A stretch of DNA of 64,000 nucleotides. It comes from an uncultured Ectothiorhodospiraceae bacterium. Lineage in GTDB: Bacteria; Pseudomonadota; Gammaproteobacteria; DSM-5130; Acidihalobacteraceae. Below the pieces are notes generated by a model. That model worked only from the letters and a program-made list of their open reading frames with translations, was not told the DNA's origin and made no database searches. The stretch lies in assembly GCA_964620825.1 (NCBI GenBank), contig CAZUKD010000002.1:233-64232 (forward strand), read 5' to 3'. Positions 1-64,000 of this stretch are shown in pieces; within the stretch, counting starts at the first letter, position 1, and every line of letters starts with the position of its first letter. The translations under genes and the position numbers were made by a program.

Positions 1-985
1 TGCAGGCCCAGCTCTGCTGAATCACCTGGTGGATACCGACAGACTGGATTCCGTGGCGAACCGGATAGGGGTTGTCCGGGCTTTGCCAGCCATTTGGCCA
101 GGGCCCCCAGTCAAAGGCACCTGATGGCCCGAATAGAGCGATTACAGGGGTGCCGACCGCTGCTGCCATATGCATAGGGGCGGTATCGACCCCGAAAAAG
201 AGGTCGGCGATATCACTCAAGGCGGCGGTTTGTTTAAGCGTGAGGCGGCCACCGAGATCAATGGGATGATGTCGGCATTGCCCGATAATCACATCGAGCC
301 GCTGGCGCTCCCGTTCATCAGGACCGACACTCAGGGCAACTTGCACACCTCTATCCTGGAGGTGGTCGATTACCGCCGCCATGCCCGTATCCGTCCAGCA
401 TTTAAAAAACCACCGCGATGTAGGGTGAATGTGCACTAGGGGCCGGTTTGGATCATAACCTTGTTCAGCTAGTAGGTGACGAACATCAATTTTATCGGCC
501 GGATTAAGCTGCAAGCTAACCTGAATCGGGTGATCTCCCGCTTCTGGGCGACCCAGATCCAGGTTACGCAAGACGGTATGGCGTCTCCCGGATGCCGGCA
601 GTCGAGCCTGAGTGAGTAATAAGCGCCGTATACGCGGATCGTGTCCGGGACGAAAGGGAGCGCGCCGCCGCTTGGCTCCACTCAGGAAGGCGACGATCAT
701 GCCGCGATCACCTTCGGTCGTGTTGATGGCCAGATCAAAACGTAGTGTGCGCAGGCGGTGAAAAAACTTAAGTTCACGGATCAGGTAAGCAAAACGTTTC
801 TCGCCACAGACACGCAGTGGGTAGATTAGTAATTCATGGATATGCGGATGCTCGGCAAGCAGGGCCTCAGTCCCACTCTTCACCAGGACACTGACGCGAT
901 GGCCGGAGTCGTGCAAGGCTGAGATCAATGGGGTGGTTAATAGTACATCACCGATATTACGAAATTTAATTACCAGAATATTCAT
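1..985 (-). CDS. rfaQ: LPS heptosyltransferase (GT9, WaaQ/RfaQ-like), 3' end runs off the window
   Basis: Own translation from ATG at 985 (TAATG overlap with lpxL): MNILVIKFRNIGDVLLTTP...HPTSRWFFKCW...GVDTAPMHMAAAVGTPVIALFGPS. Missing from the ORF track because it has no stop in the window. Confidence 0.85.
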   Translation of the reverse strand, partial: MNILVIKFRNIGDVLLTTPLISALHDSGHRVSVLVKSGTEALLAEHPHIHELLIYPLRVCGEKRFAYLIRELKFFHRLRTLRFDLAINTTEGDRGMIVAFLSGAKRRRAPFRPGHDPRIRRLLLTQARLPASGRRHTVLRNLDLGRPEAGDHPIQVSLQLNPADKIDVRHLLAEQGYDPNRPLVHIHPTSRWFFKCWTDTGMAAVIDHLQDRGVQVALSVGPDERERQRLDVIIGQCRHHPIDLGGRLTLKQTAALSDIADLFFGVDTAPMHMAAAVGTPVIALFGPSGAFDWGPWPNGWQSPDNPYPVRHGIQSVGIHQVIQQSWAC

Positions 986-1902
986 TAATAAAAACGTGGT
1001 TCATCACCAGGGCGATCCTTAAATCGGCGGTGGGCCCAGAAATATTGCTCCGGTGCCCTATGCACCCACTTAGTGATCAGTGCATTGATGCGGGTAGCGT
1101 CGGTGACCGGATCCCCGCTGGGGAAGTGATCCAGGGCAGGTTCGATGATTTGCATGTAGCGACCATTCGGGAGGCGGTAAGTAAAAAACGGAACAACTAT
1201 TGCGCCCCCGGCAGCAAGGCGACTGGTAACGGTGTTAGTTGCTGCGGGAATGTCAAAAAATGGTGCAAATACCCCGCCTTTATGACCAAAATTCTGATCT
1301 GATGCGTACCAGATGATTTCTCCGTGGCGCAGGGCACGTAGCAGGCCGCGCATGTCGTCACGGGGAATCGGCTCACCAAAGCGTGCGTGCCGGTTTTTGC
1401 GCATCAGATATTCGAGTACCGGATTGTCGCTAGGTCGGTAGAATGCCTTCAAAGGGAGATCCGGGGCCGCTTCGGCCAGAAAACGCCCACCAATTTCCAG
1501 AGTGGTGAAATGCGCTGATAGCAAAATCACACCGCGACTCTGCGCATAGGCCTGCCGCAGATGCTCGATTCCATGTAACTCGACCAGGGTTTGGACACGC
1601 TGCGACGACGCCCACCAGCCGAATGCCAACTCGAGCAAGCCGATTCCGAAAGCCTCGAAATGTGCTCGCACGAGATCATTACGCTGGTGTGGGGAAAGTT
1701 TAGGAAAACACAAATCTATATTGATCCGGACGATCCGGGCACGACGACGCCCTAAAAGCCGAAACAGCCGCCCAATCCCCCGGCCCAGAGTTTTTTGCGG
1801 GGGCAGGGGCAAAAGTACGGCTAGCCGAAACAGGCCAAAGATCAGCCACATGGGCCAGGTGCCCGGGTCCAGCGGCGCATCGATGGGATGGGTTTGACTC
1901 AT
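985..1902 (-). CDS. lpxL: Lipid A lauroyl/palmitoleoyl acyltransferase (LpxL/LpxP family)
   Basis: SAHFTTLE (H-x4-E), YASDQNFG, APEQYFWAHRRFK. Confidence 0.9.
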   Translation of the reverse strand: MSQTHPIDAPLDPGTWPMWLIFGLFRLAVLLPLPPQKTLGRGIGRLFRLLGRRRARIVRINIDLCFPKLSPHQRNDLVRAHFEAFGIGLLELAFGWWASSQRVQTLVELHGIEHLRQAYAQSRGVILLSAHFTTLEIGGRFLAEAAPDLPLKAFYRPSDNPVLEYLMRKNRHARFGEPIPRDDMRGLLRALRHGEIIWYASDQNFGHKGGVFAPFFDIPAATNTVTSRLAAGGAIVVPFFTYRLPNGRYMQIIEPALDHFPSGDPVTDATRINALITKWVHRAPEQYFWAHRRFKDRPGDEPRFY

Positions 1903-2696
1903 GAGTAGCGAACGATTGTACGGACTACAGTTGCCGACAACAAGCCTGATGAATCTGATTATACCGAGCGTAAATAGGGAAGAAAATAATTTTGGAATAA
2001 AATGTGGTCCAGGTGGCTTGGAATGATCCCATCCCCGATTGGTCCTTTTCCCCCGGCAGAAAGTTATGAGAAGTGAGTGTAGTTTAACCTTTCCCTAGAA
2101 CAAGGCGCATCTCGTTTCCAGGTTCAGGCTATGTGGCGCGAATTCTAAGTGGCAGTAGAATACTATGGCCGGGGTTACCTCCTGACCCTTCCAGGGTGAG
2201 TCTGCCACAATCGTGCGCATGAGCAATTTTTGACCTGCACCAGCATACGCGTCGTAATCTCCGGCCTATAGCGTTTTTAATCACGAATATGCCATGAATA
2301 TTCAATAACGATACGGCCATGAAGGCCAAAAATCCTTCGCAGCAGTTCACCAACCCTGCTGCTTGTTTATCCATGTAATTGGTTTGCGCAAGTTCCGATG
2401 TCGGCCGCTTTTAACCGAATCAGGGAGTGGTCGCCTCCACCCATGGGACCAAGAGCGTAAGTAGACATCAGATCGGCCAGTGCTACCGTATGTTCTGATG
2501 AAGAAAACCTATTTTAGTGATAGCTGTCTCAGGTATTATTTTAGGGTCAGTAGAAGGTTGAATGAATCGACTATTCGAGTAACCGTTGGGAGCAGATTTT
2601 ATAGTCAGAGGCATACTGTCATAAGGACGATTGGTTCCCTGCCCAAGAACCGATGGCCAACAAGGATAAACTGATAGTCATAAGGGGTATATATCG

Positions 2697-3413
2697 ATGA
2701 GAGCACATTATTTTCAGCATGTCCCCTATGAAGGGCTAGGAAACATCATGGCGTGGTTCGAGGTGGCTGCATGTGAAGTCTATAGTACGCATTTTTATGC
2801 TGGCGAGCCATTGCCTGATCCCGATAGTGTCGATCTGTTAATCGTCATGGGTGGGCCGATGAGTGTGGGCGATGAGCGAACATTCCCTTGGTTGGTCGAT
2901 GAGAAGAATTTTATCTATCAGCATATAGACAAAGGCAAGGCGGTACTAGGGATTTGTTTGGGCGCCCAACTGATCGCGGCAGCCCTGGGTTCCCCGGTAT
3001 ATTCGAATGCAGAGAAAGAAATCGGCTGGTTCGAGGTGCAGGGCTTGCCTGCCATTAAGCCGACTGATTTCGCTTTCCCCACCGTTTTTAGGGCGTTTCA
3101 TTGGCATGGCGATACTTTTGACCTGCCGCCGGGGGCGCGTCGGTTGGCCTGTAGTGCAATAACGCGGAATCAGGCCTTTCTATTGGGTGAGCGGGTGATG
3201 GGAGTGCAGTTTCATCTGGAAACTACGCCAGAATCGGTGCAGGATATGGTGGTACAGGGGCAGGATGAATGGATTCCAACGGCTCATGTGCAAAGTCTAT
3301 CTAAGATCCTTTCCGTATCTCCGGGGCAATATGATGCCATGCATTCCTTGATGGGGGGGATACTGGACTTCCTATGCAGTTCTGCTGGCTTACCGGATTC
3401 ATATCCAGCTTGA
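2697..3413 (+). CDS. Class I glutamine amidotransferase-like protein
   Basis: QHVPYEG, MGGPMSV, GICLGAQL, HWHGDTF, QFHLE. Confidence 0.9.
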   Translation: MRAHYFQHVPYEGLGNIMAWFEVAACEVYSTHFYAGEPLPDPDSVDLLIVMGGPMSVGDERTFPWLVDEKNFIYQHIDKGKAVLGICLGAQLIAAALGSPVYSNAEKEIGWFEVQGLPAIKPTDFAFPTVFRAFHWHGDTFDLPPGARRLACSAITRNQAFLLGERVMGVQFHLETTPESVQDMVVQGQDEWIPTAHVQSLSKILSVSPGQYDAMHSLMGGILDFLCSSAGLPDSYPA

Positions 3414-3427
3414 TTTGTGGCGATGAA

Positions 3428-4021
3428 TTACGGATACAGTAACCGTGATGTCCATCCGGTTTTCTGTTTTTCCCAAAGAATGCGCTCGTGCAGGCGATAG
3501 TTCGCGCCATACCAGAATTCAATCCGGTCGGGGCGTACACGGTAACCACCCCAGTGCGGCGGCCGGGGAATTTCCTGGTCTATGAACTCGCGTTCATAGC
3601 GCATGAAGTGCTGTTCAAACGTTTCCCGTGAGGGTAGTGTTTGGGATTGCAGGGAGGCCCATGCGCCGACCTGGCTCAGGCGCGGTCGGGTAGCGAAATA
3701 GGCATCGGACATTGCAGCAGGAACCTTTTCGGAAAAACCTTCAATCCGGATTTGGATCCCTCCTCCTTCGCCCAGTGTAGGCCAATGAAAACAAAGTGAA
3801 ACTGCTGTGTTAAGGGCTATTTCATGGCCTTTGGCGCTATTGTAATTGGTATAGAAGATAAAGCCTGCAGCATCGTATTCCTTGAGCAGAACGACCCGGC
3901 TATGTGGACGGTTGCTTTTATCCACCGTAGCCAGAATGATGGCGTTGGGAATCGGCTCACTGGAGGCCAGCGCTCGTTCATAGTGGGTAGCGAAAGCATC
4001 GAGGATGCGGGGGTCGATCAT
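3428..4021 (-). CDS. pdxH: Pyridoxamine 5'-phosphate oxidase
   Basis: RVVLLK, FYTNYNSAKG, YFATRPRLSQ, PRPPHWGGY, RLHER, LYP end. Confidence 0.95.
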   Translation of the reverse strand: MIDPRILDAFATHYERALASSEPIPNAIILATVDKSNRPHSRVVLLKEYDAAGFIFYTNYNSAKGHEIALNTAVSLCFHWPTLGEGGGIQIRIEGFSEKVPAAMSDAYFATRPRLSQVGAWASLQSQTLPSRETFEQHFMRYEREFIDQEIPRPPHWGGYRVRPDRIEFWYGANYRLHERILWEKQKTGWTSRLLYP

Positions 4022-4031
4022 GAATTCATTC

Positions 4032-4826
4032 CTAGGTAGGTTGTGAATCTTCCGGAATATCGAGAAAGCGTGCTGACCAGCTCGCGATCAGGTGTGCGCA
4101 ATATTGCACATCGGTCTCGCGCCTGAGCAGATGATCAGCACCATCCAGACTGGCGAAAGCCTTGGGCTCCGAAGCTGCGGAAAACAGTTCAAGTGCGTGC
4201 ACATAGGGAACGATCGCATCTTCTGGTGCATGTAGAAACAGCGTAGCACACGTGAGTCGGCGTGCTGCCTCGACGGGGTTCTTACGACTCAAGTCGCGCA
4301 GAAGGTTGCGCCCGAAGCGATAGGGTTTGCCACCGATATGAATCGCCAGGGAACCATCTGGGAAGCGCTGTTCAGCATGATCATTCAACCGCTTGAGCAG
4401 ATGGCCGTGGTTGGCTGGTGCTCCCAGGGTGACAACTGCGCACACAGCGGATAGATCGCCTGCAGCGGCAAGAGAAACCGCCCCACCCATACTATGGCCG
4501 AGCAGTAGTAGGGGGGCCGATATTTGTGTGCGCAGCCACGTTGCGGCGTGGCGCACGTCATCAATTTCTCCATTGATATCGGTAGTGGTGAAATTTCCTT
4601 CACTGTCGCCAAGTCCGGTGGGATCGAAGCGCAAGACGGCAATACCTTCGGCAACGAGATGATGAGCCATGCGCACGGCGACTGGAATATCCTTGGTGCA
4701 GGTAAAGCAGGGTGTGTAGACCGCAATGGCGCGGGGTAGGCCGGCGGGCATGTGCAGTTTACCGGCAAGAGCTTGTCCCCGTGCGTTGGTGAACCGGATC
4801 AGCTCGGCGTCAGTCGATATATTCAT
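4032..4826 (-). CDS. Alpha/beta hydrolase (resembles the N-terminal domain of hydrolase-OsmC fusions)
   Basis: CFTCTKD, LRFDPTGLGDSEG, GHSMGG nucleophile elbow, DGADHLL. Confidence 0.85.
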   Translation of the reverse strand: MNISTDAELIRFTNARGQALAGKLHMPAGLPRAIAVYTPCFTCTKDIPVAVRMAHHLVAEGIAVLRFDPTGLGDSEGNFTTTDINGEIDDVRHAATWLRTQISAPLLLLGHSMGGAVSLAAAGDLSAVCAVVTLGAPANHGHLLKRLNDHAEQRFPDGSLAIHIGGKPYRFGRNLLRDLSRKNPVEAARRLTCATLFLHAPEDAIVPYVHALELFSAASEPKAFASLDGADHLLRRETDVQYCAHLIASWSARFLDIPEDSQPT

Positions 4827-5596
4827 GATTCATGAGCAGGTAAGTCGCGGCGGTGGCGTGGGTCCTGTTTGTAGAAATCGACCAACAAATGATACATGTG
4901 TGGCCATTCGTGCGCGAGTTGGCGGGGAGTCTCGAAGAAGGATTCGCTGGCAACAGCAAAAAATTCCGCTGGAGATTCCGCAGCATAAGGGTAAAGAGCG
5001 TGATAATGCCAGGGATGGTTGGAAAAAGCCTGGTAGGCAGCGGTAAAGGTTTCCGTCCATTCAGGGATTGGCATGCCGGGGTGGAGTGGTGGGAAACCAT
5101 TGGCTATGCCGTTTTGCAGATCCAGCCAGTGGGCACACTCGTGAATCACGACCTGGTGTCCATCCAGCGGTGTGGAATGTTCGATATCCTCCCAGGAGAG
5201 CATCATCAATCCCTGATCCCAGGCTTCCCCGCTCAGTGCTCGCCGCTGGGTATGCATCACACCAGTTTCATCCATCCAGGAATCGGTGCTCGCAAAGGCG
5301 CCGGGGTAGATCACAACTTCGTGCAGACCATGATACCAGTTAAGACTAAGCTCCAGGATCGGTAGTGTGGCTAGCAGGGCGATCCGCAGTCGTTGATCCG
5401 CATTCAGTTTGAGATCATCTACGGTCATGATGGTGCGGGTACGCAGAAACTCATGAGCTAGACACCATAATTTTTTGCACTTGGCTTGCGGGAGGCTGAA
5501 AAGTACGGCTTGCTTGGCTTGCGCGCGATCCCATATCGAAAGATCAAATGGCGGTGGGGTATGATGAACAATTTGTAGGATTTTCTCGAACACCAA
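4823..5596 (-). CDS. mtfA: Zinc-dependent peptidase, MtfA/M90 family
   Basis: LSGEAW, HECAHWLD (HExxH), YAAESPAEFFAVASESFFE. Confidence 0.85.
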   Translation of the reverse strand: MVFEKILQIVHHTPPPFDLSIWDRAQAKQAVLFSLPQAKCKKLWCLAHEFLRTRTIMTVDDLKLNADQRLRIALLATLPILELSLNWYHGLHEVVIYPGAFASTDSWMDETGVMHTQRRALSGEAWDQGLMMLSWEDIEHSTPLDGHQVVIHECAHWLDLQNGIANGFPPLHPGMPIPEWTETFTAAYQAFSNHPWHYHALYPYAAESPAEFFAVASESFFETPRQLAHEWPHMYHLLVDFYKQDPRHRRDLPAHES

Positions 5597-6306
5597 TTCT
5601 TCTCTATAAGATCACTCTTCAAAGTATATAGAAATGCCACTGACCACAGTGGCAGCCTGATGGAATATTTCTCCCAGGTTTTTTTATCCCAGTTCATAGG
5701 GCATGATCACATCATGCAAAGAGGGTTTGAAGTGCTTAGAAAGGTCTAGGATTGATCATCAGTATAGTGCTTGCTAGTATACTGTAATGGCAGGCAGGGT
5801 ATCGCACTGGATGCGCCAAGGCTGCGGTACGCATGACATGGGGGTTGTGGCTCCGTTCCAGCCTCAAATAACCCGGGACCTTCTCACAAAGGCAGATCGT
5901 ATAGGAATAAAACAACGACCCGCCATTCCCGCGAGCTTCTAGTGGAAAGCTAGTGACTTTGTCGCGCTTAACCGCTGGGTCCCGGCTCAACAGCCTATCA
6001 GGATGATGAAAGTGTTTCGTGTAAAGCTCTCGAAGAGATGACCCTGCTTGATAGCGCTTCCCAGCTCAAGGGGTATGGGTCAGGAATAAGTGGGAAACAC
6101 CCTAAAAGTGTGGATTGCTGGCCTTGTAGCCACCCATTCGTATGCTTGATGAGAGCCAGTCAGGCGGTGAGGGATAAAATACGATGCGGTCGCGGTATAC
6201 TGTTTCCGCATGGGCAGGGTATCCCGTGGTTGCAGGTTGTCCTGGTCGCTGAAATTCCACTCCGACCGATCCTGGTTGGAGTTTAACAAAACTAAAGGAT
6301 AATTTA

Positions 6307-6864
6307 ATGAGTCTTGCAAACGTACCTGCCGGTAAATCCATGCCGGATGATTTCAATGTCGTGATCGAAATCCCCGCGCTTGCCCCCCCGGTTAAATATG
6401 AGGTGGACAAAGAAAGTGGATTATTGATGGTGGATCGGTTCATGAGTACTTCGATGGTCTATCCCTGCAATTATGGTTTTATCCCGCAAACACTTTCCGA
6501 GGATGGCGATCCGGTGGATGTTCTGGTGGTCACGCCGATTCCCCTGGTCCCCGCTTGCGTCATTCGCTGCCGTCCTCTGGGTATGTTACAGATGACCGAT
6601 GAGAAAGGCCCGGATGCAAAAATTATCGCTATCCCAGTACATAAATTATACCCCGGTTATGATTATGTTAAAACGGTAGCAGAACTGTCGGAGTTTTTGC
6701 TTGGGCAGATCAAGCACTTTTTTGAGCAATACAAGATGCTTGAAGTAGGGAAATGGGTCAGGGTGGAAGGTATTGAGAATATTGATGCCGCACGCATGGA
6801 AATTACTGCCAGTGCCACACGTTATCAGGATACAACTTCCCAACGCCAGGGCGATGGGAATTAA
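6307..6864 (+). CDS. ppa: Inorganic pyrophosphatase (family I)
   Basis: [36 protein letters not shown]. Confidence 0.97.
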
Positions 6865-6936
6865 TTTAGGGTTTTCAGAGTGAGTGGCGATTCGTCACTT
6901 TTGGTAAGGATTGATTTACGAGATGGGCGTTTTCGC

Positions 6937-6966
6937 TACCCCGGCTTGCCAGAGAAAGCCGGGGTA
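6937..6966. terminator. GC-rich hairpin downstream of ppa, possible terminator
   Basis: TACCCCGGCTT / AAGCCGGGGTA 11-bp arms; weak U tract. Confidence 0.35.
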
Positions 6967-7185
6967 CTACCCCTGCCGCAATGGAACGGCGTGTTCGTGG
7001 GCTGTTTGGCATCAGGGTAACACTGTCATGGGCGGCATCGGGCAGGGTTTATATTGGTCACACCTTTACAATTGTAAAGGTTACGGCAACGCTGTCCCAG
7101 CACGGCTGGCGCTATCGTCCATATTTACTACATGCGCCGTGCTTACAAGTATTCATTCTTATCACCATCCAGTAGCGTATTGAAT

Positions 7186-8265
7186 ATGAAAAATTTCCAC
7201 CATTTTGTTCTTACTCTGCAGTACTTCCTTGCCGCATGCATACTAGCTGTTCCAGCCGGGGTAGTAGCCCAGAATCAGGTACCTGTAAATACTTTAGTGC
7301 AGCCATTCGTCGAGCGGCCAGTAGTGCAGGCCTATATCGGCCAGCTGGTACGACAGGATGGTTTCAAGCGCGCGCGGCTACTTCAGATTTTCAGTCAGGT
7401 GAAGCCCTTGCCGGCGGTTATTCAGGCTATCAAGCGCCCGGCAGAATCCCTACCCTGGTATCATTATCGTAGTATTTTCATGACTCCGGCGCGGATCGCT
7501 GGCGGAGTAGCCTTCTGGCAGGCTCATCGGGCAACGCTGGAACGTGCCGAGCGGGTATATGGTGTGCCGCCTCAAATCGTTATCGCCATTATCGGCGTAG
7601 AAACTCTATATGGCGAGCGCATGGGGAACTGGCAGGTAATGGATGCCCTGGCAACTTTGGGATTTGATTATCCGCCACGTGCCCACTATTTTCGTAGCCA
7701 GCTCACTCAGTTCCTATTGCTTGCCCGCGCCGAGGGTTTTAATCCACTCCTGCCGAAAGGTTCTTATGCTGGAGCTATGGGAATGGGGCAGTTTATGCCC
7801 GGTAGTTACCGCCATTATGCGGTAGATTTCGACCACAATGGGCGGCGTGATTTATGGAGCAATACTAATGATGCAATCGGTAGTGTAGCCAATTATCTGG
7901 CCCGACATGGCTGGCAGCGTGGCGGCATGGTAGCGATGCGGGCTACTATTGAGGGTACTCCACCGGTAGCCGATAAGCCGAAATTCAGGCCAGGTTTGAC
8001 GCCAGCTCAATTGGCTGCGCTGCATGTACAACCCAGAACCAGGCTGACAGCGTCTTCAGGTTCATTCAGTCTGATTCGCCTGGAAGGCCGACAACATCCA
8101 CAGTATTGGGTCGGTGCCAAGAATTTTTACGCCATCATGCGTTACAATTATAGCCCGCTCTATGCGATGGTGGTCTATCAACTCTCCATGGCTATATGCA
8201 AGGCCCATCATCAGACTTGCACTGGAGAGACTCTCGCTCCTGGTAAACCAATGATCCATCGGTGA
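7186..8265 (+). CDS. mltB: Lytic murein transglycosylase B
   Basis: IIGVETLYG catalytic Glu, GSYAGAMGMGQFMPGSY, AVDFDHNGRRDL, YNYSPLYAM; start moved to ATG 7186. Confidence 0.93.
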   Translation: MKNFHHFVLTLQYFLAACILAVPAGVVAQNQVPVNTLVQPFVERPVVQAYIGQLVRQDGFKRARLLQIFSQVKPLPAVIQAIKRPAESLPWYHYRSIFMTPARIAGGVAFWQAHRATLERAERVYGVPPQIVIAIIGVETLYGERMGNWQVMDALATLGFDYPPRAHYFRSQLTQFLLLARAEGFNPLLPKGSYAGAMGMGQFMPGSYRHYAVDFDHNGRRDLWSNTNDAIGSVANYLARHGWQRGGMVAMRATIEGTPPVADKPKFRPGLTPAQLAALHVQPRTRLTASSGSFSLIRLEGRQHPQYWVGAKNFYAIMRYNYSPLYAMVVYQLSMAICKAHHQTCTGETLAPGKPMIHR

Positions 8266-8619
8266 GCAGGGTTTTACTCAGTGAATATTGCTTGGTTTTC
8301 AGTGCCTGGTGGTGCCGGAAAGTGCCACCAGGTTTGCCTGGGGTCCACTAGACGATATAGAGAAACAGGTTTTCGTGTAGAAATGTTTGCAAAATATGGG
8401 GACCAAAATATGGTCCGTTGCCATAGATTGATAACCCGGCTTGCGTAGTGTCATGGCGGTTTAATAGGTGCGATATGGCCCAGTGCTTGCTGTGGAATGT
8501 ACTGGTTGTAAATCTGTACATAGCGCGTAAGCGTTGCAACCAGGCTTGCGGATGAATCGAAGCGAGTGGTTACCAGGGCATCAGGGATCCGGCCATTGAA
8601 TCGTTCTATCATCCCATTG

Positions 8620-8985
8620 GTTTGCAGGGTACGAGGAGGGTCAGGCGCGGATGGACCATCTGCGTGGGAATGCCTTTCCTGAAGGGAAGGATTTGGAATC
8701 CCGGGTTGAAGCCATCAGAGACGTTATGGGGTTTACCCGTAAGTGGTCAGGAGACACTATTTACGGGGCGAGGGAGAACCGGAAAGCGCCGAGGCGTTGC
8801 AGACACAACGCCGCGAAGACTACCGCCAATGCATCCCGATCAAAGGCGCAACAGTCAGGACACGGCTATCGCCTCAACTGCATTAGGGCCAGCGTGCTGA
8901 CCCCTCGGTAACCTGGATCAACCACATCTTTCTGGTAATAAACCTGGCCGTCCTGTTGAGGATCTTTTTTGTGCCGGGTAAAAAG
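8620..8985 (+). pseudogene. Degraded IS5-family-like transposase, C-terminal part
   Basis: Frameshifted pieces DHLRGNAFPEGKDLESRVEA, DTIYGARENR, GYRLNCIRA and WINHIFLVINLAVLLRIFF resemble recalled IS5-type DDE transposase C-termini. Confidence 0.65.
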
Positions 8986-9127
8986 GGTGTTACCGCAACT
9001 CTATGGTCACTATTGCAAGTCGGGAAGAAACTATTTTGTTATCGGAACATCCATTTCGACCACCACCAGCATTTTATGCTAACCCGCGGCATCCTGACTG
9101 ACTGAGCAGGCTCTAGATCGTGTCTGA

Positions 9128-10477
9128 TTATGTACTTAAAAGGCGAACAAGATTTTTATGATCTTCTTTCATCCTATTATCAGTAGTGATGAGTTCCCTG
9201 ATTTTTTTACAGGCATGGATAACAGTGGTATGATCCCGCCCTCCGAAAGCGTCCCCAATTTCTGGCAAACTATGATTGGTAAATTCTTTTGCTAGATACA
9301 TAGCCAATTGTCTAGGCCTGGTAATTGATCTGCTTCGTCTGCTGGATAGTAAATCTGCTACCCTTATTTTGTAATATTCAGCAACAGTTTTCTGAATGTT
9401 TTCCAGAGTGGCCATTTTATCTTGCAATGAGAGTAGATCGTGTAGTGCTATTTTTGTAAACTCTACAGTTATTTCTTGCCCACTGAATTGCGCAGTCGCG
9501 ATGATACGGCGTAAAGCGCCCTCTAATTCCCTGACATTAGAACATATCCGTTTTGCAACAAAAAAAGCGACATCGTTTGGCAATTCTATATTTGCTTGAC
9601 TCGCTTTTTTCTGGAGGATAGCTACTCTCGTTTCCAGCTCGGGTGGTTCTACCGCAACTGTTAATCCCCATCCAAACCTCGATTTTAGCCGTTCTTCCAG
9701 GCCACTTACCTCTTTTGGATATTTGTCGCTAGTCAATATCACCTGATGGCGGCCTTCAAGCAACGCATTAAAAGTATGAAAGAATTCTTCCTGTGAACGA
9801 TCCTTCCTAGCAAAAAACTGAATATCATCGATAAGCAAGGCATCAGCTGTTCGGTAATATCTCTTAAAGTTGGTGATAGTATTATGCTGGAGAGCCTTAA
9901 TCATATTAGCTACAAAACCTTCAGAATGAAGGTAGATCACACGTGCTTCAGAATTTAACTGTATGATCTGGTTTCCGACTGCATGCATTAAATGTGTTTT
10001 ACCTAAACCGACTCCTCCATATATGAAAAGAGGATTGTAAGCTTTACCTGGATTCAGAGCTACCTGTAGCGATGCTGCCCTTGCCAGTTGATTGGAGTTC
10101 CCTTCAATAAAATTATCAAATGTAAAATCTGGATTTAGTTTACTGTCATAATCTGCAACAGTTTCAGTGTAACGGTTTTTAACTCTAAGTGATTGCTGGC
10201 TCCTATTTTTTGTCTTTTCGAATACCCCGATTCTAAGCTTTACCTGGATGTTTTGTCTGGGATATAGTTCATCGATAATAGTTTCTATTTTTGAAATATA
10301 ATTCTGATGAACCCATTCCAGTATAAAACGATTAGGGGCTAACAGTTCAAGACTATGCCCGTCTTCTAATGCTTGTAGAGGTCTTAGCCAGGTGTTGATC
10401 TGTTGTTCGTCCAATTCGGACTGGAGCCTTTCAATGCAGAGCTGCCACATGCGAGTATCAATCAATTTATTCTCCAT
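9128..10477 (-). CDS. dnaA: Chromosomal replication initiator DnaA, full length, orphan and AT-rich
   Basis: NTWLRPL (domain I), [17 protein letters not shown] (Walker A), LLIDDIQF (Walker B), [17 protein letters not shown]...[11 protein letters not shown] (domain IV). Confidence 0.97.
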
Positions 10478-10789
10478 CTAAAAAGAGTCAGTAATTTAGT
10501 TAACCCATTTCTATCAGATCAGCATCTTAGAAAGGGAAACACAATATATTGTTATATAGGTTGGGATATAATTTAGTCTCAACAACACAACTACATTGAC
10601 AGGTTGACTGTTTACAGAGTAATGATCAGTCAAGCTCAGGGTCAGCCAGCCAATGGACAAATCAGCTAAAAAGCGGGGTGTGGCTACAATTTCCCGTAGC
10701 CTGCCGGATACCCAGGGAAAACACCTAACCTCACAGGAATAGTTAATTTTAAGGTAACACCTTATTACCGCATGCCCAGCTGCTGTGAG

Positions 10790-11110
10790 CGCCAGGAAAT
10801 TCACGTGATCGGCCAATAGCTTGCCCACCCTTGGCGAGGATGGGGTTGATGGCCGCGCTAACCGGGGGTAATTTGACTGTCGGCTGGCCCTTAACGAATC
10901 GTTGGCTTTTGAGCCTTGCACTGACTTTCGCTGAAGGGGTTGTCATGGCTCACCAGAGATCGGCTGTGACTGCAGACATCCCACCATCATGCGCTTTAAA
11001 AGCCTCACGCAATCATCGGAGCCGCGATCCTGATGTCGTGTTAGCTGGTCGGGAACAATGCCATAGCGGGCTAACGCCTCCTTTATGATGGGATGGCATC
11101 ATTGGAAATT
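10790..11110 (-). pseudogene. Degraded IS3-family transposase (rve core) fragment
   Basis: Minus-strand pieces IKEALARYGIVPDQLTRHQDRGS and CSHSRSLVSHDNPFSESQCKAQK match the H(S/Q)DRGS and SxSRPxVSNDNPFSES motifs; frameshifted. Confidence 0.75.
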
Positions 11111-11168
11111 TAACCGATTCCACTGATACAGAATTCTGAACGCTCTCCTTTCCGATGGCCCAAGTATG

Positions 11169-11885
11169 TCAAGTCCCGTTGATATGCGCCTTGCAGATCG
11201 CTGCCAGCTGTATGGCAGATTGACCCGTAATGTGTTCATATTCCTTTACGGTCATGGGATAGGGGAGATTGACCATATGGCGTGTAAGCGTGGTGTATCC
11301 AAAATACCCACCGACTATTGGGGAGGTGAAGAAATCAAGGGGTTTATAAAAGCTGCCCCCCTTTTGTACAGACTTGATTCCCGCAGTAATTGCTGCCGCC
11401 ATCGCTGGCAGAATACGTTGCTGCCGAGTCCAGTAAGGGCCCAGGTTGAACCAACCAACCCCCCTTGTTCCATTGAGGCGCATGACTACGGATACGTTGG
11501 CAAACTGCAGCGTCCCGATGAGGTTACTAGGTTTTAAACCTTGAAACAAGTTGCTCTTGAATTCCCGCTGAGTGATCTTAAAATCTACTGGTACGACGGG
11601 TCCTTTCCCTTTTGTCAGATCGGCCCGTTTGAATGCCAGCTTGAGGTTGTATATCATCATGGCGGCATACATCGGGTCAGGCAGGCAGTGGTAGGTTGTA
11701 TTATTGATGGGTTGAGCACCTTTAGCTACAGTAATCCTGCCAACGCCAAAGGCGCGACTTTTGAGCCAGGCCGTGCTGGCTTGCGATGGTGGATTGCTGA
11801 GAACAATGCCCTGGTTGAAGGCGCAACCGCCAAGGGCAAGCAGGCCGATAGTGGTGGCGACAAGGATAACAAACCTGTTCATAAT
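11169..11885 (-). CDS. Hypothetical lipoprotein
   Basis: MNRFVILVATTIGLLALGGC lipobox; alternative upstream start at 11921; no family recognised. Confidence 0.6.
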   Translation of the reverse strand: MMNRFVILVATTIGLLALGGCAFNQGIVLSNPPSQASTAWLKSRAFGVGRITVAKGAQPINNTTYHCLPDPMYAAMMIYNLKLAFKRADLTKGKGPVVPVDFKITQREFKSNLFQGLKPSNLIGTLQFANVSVVMRLNGTRGVGWFNLGPYWTRQQRILPAMAAAITAGIKSVQKGGSFYKPLDFFTSPIVGGYFGYTTLTRHMVNLPYPMTVKEYEHITGQSAIQLAAICKAHINGT

Positions 11886-12162
11886 TAGTTCCCGCCAATT
11901 GATTTTCTTCAACCAGGTCATGATCTCATGAGTGGCGGATTATGCAAGGCGAGGATTAGAGCACAGATGCGCAGCCACCTTTCAGATCAAGCGCATAATG
12001 AAGGTATCAGAGTCGGGGTGTTGCCCGTAAAGTATAGCGCGATCGGGTCGTCAACCGTGGGAACCAACTGCAGCAGTGGTGTTGCAATATCTTGATGCTA
12101 AAGTAATTTTTGTAGATACTAACGTCACCTATATGATGCGTAAAAAGATGCATATCAACCGG

Positions 12163-12313
12163 GTCACTATTCAGCTCACCTCTGAAATATGCCATTTCTG
12201 CGTTGAAAAATGATCATTTACCCCGGTAAACTCACATTTTCCGTCTTGAACTGACGGATTTCAGGGGCAATCTGAATAGTGACCGGTATTACTCAAGGGT
12301 GCTGAATAGTTAC
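12163..12313. mobile_element. 151-bp MITE with terminal inverted repeats and 8-bp target-site duplication
   Basis: Ends GTCACTATTCAGC and GCTGAATAGTTAC; TCAACCGG on both flanks (12155-12162, 12314-12321). Confidence 0.75.
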
Positions 12314-12333
12314 TCAACCGGATCATTAACGCA

Positions 12334-12756
12334 ATGTCCATTACCACTCTGCTGGCTATATCATCTCTTGCATCTGCAACTCCAAAGATGAGTATGCGGA
12401 GTGTGGTTGGGCTCGAACCGGGGTTGTGGTCGATTGCCACGAGCGGCATGATTCATGTGCTGGGCTATAGTGAACCCTTTTCCAAAGATCTACAGCAATG
12501 TATTGAACCCGACAAGGAAACCCGGGCTATTCTGCCATCCGGCAAGGGTGAGTGTGAAAAGCATGAAACCACCATTGATGGTGTCATGCACTGGCATATG
12601 ATGTGTCACTCCTCCGGGACACAAACCCGCTATGATTTTAGTGTTAAAACTGTAAAACGGCGTTTCAGCGCACAAGGGAAAATAGTCAGTTCAAGGCCCA
12701 ACTCAACCACCGAATATACTGCCAGGGGACATTGGTTAAAGGCAACCTGCCAATAA
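12334..12756 (+). CDS. Secreted hypothetical protein (DUF3617-like)
   Basis: Signal peptide, LEPGLWSI, spaced cysteines, C-terminal GHWLKATC. Confidence 0.55.
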   Translation: MSITTLLAISSLASATPKMSMRSVVGLEPGLWSIATSGMIHVLGYSEPFSKDLQQCIEPDKETRAILPSGKGECEKHETTIDGVMHWHMMCHSSGTQTRYDFSVKTVKRRFSAQGKIVSSRPNSTTEYTARGHWLKATCQ

Positions 12757-12840
12757 ATGCCGTATCTATATGCCGCCTTGAGACTTCATCCTTTCCTTCG
12801 CTTGATTTTCTTTCGACGATATGATGAGTCATTGATTTTG

Positions 12841-12916
12841 TGGAGCTGGCGACAGGAGTCGAACCCGCGACCTGCTGATTACAAATCAGCCGCTCTACCA
12901 TCTGAGCTACGCCAGC
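12841..12916 (-). tRNA. tRNA-Thr(TGT)
   Basis: Reverse complement GCTGGCGTAGCTCAGATGGTAGAGCGGCTGATTTGTAATCAGCAGGTCGCGGGTTCGACTCCTGTCGCCAGCTCCA. Confidence 0.97.
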
Positions 12917-12981
12917 AACAGTAGGAATTCTAGGCAAGATCAACTGGCAAAGCAATCAGGGAAAGATGCGGGTTGGATATG

Positions 12982-13731
12982 TTAATCCGCTTGCAGCCAG
13001 GTCAGGCCACGGAGCACCAGGGTTTCGTCAAGCTCGGCAGGCGGGGGAATAGAGGGAAGGAGTGCTGCACCATCCCCGCCGGTGGTGACAACGGGTGTTT
13101 GACTTCCCAGTGTCTTGCGCATTTCCGAAACAACCTGCAAGGCGCTCACGGACCAGGCATAGAGCTGACCGTTGCGCACGCATTCCGCGCTGGTTTTCCC
13201 CCAGGGCCGGGGTTGCTGTTGGGGTGGTGTGACGGTCACCGGCAGGCGGCTGGAGATGTGACGCAAGGCATCGGCGAGGGTTTTCCAGCCGGGCAGGATG
13301 ACGCCTCCCAGATGTCGCCGATGGGCGTCGGTAGCATCGATTGTGAGGGCAGACCCGGCATCCACGATGATCGCGGCGCCTGGGCGCTCGCTGGCAATGG
13401 CGAGCAGGCTGAGGAAGCGGTCCACCCCGAGGGTGGCTGGCTGCTGATATGCCAGGGTCAAGCCGGAAGGGATAATGGGCGTTTGCACCCGCTGCGGAGT
13501 GGGCCAGCCCAGATCAGCTACAGCCTTGATCAGCCGTTTAGCCATGAGGTCTGCGCGCACGTCGGCAATCAATATCCGCCCCGGGCGGCGGGACTGCCTG
13601 AGCGTTTCCAGCAAAGGCTCTAATCGAGTGGCGCTGCCGGGATGTTGCAGCCGCCCTGGTTGCGCCGACCAGGCCCATTTGCAACGGGTATGGCCAAGAT
13701 CAATAACCAGCGTCATGGGATGAGATTGCAT
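12982..13731 (-). CDS. coaX: Type III pantothenate kinase
   Basis: IDLGHTRCKW, LGVDRF, IVDAGSALTID, HLGGVILPG, TGGDG; downstream of birA. Confidence 0.92.
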   Translation of the reverse strand: MQSHPMTLVIDLGHTRCKWAWSAQPGRLQHPGSATRLEPLLETLRQSRRPGRILIADVRADLMAKRLIKAVADLGWPTPQRVQTPIIPSGLTLAYQQPATLGVDRFLSLLAIASERPGAAIIVDAGSALTIDATDAHRRHLGGVILPGWKTLADALRHISSRLPVTVTPPQQQPRPWGKTSAECVRNGQLYAWSVSALQVVSEMRKTLGSQTPVVTTGGDGAALLPSIPPPAELDETLVLRGLTWLQAD

Positions 13732-13788
13732 CTGGATTTCATGATAATCAAAGTCCGGGGTTTGGCAGACGATTCAAGGGATTTGCCC

Positions 13789-14697
13789 TCAAAGGAGGTT
13801 GGGCGGCTGGCATTTTTGTTGCGGTGGATCATCAGGTCCAACCTGATTCGGAAGATGAGGTTCCTGCAGATAAGCGCAACTGGATTTTGGCTGTAAGCGC
13901 AGGCTTACTTCGCCGCTTTCCAGAGTCAGGATACCTTGTGGGCGCCGGATTCGCAGGCGCCCGTGGGCATCGATACCCTCACCCTCGCCTTCAAAAATGT
14001 GCCCACCGCTCCGTTTAATGCGTAGAATCCGCTGATAAGTGAGATCGTACCCCGGCCAGCTTGCCATCAGTTTCCCGCTCTGGCGCTGATCCAACAGCAA
14101 ACAGGTGCGCAGCAGGGCATCAAGCAGGGAGGCAACCAGCCGATTGCGCTGTTGGCGTATTCCCGGAATCAGTGTAGCCATGCCGATGGCAGGTACCTGC
14201 CCCATTGCCGGTAAGTTGTGGGAGCAGAGATTGAGTCCCAAGCCGATGATCCAGTAACTCCGCCCCCGGCGCTGGAGGTGTTCGGTGAGAATACCGGCTA
14301 ATTTACATTCCCTGACGTAGAGATCATTGGGCCATTTGATCCCGATCCCCCGGATACCGAGTGCATCCAGTGCGGTTGTGATGGCCATACCAAAGGCCAG
14401 GGTAACCGGTTGCGCGAACCAATCGGTGGCGTCTCCTTGCCAGGCGAGAGAGAGGTAGATGCTGCCATTAGGTGGTGAAAACCAGGCCCGCCCACGCCGA
14501 CCCCGTCCTTCTGTCTGCTGCTCGGCGAGGCAGACCTCTCTTGGTGCGTCTCGCGCCATGAGTAGCTCATCGGCCAGCCAGCGACTGGTCGAGGGGAGGG
14601 TGTCGAATCGATGGATGGCACGGCACATCTCGCGGCCCTCAGTGCACAGATACCGCCTGATCTTATCCCCATTAAGGCGTTCACAGTCGATCAGCAT
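13789..14697 (-). CDS. birA: Biotin protein ligase lacking the N-terminal HTH
   Basis: QTEGRGRRGRAW, KWPND, KLAGIL; likely start is ATG 14697 because the longer ORF overlaps virK. Confidence 0.9.
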   Translation of the reverse strand: MLIDCERLNGDKIRRYLCTEGREMCRAIHRFDTLPSTSRWLADELLMARDAPREVCLAEQQTEGRGRRGRAWFSPPNGSIYLSLAWQGDATDWFAQPVTLAFGMAITTALDALGIRGIGIKWPNDLYVRECKLAGILTEHLQRRGRSYWIIGLGLNLCSHNLPAMGQVPAIGMATLIPGIRQQRNRLVASLLDALLRTCLLLDQRQSGKLMASWPGYDLTYQRILRIKRSGGHIFEGEGEGIDAHGRLRIRRPQGILTLESGEVSLRLQPKSSCAYLQEPHLPNQVGPDDPPQQKCQPPNLL

Positions 14698-15646
14698 GAA
14701 TCGTTTCCGGTGGGGTTGGCGGATTCGACTGTGCGAGGGTGGCGATGATTTGGGTGATGAGCGTATCGCGCAGTCGTTCCCGATGGCGGGCCGCTGAGCG
14801 TTTCCGGGAAGGCAGCGCCTCGATCGGCTTATGATCCTTGCGCAGGGGGATGCGCCAGTAGCCCGCAGCATCGGCTGTTCCACCCAGTTCGGCAGCGTAA
14901 GCATCGTAATCGAAAGTCCATGCCGTCATCGTATTGCGTTTACGTAACCGGCTGCGCGGATGGCGATAGACGTGATCCCCGGTGGCGATCAGGCCAAGAT
15001 ACGCCACGCCTGCGGCCTCGCCGATAGCGCGAGCGGCTTCCAGCATCAGATCGCGGGGACGGTAACCATAGAGATCCCGGGTGATCCGGCGTACCAGATC
15101 GCGGCCATCCGCGCCGGTTGGCCCTTGCAGGCAACCGATGAACAATAGCCTTTGGCCTTGCTCTTGAAGCAGGCTAACGCAAAAAGTGTAAACCCGGCGC
15201 TGCCCGTCCAGCAGGTGTACGGTCCATTCCCCTTCCTTGGAAAAACGGTTCGCATAGGTAAGCTGAAGGTGGTAGGTGTGCGCATGGCGATTCGGGATAC
15301 AGGCAAGCTCGATGGGTGCTTGCGCTATTTTCAGACACAATGCCACCCAGTTGAGCCGATCACAGCACTCGTAATGCGCAAGGATAACCGCCAATCGTTG
15401 GCGGGCATTGAGATGCGCACGCAAATAAGGCCGGTGCAGCCGTTCAAATAGCCAGGGTTGCAAGGTGACTATCCGGGCGACGGGGGGATTGGCTTCCAGA
15501 TAATCGAGTAAATCACGGGTTACCGTGGCATAAAACAGGGATCGGGCCAGGAAGCGCAATCTTTTGCGGGTTTCCACGGGGTGCAGTTGGCGGGCGAAGG
15601 GTTGCAGGCGCGCCAGGAGTGCCGATTGGGAGCGTGGATTCATCAT
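14681..15646 (-). CDS. VirK/YbjX (DUF535) family protein
   Basis: RPYL, KEGE, FIGCLQG, TRDLYGYRP, FDYD, PSRKRS; ATGA overlap with purK. Confidence 0.8.
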   Translation of the reverse strand: MMNPRSQSALLARLQPFARQLHPVETRKRLRFLARSLFYATVTRDLLDYLEANPPVARIVTLQPWLFERLHRPYLRAHLNARQRLAVILAHYECCDRLNWVALCLKIAQAPIELACIPNRHAHTYHLQLTYANRFSKEGEWTVHLLDGQRRVYTFCVSLLQEQGQRLLFIGCLQGPTGADGRDLVRRITRDLYGYRPRDLMLEAARAIGEAAGVAYLGLIATGDHVYRHPRSRLRKRNTMTAWTFDYDAYAAELGGTADAAGYWRIPLRKDHKPIEALPSRKRSAARHRERLRDTLITQIIATLAQSNPPTPPETIHADRL

Positions 15647-16794
15647 GATTCCATGGCCTGGGTTTGACTCGCTAACCGGGCAAAAGTCGTTTGGGCACGG
15701 GTCAGGGCAGTCGCCCGATCTTCGTTGAGAACGCAAAAATGGCCCATTTTGCGGCCAGGCCGGGCCAGACGCTTACCATATAAATGTAATCTGGCGCCGG
15801 GGCAGGCGAAGACCGGCGTCCAGTCCGGCTCGCCCTGGTGCCACAAGTCGCCCAATAGATTGATCATGACCACCGGGCTGAGCAGGCGGGTATCGCCAAG
15901 CGGCAGGCCGCAGAGCGCTCGTAATTGCTGCTCGAATTGCGAGACAGGGCAGGCGTCCACCGTGTAGTGGCCGCTGTTGTGAGGCCGCGGGGCGATCTCA
16001 TTGACTAGCAGATCGCCGCCGGTGGTTATGAAGAATTCCACTGCCATGACCCCCCGATATGCAAGATCGTGAGCTATTCTGAGAGCGAGATTCACCGCTT
16101 CACTGGCGAGTGATGGGGAAAGCAGTGCGGGGATGATGGAGCAGTCCAGAATACCGTTGTGGTGTCGGTTTTCTGCGATCGGGAAGATCGCTGCCTCGCC
16201 CCCGGCGCCACGGGCCAGGATGACGGATATTTCTTGTTTCAGCGTGATCCGCTGCTCCAGGATGCAGGGATGGTTACCGAGTGCGTGAAAGGCCGGTAAC
16301 AGATCCTCGATGGCCTTAATGGGCCGTTGTCCCTTGCCATCATAGCCACAATCGGCGCGCTTTAAGATGGCAGGTGTGCCGATTCTCTCCAGTGCGGGGA
16401 GCAAATCGGCGGCCTCGTGGATGCAGACGAAAGTCACAGTTGGCAGATTGCGCTCGCGCAGAAAGCATTTTTCCGTGATGCGGTTCTGGGTGATGCGTAC
16501 TACTTGGGGTTGCGGATAAACAGGGAGGCTGTGAGCGAGATATTCCAGGGCTTCAACGGGGATATTCTCGAATTCCGTGGTGATCGCCGCGCAGTTCGTC
16601 GCCAGGTGCTTGAGTGCCCACGGATCGTCGTAAGCGGCGTGGAGATGTTCGTCCGCTACCCGTCCCGCGGGGCTGTCCGGATCGGGATCGAGTACGATGA
16701 TCCGATAGCCAAGATCATGTGCGGCGAGGATAAACAGGCGCCCAAGCTGCCCGCCGCCCAATATGCCAAGCGTTGCACCAGGCAGAATTTTCAT
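15643..16794 (-). CDS. purK: N5-CAIR synthase
   Basis: GILGGGQLG, TEFENI, GYDGKGQ, NEIAPRPHNSGH, RKMGH. Confidence 0.97.
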   Translation of the reverse strand: MKILPGATLGILGGGQLGRLFILAAHDLGYRIIVLDPDPDSPAGRVADEHLHAAYDDPWALKHLATNCAAITTEFENIPVEALEYLAHSLPVYPQPQVVRITQNRITEKCFLRERNLPTVTFVCIHEAADLLPALERIGTPAILKRADCGYDGKGQRPIKAIEDLLPAFHALGNHPCILEQRITLKQEISVILARGAGGEAAIFPIAENRHHNGILDCSIIPALLSPSLASEAVNLALRIAHDLAYRGVMAVEFFITTGGDLLVNEIAPRPHNSGHYTVDACPVSQFEQQLRALCGLPLGDTRLLSPVVMINLLGDLWHQGEPDWTPVFACPGARLHLYGKRLARPGRKMGHFCVLNEDRATALTRAQTTFARLASQTQAMES

Positions 16795-17291
16795 GCCTCA
16801 GGCGGGAGACGTGAGGCCAGCACTCGCTGGCGTTGGGTGGCGCGAAATTCATCCAAACGACAGGCGAGCCCAGGATTGGTGGTAGCCAGCAAGGCGATGG
16901 CGAACAGCGCGGCATTATCAGCGCCTGCCTCGCCGATGGCGAAAGTGGCAACCGGCACGCCGGCTGGCATTTGCACGATGGACAGCAATGAATCCTGGCC
17001 GTAGAGATGGCGGGTTGGAATGGGCACGCCCAATACGGGGATGCGCGTCTTGGCCGCTAACATGCCCGGCAAGTGCGCGGCGCCGCCGGCGCCGGCGATA
17101 ATGGCGGCAAACCCGCAAGAGACTGCGGATTCAGCGTATTCAAACAATAGATCCGGGGTACGGTGGGCGGAGATCACACGTGCCTCACAGTGGATATCAA
17201 ATGCTTTCAGTTGTTCTACCGAGCGCTGCATCACCGGCCAGTCGCTGGTTGAACCCATAACCACACCCACCTGAACAGATTGATTTTTCAT
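16791..17291 (-). CDS. purE: N5-CAIR mutase
   Basis: VMGSTSD, SAHRTP, AGGAAHLPGM, SIVQMPAGVPVAT. Confidence 0.97.
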   Translation of the reverse strand: MKNQSVQVGVVMGSTSDWPVMQRSVEQLKAFDIHCEARVISAHRTPDLLFEYAESAVSCGFAAIIAGAGGAAHLPGMLAAKTRIPVLGVPIPTRHLYGQDSLLSIVQMPAGVPVATFAIGEAGADNAALFAIALLATTNPGLACRLDEFRATQRQRVLASRLPPEA

Positions 17292-17386
17292 TGGCTTTGC
17301 CCTTCAAGGATTCTGAAAATACGCCATGATTCCCGTCATGACAGATGGCGTCAAGCAAGCTGGCGTGTATTAAGGGGATTTTATGA

Positions 17387-18040
17387 TCATTCAGCGCCCC
17401 GGCGGAAGGTCAAATTAAAGCGATGCACGCCGGTCAACGGATGCGCTCCCGGTTTGAGTGGGGCGACGCCATGATAGTTCAGCCGCGAGGATCCACCCCA
17501 GACCACGATATCTCCGTGGCGTAATGCGATTGCCCGGCGAGGATCGAGTCGCCGCCTTCCACCCCAGAGAAAAACCGCCGGCAGCCCCAGAGACACCGAA
17601 ACGATGGGTGCTGTCAGATCACGTTCGTCGCGGTCCTGGTGCAGGCCCATGCGCGCGCCGGGCACATAATCATTGATCAGGCAGCTATCAGGGTGGAATC
17701 CGGGGAATCCCGCTGCGGTGGCAGCCCGGGTGGCCAATTGCAGCAATACCGCGGGCAGCGGCGGCCAGGGGCGGCCACTCTTGGGATCAATAGGGCTATA
17801 GCGATAACCGCGCCGGTCGCTGACCCAGCCTAGCGTACCGCAGTTGCTCATTGCTACCGACATGACGTGCCCACCCGGGACGGTCATGTATCGCAGCGGC
17901 GCCTGGGTAGTCAGCGCATTGATGGCGTTAATCAGTGCAGGCGCGAGCAGATCAGCCCGGCCCGGCAACAGACACGCGCCCTCGGTGAGCCAAATGGCGG
18001 GTTGGGGTTCAGGCAGCCCGAAGAAGAGATCAGCCGTCAT
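17387..18040 (-). CDS. alkB: DNA oxidative demethylase AlkB
   Basis: MSVAMSNCG, GWVSDRRGYRY, LHQDRDE, HGVAP, RFNLTFR; start 18040 or 18106. Confidence 0.93.
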   Translation of the reverse strand: MTADLFFGLPEPQPAIWLTEGACLLPGRADLLAPALINAINALTTQAPLRYMTVPGGHVMSVAMSNCGTLGWVSDRRGYRYSPIDPKSGRPWPPLPAVLLQLATRAATAAGFPGFHPDSCLINDYVPGARMGLHQDRDERDLTAPIVSVSLGLPAVFLWGGRRRLDPRRAIALRHGDIVVWGGSSRLNYHGVAPLKPGAHPLTGVHRFNLTFRRGAE

Positions 18041-18129
18041 CGCGCTGGTGCAGCGGTGGATCCGGGCGCTGCCGGGAGTGCAGCGTTGTCTGTCGATTTT
18101 CTTCATGGCGTTATATTACCCGGATACTG

Positions 18130-18161
18130 CCCCGCTCCAATCCATGGGAGTTGGAGCGGGG
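18130..18161. repeat. 11-bp-arm GC-rich hairpin between alkB and cyc2
   Basis: CCCCGCTCCAA-N10-TTGGAGCGGGG. Confidence 0.5.
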
Positions 18162-18201
18162 AACAGGCTAGCTGGATAATTACAAAAATATTACTCATTT
18201 A

Positions 18202-18215
18202 TTGATATGGATCAA
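18202..18215. promoter_or_regulatory. FNR/ANR-type box
   Basis: TTGAT-ATGG-ATCAA, exact consensus; palindrome extends to TTTATTGAT...ATCAATAAA. Confidence 0.75.
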
Positions 18216-18490
18216 TAAAACATTCAATCAGGTCTTGCAAAGCAGGATTAAATCCTCTTTACTTCACTTAACCGGACTTAACCGGAACGTGGATCGGGGT
18301 TTGAACTTCGATTGGGTTATGGGTTGTACTGGCATTTGTCAGGATTATGGTCTATAAAGATTCACCAGACGTCAGGAAATGTTAAATCCTGTGTCTTGCC
18401 GTTGACATGAGTTGGTGGCGCTTATTAGTAAAACGAACGGAAACCTTTGTCATAAAGCCATATTGTCACAATGCTTTGGAGGTAGTTAGG

Positions 18491-19846
18491 ATGAAAGTCA
18501 ATCAGAAGCTTAGAAAAGCAATCAGGCTGGGGTTGTCATCGGCGTTGATCGTCGGCGGTGGCGCCTATTCCATTAACGCCATGTCGATGCCGTCGTTCGC
18601 GCGGCAGACCGGCTGGTCGTGTGCGACCTGTCACACGGCATTCCCGCAGCTGACCCCGATGGGGCGGATGTTCAAGCTGCTCGGTTACACCACTTACAAC
18701 GTGCAGCGCCAGCAAAAAGTCGAAGCCAAGCTGGGCAAGAATACCGCCTTGCTGTTGATGCGCCTGTCACAGTTCTCGGTATTCGTCCAGGCAAACTATA
18801 TGGATGTTAAAAATTCTGCTAAGGCGAGTGGTGGTTCCCCCAGTGGGATCGAATTCCCGCAAGCGGTCAGCTTGTTCTATGCTGGCGAGATCACGCCGCA
18901 GGTGGGCACCTTCTTCCATGTCACCCGGGATAGCGGTACTGGCCAAATGGTCGTGGATGATAGTGACGTGCGCTGGGCGCATCCTTGGGCGGTGGGCAGA
19001 AATGGGCAGAATCTGGTCATTACCGGCTTGACGTTTAACAACTCCGTGACCGAGCCTGATATCTACAACTCCATGCCTAACTGGGGCGCGCCCTTCATGG
19101 CGAGTGATGCGGTCGGGAATAGTGAGCCGGGTGGTAATCTACTGGTGGGCGGGCTTGCCGCCGCCGGTGCTCCGATAGCGGGCGCGGGGGGTTATTTGGC
19201 CTATTTGTGGGGCCAGGATCGCGCCAACTGGCTATATCTGGAAGCCGATGCTTATAATGGTAACGCCCTCAATGGAACTGGTGCTACATCCCCTGGCGGC
19301 TATAGCGGCCTTGAAGGGGTTCCTGTCGGAAAAATGGATGGGACGGCACCCTATCTCCGGGTAGCCTATCAGCGTGATTGGGGTAACTGGAACGCTGAAC
19401 TCGGCGCTTATTGGATGACGGCCAAGATCTGGCAAACTGCAACCAATAGTGGGGCAGAGAACAAATACACGGATACTGTCCTACAAACCCAGATCCAGTG
19501 GCTTGATACCCTCAACAACAATAACCTGACCATTCTCGGCAATTACTTCCACGAGCATCAGGAGTTCGCTGGAATTACCGGGCATCAGAATGAGACTAAG
19601 ATCAACGCAACCTACTGGTATCACGACATGTACGGTGCCCAGGCGGGGTATGTCGATGTGACAGCAACGAAAAATACGAATGCTGACAACCCACAACAGA
19701 CCGGCTACTGGCTGCAGGGTTCTTACCAGCCCTGGTACAATATGCGCTTATCTGTTCGTTATACGGGGTACAACAAGTTCCTTGATACGACCAACAATGC
19801 CAGTGATGCTAACACCTGGTCGTTGATGAGCTGGTTTGCATTCTGA
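18491..19846 (+). CDS. cyc2: Outer-membrane cytochrome c-porin fusion Cyc2 (putative iron oxidase)
   Basis: Signal peptide, then PSFARQTGWSCATCHTAFPQLTPMGRMFKLLGY (single CxxCH, Cyc2 signature); beta-barrel-like C-terminus ending in F; GGAGG RBS before ATG 18491. Confidence 0.93.
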   Translation: MKVNQKLRKAIRLGLSSALIVGGGAYSINAMSMPSFARQTGWSCATCHTAFPQLTPMGRMFKLLGYTTYNVQRQQKVEAKLGKNTALLLMRLSQFSVFVQANYMDVKNSAKASGGSPSGIEFPQAVSLFYAGEITPQVGTFFHVTRDSGTGQMVVDDSDVRWAHPWAVGRNGQNLVITGLTFNNSVTEPDIYNSMPNWGAPFMASDAVGNSEPGGNLLVGGLAAAGAPIAGAGGYLAYLWGQDRANWLYLEADAYNGNALNGTGATSPGGYSGLEGVPVGKMDGTAPYLRVAYQRDWGNWNAELGAYWMTAKIWQTATNSGAENKYTDTVLQTQIQWLDTLNNNNLTILGNYFHEHQEFAGITGHQNETKINATYWYHDMYGAQAGYVDVTATKNTNADNPQQTGYWLQGSYQPWYNMRLSVRYTGYNKFLDTTNNASDANTWSLMSWFAF

Positions 19847-19862
19847 AATAGGAGACATAGTA

Positions 19863-20537
19863 ATGAGACAGATGATGAAGCAAAAAGTAGATGGCACGCG
19901 GGCTGTGCGTAGAAAATCCGGTTTAAGCCGGATGGCTTTGGCATTAGGTGCCGCGGCATTGCTCGCAACGCCGCTTGCCTTTGCCGGTGGCGGCAGCGGC
20001 GCCGTACCCACAAAAGTGACCAATTCCTGCATGATCTGCCACGGCATGACCGGGGAGAACACGCTGTATCCGATCATTCCCCGGTTGGCCGGTCAGCAGG
20101 CGCAGTATATCACCCAGCAGTTAAAGCAGTTCAAGACGGGTGTGCGGGATGATCCGAATGCCAATCTGTATATGTTGCCGGTGGCGCAATCACTGGATGG
20201 CCAGCAGCGGAAACAGTTGGCGAAGTATTTTGCCAAACAAGCCCCCATGCAGGGTGTCACAGGCGGGTCGCTTCAGGAAGCCAAGGCAGGCAAACAGATC
20301 TTCATGCAGGGTATCCCGGAGAAGAATGTGGCGGCCTGTATGGCCTGTCACGGGATTCATGCCCAGGGTAGCGGTGCCTTCCCGCGGTTGGCGGGCCAGC
20401 GCTTTGGCTATATCGTTGCCCAGTTGGGTTATTTCAAGAGCGGCGCACGCAAGAGCCAGATTATGCAGGCGATCGTATCGGGACTGAACAATCAACAAAT
20501 GAAAGATGTGGCGGCTTATGTCACACGTTTGAAATAA
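19863..20537 (+). CDS. cyc1: Diheme cytochrome c4, Cyc1 (c552) type
   Basis: CMICHGMTGENTLYPIIPRLAGQ and CMACH...FPRLAGQRFGY; closely resembles the recalled A. ferrooxidans Cyc1. Confidence 0.88.
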   Translation: MRQMMKQKVDGTRAVRRKSGLSRMALALGAAALLATPLAFAGGGSGAVPTKVTNSCMICHGMTGENTLYPIIPRLAGQQAQYITQQLKQFKTGVRDDPNANLYMLPVAQSLDGQQRKQLAKYFAKQAPMQGVTGGSLQEAKAGKQIFMQGIPEKNVAACMACHGIHAQGSGAFPRLAGQRFGYIVAQLGYFKSGARKSQIMQAIVSGLNNQQMKDVAAYVTRLK

Positions 20538-20552
20538 AGAGTTGGATTGGAG

Positions 20553-20618
20553 GAGCCTGTCGGGAGGGAGTGATGGACGTGAGGTTCATGTCAGTTTCTC
20601 CCGGCAGGCTTTGTTTTG
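20553..20618 (+). terminator. Putative intrinsic terminator after cyc1
   Basis: GAGCCTGTCGGGAG...CTCCCGGCAGGCTT followed by TGTTTT. Confidence 0.6.
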
Positions 20619-21013
20619 ATCGCCCGATAGCTTTCTCAAGCGGCTTGCAGGTTGGGGTTTAATCCTGGTTTGTGCGGTGGGCTGACTTTCAGCAGAGCCT
20701 GGTCTTTGGATTTATGGGTTGAGTTTGTCGATTAAGAAAAAAGTTTATGACATTTAATCGAACCTGACGGAACTTGTGGCCCATACTTCAGTCAGAAGAG
20801 TTTTACTAAAAGTAAAATTGTGGTTTTTGTGCGGGAAGCCGTGGAATTCCAGCCTGTTTTGAGCGGGTTTTCCGGGATCTGTCAGCCTTAAATGATAATG
20901 ATGCCGTAAAGCAGTTTTGGCGCAGGATTCCTGCGGGTTTGAGCGGATTATTGGATTGACTTGAAGTATAAACCGTCTGGTTTTTGATTGGCCCAATCAT
21001 TGAGGTGTGGTAC

Positions 21014-21706
21014 ATGAGACGCAAGAAATCCCTTCTAAAATCAATTTCTTTAGTGGCCAGCGCGGTGATTCTGATGCCCATCGCGGCGATCGCCGCACCC
21101 GCAGCGGGAGCGGCAAACACCAGCGCCAAGCCGATAACCCGCCCCCCAGCGGCGCGCCTAGCTCAAGTGGGCATTCCCAAGATCGTACAAACAACCTGCT
21201 TTGCCTGTCATGGTCTGCATGGCATGGCGGTGACCTCTGCCTATCCGAACCTGGCCGGACAATGGCCGAGTTATATCGAAAAGCAGTTACATAACTTCAA
21301 GACACACAAACGCGCTGATCCGTTGGCACCGGTCATGTGGGCGATGGCAGCTCCGCTTAGTGACAAGACCATCAAGCAGGTTGCACAATATTTCTTCATA
21401 CAAAAGCCGGCCCCAGGCAAGAGTTTTGCTCCGAAACAGGTGGCAGCGGGTCGCAAGATCTATTTTGGTGGCTTGCCGAGTAAAGGGGTGCCGGCCTGTT
21501 ATGCCTGTCATGGGGGAACCGCCGCTGGGCTTCCCCCCTGGTTTCCGCGCTTGGCCGGCCAGCGACGTCAGTATGTCGTCAATCAGTTGACCTACTTTAA
21601 AAAGGGACTGCGAACCAATGACCCCAAGAGCATGATGCGCTATATCGCCTCGCGTCTGAGCGCGAAGCAGATCAAGGAAATGGCTGCATTCGTGCGCTCT
21701 GAGTGA
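21014..21706 (+). CDS. cycA: Diheme cytochrome c4, CycA type (petI operon)
   Basis: CFACH...YPNLAGQ, CYACH...FPRLAGQ; first gene of cycA-sdrA-petABC. Confidence 0.85.
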   Translation: MRRKKSLLKSISLVASAVILMPIAAIAAPAAGAANTSAKPITRPPAARLAQVGIPKIVQTTCFACHGLHGMAVTSAYPNLAGQWPSYIEKQLHNFKTHKRADPLAPVMWAMAAPLSDKTIKQVAQYFFIQKPAPGKSFAPKQVAAGRKIYFGGLPSKGVPACYACHGGTAAGLPPWFPRLAGQRRQYVVNQLTYFKKGLRTNDPKSMMRYIASRLSAKQIKEMAAFVRSE

Positions 21707-21720
21707 GCGGAGAACCCGGT

Positions 21721-22542
21721 ATGGATGAGCATTCCAGGCAGGCTGGGATTAAAGAGGATGCGCTCAAGGGTAAGGTGATTCTGGTCACCGGCGCGAGTAA
21801 GGGGATCGGCCGGGCAGTGTCACTGGAATACGCCCGTAAAGGTGCAACTGTTTTACTGCTGGGAAAGACGCAACCCGATCTGGAGAATCTATACGACGAG
21901 ATTGTGGGGAATGGATATCCGGAGCCTGCAATCATGGTTGTGGATCTAGGTGAATCAGGCCATGACGCATTTAAAACAGTGGGTCTGGCAATTGCGCAGA
22001 ATTTCGATCAGCTTGATGGCATCGTACATAATGCTGTATTTCTGGGGCAATTGATGCCACTGGAGGATATCGAGGATATTTTCTGGGATCAAACCTTCCA
22101 GGTCAATCTGCGCGCACCCTTTCTAATCACCCGGCAATGCTTGCCGGTGCTTGAGGCGGCACCCTATGCCTCGGTTATTTTTACAGGAGAAGCCTCGGGG
22201 CGGGCGCCTATTGGCTATTGGGGCGCTTATGGCATCAGTAAAGCGGCCTTGATTCATATGGCCAAGACCTGGGCCATCGAGTATACCAAAACCAGCATCC
22301 GCATGAATATCATTGATCCAGGGCCTTGTCGCACGGGCTTGCGCTGGATAACGCATGCGGGTATGCCGATGCAGAGTTATCCGCCACCAGAGGCGATTAC
22401 AGCCATCTATGTCCGTTTGATGACCGCTGAGGTGATGCAGCATAACGGCGAGATTTTCGATGCCCAGGACTGGTTCGATCCAGCAAAAGATGACCGCAGC
22501 GAGGAAGATAAACGAATTCTTTTGGAAGCCAGTATTTCCTGA
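21721..22542 (+). CDS. sdrA: Short-chain dehydrogenase SdrA (YciK-like)
   Basis: TGASKGIG, YWGAYGISK (YxxxK); position within the pet operon. Confidence 0.85.
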   Translation: MDEHSRQAGIKEDALKGKVILVTGASKGIGRAVSLEYARKGATVLLLGKTQPDLENLYDEIVGNGYPEPAIMVVDLGESGHDAFKTVGLAIAQNFDQLDGIVHNAVFLGQLMPLEDIEDIFWDQTFQVNLRAPFLITRQCLPVLEAAPYASVIFTGEASGRAPIGYWGAYGISKAALIHMAKTWAIEYTKTSIRMNIIDPGPCRTGLRWITHAGMPMQSYPPPEAITAIYVRLMTAEVMQHNGEIFDAQDWFDPAKDDRSEEDKRILLEASIS

Positions 22543-22563
22543 ACTAATAAGGAGCGAAAGACC

Positions 22564-23205
22564 ATGTCAGATACCCACAACACACTGGACGACAAGCCGT
22601 CCATTCAGCGCCATCCAGAGGACAAGACCAAACGGCGATTTTTAATCGCTGCATTGGCCGGTGCCGGAGGCACCGTTATCGGCGTGACGGTCGGCCCCAT
22701 GATCAAGACGCTCTATCCCACCGCTGCGCAGAAAGCGCTGTCGATTACCACGATTGATTTGAATCTGGTGATGCCGGGTATGCAGTTTATCGCCATGTGG
22801 CAGGGTAAGCCTGTGATCACGATCAACCGCACCAAGGCCATGCTCAAGCAGGTGCTGTTGGCGCAAAACAAGAATCTGTTGAAGGACCCACACTGCAAGA
22901 TTCCGCAGCAGCCTCCCTATTGTCCCGCGCCTTACCGCGCCCGCGTGCCGCAATGGTATGTCGGCATCAAGATCTGCAACCATTTGTGTTGTGTGCCGCA
23001 TTATAAGCCCATACTGCATAGCGTAACGTCCTGGTGGCCGGGAGGGTTTCATTGCCCTTGCCATGGGTCCATGTATGATCTCTCTGCCCGGGTCATCCAT
23101 GGTTCCCCGGCACCCCACAACATGACGATCCCGGAATACACTATTGATCTTAAGAAAATGGAAGTGGTGGTGACCAAATGGTATCCACCGGCGGTGTTGT
23201 GTTGA
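22564..23205 (+). CDS. petA: Rieske Fe-S subunit of the bc1 complex
   Basis: KRRFL Tat-like anchor, CNHLCC and CPCHGSMY boxes. Confidence 0.95.
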   Translation: MSDTHNTLDDKPSIQRHPEDKTKRRFLIAALAGAGGTVIGVTVGPMIKTLYPTAAQKALSITTIDLNLVMPGMQFIAMWQGKPVITINRTKAMLKQVLLAQNKNLLKDPHCKIPQQPPYCPAPYRARVPQWYVGIKICNHLCCVPHYKPILHSVTSWWPGGFHCPCHGSMYDLSARVIHGSPAPHNMTIPEYTIDLKKMEVVVTKWYPPAVLC

Positions 23206-23259
23206 TAGATTAAATGTCGTTGTGCTATTGGATTGGATCATGAATGGAGGAATGCACCC

Positions 23260-24474
23260 ATGAGTTTAAAGGAATGGATTGACAAAAGATCCCCGCTGTC
23301 GGAAATGCTGCGCGAGCATGTCACGGAATATTACGCGCCCAAAAACTTCAATATCTTTTATTATGCCGGTTCGCTGCTGATTTTCCTGATAGTGTTGCAA
23401 TTTATCAGCGGGTTTTTTCTGCTGGCGCATTATGTCCCTAATGGGCCTGCGGCATATACATCGACGATGGCTATCATATACGATGTCCATTGGGGCTGGA
23501 TGATACAATACCTGCATGTCGATGGAGTTTCGCTGATATTCGTGTTGATTTATCTGCATATGGCCCGCGGTATGCTGTACGGGTCATATAAGGCCCCGCG
23601 TGAGCTCGTCTGGCTGATCGGTTATGTGATCTACATGCTCATGGCGGGTGAAGCCTTTTTTGGTTATATACTGACTTACTCGAATCTGTCTTTCTGGGCG
23701 GGTACGGTCATTACCGCCATTGCCGGGTCGATCCCCGTGATCGGGAAGTGGCTGGAGATGCTGCTGCGTGGTGGGCCTGGAATTTCCGCGGATACCGTAG
23801 AGCGGTTTTTGTCTTTGCACGTCACCCTGATTTTCCTCCTGATTGTAGCGCTCATCGTGTTTCACATTCTGTATCTGCACAAAGTGGGCTCCAACAACCC
23901 GGATGGCATCGAGATCCACGACAATGAAGATAAGCACGGCCATCCGCTGGACGGGATTCCATTCCATCCGTATTACTCGGTGAAAGATCTGTTTGGCATG
24001 GGCGTGTTTCTCACCATTTTTTCCTGGATCCTGTTCTACGAGCCAACCTTCTTCCATATCTTCCTGGAGCGGACCATGTCGACACCGGCGAATCCGCTAA
24101 AGAGCTTGCCGGACGTTAGCCCACCCTGGTACCTCGGGGCTTATTACGCGATTCTGCGGGGTTACTCGATCAAGATGCTGGGTATTGGTCTGATGCTCCT
24201 GGCTCTGGTGATGCCTCTCTTCTTGCCGTGGCTGGATCGGAGTGCGGTGAGATCCACCCGTTATCGTCCGTTGACACGGATCCTGTGGCTCATTTTCTTC
24301 GCCGATTTTGCCTGGCTGACGTATATGGGTGCATTGCCGGCTCTTCCAAGCTTGATCATACCGCAGCGAATCGCAGGGCTGATTTACCTCAGCTTCTTCG
24401 TTGCTCTTCCCATCGTGAGTAGTTTTGAACCCACGCGACAGCTGCCAAAGCGTGTCCGCTACCACGCGCATTGA
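23260..24474 (+). CDS. petB: Cytochrome b of the bc1 complex
   Basis: YLHVDG...YLHMARG and SLHV...FHILYLH heme ligands, GSNNPDG, PFHPYY, PPWY Qo motif. Confidence 0.97.
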   Translation: MSLKEWIDKRSPLSEMLREHVTEYYAPKNFNIFYYAGSLLIFLIVLQFISGFFLLAHYVPNGPAAYTSTMAIIYDVHWGWMIQYLHVDGVSLIFVLIYLHMARGMLYGSYKAPRELVWLIGYVIYMLMAGEAFFGYILTYSNLSFWAGTVITAIAGSIPVIGKWLEMLLRGGPGISADTVERFLSLHVTLIFLLIVALIVFHILYLHKVGSNNPDGIEIHDNEDKHGHPLDGIPFHPYYSVKDLFGMGVFLTIFSWILFYEPTFFHIFLERTMSTPANPLKSLPDVSPPWYLGAYYAILRGYSIKMLGIGLMLLALVMPLFLPWLDRSAVRSTRYRPLTRILWLIFFADFAWLTYMGALPALPSLIIPQRIAGLIYLSFFVALPIVSSFEPTRQLPKRVRYHAH

Positions 24475-24501
24475 TCAGCCGATAATAAGGAGAAATGGAT
24501 C

Positions 24502-25200
24502 ATGAAGAAATATCTAGGGATTATCGGGTTGGCAGCTAGCATGGGATTAGTTGCACCCTCTGCATTCGCAGAGAGCAGCCCCAAATTACTGGTACCGCAT
24601 ATCACCATGTCGAAGACGCAGGTCATTGCCGGGGCCAAACTGTTTGCCGAGCGCTGTATGGCCTGCCACTCCCTGACATTCATGCGCTACAGCTATCTAC
24701 ATGCAGATCTTGGCCTGTCCAAGGCGGCGATCAAGAAATATATCTTGCTACCGGGTAAGGCTAATTATCTGGGACACATGATTTCGCCCATGCCGCCGAA
24801 GATGGCCGTCAAATGGTTCGGCAGGCAGCCCCCCAATCTGAGTCAGATGGAGCGCTACAAGGGGCCTGACTGGATCTACACCTATTTGCTGTCTTTCTAT
24901 TGGGACCCACAGCGCCCATCGGGCTGGGATAACCATATTTTCCCCAATGTAGCAATGCCCAACATCATGGCTCCATGGGGCGGGATTGTGAATATCAAGG
25001 GCAAGGTGCTGGTGGCGGGCAGTGAATCCCAGCAGGAATTTCGTCAACAGATGACGAATATCGTTGCCTTTTTGAAGTACGTTTCCGATCCGTCCTATTA
25101 TGTACGGCACCGGATTGGCCCGTGGATGATCGGTATCCTGGTGTTCTTCACGATAATTGCCTATCTGGTGAAACGGGAATTCTGGAAAGACGTCAAATAA
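24502..25200 (+). CDS. petC: Cytochrome c1 of the bc1 complex
   Basis: CMACHS, WFGRQPPNLS, VAMPNI, C-terminal TM helix and KREFWKDVK. Confidence 0.95.
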   Translation: MKKYLGIIGLAASMGLVAPSAFAESSPKLLVPHITMSKTQVIAGAKLFAERCMACHSLTFMRYSYLHADLGLSKAAIKKYILLPGKANYLGHMISPMPPKMAVKWFGRQPPNLSQMERYKGPDWIYTYLLSFYWDPQRPSGWDNHIFPNVAMPNIMAPWGGIVNIKGKVLVAGSESQQEFRQQMTNIVAFLKYVSDPSYYVRHRIGPWMIGILVFFTIIAYLVKREFWKDVK

Positions 25201-25308
25201 CGAGGGAGGGCGATACCCCGGTTCATAGGCTTAATAGTTACCATCTTTCATCTTTATTACTATACTGATAACTGTATGCACTAAGCGTGAGAATGAAGCA
25301 GGAATCTT

Positions 25309-28300
25309 ATGATGGAGGAGCAAGGTGGTGGCAATGGAGGCCAGCTCAGACCCCCGCCAACCGGGGCGCTGCTAAAGCGGATGTGGCCCGAGCGTGCGCT
25401 GGTCTATGGGCTGCTGCTGGGTTTCGCCTTGTTTTCCGGTTTCTATACCTGGTACAGCGTTCTGCAATTTCGTACCGAGCAAATTACCGACCTCGACCGG
25501 TTGGCGGAGGTCGGGATGACCGGATTAATCGCCGATTATCTCCATCGACTGGATACCGAGACGCAAACGCTGTTGGCCATGCATGGCCGGAGGGAAATCC
25601 TGCGGCCTGCGGATAAGAGCTTGCTGGCTCTGAGCCTGCGTGGAGCCGATGGTCAATGGCGTACACTATTCGGTTCCCCCGTGCCTGTGCGGTTGCGCGG
25701 TATCCCATGCCCTCGACCCGATGGCTGTATTCTGGAGGTGCAGCCTGTGCCCGGTTCTCGGGTAGGCCAGGGTGTCTTGTGGTTACGCCGCCCGTGGCGC
25801 GGACAAACGATCTATGCCGCCAGTTCGATTGTCGTGCTGCAAAAATTGTGGCGGAGCATTCCGCAGCGTGCTGCGGATGCCTTGTTTCTGCGTCCGGTCG
25901 GCGGTAAACCCATCCAGATCTGGCCGCTGCGAGTCATGCCAGGCGCTATCCGGGTAGTTGCTTGGGCGCCGGTGAATGGTAGTAAGCTGGAGTTGGGTGT
26001 CGGCGCATTGGCGTCATCGCTGCATCGAAGGTGGCGGGAAATCATCTGGCCAGGTATGTTGTTCCTGTTACTGGTTTTACTCTTAGCGGAAGCCGCGATC
26101 CGCGCGGCTGAACGCCGATCTGCGCTAACCCAGGCTAAAATACTGGATAATCAGCACCAAATTAGCCGGATCAAGAACCTGTACTCCACGCTTTCGGATG
26201 CCAATCAGCTGATTATTCACCATCCCGATCCACAGACACTGTTTAATACCGTTTGTCGCTTGCTGGTCGATCGAGTCGGTATCAATGCGGCGTACATCGG
26301 TTGGCTGGACGCCGCGGCAGTCTCTGGAGCAGCTAAAGAGGAATCAGGGGTGCGTTGGGTTGCCTGGGCTGCCCAGGGAAAAGTTGATGGCGATCTATCC
26401 TGTCAGCCACAGCCCGGCGTGGTGGAGCATGTACAAATGACTGGGGCGATGGGCTTGGAGTCTGCGCCTATGGCTTGTAAGCATTCCAGTTGTTGTACGC
26501 ATGATGCAACCCAGGTGGGATTTCCAATCCGCCAGCAGGATCGCATTGTGGCTCTGTTGTGGTTATGCGTAGGTCGGCGCATGATCGAAAATCAAGAAGT
26601 GCAAGACCTGCTAAGAGAACTGGTGGGTGATCTGGGTTATTCTCTGGAGGACAATGCACAGCGCCAGCAATTGCGCTATGCCGCTTATCATGATCGGTTG
26701 ACCGGTCTGGCCAATGATCTGCACCTGCTTGAAACCCTGCGAACCGCAGGTGAGCAGCCCGGTACGCAGGGCATTCTCATCGCCCTGGCTTTCCGGCGGA
26801 TTAACGAAATCAATGCGACCTATGGCTGGGATGCAGGGGATGGCCTGATGCGCGTAGCCGCCCAACGCTTGCAAGTGTTGGGCGGCGCCTATCCAGGTGG
26901 ATTAGCGGCGCGGGTGGGGGGTAACCATCTGTTTTTACTCTTACCCGGTATCGATGGTGTTCAGGCCAAGAGGCTAATCCGGGAGGTGGTGCAGCGCTTA
27001 GCGGAGCCGATCTTGCTCGGTGATGTCACGCTCTATAATTCGGAACCGCACGCGGGTTGGGCGTGCTGGCCGGAACATTGGGACGGAGCGGAACGCCTGT
27101 TGGTGCGGGCCGAGCTTGCCTTGGAAATGGCTAGGTCTCTAACCGGCGCGGAATTATGTGTTGTGCGGTTTGCATCGGAGATGGAGGAAACGGTGCGGGA
27201 GGCGGGAACGGTGCGCCGGGAATTTTCCCGTGCACTCGCTCAAGGTGATCTGGTGTTGTATTACCAGCCGATCTTAAACCTCACCGATGGCTGCATTACC
27301 GGCATGGAATCGCTGATCCGCTGGATCGGTTCGGATGGCGTTGTGCGCCCACCGAATCGTTTCATACCCTATATCGAGCAGGATGCCCAGTGCTTGCGAG
27401 CGCTGGGGCGGTTCGTACTCGACCAGGGGTTGGCTCAGGTGACCCGCTGGTCCCGGGCGGGATTGGTGATCGATGTGGCGGTGAATATCGGCGCCAGCCA
27501 TCTCGTTGATCCGGCCTTTATCGATGATCTGCGCGCTGCCCTGGAAGCACATCCCGATGCTGCTCCAGAACACCTGACTATCGAATTGACCGAGAGCGCT
27601 TACCTTGGCGCTCCGGAAGTTGCCAGTGCTGTTCTGAAGAAGGTGCGGGCACTGGGTATCCGTGTGGCACTGGATGATTTTGGTACCGCCTACGCTTCGC
27701 TATCCTATTTGCAACAATTGCCGGTGGATCGCATCAAGGTGGATATATCCTTCACTCAGCAATTGCTCAAGGGGCAGCGCGCCGAGGCGATCATCAGTGG
27801 CGTGATCATGACCGCCCGTCTGCTCGGTATTGAGGTGATCGCAGAAGGAGTGGAAACTGAAGACCAGGCGCATCTACTACGTCATATGGGCTGCGACAAA
27901 CTGCAAGGCTACCGGATCGCCCGGCCAATGCCCGCCAATGAGGCCGATACCTGGTTGCAGGCATGGAATCCAGCGCCATGGGCAAACGCAGAAGACGGAG
28001 TGCTCGAACCCTTGCTAGCCCACGCACGGATGTTTTACGTGGTTTTGCAGGATTGGGCTTGTGTGAAGCAGATTAAATATTTGGCGGTGGGTGAGGCAGA
28101 GGCTGTTATTTGTTCCTGGCTGAGAGAGGAGGATGAGTTCAGGCTGGTATTCGAGCGATTTGAGTCTGCCTCGGAGCGTGAGCGCTGGTGGCGGATTCCG
28201 GAGGTAATGCGCGATAATTATCTCACGCTATTGCGGGAAGCACAGATGTTGGTCAGCGGCCTGGGCCAGCTCAATGAGGAGGAAGTTCAGTGTGCCACCG

Positions 28301-28398
28301 ATTCCTTGGCCATGCGCTTTGAAACTTTCATGTACAATTTGGCCCGGCAACCTTTTCCGCTAACCGATCTGCGCCTCACCGGGCCACGCGAAAGCTGA
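25309..28398 (+). CDS. Membrane-anchored GAF / degenerate GGDEF / EAL c-di-GMP phosphodiesterase
   Basis: Two TM segments; GAF-like region; HDRLTGL...ARVGGNHL (degenerate GGDEF); ESLIRW, IELTES, ALDDFGTAYASL, IAEGVET, LQGY. Confidence 0.88.
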   Translation: MMEEQGGGNGGQLRPPPTGALLKRMWPERALVYGLLLGFALFSGFYTWYSVLQFRTEQITDLDRLAEVGMTGLIADYLHRLDTETQTLLAMHGRREILRPADKSLLALSLRGADGQWRTLFGSPVPVRLRGIPCPRPDGCILEVQPVPGSRVGQGVLWLRRPWRGQTIYAASSIVVLQKLWRSIPQRAADALFLRPVGGKPIQIWPLRVMPGAIRVVAWAPVNGSKLELGVGALASSLHRRWREIIWPGMLFLLLVLLLAEAAIRAAERRSALTQAKILDNQHQISRIKNLYSTLSDANQLIIHHPDPQTLFNTVCRLLVDRVGINAAYIGWLDAAAVSGAAKEESGVRWVAWAAQGKVDGDLSCQPQPGVVEHVQMTGAMGLESAPMACKHSSCCTHDATQVGFPIRQQDRIVALLWLCVGRRMIENQEVQDLLRELVGDLGYSLEDNAQRQQLRYAAYHDRLTGLANDLHLLETLRTAGEQPGTQGILIALAFRRINEINATYGWDAGDGLMRVAAQRLQVLGGAYPGGLAARVGGNHLFLLLPGIDGVQAKRLIREVVQRLAEPILLGDVTLYNSEPHAGWACWPEHWDGAERLLVRAELALEMARSLTGAELCVVRFASEMEETVREAGTVRREFSRALAQGDLVLYYQPILNLTDGCITGMESLIRWIGSDGVVRPPNRFIPYIEQDAQCLRALGRFVLDQGLAQVTRWSRAGLVIDVAVNIGASHLVDPAFIDDLRAALEAHPDAAPEHLTIELTESAYLGAPEVASAVLKKVRALGIRVALDDFGTAYASLSYLQQLPVDRIKVDISFTQQLLKGQRAEAIISGVIMTARLLGIEVIAEGVETEDQAHLLRHMGCDKLQGYRIARPMPANEADTWLQAWNPAPWANAEDGVLEPLLAHARMFYVVLQDWACVKQIKYLAVGEAEAVICSWLREEDEFRLVFERFESASERERWWRIPEVMRDNYLTLLREAQMLVSGLGQLNEEEVQCATDSLAMRFETFMYNLARQPFPLTDLRLTGPRES

Positions 28399-28538
28399 AG
28401 AAGAATGGTGAGTTTATCTCGCATCATGGGTGATCTGGCAGAAGCTGGTTGGCGCGGACGAGCCGGTTTTGCCGCGGATTTCAGTACGGTGAGTGAGGAC
28501 GGTGGGAACTTTGATTCCTCGATCGGGTCTGACAGGCC

Positions 28539-29594
28539 ATGTTAGGACTTCCCTACGACCAGCTAGTCTACCCCAATCCGCTAAATATCGATTCGATCGC
28601 CGTTACGCTCGGCCCACTGAAGGTGCATTGGTATGCGCTGGCCTATCTGGTCGCTTTCGCCCTGTATCTGCTGCTGGCCATGTTCCGGGCTGGCAAGCCG
28701 GGCTACAGCCTCAATCGCGCTCAGGCCATCGAGGCCCTGTTCGCCGGTGAGCTGGGCGCCTATCTGGGTGGTCGCATCGGTTATATCCTGTTTTACAATT
28801 TACCGCTCTACCTGGCGCATCCCTTGAGTATTTTTGCGATCTGGCAGGGTGGTATGAGTTTTCATGGTGGCCTGATCGGGGTCATTATCGCCCTTTATCC
28901 GCTCGCACGCCGGGAAAAGATGAGCCTGCTGCAAGTGACCGATTTCGTGGCACCACTGATTCCGCTGGGATTGGCGGCGGGGCGGCTGGGTAACTTCATC
29001 AACGGTAATTTATTTGGCCGGGTCTGCCACGGCTCTTTCCCCGGGTGTGCCTATTTCCCCTATGGTGGAGATGTGCTGCGCTATCCCTCGCAGTTGTTCG
29101 AGGGGGCCGGGGAAGGTCTTGCACTGTTTGCGATCCTGTGGCTGTTTTCGCGCCGAGTGCGGCCGACCGCTGCGGTGTCGGCGCTATTTTTGCTGAGCTA
29201 CGGAATCATTCGCTTCGTACTCGAATTCTGGCGACAGCCTGACCCGCAACTGGGGTTTGTGGCCTTCGGCTGGATGACTATGGGGCAGCTGCTGTCGATC
29301 CCGATGATGATCGGCGGTGTGGCGATGCTGGTGTGGGCTTACGCACCCGCTGGGCGGACGGCACAGCCTTTGCTGGCGCAAGCCGGTCAGGGGTTGATCC
29401 CCCTACCTAAGCGCGGGATTATAGGCGAAGAGAGGCACCGATCCTGGCAGCCTGGCAGGCGCCAAACGGGCCTGGCGGCCGCTATGGGCATTAGGCGTCA
29501 GACATGGATTGCGGGCGCGTGGCGCACACCGGGCAGGCCGGGTCGCGCGGTAGCCGCAAGGTACGCCATTCCATCTGCAACGCATCGAGGATGA
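28539..29594 (+). CDS. lgt: Prolipoprotein diacylglyceryl transferase with a C-terminal extension
   Basis: VHWY, GGRIGY, GGMSFHGG, GRLGNFING, PSQLFE, RFVLEFWRQPD, TMGQLLS; 3' end overlaps moeB. Confidence 0.88.
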   Translation: MLGLPYDQLVYPNPLNIDSIAVTLGPLKVHWYALAYLVAFALYLLLAMFRAGKPGYSLNRAQAIEALFAGELGAYLGGRIGYILFYNLPLYLAHPLSIFAIWQGGMSFHGGLIGVIIALYPLARREKMSLLQVTDFVAPLIPLGLAAGRLGNFINGNLFGRVCHGSFPGCAYFPYGGDVLRYPSQLFEGAGEGLALFAILWLFSRRVRPTAAVSALFLLSYGIIRFVLEFWRQPDPQLGFVAFGWMTMGQLLSIPMMIGGVAMLVWAYAPAGRTAQPLLAQAGQGLIPLPKRGIIGEERHRSWQPGRRQTGLAAAMGIRRQTWIAGAWRTPGRPGRAVAARYAIPSATHRG

Positions 29595-30261
29595 GTACCC
29601 GGCCGCAAAGGGATTCCCCGATCCCGGTTAATAGCTTGATCGTTTCGGTGGCCTGGATGGCGCCAATGATACCCACCACCGGTGCTAAGATACCACTATC
29701 GCTGCAACTGTTTTCCTCTTCCTCAAGGTTGTCCGGATAGAGGCAGCGGTAACAGGGGCTGGTTGCAGCACACGGATTAAAGACACTCACCTGGCCTGCA
29801 AAGCGGATAGCGGCGCCGGAGACCAGCGGAGTCATGGTGTTCACGCACAATGCATTGAGCGTGAAACGGCTGGCGAAATTGTCGGTACAGTCGATGACGA
29901 CATCGGCGGCGCGCACATAAGGGCGCAGGGTATCCGGATCGGGTCGCGCATCGATACATTCCACTTGCACGTCGGCATTGATTGCCCGAATGGCGGCGGC
30001 GGCAGAAAACACCTTGGGTTGGCCGATGCGAGCCCGGGTGTGGGCGATCTGACGCTGGAGATTGGAAAGATCAACGCGATCGTAATCAGCGAGCATCAGA
30101 TAACCTACGCCGGCTGCAGCCAGATAAAGCGCTACCGGCGAGCCCAGCCCGCCGAGGCCGACGATGAGTACCCGCGCGCGGAGCAATCGAGCCTGGCCGG
30201 TGTAGTCTATCTCCGGCAGCAGGATCTGACGGCTGTAATGCAGTAGCTGCTGTTCATTCAT
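29491..30261 (-). CDS. moeB: MoeB/ThiF adenylyltransferase
   Basis: YSRQI, GLGGLG, SNLQRQ, DCTDNF, CYRC, CPVC. Confidence 0.92.
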   Translation of the reverse strand: MNEQQLLHYSRQILLPEIDYTGQARLLRARVLIVGLGGLGSPVALYLAAAGVGYLMLADYDRVDLSNLQRQIAHTRARIGQPKVFSAAAAIRAINADVQVECIDARPDPDTLRPYVRAADVVIDCTDNFASRFTLNALCVNTMTPLVSGAAIRFAGQVSVFNPCAATSPCYRCLYPDNLEEEENSCSDSGILAPVVGIIGAIQATETIKLLTGIGESLCGRVLILDALQMEWRTLRLPRDPACPVCATRPQSMSDA

Positions 30262-31136
30262 AGAGAGACTTTAGCAAACCTGGGTGACGCAGGGGGCGCT
30301 CGCCCCAGGCTGACCCGGGCGCGAGATTCCAGATCCCGATAGGTGGCGATAGCCTGAAAACCAGCCTCAGAGAGGAGGTTTCTTACCTGTTCCGCTTGCT
30401 CTACCCCATGCTCCAGCAGCAGATACCCCGCAGGACGCAAATGCTCCGGCGCGCAAGTGATAATATGGCGCAGGCAGGCCAGGCCGTCCATGCCGGAGAC
30501 CAGCGCCAGGCGGGGTTCATGCGGCAGATCACCCTGCATCAGGTGAGCGTCGTCTTCGGCGATATAAGGAGGATTGGAGACCATGAGATCAAAGCGCTCC
30601 ATTGCCAGGGCTTGACACCAGTCGCCCTGCCGGAAACGGATGTTGTGCAATCCTAACCGTTTGGCATTGTGGCGAGCAATGATCAGCGCGGCCGGGGAGC
30701 AATCGGTGGCGAGGAGGCGGGCTCCTGGCCGCTCGTGTGCCAGGGCGAGCGCAATCGCTCCGCTGCCAGTGCCGAGATCGGCGATGTCTGCCGGGACGGA
30801 GGAAGGGAGTAGACGTAACGCCTGTTCAACCAGAGTCTCGGTATCCGGACGGGGAATGAGTACGGCCGGACTGACTTCCAGTTCGAGCGCCCAGAATTCA
30901 CGCAATCCCAGCAGATAGGCCAGTGGTTCCCCCGCCAGCCTGCGCTTTAGCAGGGTATCAAAGGCCTGGATTTGGGTGGCAGACAGATTTTTCTCCGGCC
31001 AGGCGTAGAGGTGGGCACGGGTAGTATTGAGGACGCACGCCAGCAGAACCCCGGCCTCCAGCTCCGTAGCCGCAGTGATTCGGCCAAGGCGGTCACGTGC
31101 CTGTCGCAGAGTAGGGCCGATGCTAGGCGGATTCAT
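30258..31136 (-). CDS. prmC: Release factor glutamine methyltransferase
   Basis: LIPRPDTE, DLGTGSGAI, SNPPY. Confidence 0.96.
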   Translation of the reverse strand: MNPPSIGPTLRQARDRLGRITAATELEAGVLLACVLNTTRAHLYAWPEKNLSATQIQAFDTLLKRRLAGEPLAYLLGLREFWALELEVSPAVLIPRPDTETLVEQALRLLPSSVPADIADLGTGSGAIALALAHERPGARLLATDCSPAALIIARHNAKRLGLHNIRFRQGDWCQALAMERFDLMVSNPPYIAEDDAHLMQGDLPHEPRLALVSGMDGLACLRHIITCAPEHLRPAGYLLLEHGVEQAEQVRNLLSEAGFQAIATYRDLESRARVSLGRAPPASPRFAKVSL

Positions 31137-31146
31137 GCCGTTCGGA

Positions 31147-32232
31147 TCAATTGAGACCGAGTACCGCCAGCTGGTCGGCTTGATGCTCGCTTAACAGGGC
31201 ATCAATCAATTCGTCGAGCTGTCCGGCTAGAATCTCATCAAGTTTGTAAAGCGTCAGGTTGATACGATGATCCGTGACCCGTCCTTGGGGGAAATTGTAG
31301 GTGCGGATGCGTTCCGAGCGGTCACCGCTGCCGACCAGGCTCTTGCGGGCGGCGGCCTGTTCGGTGGCTTGTCGATTGCGTTCCCGTTCCAGTAGCCGCG
31401 AGGCCAGTAGACTCATGGCGCGGGCACGATTTTTATGCTGCGAGCGCTCATCCTGGCATTCAACCACGATGCCGGTGGGCAGATGGGTGACACGAATCGC
31501 GGAATCGGTCTTGTTGACGTGTTGGCCACCGGCGCCGGAGGCGCGAAACGTGTCGATGCGCAGTTCGGTGGGATCAATTTTTGGAGCTTCGATATCTTTT
31601 GCTTCCGGCATGATCGCGATAGTGGCGGCAGAGGTATGGATGCGGCTCTGTGATTCGGTGGTCGGTACACGCTGGACACGGTGCGCCCCGGACTCGAATT
31701 TAAGGCGAGAATAGACACCCCGGCCCATGATGCGGGTGATGATTTCCCGGTAGCCGCCCTGCTCCCCCTCATTGACACTTAAGACTTCCATAGCCCAACC
31801 GCGCTGTTCGGCATAGCGGGCATACATGCGAAACAGATCACCGGCAAACCGGGCGGCCTCATCACCACCGGTGCCGGCGCGGATTTCCAGAAAGCAGTTA
31901 CGGGTGTCGTTGGGATCAACGGGAACGAGGTGGCGTTTGAGTGTGACTTCGAGTATTGCCAGACGTCGTTCACTCTCCTGGGTTTCCGCGTATGCCAGCT
32001 CACGCAGTTCCGGATCAGTTTCCAGCAGCAGGGATTGCACCGATTGTAGTTCCGAAAGCGTATCCTGGTAACGGGTGAAGTCGGCCACCAACGGTTCCAA
32101 CTGGGCGTATTCGATTGACAGCTTGCGAAACCGCTCTGGATTGGCGAGCGTTTCCGGATCGGCCAACAGGGCAGCGATTTCGCTGTGCCGTTCCATCAGT
32201 ACTTGCAATTTCTGCTCGATTGACGGGATCAT
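31147..32232 (-). CDS. prfA: Peptide chain release factor 1
   Basis: [10 protein letters not shown] (PxT), [15 protein letters not shown]. Confidence 0.98.
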
Positions 32233-33506
32233 AGTTTACTCCTGCCGGGATCACGGGGTAGATGAAGCAGCTCATAGGCGGCGTCGATTACTTCCCGGTG
32301 GCTATCGCGGGCGGCGTGATCCAGTGCGGTGGTGGGCTCATGAATGAGTTTGTTGGTTAAAGTTTCGGCCAGATATTCCAGGACCGCTTCCGGCGGCTGT
32401 CCCTGGGCAATGCGGTGTTTGGCCTTGCGTAGGACGGAGTCACGTGTGCGTTCGGAGCGTTCGCGGTAGATGCGGATTAAGTCGACCACCGTCTGTGCAC
32501 GCAGCCAGCCCATGTAATGTTCGGTCTGCGCGGCAATGATCTCTTCGGCCTGAATCGCGGCCTCCTGGCGGGATGCAATGTTCTCGGCAACGACTTTCTC
32601 CAGATCATCGACAGTGTACAGATAAATATCGTTGAGTTCGGCTACTTCCGCCTCGATGTCGCGGGGAACGGCCAGATCCACCATGAACATTGGCCGATGA
32701 CGGCGTTGGCGTAGCGCCCTTTCGACTGTACCTTTGCCGAGAATAGGCAGGGGACTGGCCGTGGAGGTGATCACGATATCGACTTCAGGCAGCACCTGGG
32801 GAATATCAGCCAGGCCGATGGCGACAGCACCAATTTTAGCCGCCAGTAGAGCGGCGCGCTCCGGGGTACGGTTGGCGACTATCGCGCTTTTCAGACCGTT
32901 GCCGAGCAAATGCCGGGCTGCCAGTTCGATCGTTTCTCCGGCACCGATCAGTAGCGCCCTTTGCTGGGTGAGATCAGCAAAGATCTGGCGTGCCAGGCTA
33001 ACGGCGGCGAAAGCCATGGAAACCGGGCTGGCACCAATTTCAGTGTCTGTGCGCACATGCTTGGCGACTGCGAAGGCATGTTGAAACAGGCGCCGCAGAT
33101 GCTTGCCCAGCGTGCCCGATTCATTTGCTACCCGATAGGCGGACTTGATCTGGCCAAGGATTTGAGGTTCCCCGATGATCATGGAATCGAGGCCGCTGGC
33201 GACCCGAATAGCATGTCTGACGGCTTCCGAATCACTATGTCGGTACAGGAATGGACGTAGATTATCACCACCGAAGTGATGATAATCACCCATCCACTTA
33301 ATTACATGTTCAATGCTTTCCGGAGATTGTAGATTGCAGTAGAGTTCAGTGCGATTGCAGGTTGACAGGATGGCAGCTTCGCGGGTTCCTGGTATGTGGA
33401 TCAGATCATGCAGGGCGTTACCCAGCTGATCGGGGCCGAAGATGACTTTCTCACGCACCTCGACGGGGGCAGTTTTGTGGTTGATCCCGATGGTAACCAG
33501 GGGCAT
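32229..33506 (-). CDS. hemA: Glutamyl-tRNA reductase
   Basis: [40 protein letters not shown]. Confidence 0.98.
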
Positions 33507-33536
33507 AGCTAAAATTAGCTCGTTTCAGCGGATTGA

Positions 33537-33550
33537 TTGATATTTATCGA
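33537..33550. promoter_or_regulatory. FNR/ANR-like box upstream of hemA
   Basis: TTGAT-ATTT-ATCGA, one mismatch to consensus. Confidence 0.5.
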
Positions 33551-33860
33551 GGTGAGCCCTGACGTCGTTACGCGGTGTTCGCTTCCTCGCTTATGAGTCG
33601 TTATATTTTGGTCGTTGATATTCAACCCTCCCCTTTATCTTTATCCTGCCGATTATGAAATTTTGCGTGAAGAAAGCCTCGTTTACAAGCATAGCGGATA
33701 GATTGCGCCGATTCGGCCACTCGCTGGCAGCGAAATGTGTTCCGAAACGGTATTCTATGCCAATCCGGTAATCAGGATGGAGTGAATGGCGGCAATGGGT
33801 AGCGGATCTTGGCATCCACATGAAAACAAACGATTCGAGGTGCAGGAGAAGGGCGAGCCG

Positions 33861-35648
33861 ATGGCGAAAACTAGGTCTGTAAGGCAGCCTAAGGGCTGGG
33901 ATCGCAGGGATTGGGCGCTGCGCATGATCCGTTTGTTCGTCAGCGGGGCCGCAGTGATGAGTCTGAGTGCTTGCGCGCTACAGAGTGCTTCCCATTCGGG
34001 AATGAAATCTCTGACCACGGAATCTTCCCGGCCTAAGAGCCACAAGATTGAGCTCACTCCCTCCAGTCGGGTGCTCTATGCGGTGCTGGTGGGCCGTCTG
34101 GCCGTACAGCGGGGAGATTACCCGCTGGCTCTGCGCGAGTACCGGCAGGCACTGGCCCTTGCGCCAAGTCCGCAACTGGCGCAGAGCGTGATCGAGGCGG
34201 CCAGTTTTCTGCATGATGACAAGGCCATGCTGATGGCTGCCCGCCGCTGGGAGCGGCTGCAACCGGACGATCCCGATGCCCGGCGGGCGATGGCCGTAAT
34301 TGCAGCCAGAATGGGCAGAGTCACCCCCGCAGTGCGCGGCTTTGCCGCTTTCGTTCGTTTGCATGGCAAGAATCAGGGGCGCGCGCTTCTGCGCGTGGCG
34401 GAATTGCTGAAGCAGGATGTCCGGCCGGTCATTGCGCTCGGTATCCTGCAGAAGGTGGTCAGAGAGTTCTCGCAGCAGCCCGTGGGCGACTTTGCCGTGG
34501 GTATCCTCGCTTTACAATTCAAGCATTATGCGCAGGCGCTTCATTGGAGTCAGCAAACCTTGGCGCGTGACCCCGGCTTCCGGCGTGCCTATATTCTTGA
34601 AGCTGAAGCCCGGGCGGGTCTGCAGGATACGGTTGCCGCCCTGAAAACGCTGCGCCAGGCCCTGGTGAGATTCCCGGATGACCCCGATCTACAACTCGCT
34701 TATGGCCAGATGCTGTTGCAGACGCGGGATTATAATGCTGCACGACACGAATTCCGCCGCCTCGCACGGCGTTTCCCGAATAATGCCAATGTACTGTACA
34801 CTTTGGCTCGGGTCGATTTTGAACTGGATCAGGATATTGCTGCACGCCAGTATTTTCTGCGGGTTCTTAAATTGGGCGCTCAACACCTCCTCGCCACGGA
34901 ATATTTTCTGGGCCGTCTGGCTGAGCGGAGCGGAGACATGCGTTCTGCCTTGCTGCATTATGCTGAGGTGACCGGTGGACGCTATGCCTTCGAGGCTCAG
35001 ATCAGAATTGCCTACATTTTAGCGGCCCAGGGCGCGCTGGGCCAGGCCCGGGATTTTCTGCAGCAATTGCGCACCAGTGTCCACGAACCGGTCCGCAAGA
35101 TAAATTTGTATCTGGTTGAAGTGCAATTACTCAATCAGGCTGATTCACCCCGGCAAGCGCTGACCTTGCTAGGTCGCGCACTCAAGCAGTTTCCGGGTAA
35201 TCCCCGGCTGCTCTATGCCCGCGGCATGTTGGAAACGGATTTAGGCCGACTGCAAGCGGCGGAAGCTGATTGGCGCACCATCATTCAGCGGAATCCGAAT
35301 AATGCCGAGGCCTTAAACGCGCTGGGTTATACTTTGGTCATTCATACTTGGCGCTATCGCGAGGCTTTGGATTACATTAAGCGCGCGCTGGCGCTACGCC
35401 CGGATGATCCGGCTATTCTGGACAGTATGGGTTGGGTGCAGTATCGCCTTGGGCGCTATGCCCGGGCCGTGCAGTCTCTGCAAAAATCCTATCACCAGCT
35501 CAAGAATCCGGAGGTGGCTGCACATCTGGTGCAGGCACTCTATGCGAATGGACAGCGAGCGGCTGCCAGAGCACTGCTGGATTCCGCGTTGCACATCAAT
35601 CCGGATAACGTGACCCTGCAAAATCTCAGGAAGCACCTGTTTCCATGA
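33861..35648 (+). CDS. TPR-repeat (lipo)protein
   Basis: LSAC lipobox, TPR repeats, ALNALGY, ILDSMGW; usual position between hemA and lolB; start uncertain. Confidence 0.85.
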   Translation: MAKTRSVRQPKGWDRRDWALRMIRLFVSGAAVMSLSACALQSASHSGMKSLTTESSRPKSHKIELTPSSRVLYAVLVGRLAVQRGDYPLALREYRQALALAPSPQLAQSVIEAASFLHDDKAMLMAARRWERLQPDDPDARRAMAVIAARMGRVTPAVRGFAAFVRLHGKNQGRALLRVAELLKQDVRPVIALGILQKVVREFSQQPVGDFAVGILALQFKHYAQALHWSQQTLARDPGFRRAYILEAEARAGLQDTVAALKTLRQALVRFPDDPDLQLAYGQMLLQTRDYNAARHEFRRLARRFPNNANVLYTLARVDFELDQDIAARQYFLRVLKLGAQHLLATEYFLGRLAERSGDMRSALLHYAEVTGGRYAFEAQIRIAYILAAQGALGQARDFLQQLRTSVHEPVRKINLYLVEVQLLNQADSPRQALTLLGRALKQFPGNPRLLYARGMLETDLGRLQAAEADWRTIIQRNPNNAEALNALGYTLVIHTWRYREALDYIKRALALRPDDPAILDSMGWVQYRLGRYARAVQSLQKSYHQLKNPEVAAHLVQALYANGQRAAARALLDSALHINPDNVTLQNLRKHLFP

Positions 35649-36244
35649 AGATCTGGCGCTATTTGCTCGCAATCGGGGTGATGCTGAGTCTGTCTGGTTG
35701 TGCCAACCTATTTTATCCCACCTCTGCAGGAGAAGGTTCTCGTGTGGCCCATGCGCGCTGGGTTGAGGCGCATCCTGATTGGGCATTCTGGGGCCAGTTT
35801 GCGCTGGATATCGACCGGCATGGCTGGACGGCTGCCATTTTCTGGCGGGAGCGGGGATTGGATTATCATATCGATATCAGTGGTCCATTCGGTCGGACAC
35901 TGGCGCAATTGCAGGGAACGTCAACCCAAGTGATTCTGCGGGCTCGCAACAAGCCACCGCACACCGCCATTTCAGCGCAGGACTTGATGCACTCGGAACT
36001 GGGCTGGAGTTTGCCAGTGGCAGGTATGCGTTACTGGGTGCGGGGAATTCCTGCACCGGCATCCGTGATTAAAAAAATTCGTTATGATAATCAGGGTAGA
36101 GTGGCGCTGCTCCAGCAGGCGGGTTGGCACATTGATTATCTGGCTTACCATACCCTGGGTATCCAGTCCCGGCCAAAAAGAATCCGCATGGTGCATGGTA
36201 ACGTGCGATTGATCCTGGTAATCGACAGATGGCAAAACAGTTGA
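35645..36244 (+). CDS. lolB: Outer-membrane lipoprotein LolB
   Basis: LSGC lipobox, GPFG, LGWSLPV, WVRGIP, QAGWHIDY. Confidence 0.9.
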   Translation: MKIWRYLLAIGVMLSLSGCANLFYPTSAGEGSRVAHARWVEAHPDWAFWGQFALDIDRHGWTAAIFWRERGLDYHIDISGPFGRTLAQLQGTSTQVILRARNKPPHTAISAQDLMHSELGWSLPVAGMRYWVRGIPAPASVIKKIRYDNQGRVALLQQAGWHIDYLAYHTLGIQSRPKRIRMVHGNVRLILVIDRWQNS

Positions 36245-37101
36245 TAGATGAAGGCACCGATTGGCCGGCGCCGGGTAAACTCAATCTCTTTTTACATATT
36301 ACCGGGCGGCGCGCAGACGGGTATCATCTTTTGCAAACCGTGTTTCAGTTTCTGGATTTCGGCGATACGCTCCAATTTAAATCCTTGCCCCGGGGTGTCA
36401 TCCACCGCTCCAGCGGGCCAGAGGGAGTGGCCGAGGCCGAGGATTTGTGTATCCGGGCTGCGTTGCACCTGCAACGGGTAGCCGGATTGGCGCGTGAAGG
36501 TGTTCACATCGATCTGCAGAAGCGGTTGCCTATGGGTGGCGGTTTGGGGGGTGGGAGCTCAGATGCGGCGACTACCCTGGTAGCGCTCAATATATTATGG
36601 GGTACAGGTTTGAGCACGGATGATCTGGCGGAGATCGCGCTCGATCTGGGTGCTGATGTGCCGGTATTCGTGTATGGTCAGGCGGCCTGGGCGGAAGGTA
36701 TCGGGGAGCGGCTGGAAGTACTGGATGACCTTCCAGAGCCTTGGTATGTGGTGATTCATCCACGCACTCATGTGATGACGGCCAAATTATTTGCTGATCC
36801 GAAATTGACACGCGATTGTTCACCGATCAAGATACCCGAATTCCTTGCCGGACGCGGAGGTAATGTATTCGAGCCATTGGTTCGTGAGTATTATCTGGAA
36901 ATTGATAAAGCATTTGATTTCCTTGACGTATTTTCAAAACCAAGGCTAACGGGTACAGGAGCATGCTTGTTCTCGGCGTTTGCCGATAAGGCGCAGGCTG
37001 AGAGCGTTGTTGCGCGTGCAGCGGGAAAATGGACAGTTTTTCTGGCCAAAGGGTGTAATCGCTCACCCTTGCGGGATCGGTTACTTATTAACGGAGAGTA
37101 A
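36229..37101 (+). CDS. ispE: CDP-ME kinase
   Basis: PAPGKLNLFL, DGYHLL, PMGGGLGGGSSDAA, LGADVP. Confidence 0.97.
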   Translation: MAKQLIDEGTDWPAPGKLNLFLHITGRRADGYHLLQTVFQFLDFGDTLQFKSLPRGVIHRSSGPEGVAEAEDLCIRAALHLQRVAGLAREGVHIDLQKRLPMGGGLGGGSSDAATTLVALNILWGTGLSTDDLAEIALDLGADVPVFVYGQAAWAEGIGERLEVLDDLPEPWYVVIHPRTHVMTAKLFADPKLTRDCSPIKIPEFLAGRGGNVFEPLVREYYLEIDKAFDFLDVFSKPRLTGTGACLFSAFADKAQAESVVARAAGKWTVFLAKGCNRSPLRDRLLINGE

Positions 37102-37188
37102 CGTGGACTCTGTAGGGGTGAGGCACCAGAGGGTGCCGAATCCCTGGCAGCGGCGTAGCGCGGTTGGGGTGAGAGGAGTTGAGAGTTT

Positions 37189-37263
37189 TGGGCCGTAGCC
37201 AAGTGGTAAGGCAACGGGTTTTGATCCCGTCATTCCCAGGTTCGAATCCTGGCGGCCCAGCCA
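37189..37263 (+). tRNA. tRNA-Gln(TTG)
   Basis: TGGGCCGTAGCCAAGTGGTAAGGCAACGGGTTTTGATCCCGTCATTCCCAGGTTCGAATCCTGGCGGCCCAGCCA. Confidence 0.97.
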
Positions 37264-37321
37264 ATTTGTTTGCTGGGCGTAATTGCGGATTGTGTTTTCT
37301 AATTGATGCGGTAAGGACGAA

Positions 37322-38278
37322 ATGGCACAAGATAGTCGACTAATGCTCTTTACCGGGAATGCCAATCCCGCGCTCGCCGGGAACATCAGCCGGCATCTGA
37401 ATGTGCCTCTGGGTAAGGCGCTGGTAGGGCGTTTCAGCGATGGTGAGGTGCAGATCGAGATTCTGGAAAATGTTCGCGGTAAGGATGTTTTCGTTATCCA
37501 GCCAACCTGTCGCCCAACCAATGACAATCTGATGGAATTATGTATCATGTGTGACGCATTGATGCGCGCCTCTGCCGGGCGTATCACTACGGTGATTCCT
37601 TATCTGGGGTATGCCCGCCAGGATCGGCGCGTGCGCTCGGCAAGAGTTCCCATTGCCGCAAAAGTTGTGGCCAATATGCTCGCCGTGGCCGGGGCCGACA
37701 GAATTCTCACGATTGATCTGCATTCCGATCAGGTCCAGGGTTTTTTTGATGTACCCGTAGACAATATTTATACTTCACCGATTTTGTTGGGGGATATCTG
37801 GCGGCAGAAATATGACGATCTGATCGTGGTTTCCCCCGATGTGGGCGGCGTGGTACGGGCCCGGGCTTTGGCCAAACAATTAGATAACGCGGAGCTGGCT
37901 ATCATCGACAAGCGTCGACCCTACGCCAACCAGTCGCAGGTCATGCATATCATCGGTGAAGTGGAGGGCAAGACTTGCCTCATCGTGGATGATATGGTCG
38001 ATACCGCCGGCACCCTGTGCAAGGCCGCCGATGCACTCAAGGCAAACGGCGCACTGCGAGTGGTGGCCTATGCCACGCATCCGGTTCTGTCCGGTGCGGC
38101 GGTTGAAAATGTTAAGCAATCCTCGCTTGATGAACTGGCAGTAACCGACACGATTCCCTTAACGGAGCAGGCCAAGGCAAGCGGAAAAATACGCCAGTTA
38201 TCGGTTGCCGGGATTCTGGCCGAAACGATTTATCGCATCAATCGGGAGGAATCGGTTAGCACCCTGTTTATGGATTAG
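37322..38278 (+). CDS. prs: Ribose-phosphate pyrophosphokinase
   Basis: [31 protein letters not shown]. Confidence 0.98.
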
Positions 38279-38325
38279 GGGTTCTGAACAGAATCACGGG
38301 GCTGGCGTGTCTGCGCGAGCCATAG

Positions 38326-38352
38326 GGGCGTCTCTGGTCGCGGGGATGTCGA
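38326..38352 (+). promoter_or_regulatory. Possible L25 (rplY) leader hairpin
   Basis: GGCGTCTCT-GGTCGC-GGGGATGTC hairpin in the rplY 5' region; family assignment from memory only. Confidence 0.3.
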
Positions 38353-38396
38353 AACCGCGTAAGCGGATATTGTTCAATAGCATGGAGTAAATTTCA

Positions 38397-39050
38397 ATGA
38401 ACCAGAGTTTTGAATTGATTGCCGAACGGCGCGACGGCCAGGGGAAGGGTGCGAGCCGCCGCCTGCGTCGCGAGGGCAAAGTGCCAGGCATTATTTATGG
38501 TGGCGACAAACCACCGATACCCATTAGCTTCGAAGCACGTATACTTAATAAGCAATTGGAAAATGAGGCTTTTTTTGCCCATATCCTGAAAGTGAGAATT
38601 GCGGGCGAAGATCAAGAGGAACAGGTGGTACTGCGTGATTTGCAACGACACCCCTATCGGGCAATAGTCTTGCATTTCGATTTGCAACGTATCGTTGCCA
38701 ACGAAGTCCTCGATATGACCATATCTCTGCACTTTCTGAATGAGGAAACTGCGCCAGGAGTCAAGGCTGGCGGCATGGTAATCCGTCATCTCACGGATAT
38801 CGTGATTCGCTGTTTACCCAAGGACTTGCCGGAAGCGATCAGTATTGATCTGGGTCAGATGCAGATCGGAGATACAATTCATTTGTCCGGCCTGAAGATG
38901 CCGGGGGGCGTGGAATTAATAGATTTCGATCCGGAAGACGAAGAATCGGATCAGCCGGTGGTCAGTATTATCGAGCAGCATGGACATGTGAATGAGGAAG
39001 CTGCAGGTGAAGGTGAATCAGAAGGTGCCGATGGGGAAGGAGCGGAGTAA
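38397..39050 (+). CDS. rplY: 50S ribosomal protein L25/Ctc
   Basis: GKGASRRLRR, PGIIYGG, QRHP, HFDL, PGVKAGG. Confidence 0.96.
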   Translation: MNQSFELIAERRDGQGKGASRRLRREGKVPGIIYGGDKPPIPISFEARILNKQLENEAFFAHILKVRIAGEDQEEQVVLRDLQRHPYRAIVLHFDLQRIVANEVLDMTISLHFLNEETAPGVKAGGMVIRHLTDIVIRCLPKDLPEAISIDLGQMQIGDTIHLSGLKMPGGVELIDFDPEDEESDQPVVSIIEQHGHVNEEAAGEGESEGADGEGAE

Positions 39051-39068
39051 TCTGTGGGTTGAGCCAGA

Positions 39069-39641
39069 GTGAAGCCTCTGCGGTTGATCGCCGGGTTGGG
39101 CAATCCTGGGGTCAAATACACCAGAACCCGGCACAATGCCGGGTTCTGGTTTGTGGATGAGATAGCAAAACGTCATGGGGGGCAATGGCGGTCTGAGCGG
39201 CGCTTCCATGGAGAGATCGCACGGATTACGATCGCCAGGCAGGATGTTTGGCTGATCAAGTCCGCCGCTTTCATGAACCAAAGTGGGTGTGCAGTGGCTG
39301 CGGTTTGTGGATTCTATCGCTATGCGCCAGCGGAAATCCTGGTAGCACACGATGAAATCGATTTGCCGCCGGGCGCTATTCGCTTCAAGTTTGCTGGTGG
39401 CCATGGTGGACACAATGGTTTGCGCGATATTTTCGCCCCTCTCGGGCGGGAATTCTGGCGGGTGCGTATCGGGGTTGGCCATCCGGGCCATCGGGATGCA
39501 GTCATCCAGTATGTATTGGCGCCCCCATCGTGCGTGGAGATGGTGGAGATCGAACATGCGATAGATGCTGCTCTGGAGCAGTTGCCGAAGCTGGTTTCCG
39601 GGGATAGCGAACACGCTATGCAGGCATTACATACGAGGTAA
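39069..39641 (+). CDS. pth: Peptidyl-tRNA hydrolase
   Basis: GLGNPG, TRHNAGF, HDEID, GGHGGHNGL. Confidence 0.96.
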   Translation: MKPLRLIAGLGNPGVKYTRTRHNAGFWFVDEIAKRHGGQWRSERRFHGEIARITIARQDVWLIKSAAFMNQSGCAVAAVCGFYRYAPAEILVAHDEIDLPPGAIRFKFAGGHGGHNGLRDIFAPLGREFWRVRIGVGHPGHRDAVIQYVLAPPSCVEMVEIEHAIDAALEQLPKLVSGDSEHAMQALHTR

Positions 39642-39644
39642 ATC

Positions 39645-40736
39645 ATGGGTTTTAAGTGTGGTATCGTGGGTTTGCCCAATGTTGGGAAATCCACCCTGTT
39701 CAATGCCTTGACCAAGGCTGGAATTCAAGCCGAGAACTATCCTTTCTGCACCATCGCCCCGAATGTGGGTGTGGTGCCGGTTCCGGATCTCCGACTCGAC
39801 GCTCTTGCCCTGATCGTCAAACCCGAGCGCGTGTTGCCGACCAGTATGGAATTTGTGGATATTGCCGGGCTGGTGGCTGGCGCCTCCAAAGGGGAAGGGT
39901 TGGGTAACCAGTTTCTGGCCCATATTCGCGAAGCCGAAGCTATCGCACATGTGGTGCGCTGTTTCGAGGATGATAACGTCATTCATGTCGCAGGACAGGT
40001 GGATCCGCTGGCTGATATCGAGATCATTCATACTGAGTTGATTCTAGCCGACATGGACACCGTGGACCGGGCCATCAAGCGGGTATCCCGGGCAACCAAG
40101 TCGGGGGACAAGACAGCGTGTACCCAGCTTGAATTACTGGAGCGGCTGCAACAGCATCTAAATGATGGGCAACCTGCACGGGTATTGCCGCTGGATGATG
40201 CGTTGCGTTCTTTGCTGCACGAATTTCATTTGCTCACGATCAAGCCAACGCTGTATGTCGCCAACGTGCGTGAGGATGGTTTCGATCATAACCCGCATCT
40301 CAATGCGGTACGGGAGCAGGCTGTTCGCGAAGGGGCTGAGGTGGTGGCGGTGTGTGCGGCTATCGAGGCGGAGATCGCTCAGCTTGAAGCGGATGATCGA
40401 GTAGAATTTTTAGCCGAGATGGGGCTGGCTGAACCGGGGCTGGATCGCGTCATCCGCGCGGGTTACCAGTTGCTCGGATTGCAAACATTCTTTACCGCCG
40501 GAGTCAAGGAAGTGCGCGCCTGGACGGTGTATCAAGGCGCGACTGCTCCCGAAGGTGCGGGTTGTATCCACAGCGATTTTCAGAAGGGTTTCATCCGAGC
40601 TGAAGTAATCGCCTACGATGATTTCATCACCTGTCAGGGTGAGCAAGGCGCCAAGGATGCCGGTAAATGGCGCCTGGAGGGCAAGGATTATGTGTTGCAG
40701 GAAGGGGATGTGGTGCATTTTCGGTTTAATCTCTAA
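39645..40736 (+). CDS. ychF: Redox-regulated ATPase YchF
   Basis: [33 protein letters not shown]. Confidence 0.98.
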
Positions 40737-40769
40737 GGTAAGGAGCGTCTGTTCCGAGCGCTTTGTATC

Positions 40770-41070
40770 CATACGCACTATTGCTGATTGTGGGGCGAAC
40801 TTCATCTCGCGCTTTCCCACCATGCAACCGGCAAGATCACTTCCCCGGAAGGTCTGGAGCGGGTGCACAGTTTGGGTTCCCGCGGTGAGTCCCCCGCATC
40901 GATCCGGTGTCGATTGGCCTTGCCAGGCAGCGTTTGGGCCTGGAAGAAATAAATTATTTGTGGTGGGAGATGGAGTATACCGAGCGTAGTGGCCAATGTA
41001 ATCATGGTCGTGATCGGGTTGGCCGGCTTGTAGAACTGGATGCTCTGTTCGGGCAAGGTGTGGGTGGGAC
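40770..41070 (+). pseudogene. mutL: mutL relic (N- and C-terminal fragments joined)
   Basis: [37 protein letters not shown] resembles the MutL RHATSKI...LGFRGEAL motif; MEYTERSGQCNHGR...ELDALF resembles the MutL C-terminus; syntenic position just before miaA. Confidence 0.85.
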
Positions 41071-41072
41071 GT

Positions 41073-42011
41073 GTGAGTGAGAATTTTCCCGCTATTTTGT
41101 TGATGGGACCGACAGCTAGCGGCAAGACCGCCCTGGCCGTGGAGCTTGTGCGCCGGTTTCCGCTGGAAATCATCAGCGTCGATTCGGCCCTGGTTTATCG
41201 GGGCATGGATATCGGTACGGCGAAACCCGGGTCGGAAATTCTCCAGGTGGCGCCACATCGTCTGATCGATATACTGGATCCGGCGGAAAGTTATTCTGCG
41301 GCGCGCTTCCGGACCGATGCCCTGCGCGAAATGGTAGCTATCCGACAGCGTGGGCGGATACCCCTGTTAGTGGGTGGCACCTTGCTGTATTTCAAGGCCC
41401 TGGAACAGGGGCTTTCTCTCCTGCCGTCCGCCGATGCGAAGGTGCGCCGCCAAATCGAAGGGGATGCCCTGACGCAGGGATGGCGGGCTTTACACACTGA
41501 ACTGGCCCAAGTCGATCCAGAGGCCGCCGGACGTATCCATCCTAACGACTCCCAGCGATTGCAACGGGCCATTGAGGTCTACCGGGTGAGCGGTACGCCA
41601 ATGAGTCACTGGCTGGCTCGGCAAGCCAGCCAAAAACTGCCCTTTCGATTTCTGCGCCTGGGATTGATGCCGGGCGATCGAAGGCTTTTGTATCAACGTA
41701 TCGCCCGGCGATTTGAGAAAATGCTGGAACAGGGCTTGATAAATGAGGTGGAGGGCCTATATCAAAGGGAGGATCTCGATGTTGATCGGCCCTCCATGCG
41801 TGCCGTGGGTTATCGTCAGGTATGGCACTATTTGGATGGGGAATATGATCTTATAGCTCTGCGTAAACTGGCCATTACTGCTACCCGGCAATTGGCCAAG
41901 CGGCAGATGACCTGGATGCGTGGAGATGATCAATTGGAGGCTTTCGTCCCGGATAACGCAGGGAATCCGATGGTACTCGATCGGGTCGCCTCTTTTTTAC
42001 GGCAATTTTGA
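41073..42011 (+). CDS. miaA: tRNA dimethylallyltransferase
   Basis: [34 protein letters not shown]. Confidence 0.97.
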
Positions 42012-42103
42012 ATAGGAACCCAAAATCTAGACGAGCATGATAATATAGGTTGCCAAACTCGGGTAATGAGTAGCCACATATTAAAATAATCAGGAGTTCA
42101 TTC

Positions 42104-42349
42104 ATGTCTAAAGGGCATATTTTACAAGAGCCTTTCTTGAATCTGTTACGTAAGGAGCGGATTCCCGTTGCTATTTTTCTGGTCAACGGAATCAAGCTTC
42201 AGGGCCAGATCGAGTCTTTTGATCAATTCGTGGTTGTATTAAAGAATAGCGTCAGTCAAATGATCTACAAACACGCCATTTCTACCGTTGTGCCATCACG
42301 GCCTGTACGCATTCCCATGGAAGAGGATGGGGAAGCAAGCCCGGAGTAA
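42104..42349 (+). CDS. hfq: RNA chaperone Hfq
   Basis: [22 protein letters not shown]. Confidence 0.98.
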
Positions 42350-42528
42350 AGCAGATAATGCAACCTGATGGGTTGAAAGCAAACCGCGACAGCGGATGTT
42401 TGCCGTCTTAGCCACTGCTTCGCTGACCGGGTTTCCGTGGGGTCTTTTTGTGAGCGTTGCAACGGTTCGTGCCGATATTTTTTTCCACATACCTACTGGA
42501 AAATTACACCCTAGAGGTAGAAAGACTT

Positions 42529-43812
42529 TTGTTTAATAGGCCTCAAAGTGGAGAGCGGGTCGTGTTGGTGCATGTCGATCTCGGCGTGATCGTCGATGAT
42601 CGGGAAATTGCGGAGTTTACCGAGCTGGCCCGTTCAGCGGGAGCGGATATCCAACAAACCGTCCGCTTGCGTCGGCAGGCTCCGGATCCTAAATATTTCG
42701 TTGGTGCAGGTAAGGCAGAGGAAATCGCTGCGTTGGTACAATCCAGCGGAGCGCAGCTCGCCGTATTCAACCATACCCTGAGTCCAAGCCAGGAGCGGAA
42801 TCTCGAATCCTTACTCAAGGCGCGAGTGCTGGATCGAACAGGCCTGATTCTTGATATTTTTGCTCAGCGGGCGCGCTCCCATGAAGGTAAATTACAAGTT
42901 GAATTGGCTCAATTGAGCCATCTTTCAACCCGTCTGGTGCGGGGCTGGACTCACCTCGAACGGCAAAAGGGGGGTATCGGTCTACGCGGCCCCGGCGAAA
43001 CTCAGCTGGAAACTGACCGACGCTTGCTCGCGGGCCGGATCAAGCAGATTCACAATAAGCTGGAGCGCGTGCGACGCCAGCGCGAACAGGGTCGGCAGGC
43101 GAGACGTAAGGCGCAATTACCGACCATTGCGCTGGTGGGTTACACTAACGCGGGAAAATCAACTCTTTTTAATCGGCTTTGTGATGCCGGTGTGCAGGCG
43201 ACCGATCAATTGTTCACTACCCTGGATACGACGCTAAGGCGGTTACAATTGGCGCCAGGCATGACCGTGATCATGGCGGATACCGTTGGCTTTGTGCGTG
43301 ATCTGCCACATGAGTTGGTTGCTGCTTTTCGTGCAACCTTGCAGGAAACGCGCGATGCCTGCCTGTTGTTGCATGTGATCGATGCTGCAGATCCTGCGCG
43401 TGCAGAAACCATTGAGAGAGTGAGCCGGGTACTGCATGATATTGGGGCGGATGAGCAGCCTCTCATCGAAGTGTATAACAAGAGCGATCTGATCGGGATG
43501 GAAGCACACTACGATCCGGCCAGCCCAGGGTGTTCCCCGCGAGTCTGGATGTCCGCCCGGACCGGTGAGGGTGTGACGCATCTGATTGAGGCACTCCGGC
43601 AGCATTTCATAGGGGACATGGTGCATGGCCGACTCCATCTGAACCTTGTGCAGAGTCGTTTGCGGGCACGTTTATTTGCGCTCGGCGCGGTTCTAGGGGA
43701 GCGCATCGATGAAAAGGGAGAGTACGATCTCGAAGTCTGCCTGCCACAATCCAAGCTCGATGTTTTGCTGGAACAGTCGCCGGAAATCAATGCTAACTTG
43801 CGGTCATTGTGA
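42529..43812 (+). CDS. hflX: GTPase HflX
   Basis: RGPGETQLE, GYTNAGKST, DTVGF, NKSD; TTG start at 42529. Confidence 0.96.
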   Translation: MFNRPQSGERVVLVHVDLGVIVDDREIAEFTELARSAGADIQQTVRLRRQAPDPKYFVGAGKAEEIAALVQSSGAQLAVFNHTLSPSQERNLESLLKARVLDRTGLILDIFAQRARSHEGKLQVELAQLSHLSTRLVRGWTHLERQKGGIGLRGPGETQLETDRRLLAGRIKQIHNKLERVRRQREQGRQARRKAQLPTIALVGYTNAGKSTLFNRLCDAGVQATDQLFTTLDTTLRRLQLAPGMTVIMADTVGFVRDLPHELVAAFRATLQETRDACLLLHVIDAADPARAETIERVSRVLHDIGADEQPLIEVYNKSDLIGMEAHYDPASPGCSPRVWMSARTGEGVTHLIEALRQHFIGDMVHGRLHLNLVQSRLRARLFALGAVLGERIDEKGEYDLEVCLPQSKLDVLLEQSPEINANLRSL

Positions 43813-43925
43813 GCCCTCTCTAGAATACTCCGTTCGATCAGCTCGAAGGGTAAGGCTGGCCATGGAAATGTGCTGGAGTGGCTTGAGGCTGTTGAACGAC
43901 GATTTGTTTCCTTTGGAGAATAGCT

Positions 43926-45116
43926 ATGCCCTGGAATGAACCAGGTAACAACAACTCAGGTAACCAAGACCCGTGGGGTGGCGGGCAAAAGAATCGTGGG
44001 CAGGGTTCCTTCGATCTTGAACGATGGTTACGCCAATGGCTGAAACGCCTGAGTGAAAACCGCCCCGGAAATAGCGGATCTATCGGTGGCGTCCCTGTGA
44101 GAGGCATTATTCTGGCGGCCATCATTCTGATTGGCGCTTGGTTTTCCTCAGGGTTTTATATTGTCGGCCCGGGTGAACGTGGAGTGGTGCTGCGGTTTGG
44201 CGCATTCACAGCGGAAACCTTGCCTGGCCCACACTGGCATTTACCTCATCCTTTCGCCAGTATTGATGTGGTCGATATCGGGCAGATACGCAGCACTCAG
44301 AATAAATCGCAGATGCTGACTCAGGATGAGAACATCGTGGATGTGGATGTGTCAGCGCAATACCGTATTAGTAATGCAAAACGCTATCTATTCGTTGTGC
44401 GGAATCCGAATACGGTACTGCGGAGAGTGCTTATCAGCGCAATCCGGGAGGTGGTCGGACAAAGCAAGATGGATTACGTTGTTGGTGGGGGACGTGCGGC
44501 AATTGCTCTTAGAACCCAGGAGATCATGCAGAAAAACCTGGATAATTATCAGGCAGGATTACAAATCCTGAAAGTGAACCTACAAAGTGCACAGCCACCT
44601 GAACAGGTTCAGGGTGCCTTTGAGGATGCCATCAAAGCACGTGAGGATGAAGTACGCTACCGTAATGAAGCCGAAGCTTATGCCAACTCGATCGTTCCAC
44701 AAGCACGTGGCGAGGCTGCTCGCATCGAGGAAGAATCCCGGGCTTACAAGGCGCAAGTAGTGGCCCGTGCGCAGGGTAATACGGCACGTTTTGGCGAGTT
44801 GCTCAAAGAGTATCTCAAGGCGCCCCGGGTAACCCGCGAACGTCTTTATATCGACACCCTTCAATCTGTACTGGAGCATACGCCCAAAGTATTTATCAAT
44901 TCCGCTGGAGAAAGGGGTAGAAATCTGTTTTATTTTCCTTTAAGCAAGTTGCTTAAAGGCGTGCCTGGAACTTCCGGCAAGGATACTCAAGCCGATGGCC
45001 GTCCGGTGGTGTCGGGGGAGGGTATTCCTCCGGCGGCAGTCAATGCACTGGCGGGCGGGTCGCCTTCGCAATCCGATCGTTTACGCATCGATACGCGTAT
45101 CCGGGGAGGGCGATGA
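43926..45116 (+). CDS. hflK: FtsH modulator HflK
   Basis: MPWNEPG, SPFH domain, APRVTRERLY. Confidence 0.96.
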   Translation: MPWNEPGNNNSGNQDPWGGGQKNRGQGSFDLERWLRQWLKRLSENRPGNSGSIGGVPVRGIILAAIILIGAWFSSGFYIVGPGERGVVLRFGAFTAETLPGPHWHLPHPFASIDVVDIGQIRSTQNKSQMLTQDENIVDVDVSAQYRISNAKRYLFVVRNPNTVLRRVLISAIREVVGQSKMDYVVGGGRAAIALRTQEIMQKNLDNYQAGLQILKVNLQSAQPPEQVQGAFEDAIKAREDEVRYRNEAEAYANSIVPQARGEAARIEEESRAYKAQVVARAQGNTARFGELLKEYLKAPRVTRERLYIDTLQSVLEHTPKVFINSAGERGRNLFYFPLSKLLKGVPGTSGKDTQADGRPVVSGEGIPPAAVNALAGGSPSQSDRLRIDTRIRGGR

Positions 45117-46000
45117 ATATGAATATGAATATGAAAATCAGGCTGGCAGGCGTTGTTGTTCTAATTATTGGATTCACGCTTTATCTCAGTGTGTTCACCG
45201 TGCGCCAGGACCAGCGGGCGATTCTGCTCAAACTGGGTAAGATCGTACAGACGGATATTTCTCCGGGTCTTCATTTCAAATGGCCTTTAATTGAGCAGGC
45301 TCGCTCATTCGATGCCCGGCTGTTGATGCTGGATTCTCAGCCAGAGAGATTTCTGACTAGTGAAAAGAAAAATGTGATGGTCGATTATTTTGTCATATGG
45401 AGAATCCGTAACTTCCACCAGTATTATTTGGCGACCCGAGGTGACGAGCAGCGGGCCTTGCTGCGACTTTCCCAAATCATGAAGGATGGTTTACGAAGTG
45501 AATTCGGCAAACTGACCATTCAGCAGGCAGTTGCCGGGAAGCGCAGCGAAATCATCGATCCCATTGAGGTAAAGGTTAATAAAGCGGTCAGTGAGCTCGG
45601 TATTCGAGTAGTCGATGTCAGATTAAAGCGCATTGATTTACCCCCGCAAGTCGCCAGCTCGGTTTATCAACGTATGGAAGCCGAGCGCGCCAGAGTAGCG
45701 GCTGAATTCCGCGCCAAAGGTAAGGAAGCCGCCGAAAAAATTCGTGCAAATGCGGATCGGGAACGCACGGTTATTCTGGCGAATGCCTATAAGGAATCAC
45801 AGATTCTGCGAGGTGAAGGGGATGCCAAAGCCGCCGGGATTTATGCTCAGACTTATAGTAAAGACCCCGCTTTCTATGCGTTCTACCGCAGCCTGAAGGC
45901 TTATCGAAAGAGCTTTACCGGAAAGGGGAATATTTTAATTCTTGAGCCGAACTCACAATTCTTCCGCTACTTCAACCAAGCAGAAGGCCATTCACGCTGA
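45113..46000 (+). CDS. hflC: FtsH modulator HflC
   Basis: PGLHFK, TSEKK, RMEAER, FYRSLKAY. Confidence 0.96.
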   Translation: MNMNMNMKIRLAGVVVLIIGFTLYLSVFTVRQDQRAILLKLGKIVQTDISPGLHFKWPLIEQARSFDARLLMLDSQPERFLTSEKKNVMVDYFVIWRIRNFHQYYLATRGDEQRALLRLSQIMKDGLRSEFGKLTIQQAVAGKRSEIIDPIEVKVNKAVSELGIRVVDVRLKRIDLPPQVASSVYQRMEAERARVAAEFRAKGKEAAEKIRANADRERTVILANAYKESQILRGEGDAKAAGIYAQTYSKDPAFYAFYRSLKAYRKSFTGKGNILILEPNSQFFRYFNQAEGHSR

Positions 46001-46071
46001 TCGATGTCACCTGGCTACCTTTTATCGGGCCACCGGATCAGTTAGAGAGAACCTTGGCGATTTGACAGGGA

Positions 46072-46263
46072 ATGTGGACACATTTATTGAGTGCAATCGG
46101 ACTGGTCTTAGTCATTGAAGGGGTGCTGCCATTTCTGAGTCCACAAAGGTGGCAAAAAACCATCCTGAAGATGGCGCAATCTCCTCCTTCTGTTTTGCGT
46201 CTGATCAGTCTGGGTAGCATGCTGATCGGCCTACTGATCTTGTATGCGCTGCATGGAGGCTGA
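46072..46263 (+). CDS. DUF2065 (YjeT-like) small membrane protein
   Basis: LVLVIEGVLPFLSP; usual position after hflC. Confidence 0.85.
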   Translation: MWTHLLSAIGLVLVIEGVLPFLSPQRWQKTILKMAQSPPSVLRLISLGSMLIGLLILYALHGG

Positions 46264-46368
46264 AATGCGTTATAAATTGATTGATGCTCGCCTGCTCGAT
46301 GACAGTCTGTTGTACCTAGAAAATTGGAGCGGCCGACAGATTTTTAGCCATAAGAAGATGGAATTACG

Positions 46369-48851
<2,483 letters not shown>

Positions 48852-48863
48852 GTGAAGAACGTC

Positions 48864-48896
48864 CCGCTGCAGATACCTGCCAGGTATCTGCAGCGG
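48864..48896. terminator. Perfect hairpin between convergent purA and lon
   Basis: CCGCTGCAGATACCT-GCC-AGGTATCTGCAGCGG. Confidence 0.6.
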
Positions 48897-48908
48897 TAGT
48901 ACGATGAA

Positions 48909-51365
48909 TTAGTGACGATGCAAACCTGATTCTATTTTTTTACTCGCGTCTTTTTTCTTTTCGCTCCCCACTGGCAGTGGTAGCGATTCACTTGCTGGCG
49001 CCAATGGCTCAGGCATCCGTTGTAAGGCCAGGTCAAGAACCTGGTCGATCCATCTCACTGGGCGAATATCCAGTTGCTGCTTAATATTTTTGGGGATTTC
49101 GATCAGGTCTTTTTCGTTCTCTTGCGGGATGAGTACCGTGGTAATTCCGCCTCGATGAGCTGCCAGCAGTTTTTCCTTGAGGCCTCCAATCGGCAATATT
49201 TCACCACGCAGAGTGATCTCACCGGTCATTGCTACATCAGCCCGAACCGGAATGCCGGTAATCGCTGAGACCAGAGCCGTACACATTCCGATACCCGCGC
49301 TGGGGCCATCTTTTGGCGTAGCACCTTCTGGAACATGAATATGGATATCTTGCTTTTCAAAATAATCATCCGCAATACCTAGGGCCTGCGAGCGGGTACG
49401 AACAACGGATCGGGCTGCATGAATGGACTCTTTCATGACATCACCTAGCTGTCCCGTGGTAATAATTGCCCCCTTGCCCGTCATCGTCGTGGCTTCTATG
49501 GTCAGCAATTCGCCACCCACTTCAGTCCATGCGAGTCCGGTTACCTGGCCGGTACGATCCTGATCCTCGGCGCGCCCAAACCTGAATCGACGTACTCCAA
49601 GGTATTTCTCAAGATTTTTTGGAGAAATAAGCATACTTTGGGTTCGGGCATTTTTCAGGCCATGCTGCATGACCACTTTGCGGCAGATTCGGGAAATCTC
49701 ACGTTCAAGATTACGAACGCCTGCCTCACGCGTATAGTAGCGGATGATATCGCGAATCGCCTTGCCGCCGACTTTCAGCTCACCTTTCCGTAGCCCGTTC
49801 GCCTTGATTTGCTTGGGTAGCAAATAGTGCTCAGCTATATTTGCTTTTTCATCTTCCGTATAACCCGGTAGATGGATAACTTCCATCCGGTCGAGTAGTG
49901 GCCCGGGAATACTCATACGGTTGGCCGTGGCGACGAACATGATTTCGGACAGATCGTATTCCACTTCCAGGTAATGGTCAACGAAGGTATGGTTTTGTTC
50001 GGGATCAAGCACTTCTAATAATGCAGATGCCGGATCACCACGAAAGTCCATCGCCATCTTGTCGATCTCGTCCAGCAGGAACAGTGGGTTACGAGTTCCC
50101 GTCCGCGAAAGGTTCTGAACAATTTTGCCGGGTAAAGCCCCAATATAGGTTCGTCTGTGACCCCTGATTTCAGCCTCATCACGCACACCACCTAAAGCCA
50201 TCCGGGTAAATTTCCGATTGGTGGCCCGGGCAATGGATCGGCCGAGAGAGGTTTTGCCGACTCCTGGTGGGCCGACCAGGCAGAGAATGGGGCCTTTCAC
50301 CTTTTTTACCCGTTGCTGGACGGCGAGATATTCCAAAATCTGCTCTTTGACTTTCTCCAACCCATAATGATCCTCATCCAATATTTGACGTGCATGGTCA
50401 AGGTCGTGAACTAGCCGGGAGCGTTTTTTCCATGGCACGTTGAGCAACCAGTCAATATAGTTACGTACCACAGTGGCTTCTGCGGACATGGGCGACATCA
50501 TTTTGAGCTTGTTGAGCTCCGCCTCCGCCTTTTGCCGGGCTTCCTTGGGCATCCCGGCCTTCTTGATGTGTGCGGCTAGATCCCCGAGTTCATTAGGTGT
50601 ATCTTCGAGATCGCCGAGCTCTTTCTGAATGGCTTTCATCTGCTCATTTAGATAGTATTCGCGCTGGCTTTTTTCCATTTGCTGCTTCACGCGCCCACGA
50701 ATCCGTTTCTCGATCTGTAGCAGTTCAATTTCACCCTCGATCAGTCCCATGATGTGTTCGAGGCGTGCATGAATATTCTGGATTTCGAGTACGCGCTGTT
50801 TTTCTTCCAGCTTTAGTGGCATATGTGCAGCGAGCGTGTCTGTCAGACGGGTCAGGTCGTCAATACCCGCTAGTGAAGTCAGAATTTCCTGAGGGATCTT
50901 TTTGTTGAGCTTGACATATTGGTCGAAAAGGTTAAGTAAGGTCCGGCTCAAGACCTCCATTTCCCGTTCATCGACAACCATTTCTACTGTCAGAGTTTCA
51001 ATGCGGGCCGAGAAAGTACCTTCTTTTTCCTGAAAATCGATTACCCGCGCACGTTCCGTTCCTTCCACCAGTACTTTGATGGTTCCATCAGGCAATTTGA
51101 GTAATTGCAGGATGGCGGAAAGGGTGCCGACCTGATAGATGTCATCTGTACCGGGCTCGTCGATCTCGGCATTTTTTTGCGCAACCAGAAGAATTTTTTT
51201 ATTACCGGCCATAGCCAGATCAAGAGCGTGAATCGACTTTTCGCGCCCCACGAACAAGGGGATAACCATATGTGGATAGACCACGACATCGCGCAAGGGT
51301 AAAACCGGAACGATGATATCGCCATCGTAGCTTATGTTCTCGGTGGTGTCTGATTTGAGTTCCAT
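48909..51365 (-). CDS. lon: Lon protease
   Basis: [33 protein letters not shown]. Confidence 0.98.
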
Positions 51366-52001
51366 GTTACTTTGTACCCCAGCGGTTTATTCATCAAGTA
51401 CTATAGTTTCGTGAGCTTAGAATGAATGATCAAGGGAAGATTTCATTAAATAAGTAATGAATAGTCACATCGGGATAAAACTTCAGGCCAGATGATGAAA
51501 CCCATGCCCTGACTTAGTGCAGAATCGCTCATGTTAACATTCCCTGGCCGGATAGTTTATGCGGCTAAAGCTAGGAGACTAGCTTCCTATCTATTTTCAG
51601 TCCATGCTTAATAAAGTCAGGGCAAAATTCTTTTTTTCAAGAGGGTAAAACTTGGGTTGCGGAAACGGAAAGATTGATCTCTTCTATTTCTAGCAGGCGA
51701 TAGAGGCTCCCGCAATGCCCTGGAGGGGAAGTGCATAATCTATAATAACAGAAATCCGGTAATCCGATTACCCCGAATCCGCCGTGTTTATGAACGGGTT
51801 GTGATCGCTTCCTTAGTTAGGGGTCACATTTGCTGATACCTGAACGATGCTGAAATTCCTAAGCACAATTTTACTGGCCAGCAGATAAGCGCTGGCTTTC
51901 TATTACCAAGGGATTTATGGAGCGATACCCCAAGGATACCGCCTCACCAGGGTTATCCCTTGCATTCGCCTGCCTTTTGGCCCGCTGGCGCAGGATGTGG
52001 G

Positions 52002-53282
52002 TCAATCGGAAGCTGCACGTTGATACCCTCCGCCTTCATAGATCAGATAGGGCCTGGTTTCGCCGAGCATTACCGTCTCGTCAACTACCACTTTGATGAC
52101 GCTCTCCGATGTAGGGATGTCATACATGGTATCCAGTAGAACCTGCTCGATAATCGTGCGCAACCCCCGAGCCCCGGTTTTGCGTTTCATGGCTTTGCGC
52201 GCGGCAGCATGTAAAGCATCTTCCCTAAATTCTATTTCAACACCTTCCATTTCAAACAGTTTCTTATACTGCTTGACAATGGAGTTTCTGGGTTCTACCA
52301 GAATTTTGACCAGCGCTTCTTCGTCGAGTTCTTCCAGTATAGCAATGACGGGTAGTCGGCCAACAAACTCCGGTATCAGGCCGAAACGGATTAAATCTTC
52401 AGGTTCGACGTCGATTAGGATTTCACCAGTCTGGCGGGTATCTTCCTTACTGCGTACTTTGGCTGAAAATCCGATTCCGGTTTTGAGGGAGCGGCTCTGA
52501 ATGAGTTTCTCCAGCCCGGCAAAAGCCCCCCCAACAATAAAAAGGATATTGCGGGTGTTGACTTGTAGAAATTCCTGCTGGGGATGTTTGCGCCCGCCTT
52601 GCGGCGGAACCGATGCGATAGTTCCCTCAATGAGCTTGAGCAGAGCCTGCTGAACGCCTTCCCCGGAAACATCGCGGGTTATCGACGGATTATCCGATTT
52701 GCTGGAAATCTTGTCGATTTCATCGATATAAACAATACCGGTTTGTGCCTTCTCGATATCGTAATCACATTTCTGAAGAAGTTTCTGGATAATATTCTCG
52801 ACATCTTCTCCGACGTATCCAGCTTCGGTTAGGGTGGTAGCGTCAGCTATGGTGAAAGGAACGTTGAGTAGGCGGGCCAGAGTTTCCGCCAGCAGGGTCT
52901 TACCTGATCCCGTAGGTCCGATGAGCAGAATATTACTTTTGCCCAACTCGATATCATCCTTGTTTTTCTGTGAGCTCAGTCGCTTGTAATGATTGTAGAC
53001 GGCTACGGACAAGACCTTTTTAGCTCTTTCCTGGCCGATGACGTAGTCGTCGAGAATCTTTTTGATTTCATGTGGCTTGAGTGAGTCGCCAGAGCTTGGC
53101 GGCCCTGCTTCACCCATTTCCTCACGGATAATATCATTGCAGAGCTCCACGCATTCATCACAGATGAATACCGATGGGCCGGCGATAAGCTTGCGCACTT
53201 CATTCTGGCTTTTCCCACAGAACGAACAGTACAGCAACTTGGTTTTATCAGTAACGGGACGTTTATCATTGCTCATTGGCAT
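52002..53282 (-). CDS. clpX: ClpX ATPase
   Basis: CSFCGK zinc finger, [19 protein letters not shown] loop. Confidence 0.98.
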
Positions 53283-53518
53283 CTCTCATAGAGCATTTAA
53301 GGACATCCAATCACGCAGAATTGGACAGTAACTGCCAGGGTGGTGAAAGGCGAGAGAGCCATTTAACCCCCCCGCGTGGGCGTCGTTCGGCCTGTCGGGT
53401 CGGATCTGCTGTGGCTGATTCCAGCGGCTATGATGGGTTGATCATTGCTGCCCATTTCACATCCTAGTCTCCATAGCTTACAAGCAAATGTAACTGATAT
53501 TCAAATCACATTCACGCG

Positions 53519-54157
53519 CTAATTTGTGCTGGATCTTGTGGTGAGGATCTGGTCGATAAGACCGTATTCTACGGCCTCTTCGGGGCCGAGGAAGCGATCT
53601 CGCTCAGTATCTTCATTAATGCGCTCTATGCTTTGCCCGGTATGTCCAGCCATAATTCCATTCAATTGTTCGCGGATCTTCAGGATTTCACGTGCATGGA
53701 TCTCAATATCTGTCGCCTGCCCCTGAAACCCGCCGAGTGGCTGATGGATCATGACCCGTGAGTGTGGCAAGCAGTAACGTTTGCCCTTTTCCCCGCTGGC
53801 CAGTAAAACCGCACCCATGCTCGCTGCTTGCCCAATGCAAAGTGTACTGACTGGCGGTTTGATGAACTGCATCGTGTCATAGATCGCCATGCCAGCCGTA
53901 ATCGTTCCCCCGGGCGAGTTGATATACAGGCTAATTTCCTTGTCCGGATTTTCTGATTCGAGGAATAACAACTGAGCTATAATAACATTGGCCATGTAGT
54001 CCTCGACAGGACCTACCATAAAGACCACACGTTCTTTCAGCAGGCGTGAATAAATGTCATAAGCGCGCTCGCCTCGCGAAGTCTGTTCCACGACCATGGG
54101 AATCAGGTTAAGGGACTGGGTATCCAGCGCTCCGTATTTACCATTTGATCCGGTCAT
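53519..54157 (-). CDS. clpP: ClpP protease
   Basis: DIYSRLL, INSPGG, AASMGA, MIHQP. Confidence 0.98.
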
Positions 54158-54161
54158 GTCT

Positions 54162-55451
54162 TCAGCCTCTCTGAGTGGGGTTCATGATCTGGTTGAACGT
54201 TTGGTTTTCATCCTCAACCTGCGCTTTTTCCAGGATTCGATCGACGACCTGATCTTCTAAGACGAGCGCCTCGATTCCCTTTATGGTCTCGCGATTGGAT
54301 TGATAGTATTGAATGACCTGTTCGGGTTCTTCGTAACCTTCGGCTAATATCCGGAGTGTCTCATCGACACGCCCTGAATCAAGCCTGATTTTCTCATTGT
54401 GGACGAGTTCCGCAATCAGTAACCCAAGGTTTACCCGCCGTGCGGCTTGCTCCTGAAACAGGTCATCCGGCAGGTTCTTGCGGGCTTCCGTGCTCATCGC
54501 TTCGCCAACCTGCTCACGCATACGCCTGATTTCCACCTTGACCAGACTCTTGGGCGCCGTGATTTCATTGGCCGCGCACAAGGCGTCCATCACATGGGTT
54601 TTGGTTTGTTCCTTGAGTGTGGCTTTCAGTTCGCGTACTATGTTGCGGCGCACTTCTTCGCGCAGGGTTTCGACTTCGCTACCGAAAAGTGCAGCGAATG
54701 CTTCGTCTACTACGGGCAAAACCGGGGCATTGACTTTTTTGACCCGGATTTCAAACTGTACCATTTGGCCCGCCAGATCCTTGGCCGGGTAGTCTTCGGG
54801 AAAAGTGACGTCCAGAGTTCTCTCATCCCCGGCAAGGCTGTCGTGCAGTTGCGATTCGAGACTTCCGATCAGGTGGCCCTCACCCAGAATGATGCTCTGA
54901 TTTTCAGCGGCCCCGTTTGGGAACGGCTTGCCATCGCGCAGACCGCGATAATCCAGAATGATCTGGTCACCGCCCGTTGCTGACCGGTTAGCGGGTTCCC
55001 AGCCCCGGTTTTGCTTGCGCAGCGTTTCAATCATCTGATCGACATCGGTATCGGCGACTTCAGCTATGAGACGGGTAATTCGCAATTCTGCCAGAGGCGC
55101 CAGTTCGATTTCCGGGTAGACCTCGAAGACTGCAGTATATTCAAGAGCCCCTTCAGCCTGATCGGGCATCAGTTCGATTTCCGGAGTGCCCGCTGGCATG
55201 ACTTGTTCCCGCTGGATGGCGTCCTGTAAACTTGACTGCACCAGGTCTCCGATGACGTCCTGATAAACCCCTGCACCAAAACGCTGTTGAATGAGTTTAA
55301 AAGGTACTTTTCCGGGGCGAAAGCCATCGATCTTGATCCGTTTGCTCATCGAGCGCAGGCGCTTTCCCACTTCCTGATCAATGCTTCCTGACGGCAACCG
55401 CACAGTCATTTTACGTTCAAGATTGCCGATTGTTTCAAGTGAAACCTGCAT
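54162..55451 (-). CDS. tig: Trigger factor
   Basis: MQVSLET start, [12 protein letters not shown] domain; the longer ORF start overlaps the tRNA. Confidence 0.96.
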
Positions 55452-55496
55452 AGAACACCTCTGTAAAAATAAAAAATCCGAGCTGATTACTCCAAG

Positions 55497-55581
55497 TGGT
55501 GCGAAAGGAGAGACTCGAACTCTCACGGGTTGCCCCACTGAAACCTAAATCCAGCGCGTCTACCAGTTCCGCCACATTCGC
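55497..55581 (-). tRNA. tRNA-Leu(TAG)
   Basis: Reverse complement GCGAATGTGGCGGAACTGGTAGACGCGCTGGATTTAGGTTTCAGTGGGGCAACCCGTGAGAGTTCGAGTCTCTCCTTTCGCACCA. Confidence 0.96.
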
Positions 55582-56082
55582 CTGACTCTTTAATTCTACC
55601 ACGTGATTGCTTTCCAACCACAAAAAGCCTACACATAGATGAGCCTTTACGGGTTGTTTGGTAAGCCTGCAGGAATATTTCCCGCGTGCATGGGGAAACC
55701 TGGAGTATTTTCGCGAGGTGGTGGTGTGCTGGGAGCTGCGACGTTGCTGAAGCAGCCCGCGTATCTGATGAATACAATCTGTGTAAGCGCGGTGATCCTC
55801 TGATTTGTCTGACGAACACGCACAGGGATAAGGGGAAATCATAGATCCGTTCAAGCAGCTTCATGGCCACTTGTTGCAGAGCAAATCATCGATAGAAAGC
55901 CATTTAGCTCCACCATTCGGCGCCTTATTCGGCGATCAACACAACCTGTGTTCCAGTCACCCTTTCCCCGGTCCGTAGGCCCGTCCACCCACACGCCGCA
56001 AGCCCGGGCCGCCCGCTGGAATAGCATCCTGGGTGTCCAGCCAGCGTATCAGCACATATGCAGTCAATGTCATTGAAGCGAG

Positions 56083-56616
56083 TCAGGACAGATCCACGCC
56101 CTCAAAAGCCAGTAATCGCTTCTTGGTACTCTTGCCTCCACCAGAGTAGGCGCCGATACGACCATCCGCATGAATCACCCGGTGACAGGGAATAATGAAA
56201 GGCAATGGATTGTGAGCCAGCGCCGTACCCACTGCACGCCAGGCCCGTGGGCGGCCAATTTCGCGGGCGAGCCAGGCATAGCTGCGTACCTCGCCGTGCG
56301 GAATATGTATGGTACAGATCAGGACTTCCTGCTGAAAAGGCGTGAGGCAAGAGAGGTCAAGGGGGCCGGGATAAGGACATGACCCTGAGATAGTCGCTAA
56401 AATCCACTGGAGCATCCGGGGCTGTGCGTTGTCGTTGCGTACCGGCAGCATCCTATATGCCTTGCTCGCCTGAGCAAGGAAAACTTCTTCTTCACTCATT
56501 GAGACCAGGTGCAGTGTTTCGCCTGCATAGGCTATATACAAGCGGCCTATGGGTGTTTCGAGTGCGGTATAATAGAATGTATCCGGCATCGCCATTGCTG
56601 CCCTCATTCGACACAA
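56083..56616 (-). CDS. ogt: Methylated-DNA-protein-cysteine methyltransferase (Ogt/MGMT)
   Basis: TPFQ, SYAWLA, RAVGTA, IPCHRV; true start may be 56589-56595. Confidence 0.9.
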   Translation of the reverse strand: MCRMRAAMAMPDTFYYTALETPIGRLYIAYAGETLHLVSMSEEEVFLAQASKAYRMLPVRNDNAQPRMLQWILATISGSCPYPGPLDLSCLTPFQQEVLICTIHIPHGEVRSYAWLAREIGRPRAWRAVGTALAHNPLPFIIPCHRVIHADGRIGAYSGGGKSTKKRLLAFEGVDLS

Positions 56617-56799
56617 CTATTATCTCTACGGACAGAGATTACATTGTTAGGCCGAACAGTTGTTTCATGTATCATGGAAATGTGGGTACAAAAGTGTTCG
56701 TAATTGCATTCGACTACCTAGTGCCCGTTCTCAATGAGTGACATAAAAAGCTTCAGATTTTTATGAATTATGAACTATAAAATACTTCAGATAAACAGT

Positions 56800-57075
56800 A
56801 GGCGTACATTGTAAAGAAGAGATTGTGGTGTGACTGCAAAAGATAACCGACCATTTGTCGAAGCCGTGTTATAGATAGCGCGTACAGGCTCTCTACGGTG
56901 TGATTTACCCGGCACTTTTGGAAACTGTATCGTGTTGATGTCCACTATGATCGTTGGTCAAAAAAGGTATTTGGACAGCGATTTCTAAGGCACTATCGGG
57001 TGAGCCTGATTTAGAATACCTCATGGTGGATGGGAGTATTGTCCGGGTTTACCGGCAAACGTACCAAAAAAACGA
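56800..57075 (+). pseudogene. Degraded IS5-family transposase OrfA (DUF4096-type)
   Basis: GVTAKDNRPFVEAVL*IARTGS...DLPGTFG, then KKGIWTAISKALSGEPDLEYLMVDGSIVRV. Confidence 0.75.
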
Positions 57076-57244
57076 GAGTGTTCAAAACGCTGTGTCAGTC
57101 GAATATTCTCACAGAGCAATAACTCATCCAATCTTCCCTCAAAATGAATCGCCAATTGTGAGGGGGTGAGATTACATTTTCGCCATATGGTGTGACGAGG
57201 TGTGATTTAATGAAGATACTTTTTTCTCCGCGATAGTGGTTGCG

Positions 57245-57326
57245 TCCGATAATCGGATCGAGATGGGTGGCCGCAGTGGTAAATAAATTTATCCCGCGTC
57301 CACCACTCATCTACAGGGCGTTAGGT
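57245..57326 (+). repeat. Degenerate attC-like site
   Basis: Imperfect inverted repeat GAGATGGGTGG...CCACCACTCATCT ending in GTTAGGT (GTTRRRY); R'' eroded (CCGATAAT). Confidence 0.4.
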
Positions 57327-57362
57327 GTACAAAATTACCGAGCACAATATTAAAAATTATCA

Positions 57363-58358
57363 ATGAAACAAGTGTTGAAAATTGAAATAGTAACAACTCA
57401 AGATGAGAGCTTAAACGAAACTGGGTTTGGATCTCTCAAGGCTTGCGGTAGTATATTTGATTCTATCAAAAGAATAGGGTATGACGTAAAATTAAACATA
57501 TGCAGATCTAAACAAGATTTGGATGATATTGTCAAGAAAAATCCAGATTTAGTTGTTTTAGCAGTAAAATATATTTCACTTCAAAATGAAAATAATATTT
57601 GGTTGAGTGAATATTTTTCTCGGTATGGAATTAATTTCACAGGCTCATCAAGAGATGTATTGAGATTTGATTCTAATAAAATTAGTGCTAAATTATATTT
57701 AGCAAATAAAGGTATTAAAACTGCAAGATATTTTATAGCAATCCCTGAGCAGTACCAATGTGCAAGTGAACTTCCGATTAAATTTCCCTTATTCCTAAAG
57801 CCGACAGATGCAGCAAATGGAAATGGAATTGATGACTTCTCTTTCGTGACAAATTTTTCGGAGTTTAAAAGTAAAGTATTGTCGTTATATAGCAGATTTA
57901 GTATTCCTATTTTGGTGGAAGAATATTTAGATGGGCGTGAATTTACAGTCTCAATAATAAATACACCAAATAACGAACCAATAATTTCTCCTATCGAAAT
58001 AGTCCCACCAGAATCAAAAAATGGGCTTAGAATTTTAGGGCAAAAGGTAAAAAATGATGATTTAGAAGAGCTGAAATCAATTGAAGATGATGAAATAAAA
58101 AATAAAGTGATAAAACTTGCTATTAATTCGTTCTTGACTTTAGGTGTGAGGGACTTTGGCAGAATAGATGTCAGAGCTAATAAAGCAGGAGATTACTTTT
58201 TTATTGAAGCCAACCTGGTTCCGGGTATGACATACGGTTCTAGCTATTTCCCTAAATCCTGCGAAATTGAGCATACACTAACCTATGATGAAGTCATTCA
58301 ACTAATGTTGGAAAGTGGACTTTTTAGGGCTAAACTAAAAATGCTGCCTAACAAATAA
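57363..58358 (+). CDS. ATP-grasp D-Ala-D-Ala ligase-like protein, AT-rich and cassette-like
   Basis: FLKPTD, VEEYLDGREFTV, GRIDVR, FIEANLVPGM. Confidence 0.8.
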   Translation: MKQVLKIEIVTTQDESLNETGFGSLKACGSIFDSIKRIGYDVKLNICRSKQDLDDIVKKNPDLVVLAVKYISLQNENNIWLSEYFSRYGINFTGSSRDVLRFDSNKISAKLYLANKGIKTARYFIAIPEQYQCASELPIKFPLFLKPTDAANGNGIDDFSFVTNFSEFKSKVLSLYSRFSIPILVEEYLDGREFTVSIINTPNNEPIISPIEIVPPESKNGLRILGQKVKNDDLEELKSIEDDEIKNKVIKLAINSFLTLGVRDFGRIDVRANKAGDYFFIEANLVPGMTYGSSYFPKSCEIEHTLTYDEVIQLMLESGLFRAKLKMLPNK

Positions 58359-58414
58359 GGTTAGATCGTGAGAGTGAAGCAAACCACGATCTAACCTTAT
58401 TTGTTAGGCAGCAT
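58341..58414. repeat. Perfect 30-bp inverted repeat with attC-type R''/R' boxes
   Basis: ATGCTGCCTAACAAATAAGGTTAGATCGTG-N14-CACGATCTAACCTTATTTGTTAGGCAGCAT. Confidence 0.85.
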
Positions 58415-58529
58415 GCCCTCTGTAAAAGTGGAAATCATCTTTGGCCGAGATGGGGCCACCGGCAGACTTTATTTTTTTCAGAAACCAGAGGAAGGAGTTC
58501 CGATAACCCCCTGTGTCAGAGTAGTTGTC

Positions 58530-58680
58530 GCGCACCTCGACAAAGAGATTTTTCGGCGTTCCAGGGTGGCCGGGGTTTCCCAATAAAGCATCGTGCTTAC
58601 GCCTGGTGACCGCCGTAGTGATGGAAATATCCGAGGACTGGGTCGTTAGCAAACGCGGCTGGTTATCCATCAAGAAGGAT
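58530..58680 (+). pseudogene. IS256-family transposase C-terminal remnant
   Basis: KEIFRRSRVAG / FPNKASCLRLVTAVVMEISEDW across a frameshift. Confidence 0.75.
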
Positions 58681-59297
58681 TATTCTGGGCTATTCATGAG
58701 GCGCTTGCAGCTGGCGGCCAGGTCATTACCGCCTATCCACGCAAAGCCGGTAGCGAAGATGGTGAGATCACCCGCCGTGACTGAAGGTTTGTCAAATCCA
58801 TGTTTCGCGCCTATAGGAAAGATATCCCCATGGCCAGACAAAGCTGCTGGTCACCACTACGATTGTTGAAGTGAGTATTTGCCTACCCCGGTGTATACCG
58901 ACTTGTGGTGATGAATCCGGGGGCTCTGGGGCTGGTTCGATCTGTATCGCTCGAAAGAGATGCCTGTCTAGTCCCATGTAATTATCTTCCAAGGGGAAGT
59001 TACCCTCGGTTCCAGGCAAGAGAGGCCGTGAAGGTCCTTGCAGGCGGGCCAAGCCTTCGCCATGGAACTCAACATATCCCATGAGGCATGACAAAGCATG
59101 AATCTCAAATTATCCAAGAAGGTACGGACAACCCTCACCATTCGACTGGGATACAGGCTGCAAGCTTTATCCACACAGGCGCTGGCGCGGAGTTACCACC
59201 TCAACGTTGTTTATAGGTTGTGGGAGGAAGCTTGAAGTTTACAGTCAGAGTGTCAGAAAGTAGTATAATAATTTGTATTTTGCGCAGGTGTATGAGT

Positions 59298-60194
59298 ATG
59301 TTTCATGGCAGTATGGTGGCGTTAGTCACGCCGATGACGTCCGGGGGTGAAATTGACGGGCGCTCGCTCGCCCGATTGATCGATTGGCATATCGAGAGCG
59401 GGACGGGTGCGCTGGTGGCCGTAGGGACAACGGGTGAATCTGCAACTCTGGATTTCGAGGAACATTGCGGGGTGATCCGCAGATTCGTCGAGCTGGCCGG
59501 GGGGCGAATCCCGGTGATTGCCGGGACCGGAGCGAATGCCACCAGTGAAGCAATTCGGCTGACTCGCTGCGCTATGGAGGCTGGTGCAAATGCCTGTTTG
59601 CTGGTCACGCCTTATTACAATAAGCCTACCCAGGAAGGTCTTTATCAACATTTCAAGGCCATTGCCGAAGCTGTTCCCATTCCTCAGATTCTTTATAACG
59701 TACCTGCGCGAACCGCTATTGACATGCAGCCCGAAACGGTTAGTCGTTTAGCAGGCATTTCCAATATCGTCGGTATCAAGGAGGCCTTAGGCCAGGTGGA
59801 GCGCATCCGTGCGCTGGCAGATCGTTGTGGTGGCCAGATGAGTATTTACAGCGGTGATGATGCGACTGCCCGTCAATCCATTCAGGCGGGTGCGAAAGGT
59901 GTGATTTCAGTTACTGCTAACGTAACGCCCGTGTTGATGCAGGCTATGTGTCATAGTGCCTTGCAGGGTGATTTCGAAGAAGCCAGACGTATCGATATGC
60001 GTCTTTCGCCCTTGCATAAAGCCCTGTTCCTCGAATCCAACCCTATCCCGGTCAAATGGGCTCTACATGAAATGGGTTGGATCTCTGATGGAATCCGTTT
60101 ACCGTTGACCTGGTTTTCGGCTAATAAACACGATGTGCTTCGCGCCGCCATGCGCGAGGCGGGCATCTCCTTGTCTGGAGAATCACATGCTTGA
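59298..60194 (+). CDS. dapA: 4-hydroxy-tetrahydrodipicolinate synthase
   Basis: ALVTPM, GTTGES, PYYNKP, YNVP, GIKEA, NPIPVK. Confidence 0.97.
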   Translation: MFHGSMVALVTPMTSGGEIDGRSLARLIDWHIESGTGALVAVGTTGESATLDFEEHCGVIRRFVELAGGRIPVIAGTGANATSEAIRLTRCAMEAGANACLLVTPYYNKPTQEGLYQHFKAIAEAVPIPQILYNVPARTAIDMQPETVSRLAGISNIVGIKEALGQVERIRALADRCGGQMSIYSGDDATARQSIQAGAKGVISVTANVTPVLMQAMCHSALQGDFEEARRIDMRLSPLHKALFLESNPIPVKWALHEMGWISDGIRLPLTWFSANKHDVLRAAMREAGISLSGESHA

Positions 60195-61260
60195 ATTGTT
60201 CCGTCGCGCAGCGCTGTTCGGTGCCATGGTGGGGTTGGGAGGATGCACCCTGTTGGGAAACAGCTCGCATCAGTATCCGATGACCACCGCAGTTAAGCAG
60301 CTCGAAGTCCCGCCATCACTGAAGATGCCGCCGGTAAATCAGGTTTATGCCATTCCTCCTGCCACCAGCCCGGGACCACAGTCGGCTGGCATGGCGGCTG
60401 CGGTAGGTTCTTCATCGACGGTAGCTAATGTCTTGCCTCAAGTGCCGGGGATGCGGCTTGAGCAGGCGGGTGCTTTCCACTGGTTGGTCGTCAATGAATC
60501 GCCCGCCCGGGTTTGGCTGCAAGTACTGCATGACTTTAAATCTCAAGGGTTCAGCTTTGCCGAGGAAAATCCTCGGATTGGTGTGCTGCGCACCCAATGG
60601 CGCCAGAATCCGCACGGTTTACCCAAGGGTCTGCTAGGTGGATTACCGGGGAATCTCTATGATTCCGGTAAACGGGAAGCCTATGTCGTGCGCCTGGCGC
60701 CTGGCTTAAAATCCGGGGTGACGGAGATCTACCTGAGTTATCAGGAAGCGCTTGAGTTCCGTAGCGCTCAAGGTGGACTCGATTGGGCGTGGGTTCCACC
60801 GAATCCTGGCAAGGAAGTGAGTGCGCTGTTGTCCTTGATGCAAACGCTGGGTGCCACTCCCGCGCAGCTTCATAGGGCGGCGACCCACACTGCTAGCTCC
60901 GGATCGAGATATGTATTAACCAAGCAGGGCGGGCAACCGGTGATCGTGGCTCCCCTGCCAATTACCCAGGCCTGGCCGCAAGTGGGGCTGGCATTGGATC
61001 GGGCCAATCTGATCGTCATCCATGCCAATCGTCATCTTAGGATTTATGAGGTGAGCTATCGGGAAGTATCCCAGAGTAATTTTTTCCAGAGACTTTTTGA
61101 GAAGAGATCGAAGTTGAAGCCGGGTACCCGATTTATGATTCAGCTCGTCTCGTTACCCCGAGGGCGCGTAGCTATCTACGCCTTAAAGATTGATGGCCAG
61201 TATTTGTCGCCTACTAATGCCCGCTTGGTACTCCGTCATCTGTTTAAGGGATTGGGTTGA
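60187..61260 (+). CDS. bamC: BamC/NlpB lipoprotein
   Basis: LGGC lipobox, LEVPP, position right after dapA. Confidence 0.8.
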   Translation: MLELFRRAALFGAMVGLGGCTLLGNSSHQYPMTTAVKQLEVPPSLKMPPVNQVYAIPPATSPGPQSAGMAAAVGSSSTVANVLPQVPGMRLEQAGAFHWLVVNESPARVWLQVLHDFKSQGFSFAEENPRIGVLRTQWRQNPHGLPKGLLGGLPGNLYDSGKREAYVVRLAPGLKSGVTEIYLSYQEALEFRSAQGGLDWAWVPPNPGKEVSALLSLMQTLGATPAQLHRAATHTASSGSRYVLTKQGGQPVIVAPLPITQAWPQVGLALDRANLIVIHANRHLRIYEVSYREVSQSNFFQRLFEKRSKLKPGTRFMIQLVSLPRGRVAIYALKIDGQYLSPTNARLVLRHLFKGLG

Positions 61261-61363
61261 AATACACCTGCCGCCAGCGCACGGGATGGATTTGGATGGT
61301 GGATCATTGGGGAATTACGGGACTGGAACCCGAAGACCCCCCATCCATTGCGAGCTGATTTCC

Positions 61364-62128
61364 ATGAGCCTGAGATTGGCGGCACTGGGGAGCGGTAGTC
61401 GTGGCAATGCCTGGATAGTGGAGGCCGGATCGACCCGGCTGTTGATCGATTGTGGGTTCTCGATTACTGAGACTGTGCGTCGTATGGAGCGCTTGGGCAT
61501 CGTGCCGGATTCTTTCGATGCACTCCTGGTAACTCACGAGCATGGTGACCATGCTTCAGGTGTTGCGCGTTTTTCCCGGCGTTTTCGGGTGCCGGTCTGG
61601 TTGACTGCGGGAACGCTGCGGGCGCTTGGAAAAGATACTTGTGACGGGGTGGAGCTATTTCATGCGCATGAGCCCTTTTCGATCGGTGATGTACTCATCG
61701 AACCCTATCCCATACCCCATGATGCCAGCGAACCCGTACAATTCGTTTACAGTGATGGGGATAGCCGTTGCGGGCAATTGACCGATGTCGGTTATATCAC
61801 CCCCCATATAGAGCGTATGCTGGATGGTTTGGATGGTTTGATCCTTGAGTGCAATTATGCCGCGGATAGACTGCAAAGTGGGCCCTATCCTCCTGCACTG
61901 AAGGCCCGGGTTGGCGGGAATTATGGTCATCTGGGTAACCATCAAGCCCAGGATCTACTGTGCAGGTTGGATACTCACCGTTTGCGCTGGCTGGTTGGAG
62001 CCCATGTGAGTGAAAAGAATAATACGTATGAGTTGGCTAGAGCTGCGTTATGCATGGGGGTTGATGTGGATGAAGAATGGATTCTCATGGCCCGGCAACA
62101 GGAAGGTTGTGACTGGCTCGAATTCTGA
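61364..62128 (+). CDS. MBL-fold metallohydrolase (YycJ-like)
   Basis: LGSGSRGN, THEHGDH, HDA, LECNY, GHLGN. Confidence 0.9.
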   Translation: MSLRLAALGSGSRGNAWIVEAGSTRLLIDCGFSITETVRRMERLGIVPDSFDALLVTHEHGDHASGVARFSRRFRVPVWLTAGTLRALGKDTCDGVELFHAHEPFSIGDVLIEPYPIPHDASEPVQFVYSDGDSRCGQLTDVGYITPHIERMLDGLDGLILECNYAADRLQSGPYPPALKARVGGNYGHLGNHQAQDLLCRLDTHRLRWLVGAHVSEKNNTYELARAALCMGVDVDEEWILMARQQEGCDWLEF

Positions 62129-62247
62129 TTGTAGCAGAGTTATGGCATAGCCTCGAGTGAGTTTGGTTTGACCAGTGAGTTAGAGGTTAGCCCCGATATC
62201 TCCATCAGTCGGTCAATTAGAGGCGACAGAATAAGCCGGCTAACGGG

Positions 62248-63099
62248 TCAGGGCCGGAGATTGCCATGATCAGAATCTTGCTGCCCGAGAGCATCTTTGA
62301 CTCGTTCGATGCGGGCATAGGCTGAGTGATTGTGGATTGATTCGAAATTTTCACATTCGACTACGTAGGCCTGAATCCGGTTGTCGGCGTCGAGTTGGGT
62401 GGCAAGATCGCGAACTACATCTTCGACAAATTTGGGATTATCATAGGCCCGTTCGGTTACAAATTTTTCATCCGGGCGCTTAAGTAGACCAAACAGCTCA
62501 CAGGAAGCTTCTGATTCTGCGATGTGGATCAGCTCCTCGATCCATAAAGGTTCCCGCAAATCAGCTGTCAGCATGATGTGCGAACGCTGATTATGAGCAC
62601 CATAATCGGAGATATCGCGTGAACACGGACAAAGGCTGGTAACTGGAATGAGTACCTTGAGGCTGATTCGGCAATCGTCTCCGGTGCAGTCTCCACTCAA
62701 GGAGACATCATAATCCATGAGGCTTTCCATGCCGGTCACTGGCGCTTGTTTGCGCAGGAAAAAAGGGAATTCCATGCGGATATGGCCATGATTGGTGTTA
62801 AGGCGTCGATTCATGGCTTGCAGTAGCTCGCAAAAACTACTGGCGTCGATCGGATTCCGGTTTTCATTCAGTAAAGCCACGAATCGCGACATATGAGTAC
62901 CTTTGTGTGCAGCGGGAAGGTTCACATACATGTCGATGCGGGCAACAGTATGCTGAAGCTGGCCGTTGTGTTGGGATATCACGATGGGGTGGCGCAAGCC
63001 TTTGATGCCCACCTGGTCGATCGAAATACGGCGGTCATCCCGATGGCTTTGGATATCCGGGATGTCGGTGGTAAGTGAAGTGAAACGGGAAGCGCTCAT
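62248..63099 (-). CDS. folE2: GTP cyclohydrolase IB
   Basis: KGTHMSRF, TSLCPCS, GAHNQRS, LKRPDEK, ESIHNHSA. Confidence 0.95.
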   Translation of the reverse strand: MSASRFTSLTTDIPDIQSHRDDRRISIDQVGIKGLRHPIVISQHNGQLQHTVARIDMYVNLPAAHKGTHMSRFVALLNENRNPIDASSFCELLQAMNRRLNTNHGHIRMEFPFFLRKQAPVTGMESLMDYDVSLSGDCTGDDCRISLKVLIPVTSLCPCSRDISDYGAHNQRSHIMLTADLREPLWIEELIHIAESEASCELFGLLKRPDEKFVTERAYDNPKFVEDVVRDLATQLDADNRIQAYVVECENFESIHNHSAYARIERVKDALGQQDSDHGNLRP

Positions 63100-63485
63100 G
63101 TGCTTTCACTATAGCGCACACAGGCGCGATCGGTTTCCCATAGTGTCACCGCGCCAACCTTGATGCCTTCTCGGTTCAGCTGTTCGGAGAGGCATCTAAA
63201 TAAATAGGCGGCAATATTCTCTGCGGTCGGGTTGATCCGGGTAAAAGGAGGGAGGTCATTGAGATAGTGATGATCCAGTTTACCAATTACCCCTTTTGCT
63301 GCCTTGCGAATAGTTTTGAAGTCGAGCGCCATGCCTATTTCATCGAGTGCCCTGGCATTGACTTCCACCTCTACTTTCCAGTTGTGTCCATGCAGGCGGC
63401 TGCATGGGCCCGGGTATCCTTTCAGCGCGTGTGCGGCAGCGAAATCTACCAGCACTTTTAAGGTGTAGAGGGCGACCATAGTCAA
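63096..63485 (-). CDS. queD: 6-carboxytetrahydropterin synthase
   Basis: FAAAH, CSRLHGHNW, LDHHYLN, PTAEN, WET. Confidence 0.95.
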   Translation of the reverse strand: MTMVALYTLKVLVDFAAAHALKGYPGPCSRLHGHNWKVEVEVNARALDEIGMALDFKTIRKAAKGVIGKLDHHYLNDLPPFTRINPTAENIAAYLFRCLSEQLNREGIKVGAVTLWETDRACVRYSEST

Positions 63486-63507
63486 TCCTGATTTAAATGG
63501 TCAGATA

Positions 63508-64000
63508 TTACCTGACCTGTCGATGAGGGACAATCTTCCTGGCTTGGTTTTTGCTAGATATACGTTTGAGAATAGCCTGGCGAATACCCTCGCTATTAAG
63601 CCCGGCCTCTGCTAGTAATTCTTCCCGTGTGGCATGTTCCATAAATCTGTCCGGGAGGCCGAGATGTAAAAGGTCAACATGATAGCCATGAGTGGTGAGA
63701 CATGCGCCAACAGCGTTGCCTGCGCCACCGCTAAGGGCATTGTCTTCCAGAGTTACCAGGAGGTCATGGTTTTTCGCCAATTCGAGAATTAACCCTTCAT
63801 CCAGCGGCTTTACAAAACGCATGTTAACCAGGGTAGCATCTAGTTGCTCAGCAACCGGTTCGGCTGCCTGAAGGGGTGCGCCGAAACAAAGCAGAGCAAT
63901 GTTCTGCCCTTCGCGCAGCACTTTCGCCTTGCCAATAGGTAGGGCGCGCATTTCGCTTTCGATGGCAGTTCCCGGCCCCTTGCCGCGTGGATAGCGAACG
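63508..64000 (-). CDS. dxs: 1-deoxy-D-xylulose-5-phosphate synthase, C-terminal part (5' end beyond the window)
   Basis: RYPRGKG at the window edge, IGKA, NMRFVKPLD, LGLPDRF. Confidence 0.93.
   Translation of the reverse strand, partial: VRYPRGKGPGTAIESEMRALPIGKAKVLREGQNIALLCFGAPLQAAEPVAEQLDATLVNMRFVKPLDEGLILELAKNHDLLVTLEDNALSGGAGNAVGACLTTHGYHVDLLHLGLPDRFMEHATREELLAEAGLNSEGIRQAILKRISSKNQARKIVPHRQVR

Follow-up and report, generated by a model that had tools for sequence, protein, structure and literature searches.

An ORF and profile scan of the window (the whole 64,000-nt stretch of DNA analysed) revealed seven co-oriented genes on the + strand: cyc2 and a cyc1-like cytochrome c4 gene, followed by a terminator and by cycA-sdrA-petA-petB-petC. 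Gene set, order and coordinates (18491-25200) are as claimed in the initial annotation, and the locus is predicted to comprise two transcription units, cyc2-cyc1 and cycA-sdrA-petABC. On the left lies alkB (17387..18106, - strand; NF011930 AlkB, 318.6 bits, cut-off 267), a native flank that shares 54-61% identity with the alkB of three of the four same-genus genomes, where it adjoins purA. On the right, moeB had been named as the neighbour. This proved wrong: petC is followed by a gene for a GGDEF-EAL protein (25309..28398, +; EAL 224.9 bits, GGDEF 68.3 bits) and then by lgt (28539..29594, +; TIGR00544, 252 bits), the native right flank, which is 77% identical to lgt of the same-genus genomes G005 and G007. 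No MoeB-like family was found among the 67 window ORFs scanned by profile search.

Of 20 related genome loci, 6 show the order cyc2-cyc1-cycA-sdrA-petABC, as does 1 of 21 assessable metagenome loci. These fused loci lie in MAGs labelled Acidithiobacillus (L002, L003, L006, L007, L008, L009) and on a metagenome contig (L061). In these loci, PetB is 65-70% identical to that of the window, and the genes occupy the chromosomal pet site, after NMO-SCP2-U32 genes and with resB close downstream, in an Acidithiobacillus backbone, whereas the window copy sits in the chromosome of another family. Adjoining cyc2 and bc1 genes were found in 1 of the 21 assessable metagenome loci and in none outside the Acidithiobacillus-like group. 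The locus had been put forward as an undescribed system. We found no paper describing this synteny in the literature searched, but at least seven other public sequences carry it.

cyc2 (18491..19846, +), whose ATG has GGAGG 8-11 nt upstream, encodes a predicted outer-membrane fused monohaem cytochrome-porin. A profile search of the 451-aa protein gave no Pfam or NCBIfam match, and membership was judged by the Cyc2 features listed in the available part of PMC8406198. A single CXXCH haem motif (CATCH, residues 44-48) is preceded by PSFARQT and followed by PQL, matching the family pattern PXFAR[Q/K][T/Y] and PXL; these positions vary little or not at all across a 20-row alignment (A1), and in the wider AXPXFAR form the window protein has S at the first A. 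The N-terminus is basic and then hydrophobic, ends in ...SINA and forms a helix at residues 5-28 in the AF2 model. The model displays 16 strands (mean pLDDT 63.5, the barrel mostly 70-90), and its top Foldseek matches in the PDB are 16-strand porins (probability 1.0, E 3.7e-11). Cyc2 is 41-48% identical to Acidithiobacillus Cyc2 and 64% to P0006. In the Cyc2 tree it falls within a clade of Acidithiobacillus and Acidiferrobacter homologues, in a basal polytomy that does not settle a B-type grouping; by an AU test, the B-type grouping is not rejected (p 0.33).

The cyc1-like gene (19863..20537, +; PF00034, 61.7 bits) and the cycA-like gene (21014..21706, +) each encode a protein with two CXXCH motifs and a likeness to the solved c-552/c4 structure of A. 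ferrooxidans (PDB 1H1O; E 1.4e-55 and 1.5e-33, respectively), indicating that both are dihaem cytochromes c4, the first of them predicted to be periplasmic. The cycA-like c4 is 57-60% identical to CycA of the fused loci. The two genes are separated by 476 nt, with a hairpin at the start of the gap (20550..20617, +; -45.2 kcal/mol, z -5.77; 0 of 200 shuffles equally stable) followed by a T-tract (TTTGTTTT / UUUGUUUU). We interpret this element as an intrinsic terminator or attenuator between the two transcription units; a simple terminator scan missed it because the loop exceeds 8 nt. Likewise, stable hairpins occur directly 3' of cyc1 in all six fused Acidithiobacillus-type loci (-30 to -42 kcal/mol, as folding energies taken without a shuffle control).

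The second unit continues with sdrA (21703..22542, +), encoding a YciK-like short-chain dehydrogenase (PF00106, 128 bits; 236.6 bits against NF006509, under its cut-off of 269). It is followed by petA (22564..23205, +; TIGR01416, 173.2 bits, cut-off 97.4), petB (23233..24474, +; PF00033, 170 bits, and PF00032, 88.8 bits) and petC (24502..25200, +; PF02167, 64.5 bits, cut-off 22.8). One operon thus encodes the Rieske iron-sulfur subunit, cytochrome b and cytochrome c1 of a bc1 complex, all with profile scores above cut-off. The label of a full petI operon, given initially, is not supported by comparison. The order cycA-sdrA-petA-petB-petC is present as in petI, but it is common to petI and petII and therefore not discriminating, and all five proteins are nearer to the chromosomal pet of A. 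ferruginosus (L051) than to the rus-linked plasmid petI (L052), with identities of 60 v 44% for SdrA, 67 v 58% for PetB and 59 v 53% for PetC. For SdrA, the fused and chromosomal loci together range from 60 to 65%. In the PetB tree a clade with 98/99 support unites the window, the chromosomal A. ferruginosus pet and five fused loci and leaves L052 outside; within it, the window PetB is sister to all fused Acidithiobacillus loci. These relationships suggest that the window bc1 belongs to the chromosomal, petII-like lineage and not to the rus-linked one, the name petII being reached by elimination. hip (HiPIP; PF01355), part of the petII operon in the available text of PMC7735108, was not found in the host MAG (G000) or in G001, G002, G003 and G046, and the neighbour of petC in the window is the GGDEF-EAL gene, not hip. 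The chromosomal pet of A. ferruginosus is also without hip, which counts against the petII name.

Host PurA is 78-80% identical to that of genus and family relatives and only 62-64% to that of Acidithiobacillus, ruling out Acidithiobacillus as the host. The cluster proteins display the opposite pattern, their nearest homologues being Acidithiobacillus and Acidiferrobacter proteins. Moreover, Cyc2 is present in none of four same-genus genomes and PetB in one, at 46% identity. Since the cluster proteins reverse the PurA pattern, the data support lateral acquisition, which the initial annotation had offered as a possibility. The GGDEF-EAL protein, with no orthologue found in relatives (best match 32-38%, over the domains only), may be a further member of the acquired block.

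It is highly improbable that the cluster is an artefact or a dead locus, arising from chimeric assembly, misbinning or gene decay. The MAG is in 80 contigs and cbbL, elsewhere in it, is visibly broken; however, none of the seven frames is interrupted or truncated, and the housekeeping genes of the contig match the genus. Known Acidithiobacillus are no more than 48-70% identical to the cluster proteins, and the cluster is therefore not contaminant read-through. Furthermore, positions 14000-30000 are spanned, with 100% identity and an even depth, by Logan contigs from three runs, which bridge both the alkB-cyc2 junction and the junction downstream of petC. Because the DNA analysed here may itself derive from these runs, they provide an independent assembler, not independent data.

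The absence of cup, coxBACD and rus from the window was borne out by tblastn and by HMM searches, neither of which detected them anywhere in the assembly. As tblastn queries, Cup, CoxB, CoxA, CoxC and Rus of an A. ferruginosus rus operon gave no such match in the window or elsewhere in the 1.43 Mb assembly, and the G007 versions of Cup, CoxB, CoxA, CoxC and a rus-like protein matched only the cyo operon. Rusticyanin, cupredoxin, multicopper oxidase and HiPIP were likewise not found in the assembly, whose sole haem-copper oxidase is a cyo-type quinol oxidase with a CuA-less subunit II. The assembly holds one bc1 and one cyc2, both in this cluster, as well as DoxD and NuoD. CXXCH occurs in 13 of its 1499 ORFs, four of them in the cluster; only one of the others is a cytochrome c, and its gene adjoins resB. 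The earlier description of the system as self-contained and copper-free rests on these absences. For the organism, a true absence of cytochrome-c oxidase and rusticyanin is tentative, because the MAG is 83.6% complete and without genes that all relatives have, and because three of four same-genus genomes (G005, G007, G008) carry cox1 of rus-operon type (~363 bits, ~660 aa). bd oxidases and intact RuBisCO are present in all four same-genus genomes, the former absent and cbbL broken in the MAG, and haem-copper oxidases number one in the MAG vs 2-5 in the genus.

If a cup-coxBAC(-cupredoxin) cluster lay in the unassembled part, the host would have an ordinary A. ferrooxidans-type branched chain with an unusual linkage, in which Cyc2 and Cyc1 feed Fe(II) electrons to cox, while CycA and bc1 form the uphill branch or serve sulfur respiration. 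We consider this unlikely, though far from negligible. Besides the missing genus-universal genes, it is favored by the cox1 of G005 and G007, which sits in a cup-coxB-coxA-coxC cluster with the CuA motif kept and a rus-like ORF behind it, and by G004 and G045, two of the five Acidithiobacillus-type genomes with a fused locus, which hold canonical rus-type cox (G004 also has two rusticyanins). Two named strains (L012, L014) carry the rus operon on a plasmid, and plasmids bin poorly. However, the tblastn queries from Acidithiobacillus and G007 reached nothing but cyo, the one conserved flank gene of the genus cup-cox cluster lies mid-contig on host contig C13 with other genes and no cup-cox beside it, and the rus-like ORF of the genus has lost its copper-ligand positions, as read by eye. 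The remaining three fused-locus genomes (G002, G003, G046) have only cyo-type oxidases, and a search of G002 and G003 found no rusticyanin.

Together these data lead us to propose, with a probability of roughly 0.4, that the cluster is an acquired, portable module linking extracellular iron and the quinone pool and running mainly outward. The first unit would provide a periplasmic dihaem c4 and an outer-membrane protein that joins a monohaem cytochrome to a 16-strand porin, and the second unit another c4, the SDR and the bc1 complex. Quinol would be supplied by sulfur-compound oxidation (a DoxD-type thiosulfate:quinone oxidoreductase) or by NDH-1. The bc1 complex would run forward, oxidising quinol and conserving energy, the c4 cytochromes, as putative partners of bc1 and Cyc2, would ferry electrons across the periplasm, and Cyc2 would reduce soluble Fe(III), allowing Fe(III) respiration with no need for rusticyanin or cytochrome-c oxidase. 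If this is true, the bacterium may exchange electrons with iron while dispensing with the copper protein and the oxidase that are usually involved. Midpoint potentials rise outward, from ~+0.39 to +0.48 V for c4 through ~+0.56 V for Cyc2 to ~+0.7 V for Fe(III)/Fe(II) at low pH, and outward flow suits the data no worse than flow from Fe(II) to quinone. Outward flow is weakened by its need for soluble Fe(III), and therefore for low pH, if Fe(III) is to be reduced through a porin; kinship and DoxD suggest that the host may live at such a pH. In A. ferrooxidans, petII and a two-gene Cyc2B/Cyc1B cluster are raised in anaerobic Fe(III) reduction according to the available text of PMC7735108; likewise, the part of PMC8790237 at hand, citing Norris 2018, reports Cyc2B/Cyc1B and petII-encoded proteins as raised. 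The parallel is weakened by the Cyc2 tree, which does not place the window protein within the B type.

Flow from Fe(II) to quinone is probably also possible through the same wire. As the main route it was the initial proposal, running from Fe(II) through Cyc2 and Cyc1/CycA to a reverse bc1 that costs proton-motive force; completed, it would deliver electrons to the bo3-type quinol oxidase, and in part to reverse NDH-1, with rusticyanin and cytochrome-c oxidase again unneeded. We regard this loop as credible but doubtful. The oxidase and rusticyanin absences in the assembly suit it equally, cyo-type oxidase and NDH-1 are present, and the runs holding this DNA, which may be its source samples, bear the label hydrothermal vent metagenome, an environment that could plausibly supply Fe(II). 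By our estimate, reverse bc1 would cost 1 charge per electron and bo3 would yield 2, leaving a net +1, as for a non-pumping cytochrome-c oxidase; on this basis, thermodynamics permits the loop at low pH. To our knowledge, cultured carriers of this Cyc2 clade all oxidise Fe(II), which counts against the outward reading, as does the fact that Fe(II) oxidation is the sole biochemically shown activity of Cyc2 proteins in the available part of PMC8406198. On the other hand, every electron would first have to travel uphill, whereas the uphill share in A. ferrooxidans is ~5% in the accessible text of a review (PMC13741234). The bc1 comes from a lineage not linked to rus, the broken cbbL is a poor fit to a lithoautotrophic Fe(II) oxidiser, no precedent was found in the literature searched, and MAG incompleteness weakens the absences here too.

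The A. ferrooxidans-type rus operon, with separate petI and petII, has porin-cytochrome, c4 and bc1 parts in common with the window (Cyc2 41-48% and c4 50-57% identical; CycA, SdrA and PetABC 44-67%, in the same internal pet order). It differs in that cup, coxBACD and rus follow cyc2-cyc1, where the window has cycA-sdrA-petABC, with no cup, cox or rus found in the assembly and a host of a different family. The Cyc2B-Cyc1B cluster of A. ferrooxidans resembles the window in pairing cyc2 with cyc1 while having neither cox nor rus, according to the available texts of PMC7735108 and PMC8790237, which cite Norris 2018. The window Cyc2, its tree branch unplaced, is no further from the putative Cyc2B-type proteins (L004; P0010, named A. 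ferrooxidans; 47%) than from other types; unlike in the window, the cyc2-cyc1 pair of A. ferruginosus (L004) does not adjoin a pet operon. In the other genus of the host family, a supercluster (L053 of G009, L058 of G011) also has co-oriented cyc2 and bc1 genes, but it includes cup, coxBAC and rus, has a split cytochrome b, carries cycA at its far end, is without cyc1 or sdrA, and encodes a Cyc2 of a distant branch (36-40% identical). The Cyc2-Cyc1 model of Zetaproteobacteria and Gallionellaceae likewise places a periplasmic cytochrome after Cyc2, whereas the window Cyc2 belongs to the Acidithiobacillus/Acidiferrobacter clade, unlike these neutrophiles; A. ferrooxidans Cyc2 is in Cluster 2 in the available part of PMC8406198. 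Among metagenome loci, cyc2 is followed by a c4-like gene in 34 of 80.

Seven co-oriented genes sit between native alkB (17387-18106, minus strand) and native lgt (28539-29594), and all seven are identifiable in the window, as the initial annotation had claimed. The first, at 18491-19846, matches no Pfam or NCBIfam family. Its start is preceded by GGAGG, and it encodes a basic-hydrophobic N-terminus and a single CXXCH, with the Cyc2-specific PSFARQT on its N-terminal side and PQL after it; the accessible text of PMC8406198 lists CXXCH with its flanking motifs, an N-terminal signal peptide and the barrel as features of Cyc2. An AlphaFold model built from a 20-row alignment has 16 beta strands (mean pLDDT 63.5), and among PDB structures Foldseek matches it best, at probability 1.0, to general porins of 16 strands. 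Motifs and modelled fold together identify the product as a Cyc2-type fused cytochrome-porin. Next comes a gene for a dihaem c4 protein (cyc1-like, 19863-20537) that matches 1H1O, the solved c-552/c4 of A. ferrooxidans, with E 1.4e-55; after a gap of 476 nt, the product of a second c4 gene (cycA-like) matches the same structure with E 1.5e-33. It is followed by sdrA, encoding a YciK-like SDR, petA for a Rieske protein (TIGR01416, above cut-off), petB for cytochrome b and petC for cytochrome c1. The gene directly 3' of petC encodes a GGDEF-EAL protein and is not moeB, the neighbour initially named.

A hairpin after the cyc1 stop (-45.2 kcal/mol, z -5.8, matched in stability by 0 of 200 shuffles) is followed by a T-tract. 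Thus, cyc2-cyc1 and cycA-sdrA-petABC are probably separate, or attenuated, transcription units. Our consensus scan for promoters and terminators overlooked this real hairpin, and the promoter-like sites that it reported (10 versus 7.7 expected) are not above chance. Rfam families were absent from 17900-25500 at E up to 0.1.

The window occupies 233-64232 of C2, a 67-kb contig of a metagenome-assembled genome (MAG) of 1.43 Mb (G000; 80 contigs, 83.6% complete, 0.01% contamination). Sequencing runs X1, X2 and X3 come from two studies; the runs bear the labels "metagenome" and "hydrothermal vent metagenome" and could be the source samples. Their Logan contigs span 14000-30000 without any difference and at flat depth, a single 14.3-kb contig covering 17024-30000; the organism's depth in the three runs is about 10.8x, 49x and 9x. 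X5, which belongs to a different study, yields only short stretches of 95-99% identity, of which one falls within cyc2. No RNA run is among those listed as containing the stretch. That the cluster is an artefact is highly improbable. Map comparison with the same-genus genomes G005, G006 and G007 gave no clean insertion-site boundary; the order of purK, purE, alkB, lgt and purA differs among these three and the window, the GGDEF-EAL gene has no orthologue in the relatives, and GC content (0.51-0.55, against 0.46-0.55 for contigs) gives no island signal. The genes mtfA and pdxH and a hydrolase gene lie 2-3 kb from lgt in G005 and G007, where alkB adjoins purA. In the window, mtfA and lgt are 23 kb apart, at 5600-28500, and alkB and purA are separated by 29 kb; the mtfA-lgt stretch holds ppa, mltB, dnaA, coaX, birA, purEK, alkB and the iron cluster. 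Window 5600-28500 is heavily rearranged relative to G005 and G007. The lowest GC in that half of the window, 0.46-0.47, is at 8000-12955, which contains dnaA (9128-10477); ORFs without a family lie at 10514-10921, 11169-11921, 12334-12756 and 12686-12955.

Host and cargo proteins have opposed affinities. The housekeeping protein PurA of the window is 78-80% identical to that of G005, G006, G007 and G009, which represent the genus and the family, and 62-64% identical to that of A. ferruginosus and of five fused-locus MAGs, in which cyc2-cyc1 is likewise joined to cycA-sdrA-petABC. In contrast, PetB of the cluster is 65-70% identical to that of Acidithiobacillus-type genomes, 46% to that of G005 and 45-47% to that of the family's other genus. 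PetB is present in one of the four same-genus genomes. Cyc2 is present in 7 of 41 genomes, the host counted, with none among the four of the same genus and three of three in the family's other genus, whose copies are 36-40% identical to that of the window. Scans of genome and metagenome contigs returned Cyc2 relatives of at most 48% identity, and a protein search gave one match at 64%, P0006, encoded on one Logan contig of 18.5 kb. In a 34-row Cyc2 tree, which includes 10 of the 120 proteins listed by that search and leaves out two fragments (L020, L021) and two very long branches (L056, L057), the window protein pairs with P0006 (support 100) within a 99-supported clade that takes in every Acidithiobacillus and Acidiferrobacter homologue; copies from the host's own family fall outside it. 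Inside this clade the window protein sits in a polytomy, and the AU test does not reject a tree that joins it to the B-type pair (p-AU 0.33). From the host-cargo contrast, the distribution of Cyc2 and PetB and the Cyc2 tree, we infer that the cluster was laterally acquired, which had been raised initially as a possibility and is now well supported by sequence comparison. The length of the Cyc2 branch (0.69 + 0.35) speaks against recent transfer.

Two pet operons are present in A. ferruginosus CF3. One, L052, lies on plasmid pCF3-2, 7.5 kb from the canonical rus operon (L014), and is followed by resB; the other, L051, follows a nitronate-monooxygenase gene on the chromosome. All five window proteins are nearer the chromosomal than the plasmid copy, at 60% versus 58% identity for CycA, 60% versus 44% for SdrA, 61% versus 59% for PetA, 67% versus 58% for PetB and 59% versus 53% for PetC. 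In a 17-row PetB tree, from which L002 (cut by its contig end) and the split cytochromes b of L053 and L058 were dropped, the window protein, L051 and five fused loci make up a 98/99 clade; the window protein is sister to all the others in it, and the plasmid copy falls outside. The initial label petI is not supported, and the lineage can be called petII-like by elimination only; the petI/petII labels, like the A/B types of Cyc2, are assigned here from linkage. Although hip is placed in petII in the accessible text of PMC7735108, we dropped it as a petII marker because it is missing from all five genomes searched, namely the host and four others including the complete A. ferruginosus genome. 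On pCF3-2, a plasmid replication gene (RPA) lies between the rus operon and petI/resB; both A. ferrianus MG (L012) and A. ferruginosus CF3 (L014) carry their canonical rus operon on a plasmid.

The fused arrangement occurs at 6 of 20 genome loci and at one (L061) of the 21 metagenome loci with at least 5 kb downstream. The canonical order, cyc2-cyc1-cup-coxBAC(-rus), occurs at 7 of 20 genome loci and 3 of 80 metagenome loci; two genome loci have cyc2-cyc1 alone, three end right after cyc1 and two are fragments. No description of cyc2-cyc1 directly upstream of pet was found in the accessible portions of the literature searched; the operon maps of PMC10654088 may bear on this. The synteny, initially proposed as undescribed, recurs in other public genomes and one metagenome contig; the cluster consists of known modules, in a linkage for which we found no print description, that have moved into a new family. 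At two fused loci, L003 and L008, the cluster follows NMO-SCP2-U32, the genes that also precede the chromosomal pet of A. ferruginosus. Their cytochrome pair thus separates the NMO gene from the chromosomal pet, a place where A. ferruginosus has no such pair. The fused loci L008 and L009 are mosaic, with Cyc2 84% identical to the canonical Cyc2 of L014 and Cyc1 only 57% identical to canonical Cyc1. Among distant metagenome loci (L066-L139; Cyc2 29-38% identical, best segment), a c4-like gene directly follows cyc2 in 30 of 74, so that pairing of cyc2 with c4 has a far wider spread than linkage to bc1. In the family's other genus, L053 (G009:C3:226000-245999) and L058 (G011:C1:3146000-3165999) are co-oriented stretches of ~17 kb reading cyc2-cup-coxBAC...rus...petA-split petB-petC-cycA, and both genomes carry extra cyc2 copies elsewhere.

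The gene cyc2 is the main marker for calling iron oxidisers in metagenomes, and the accepted route in acidophiles runs via rusticyanin and an aa3 oxidase. No rusticyanin, plastocyanin-type cupredoxin, multicopper oxidase, HiPIP or bd oxidase was found in the host assembly (83.6% complete), and tblastn returned cyo only, both with rus-operon proteins from A. ferruginosus and with cup-cox queries from G007. The one COX1 match belongs to a cyo-type operon (CyoB, 846 bits) whose subunit II has no CuA cysteines. The absence of rus, cup and cox noted initially for the window extends to the whole assembly. CXXCH occurs in 13 of 1499 host ORFs: four in the cluster, one in a small cytochrome c beside resB on contig C18, six in non-cytochrome families and two without a family. 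Among carriers of the fused locus, G002 and G003 show only cyo-type oxidases and no rusticyanin, the oxidases found in G046 are all cyo-type, and G004 and G045 also have canonical cox1.

The host might still run a canonical branched chain whose cup-cox cluster went unassembled, given that the MAG is incomplete and that the rus operons of L012 and L014 are on plasmids. A cox1 of rus-operon type is present in three of the four same-genus genomes, which carry 2-5 haem-copper and 2-5 bd oxidases versus one and none in the host. The sole conserved flank gene of the genus cup-cox cluster sits mid-contig on G000:C13, beside genes with no orthologue in the relatives. This fits real loss of cup-cox in a shrinking genome, but with a single conserved flank gene and little synteny across the genus, the clean-deletion test is only suggestive. 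We regard the unassembled canonical chain as unlikely. Two same-genus loci, L154 (G007:C7:2500-14000) and L155 (G005:C1:322500-334500), hold cup-coxB-coxA-coxC and a rus-like ORF without cyc2 or cyc1. Their coxB keeps the CuA motif, and in the rus-like ORF the Cys, His and Met copper ligands are, by eye, replaced by different residues. Each locus is an oxidase module of rus-operon type that lacks the iron-facing cytochromes. The only RuBisCO large subunit gene in the host assembly, present in two copies in all four same-genus genomes, is broken: in cbbL (G000:C28:10505-11042) residues 1-82 abut 377-430 and 431-473 come next in a third frame, and the cbbS downstream is intact. This points to genome reduction or local misassembly.

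The locus encodes a haem-porin of the outer membrane, two c4 cytochromes of the periplasm and a bc1 complex; DoxD, NDH-1, the quinol oxidase and a gene for System II cytochrome maturation are found elsewhere in the host genome. These proteins could join as one chain between soluble extracellular iron and the quinone pool. Our most far-reaching reading, at a probability of about 0.35, is that the acquired Cyc2-c4-bc1 cassette is the sole c-cytochrome chain of a vent gammaproteobacterium with a shrinking genome and a quinol oxidase only. The cassette would then be a complete, portable iron-quinone wire requiring neither rusticyanin nor cytochrome-c oxidase, used for Fe(III) respiration or for an Fe(II) loop via reverse bc1 and bo3. 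The initial proposal of a copper-free path from Fe(II) through Cyc2, Cyc1/CycA and reverse bc1 to quinone keeps its gene order, absences and lateral origin, and loses its petI label and moeB neighbour.

With outward flow, electrons would pass from quinol through forward bc1 and c4 to Cyc2 and Fe(III). This is the direction that we tentatively favour, at a little short of even odds, since nothing required is missing from the assembly, the bc1 lineage fits, cbbL is broken, and petII, Cyc2B and Cyc1B are reported, in the accessible text of PMC7735108 and PMC8790237, to rise in A. ferrooxidans respiring Fe(III). An inward loop would instead carry Fe(II) electrons through reverse bc1 and bo3. By our own bookkeeping it yields a net +1 charge per electron and is energetically allowed at low pH, but the accessible portions of the literature searched offer no precedent, and we consider it rather doubtful. 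If iron couples straight to the quinone pool, as it may, the direction of flow (iron oxidation or respiration) is not readable from cyc2 alone, and metagenomic cyc2 would no longer mark iron oxidation alone. The joined cyc2-cyc1 and bc1 operon appears to be a transferable unit, seen again in several genomes without detected rusticyanin or cytochrome-c oxidase, and cyc2-cyc1, cup-cox-rus and pet would be three independently mobile modules of acidophile iron metabolism. Such modular pathway evolution is suggested by the host's genus, which has cup-cox without cyc2, and by the host, which has cyc2-pet without detected cup-cox.

On G000:C18:15265-19162, resB is accompanied by a 399-aa ORF, probably resC/ccsA, and by a 156-aa monohaem cytochrome c of SoxA/TsdA type; a small cytochrome of the same type follows the fused loci L003 and L008, ahead of resB. 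A 524-aa and a 538-aa ORF contain NuoD-family matches, at G000:C20:3180-3863 and C34:10370-11098 respectively, the true nuoD being on C12, and these ORFs possibly encode large subunits of membrane-bound hydrogenase-like complexes.
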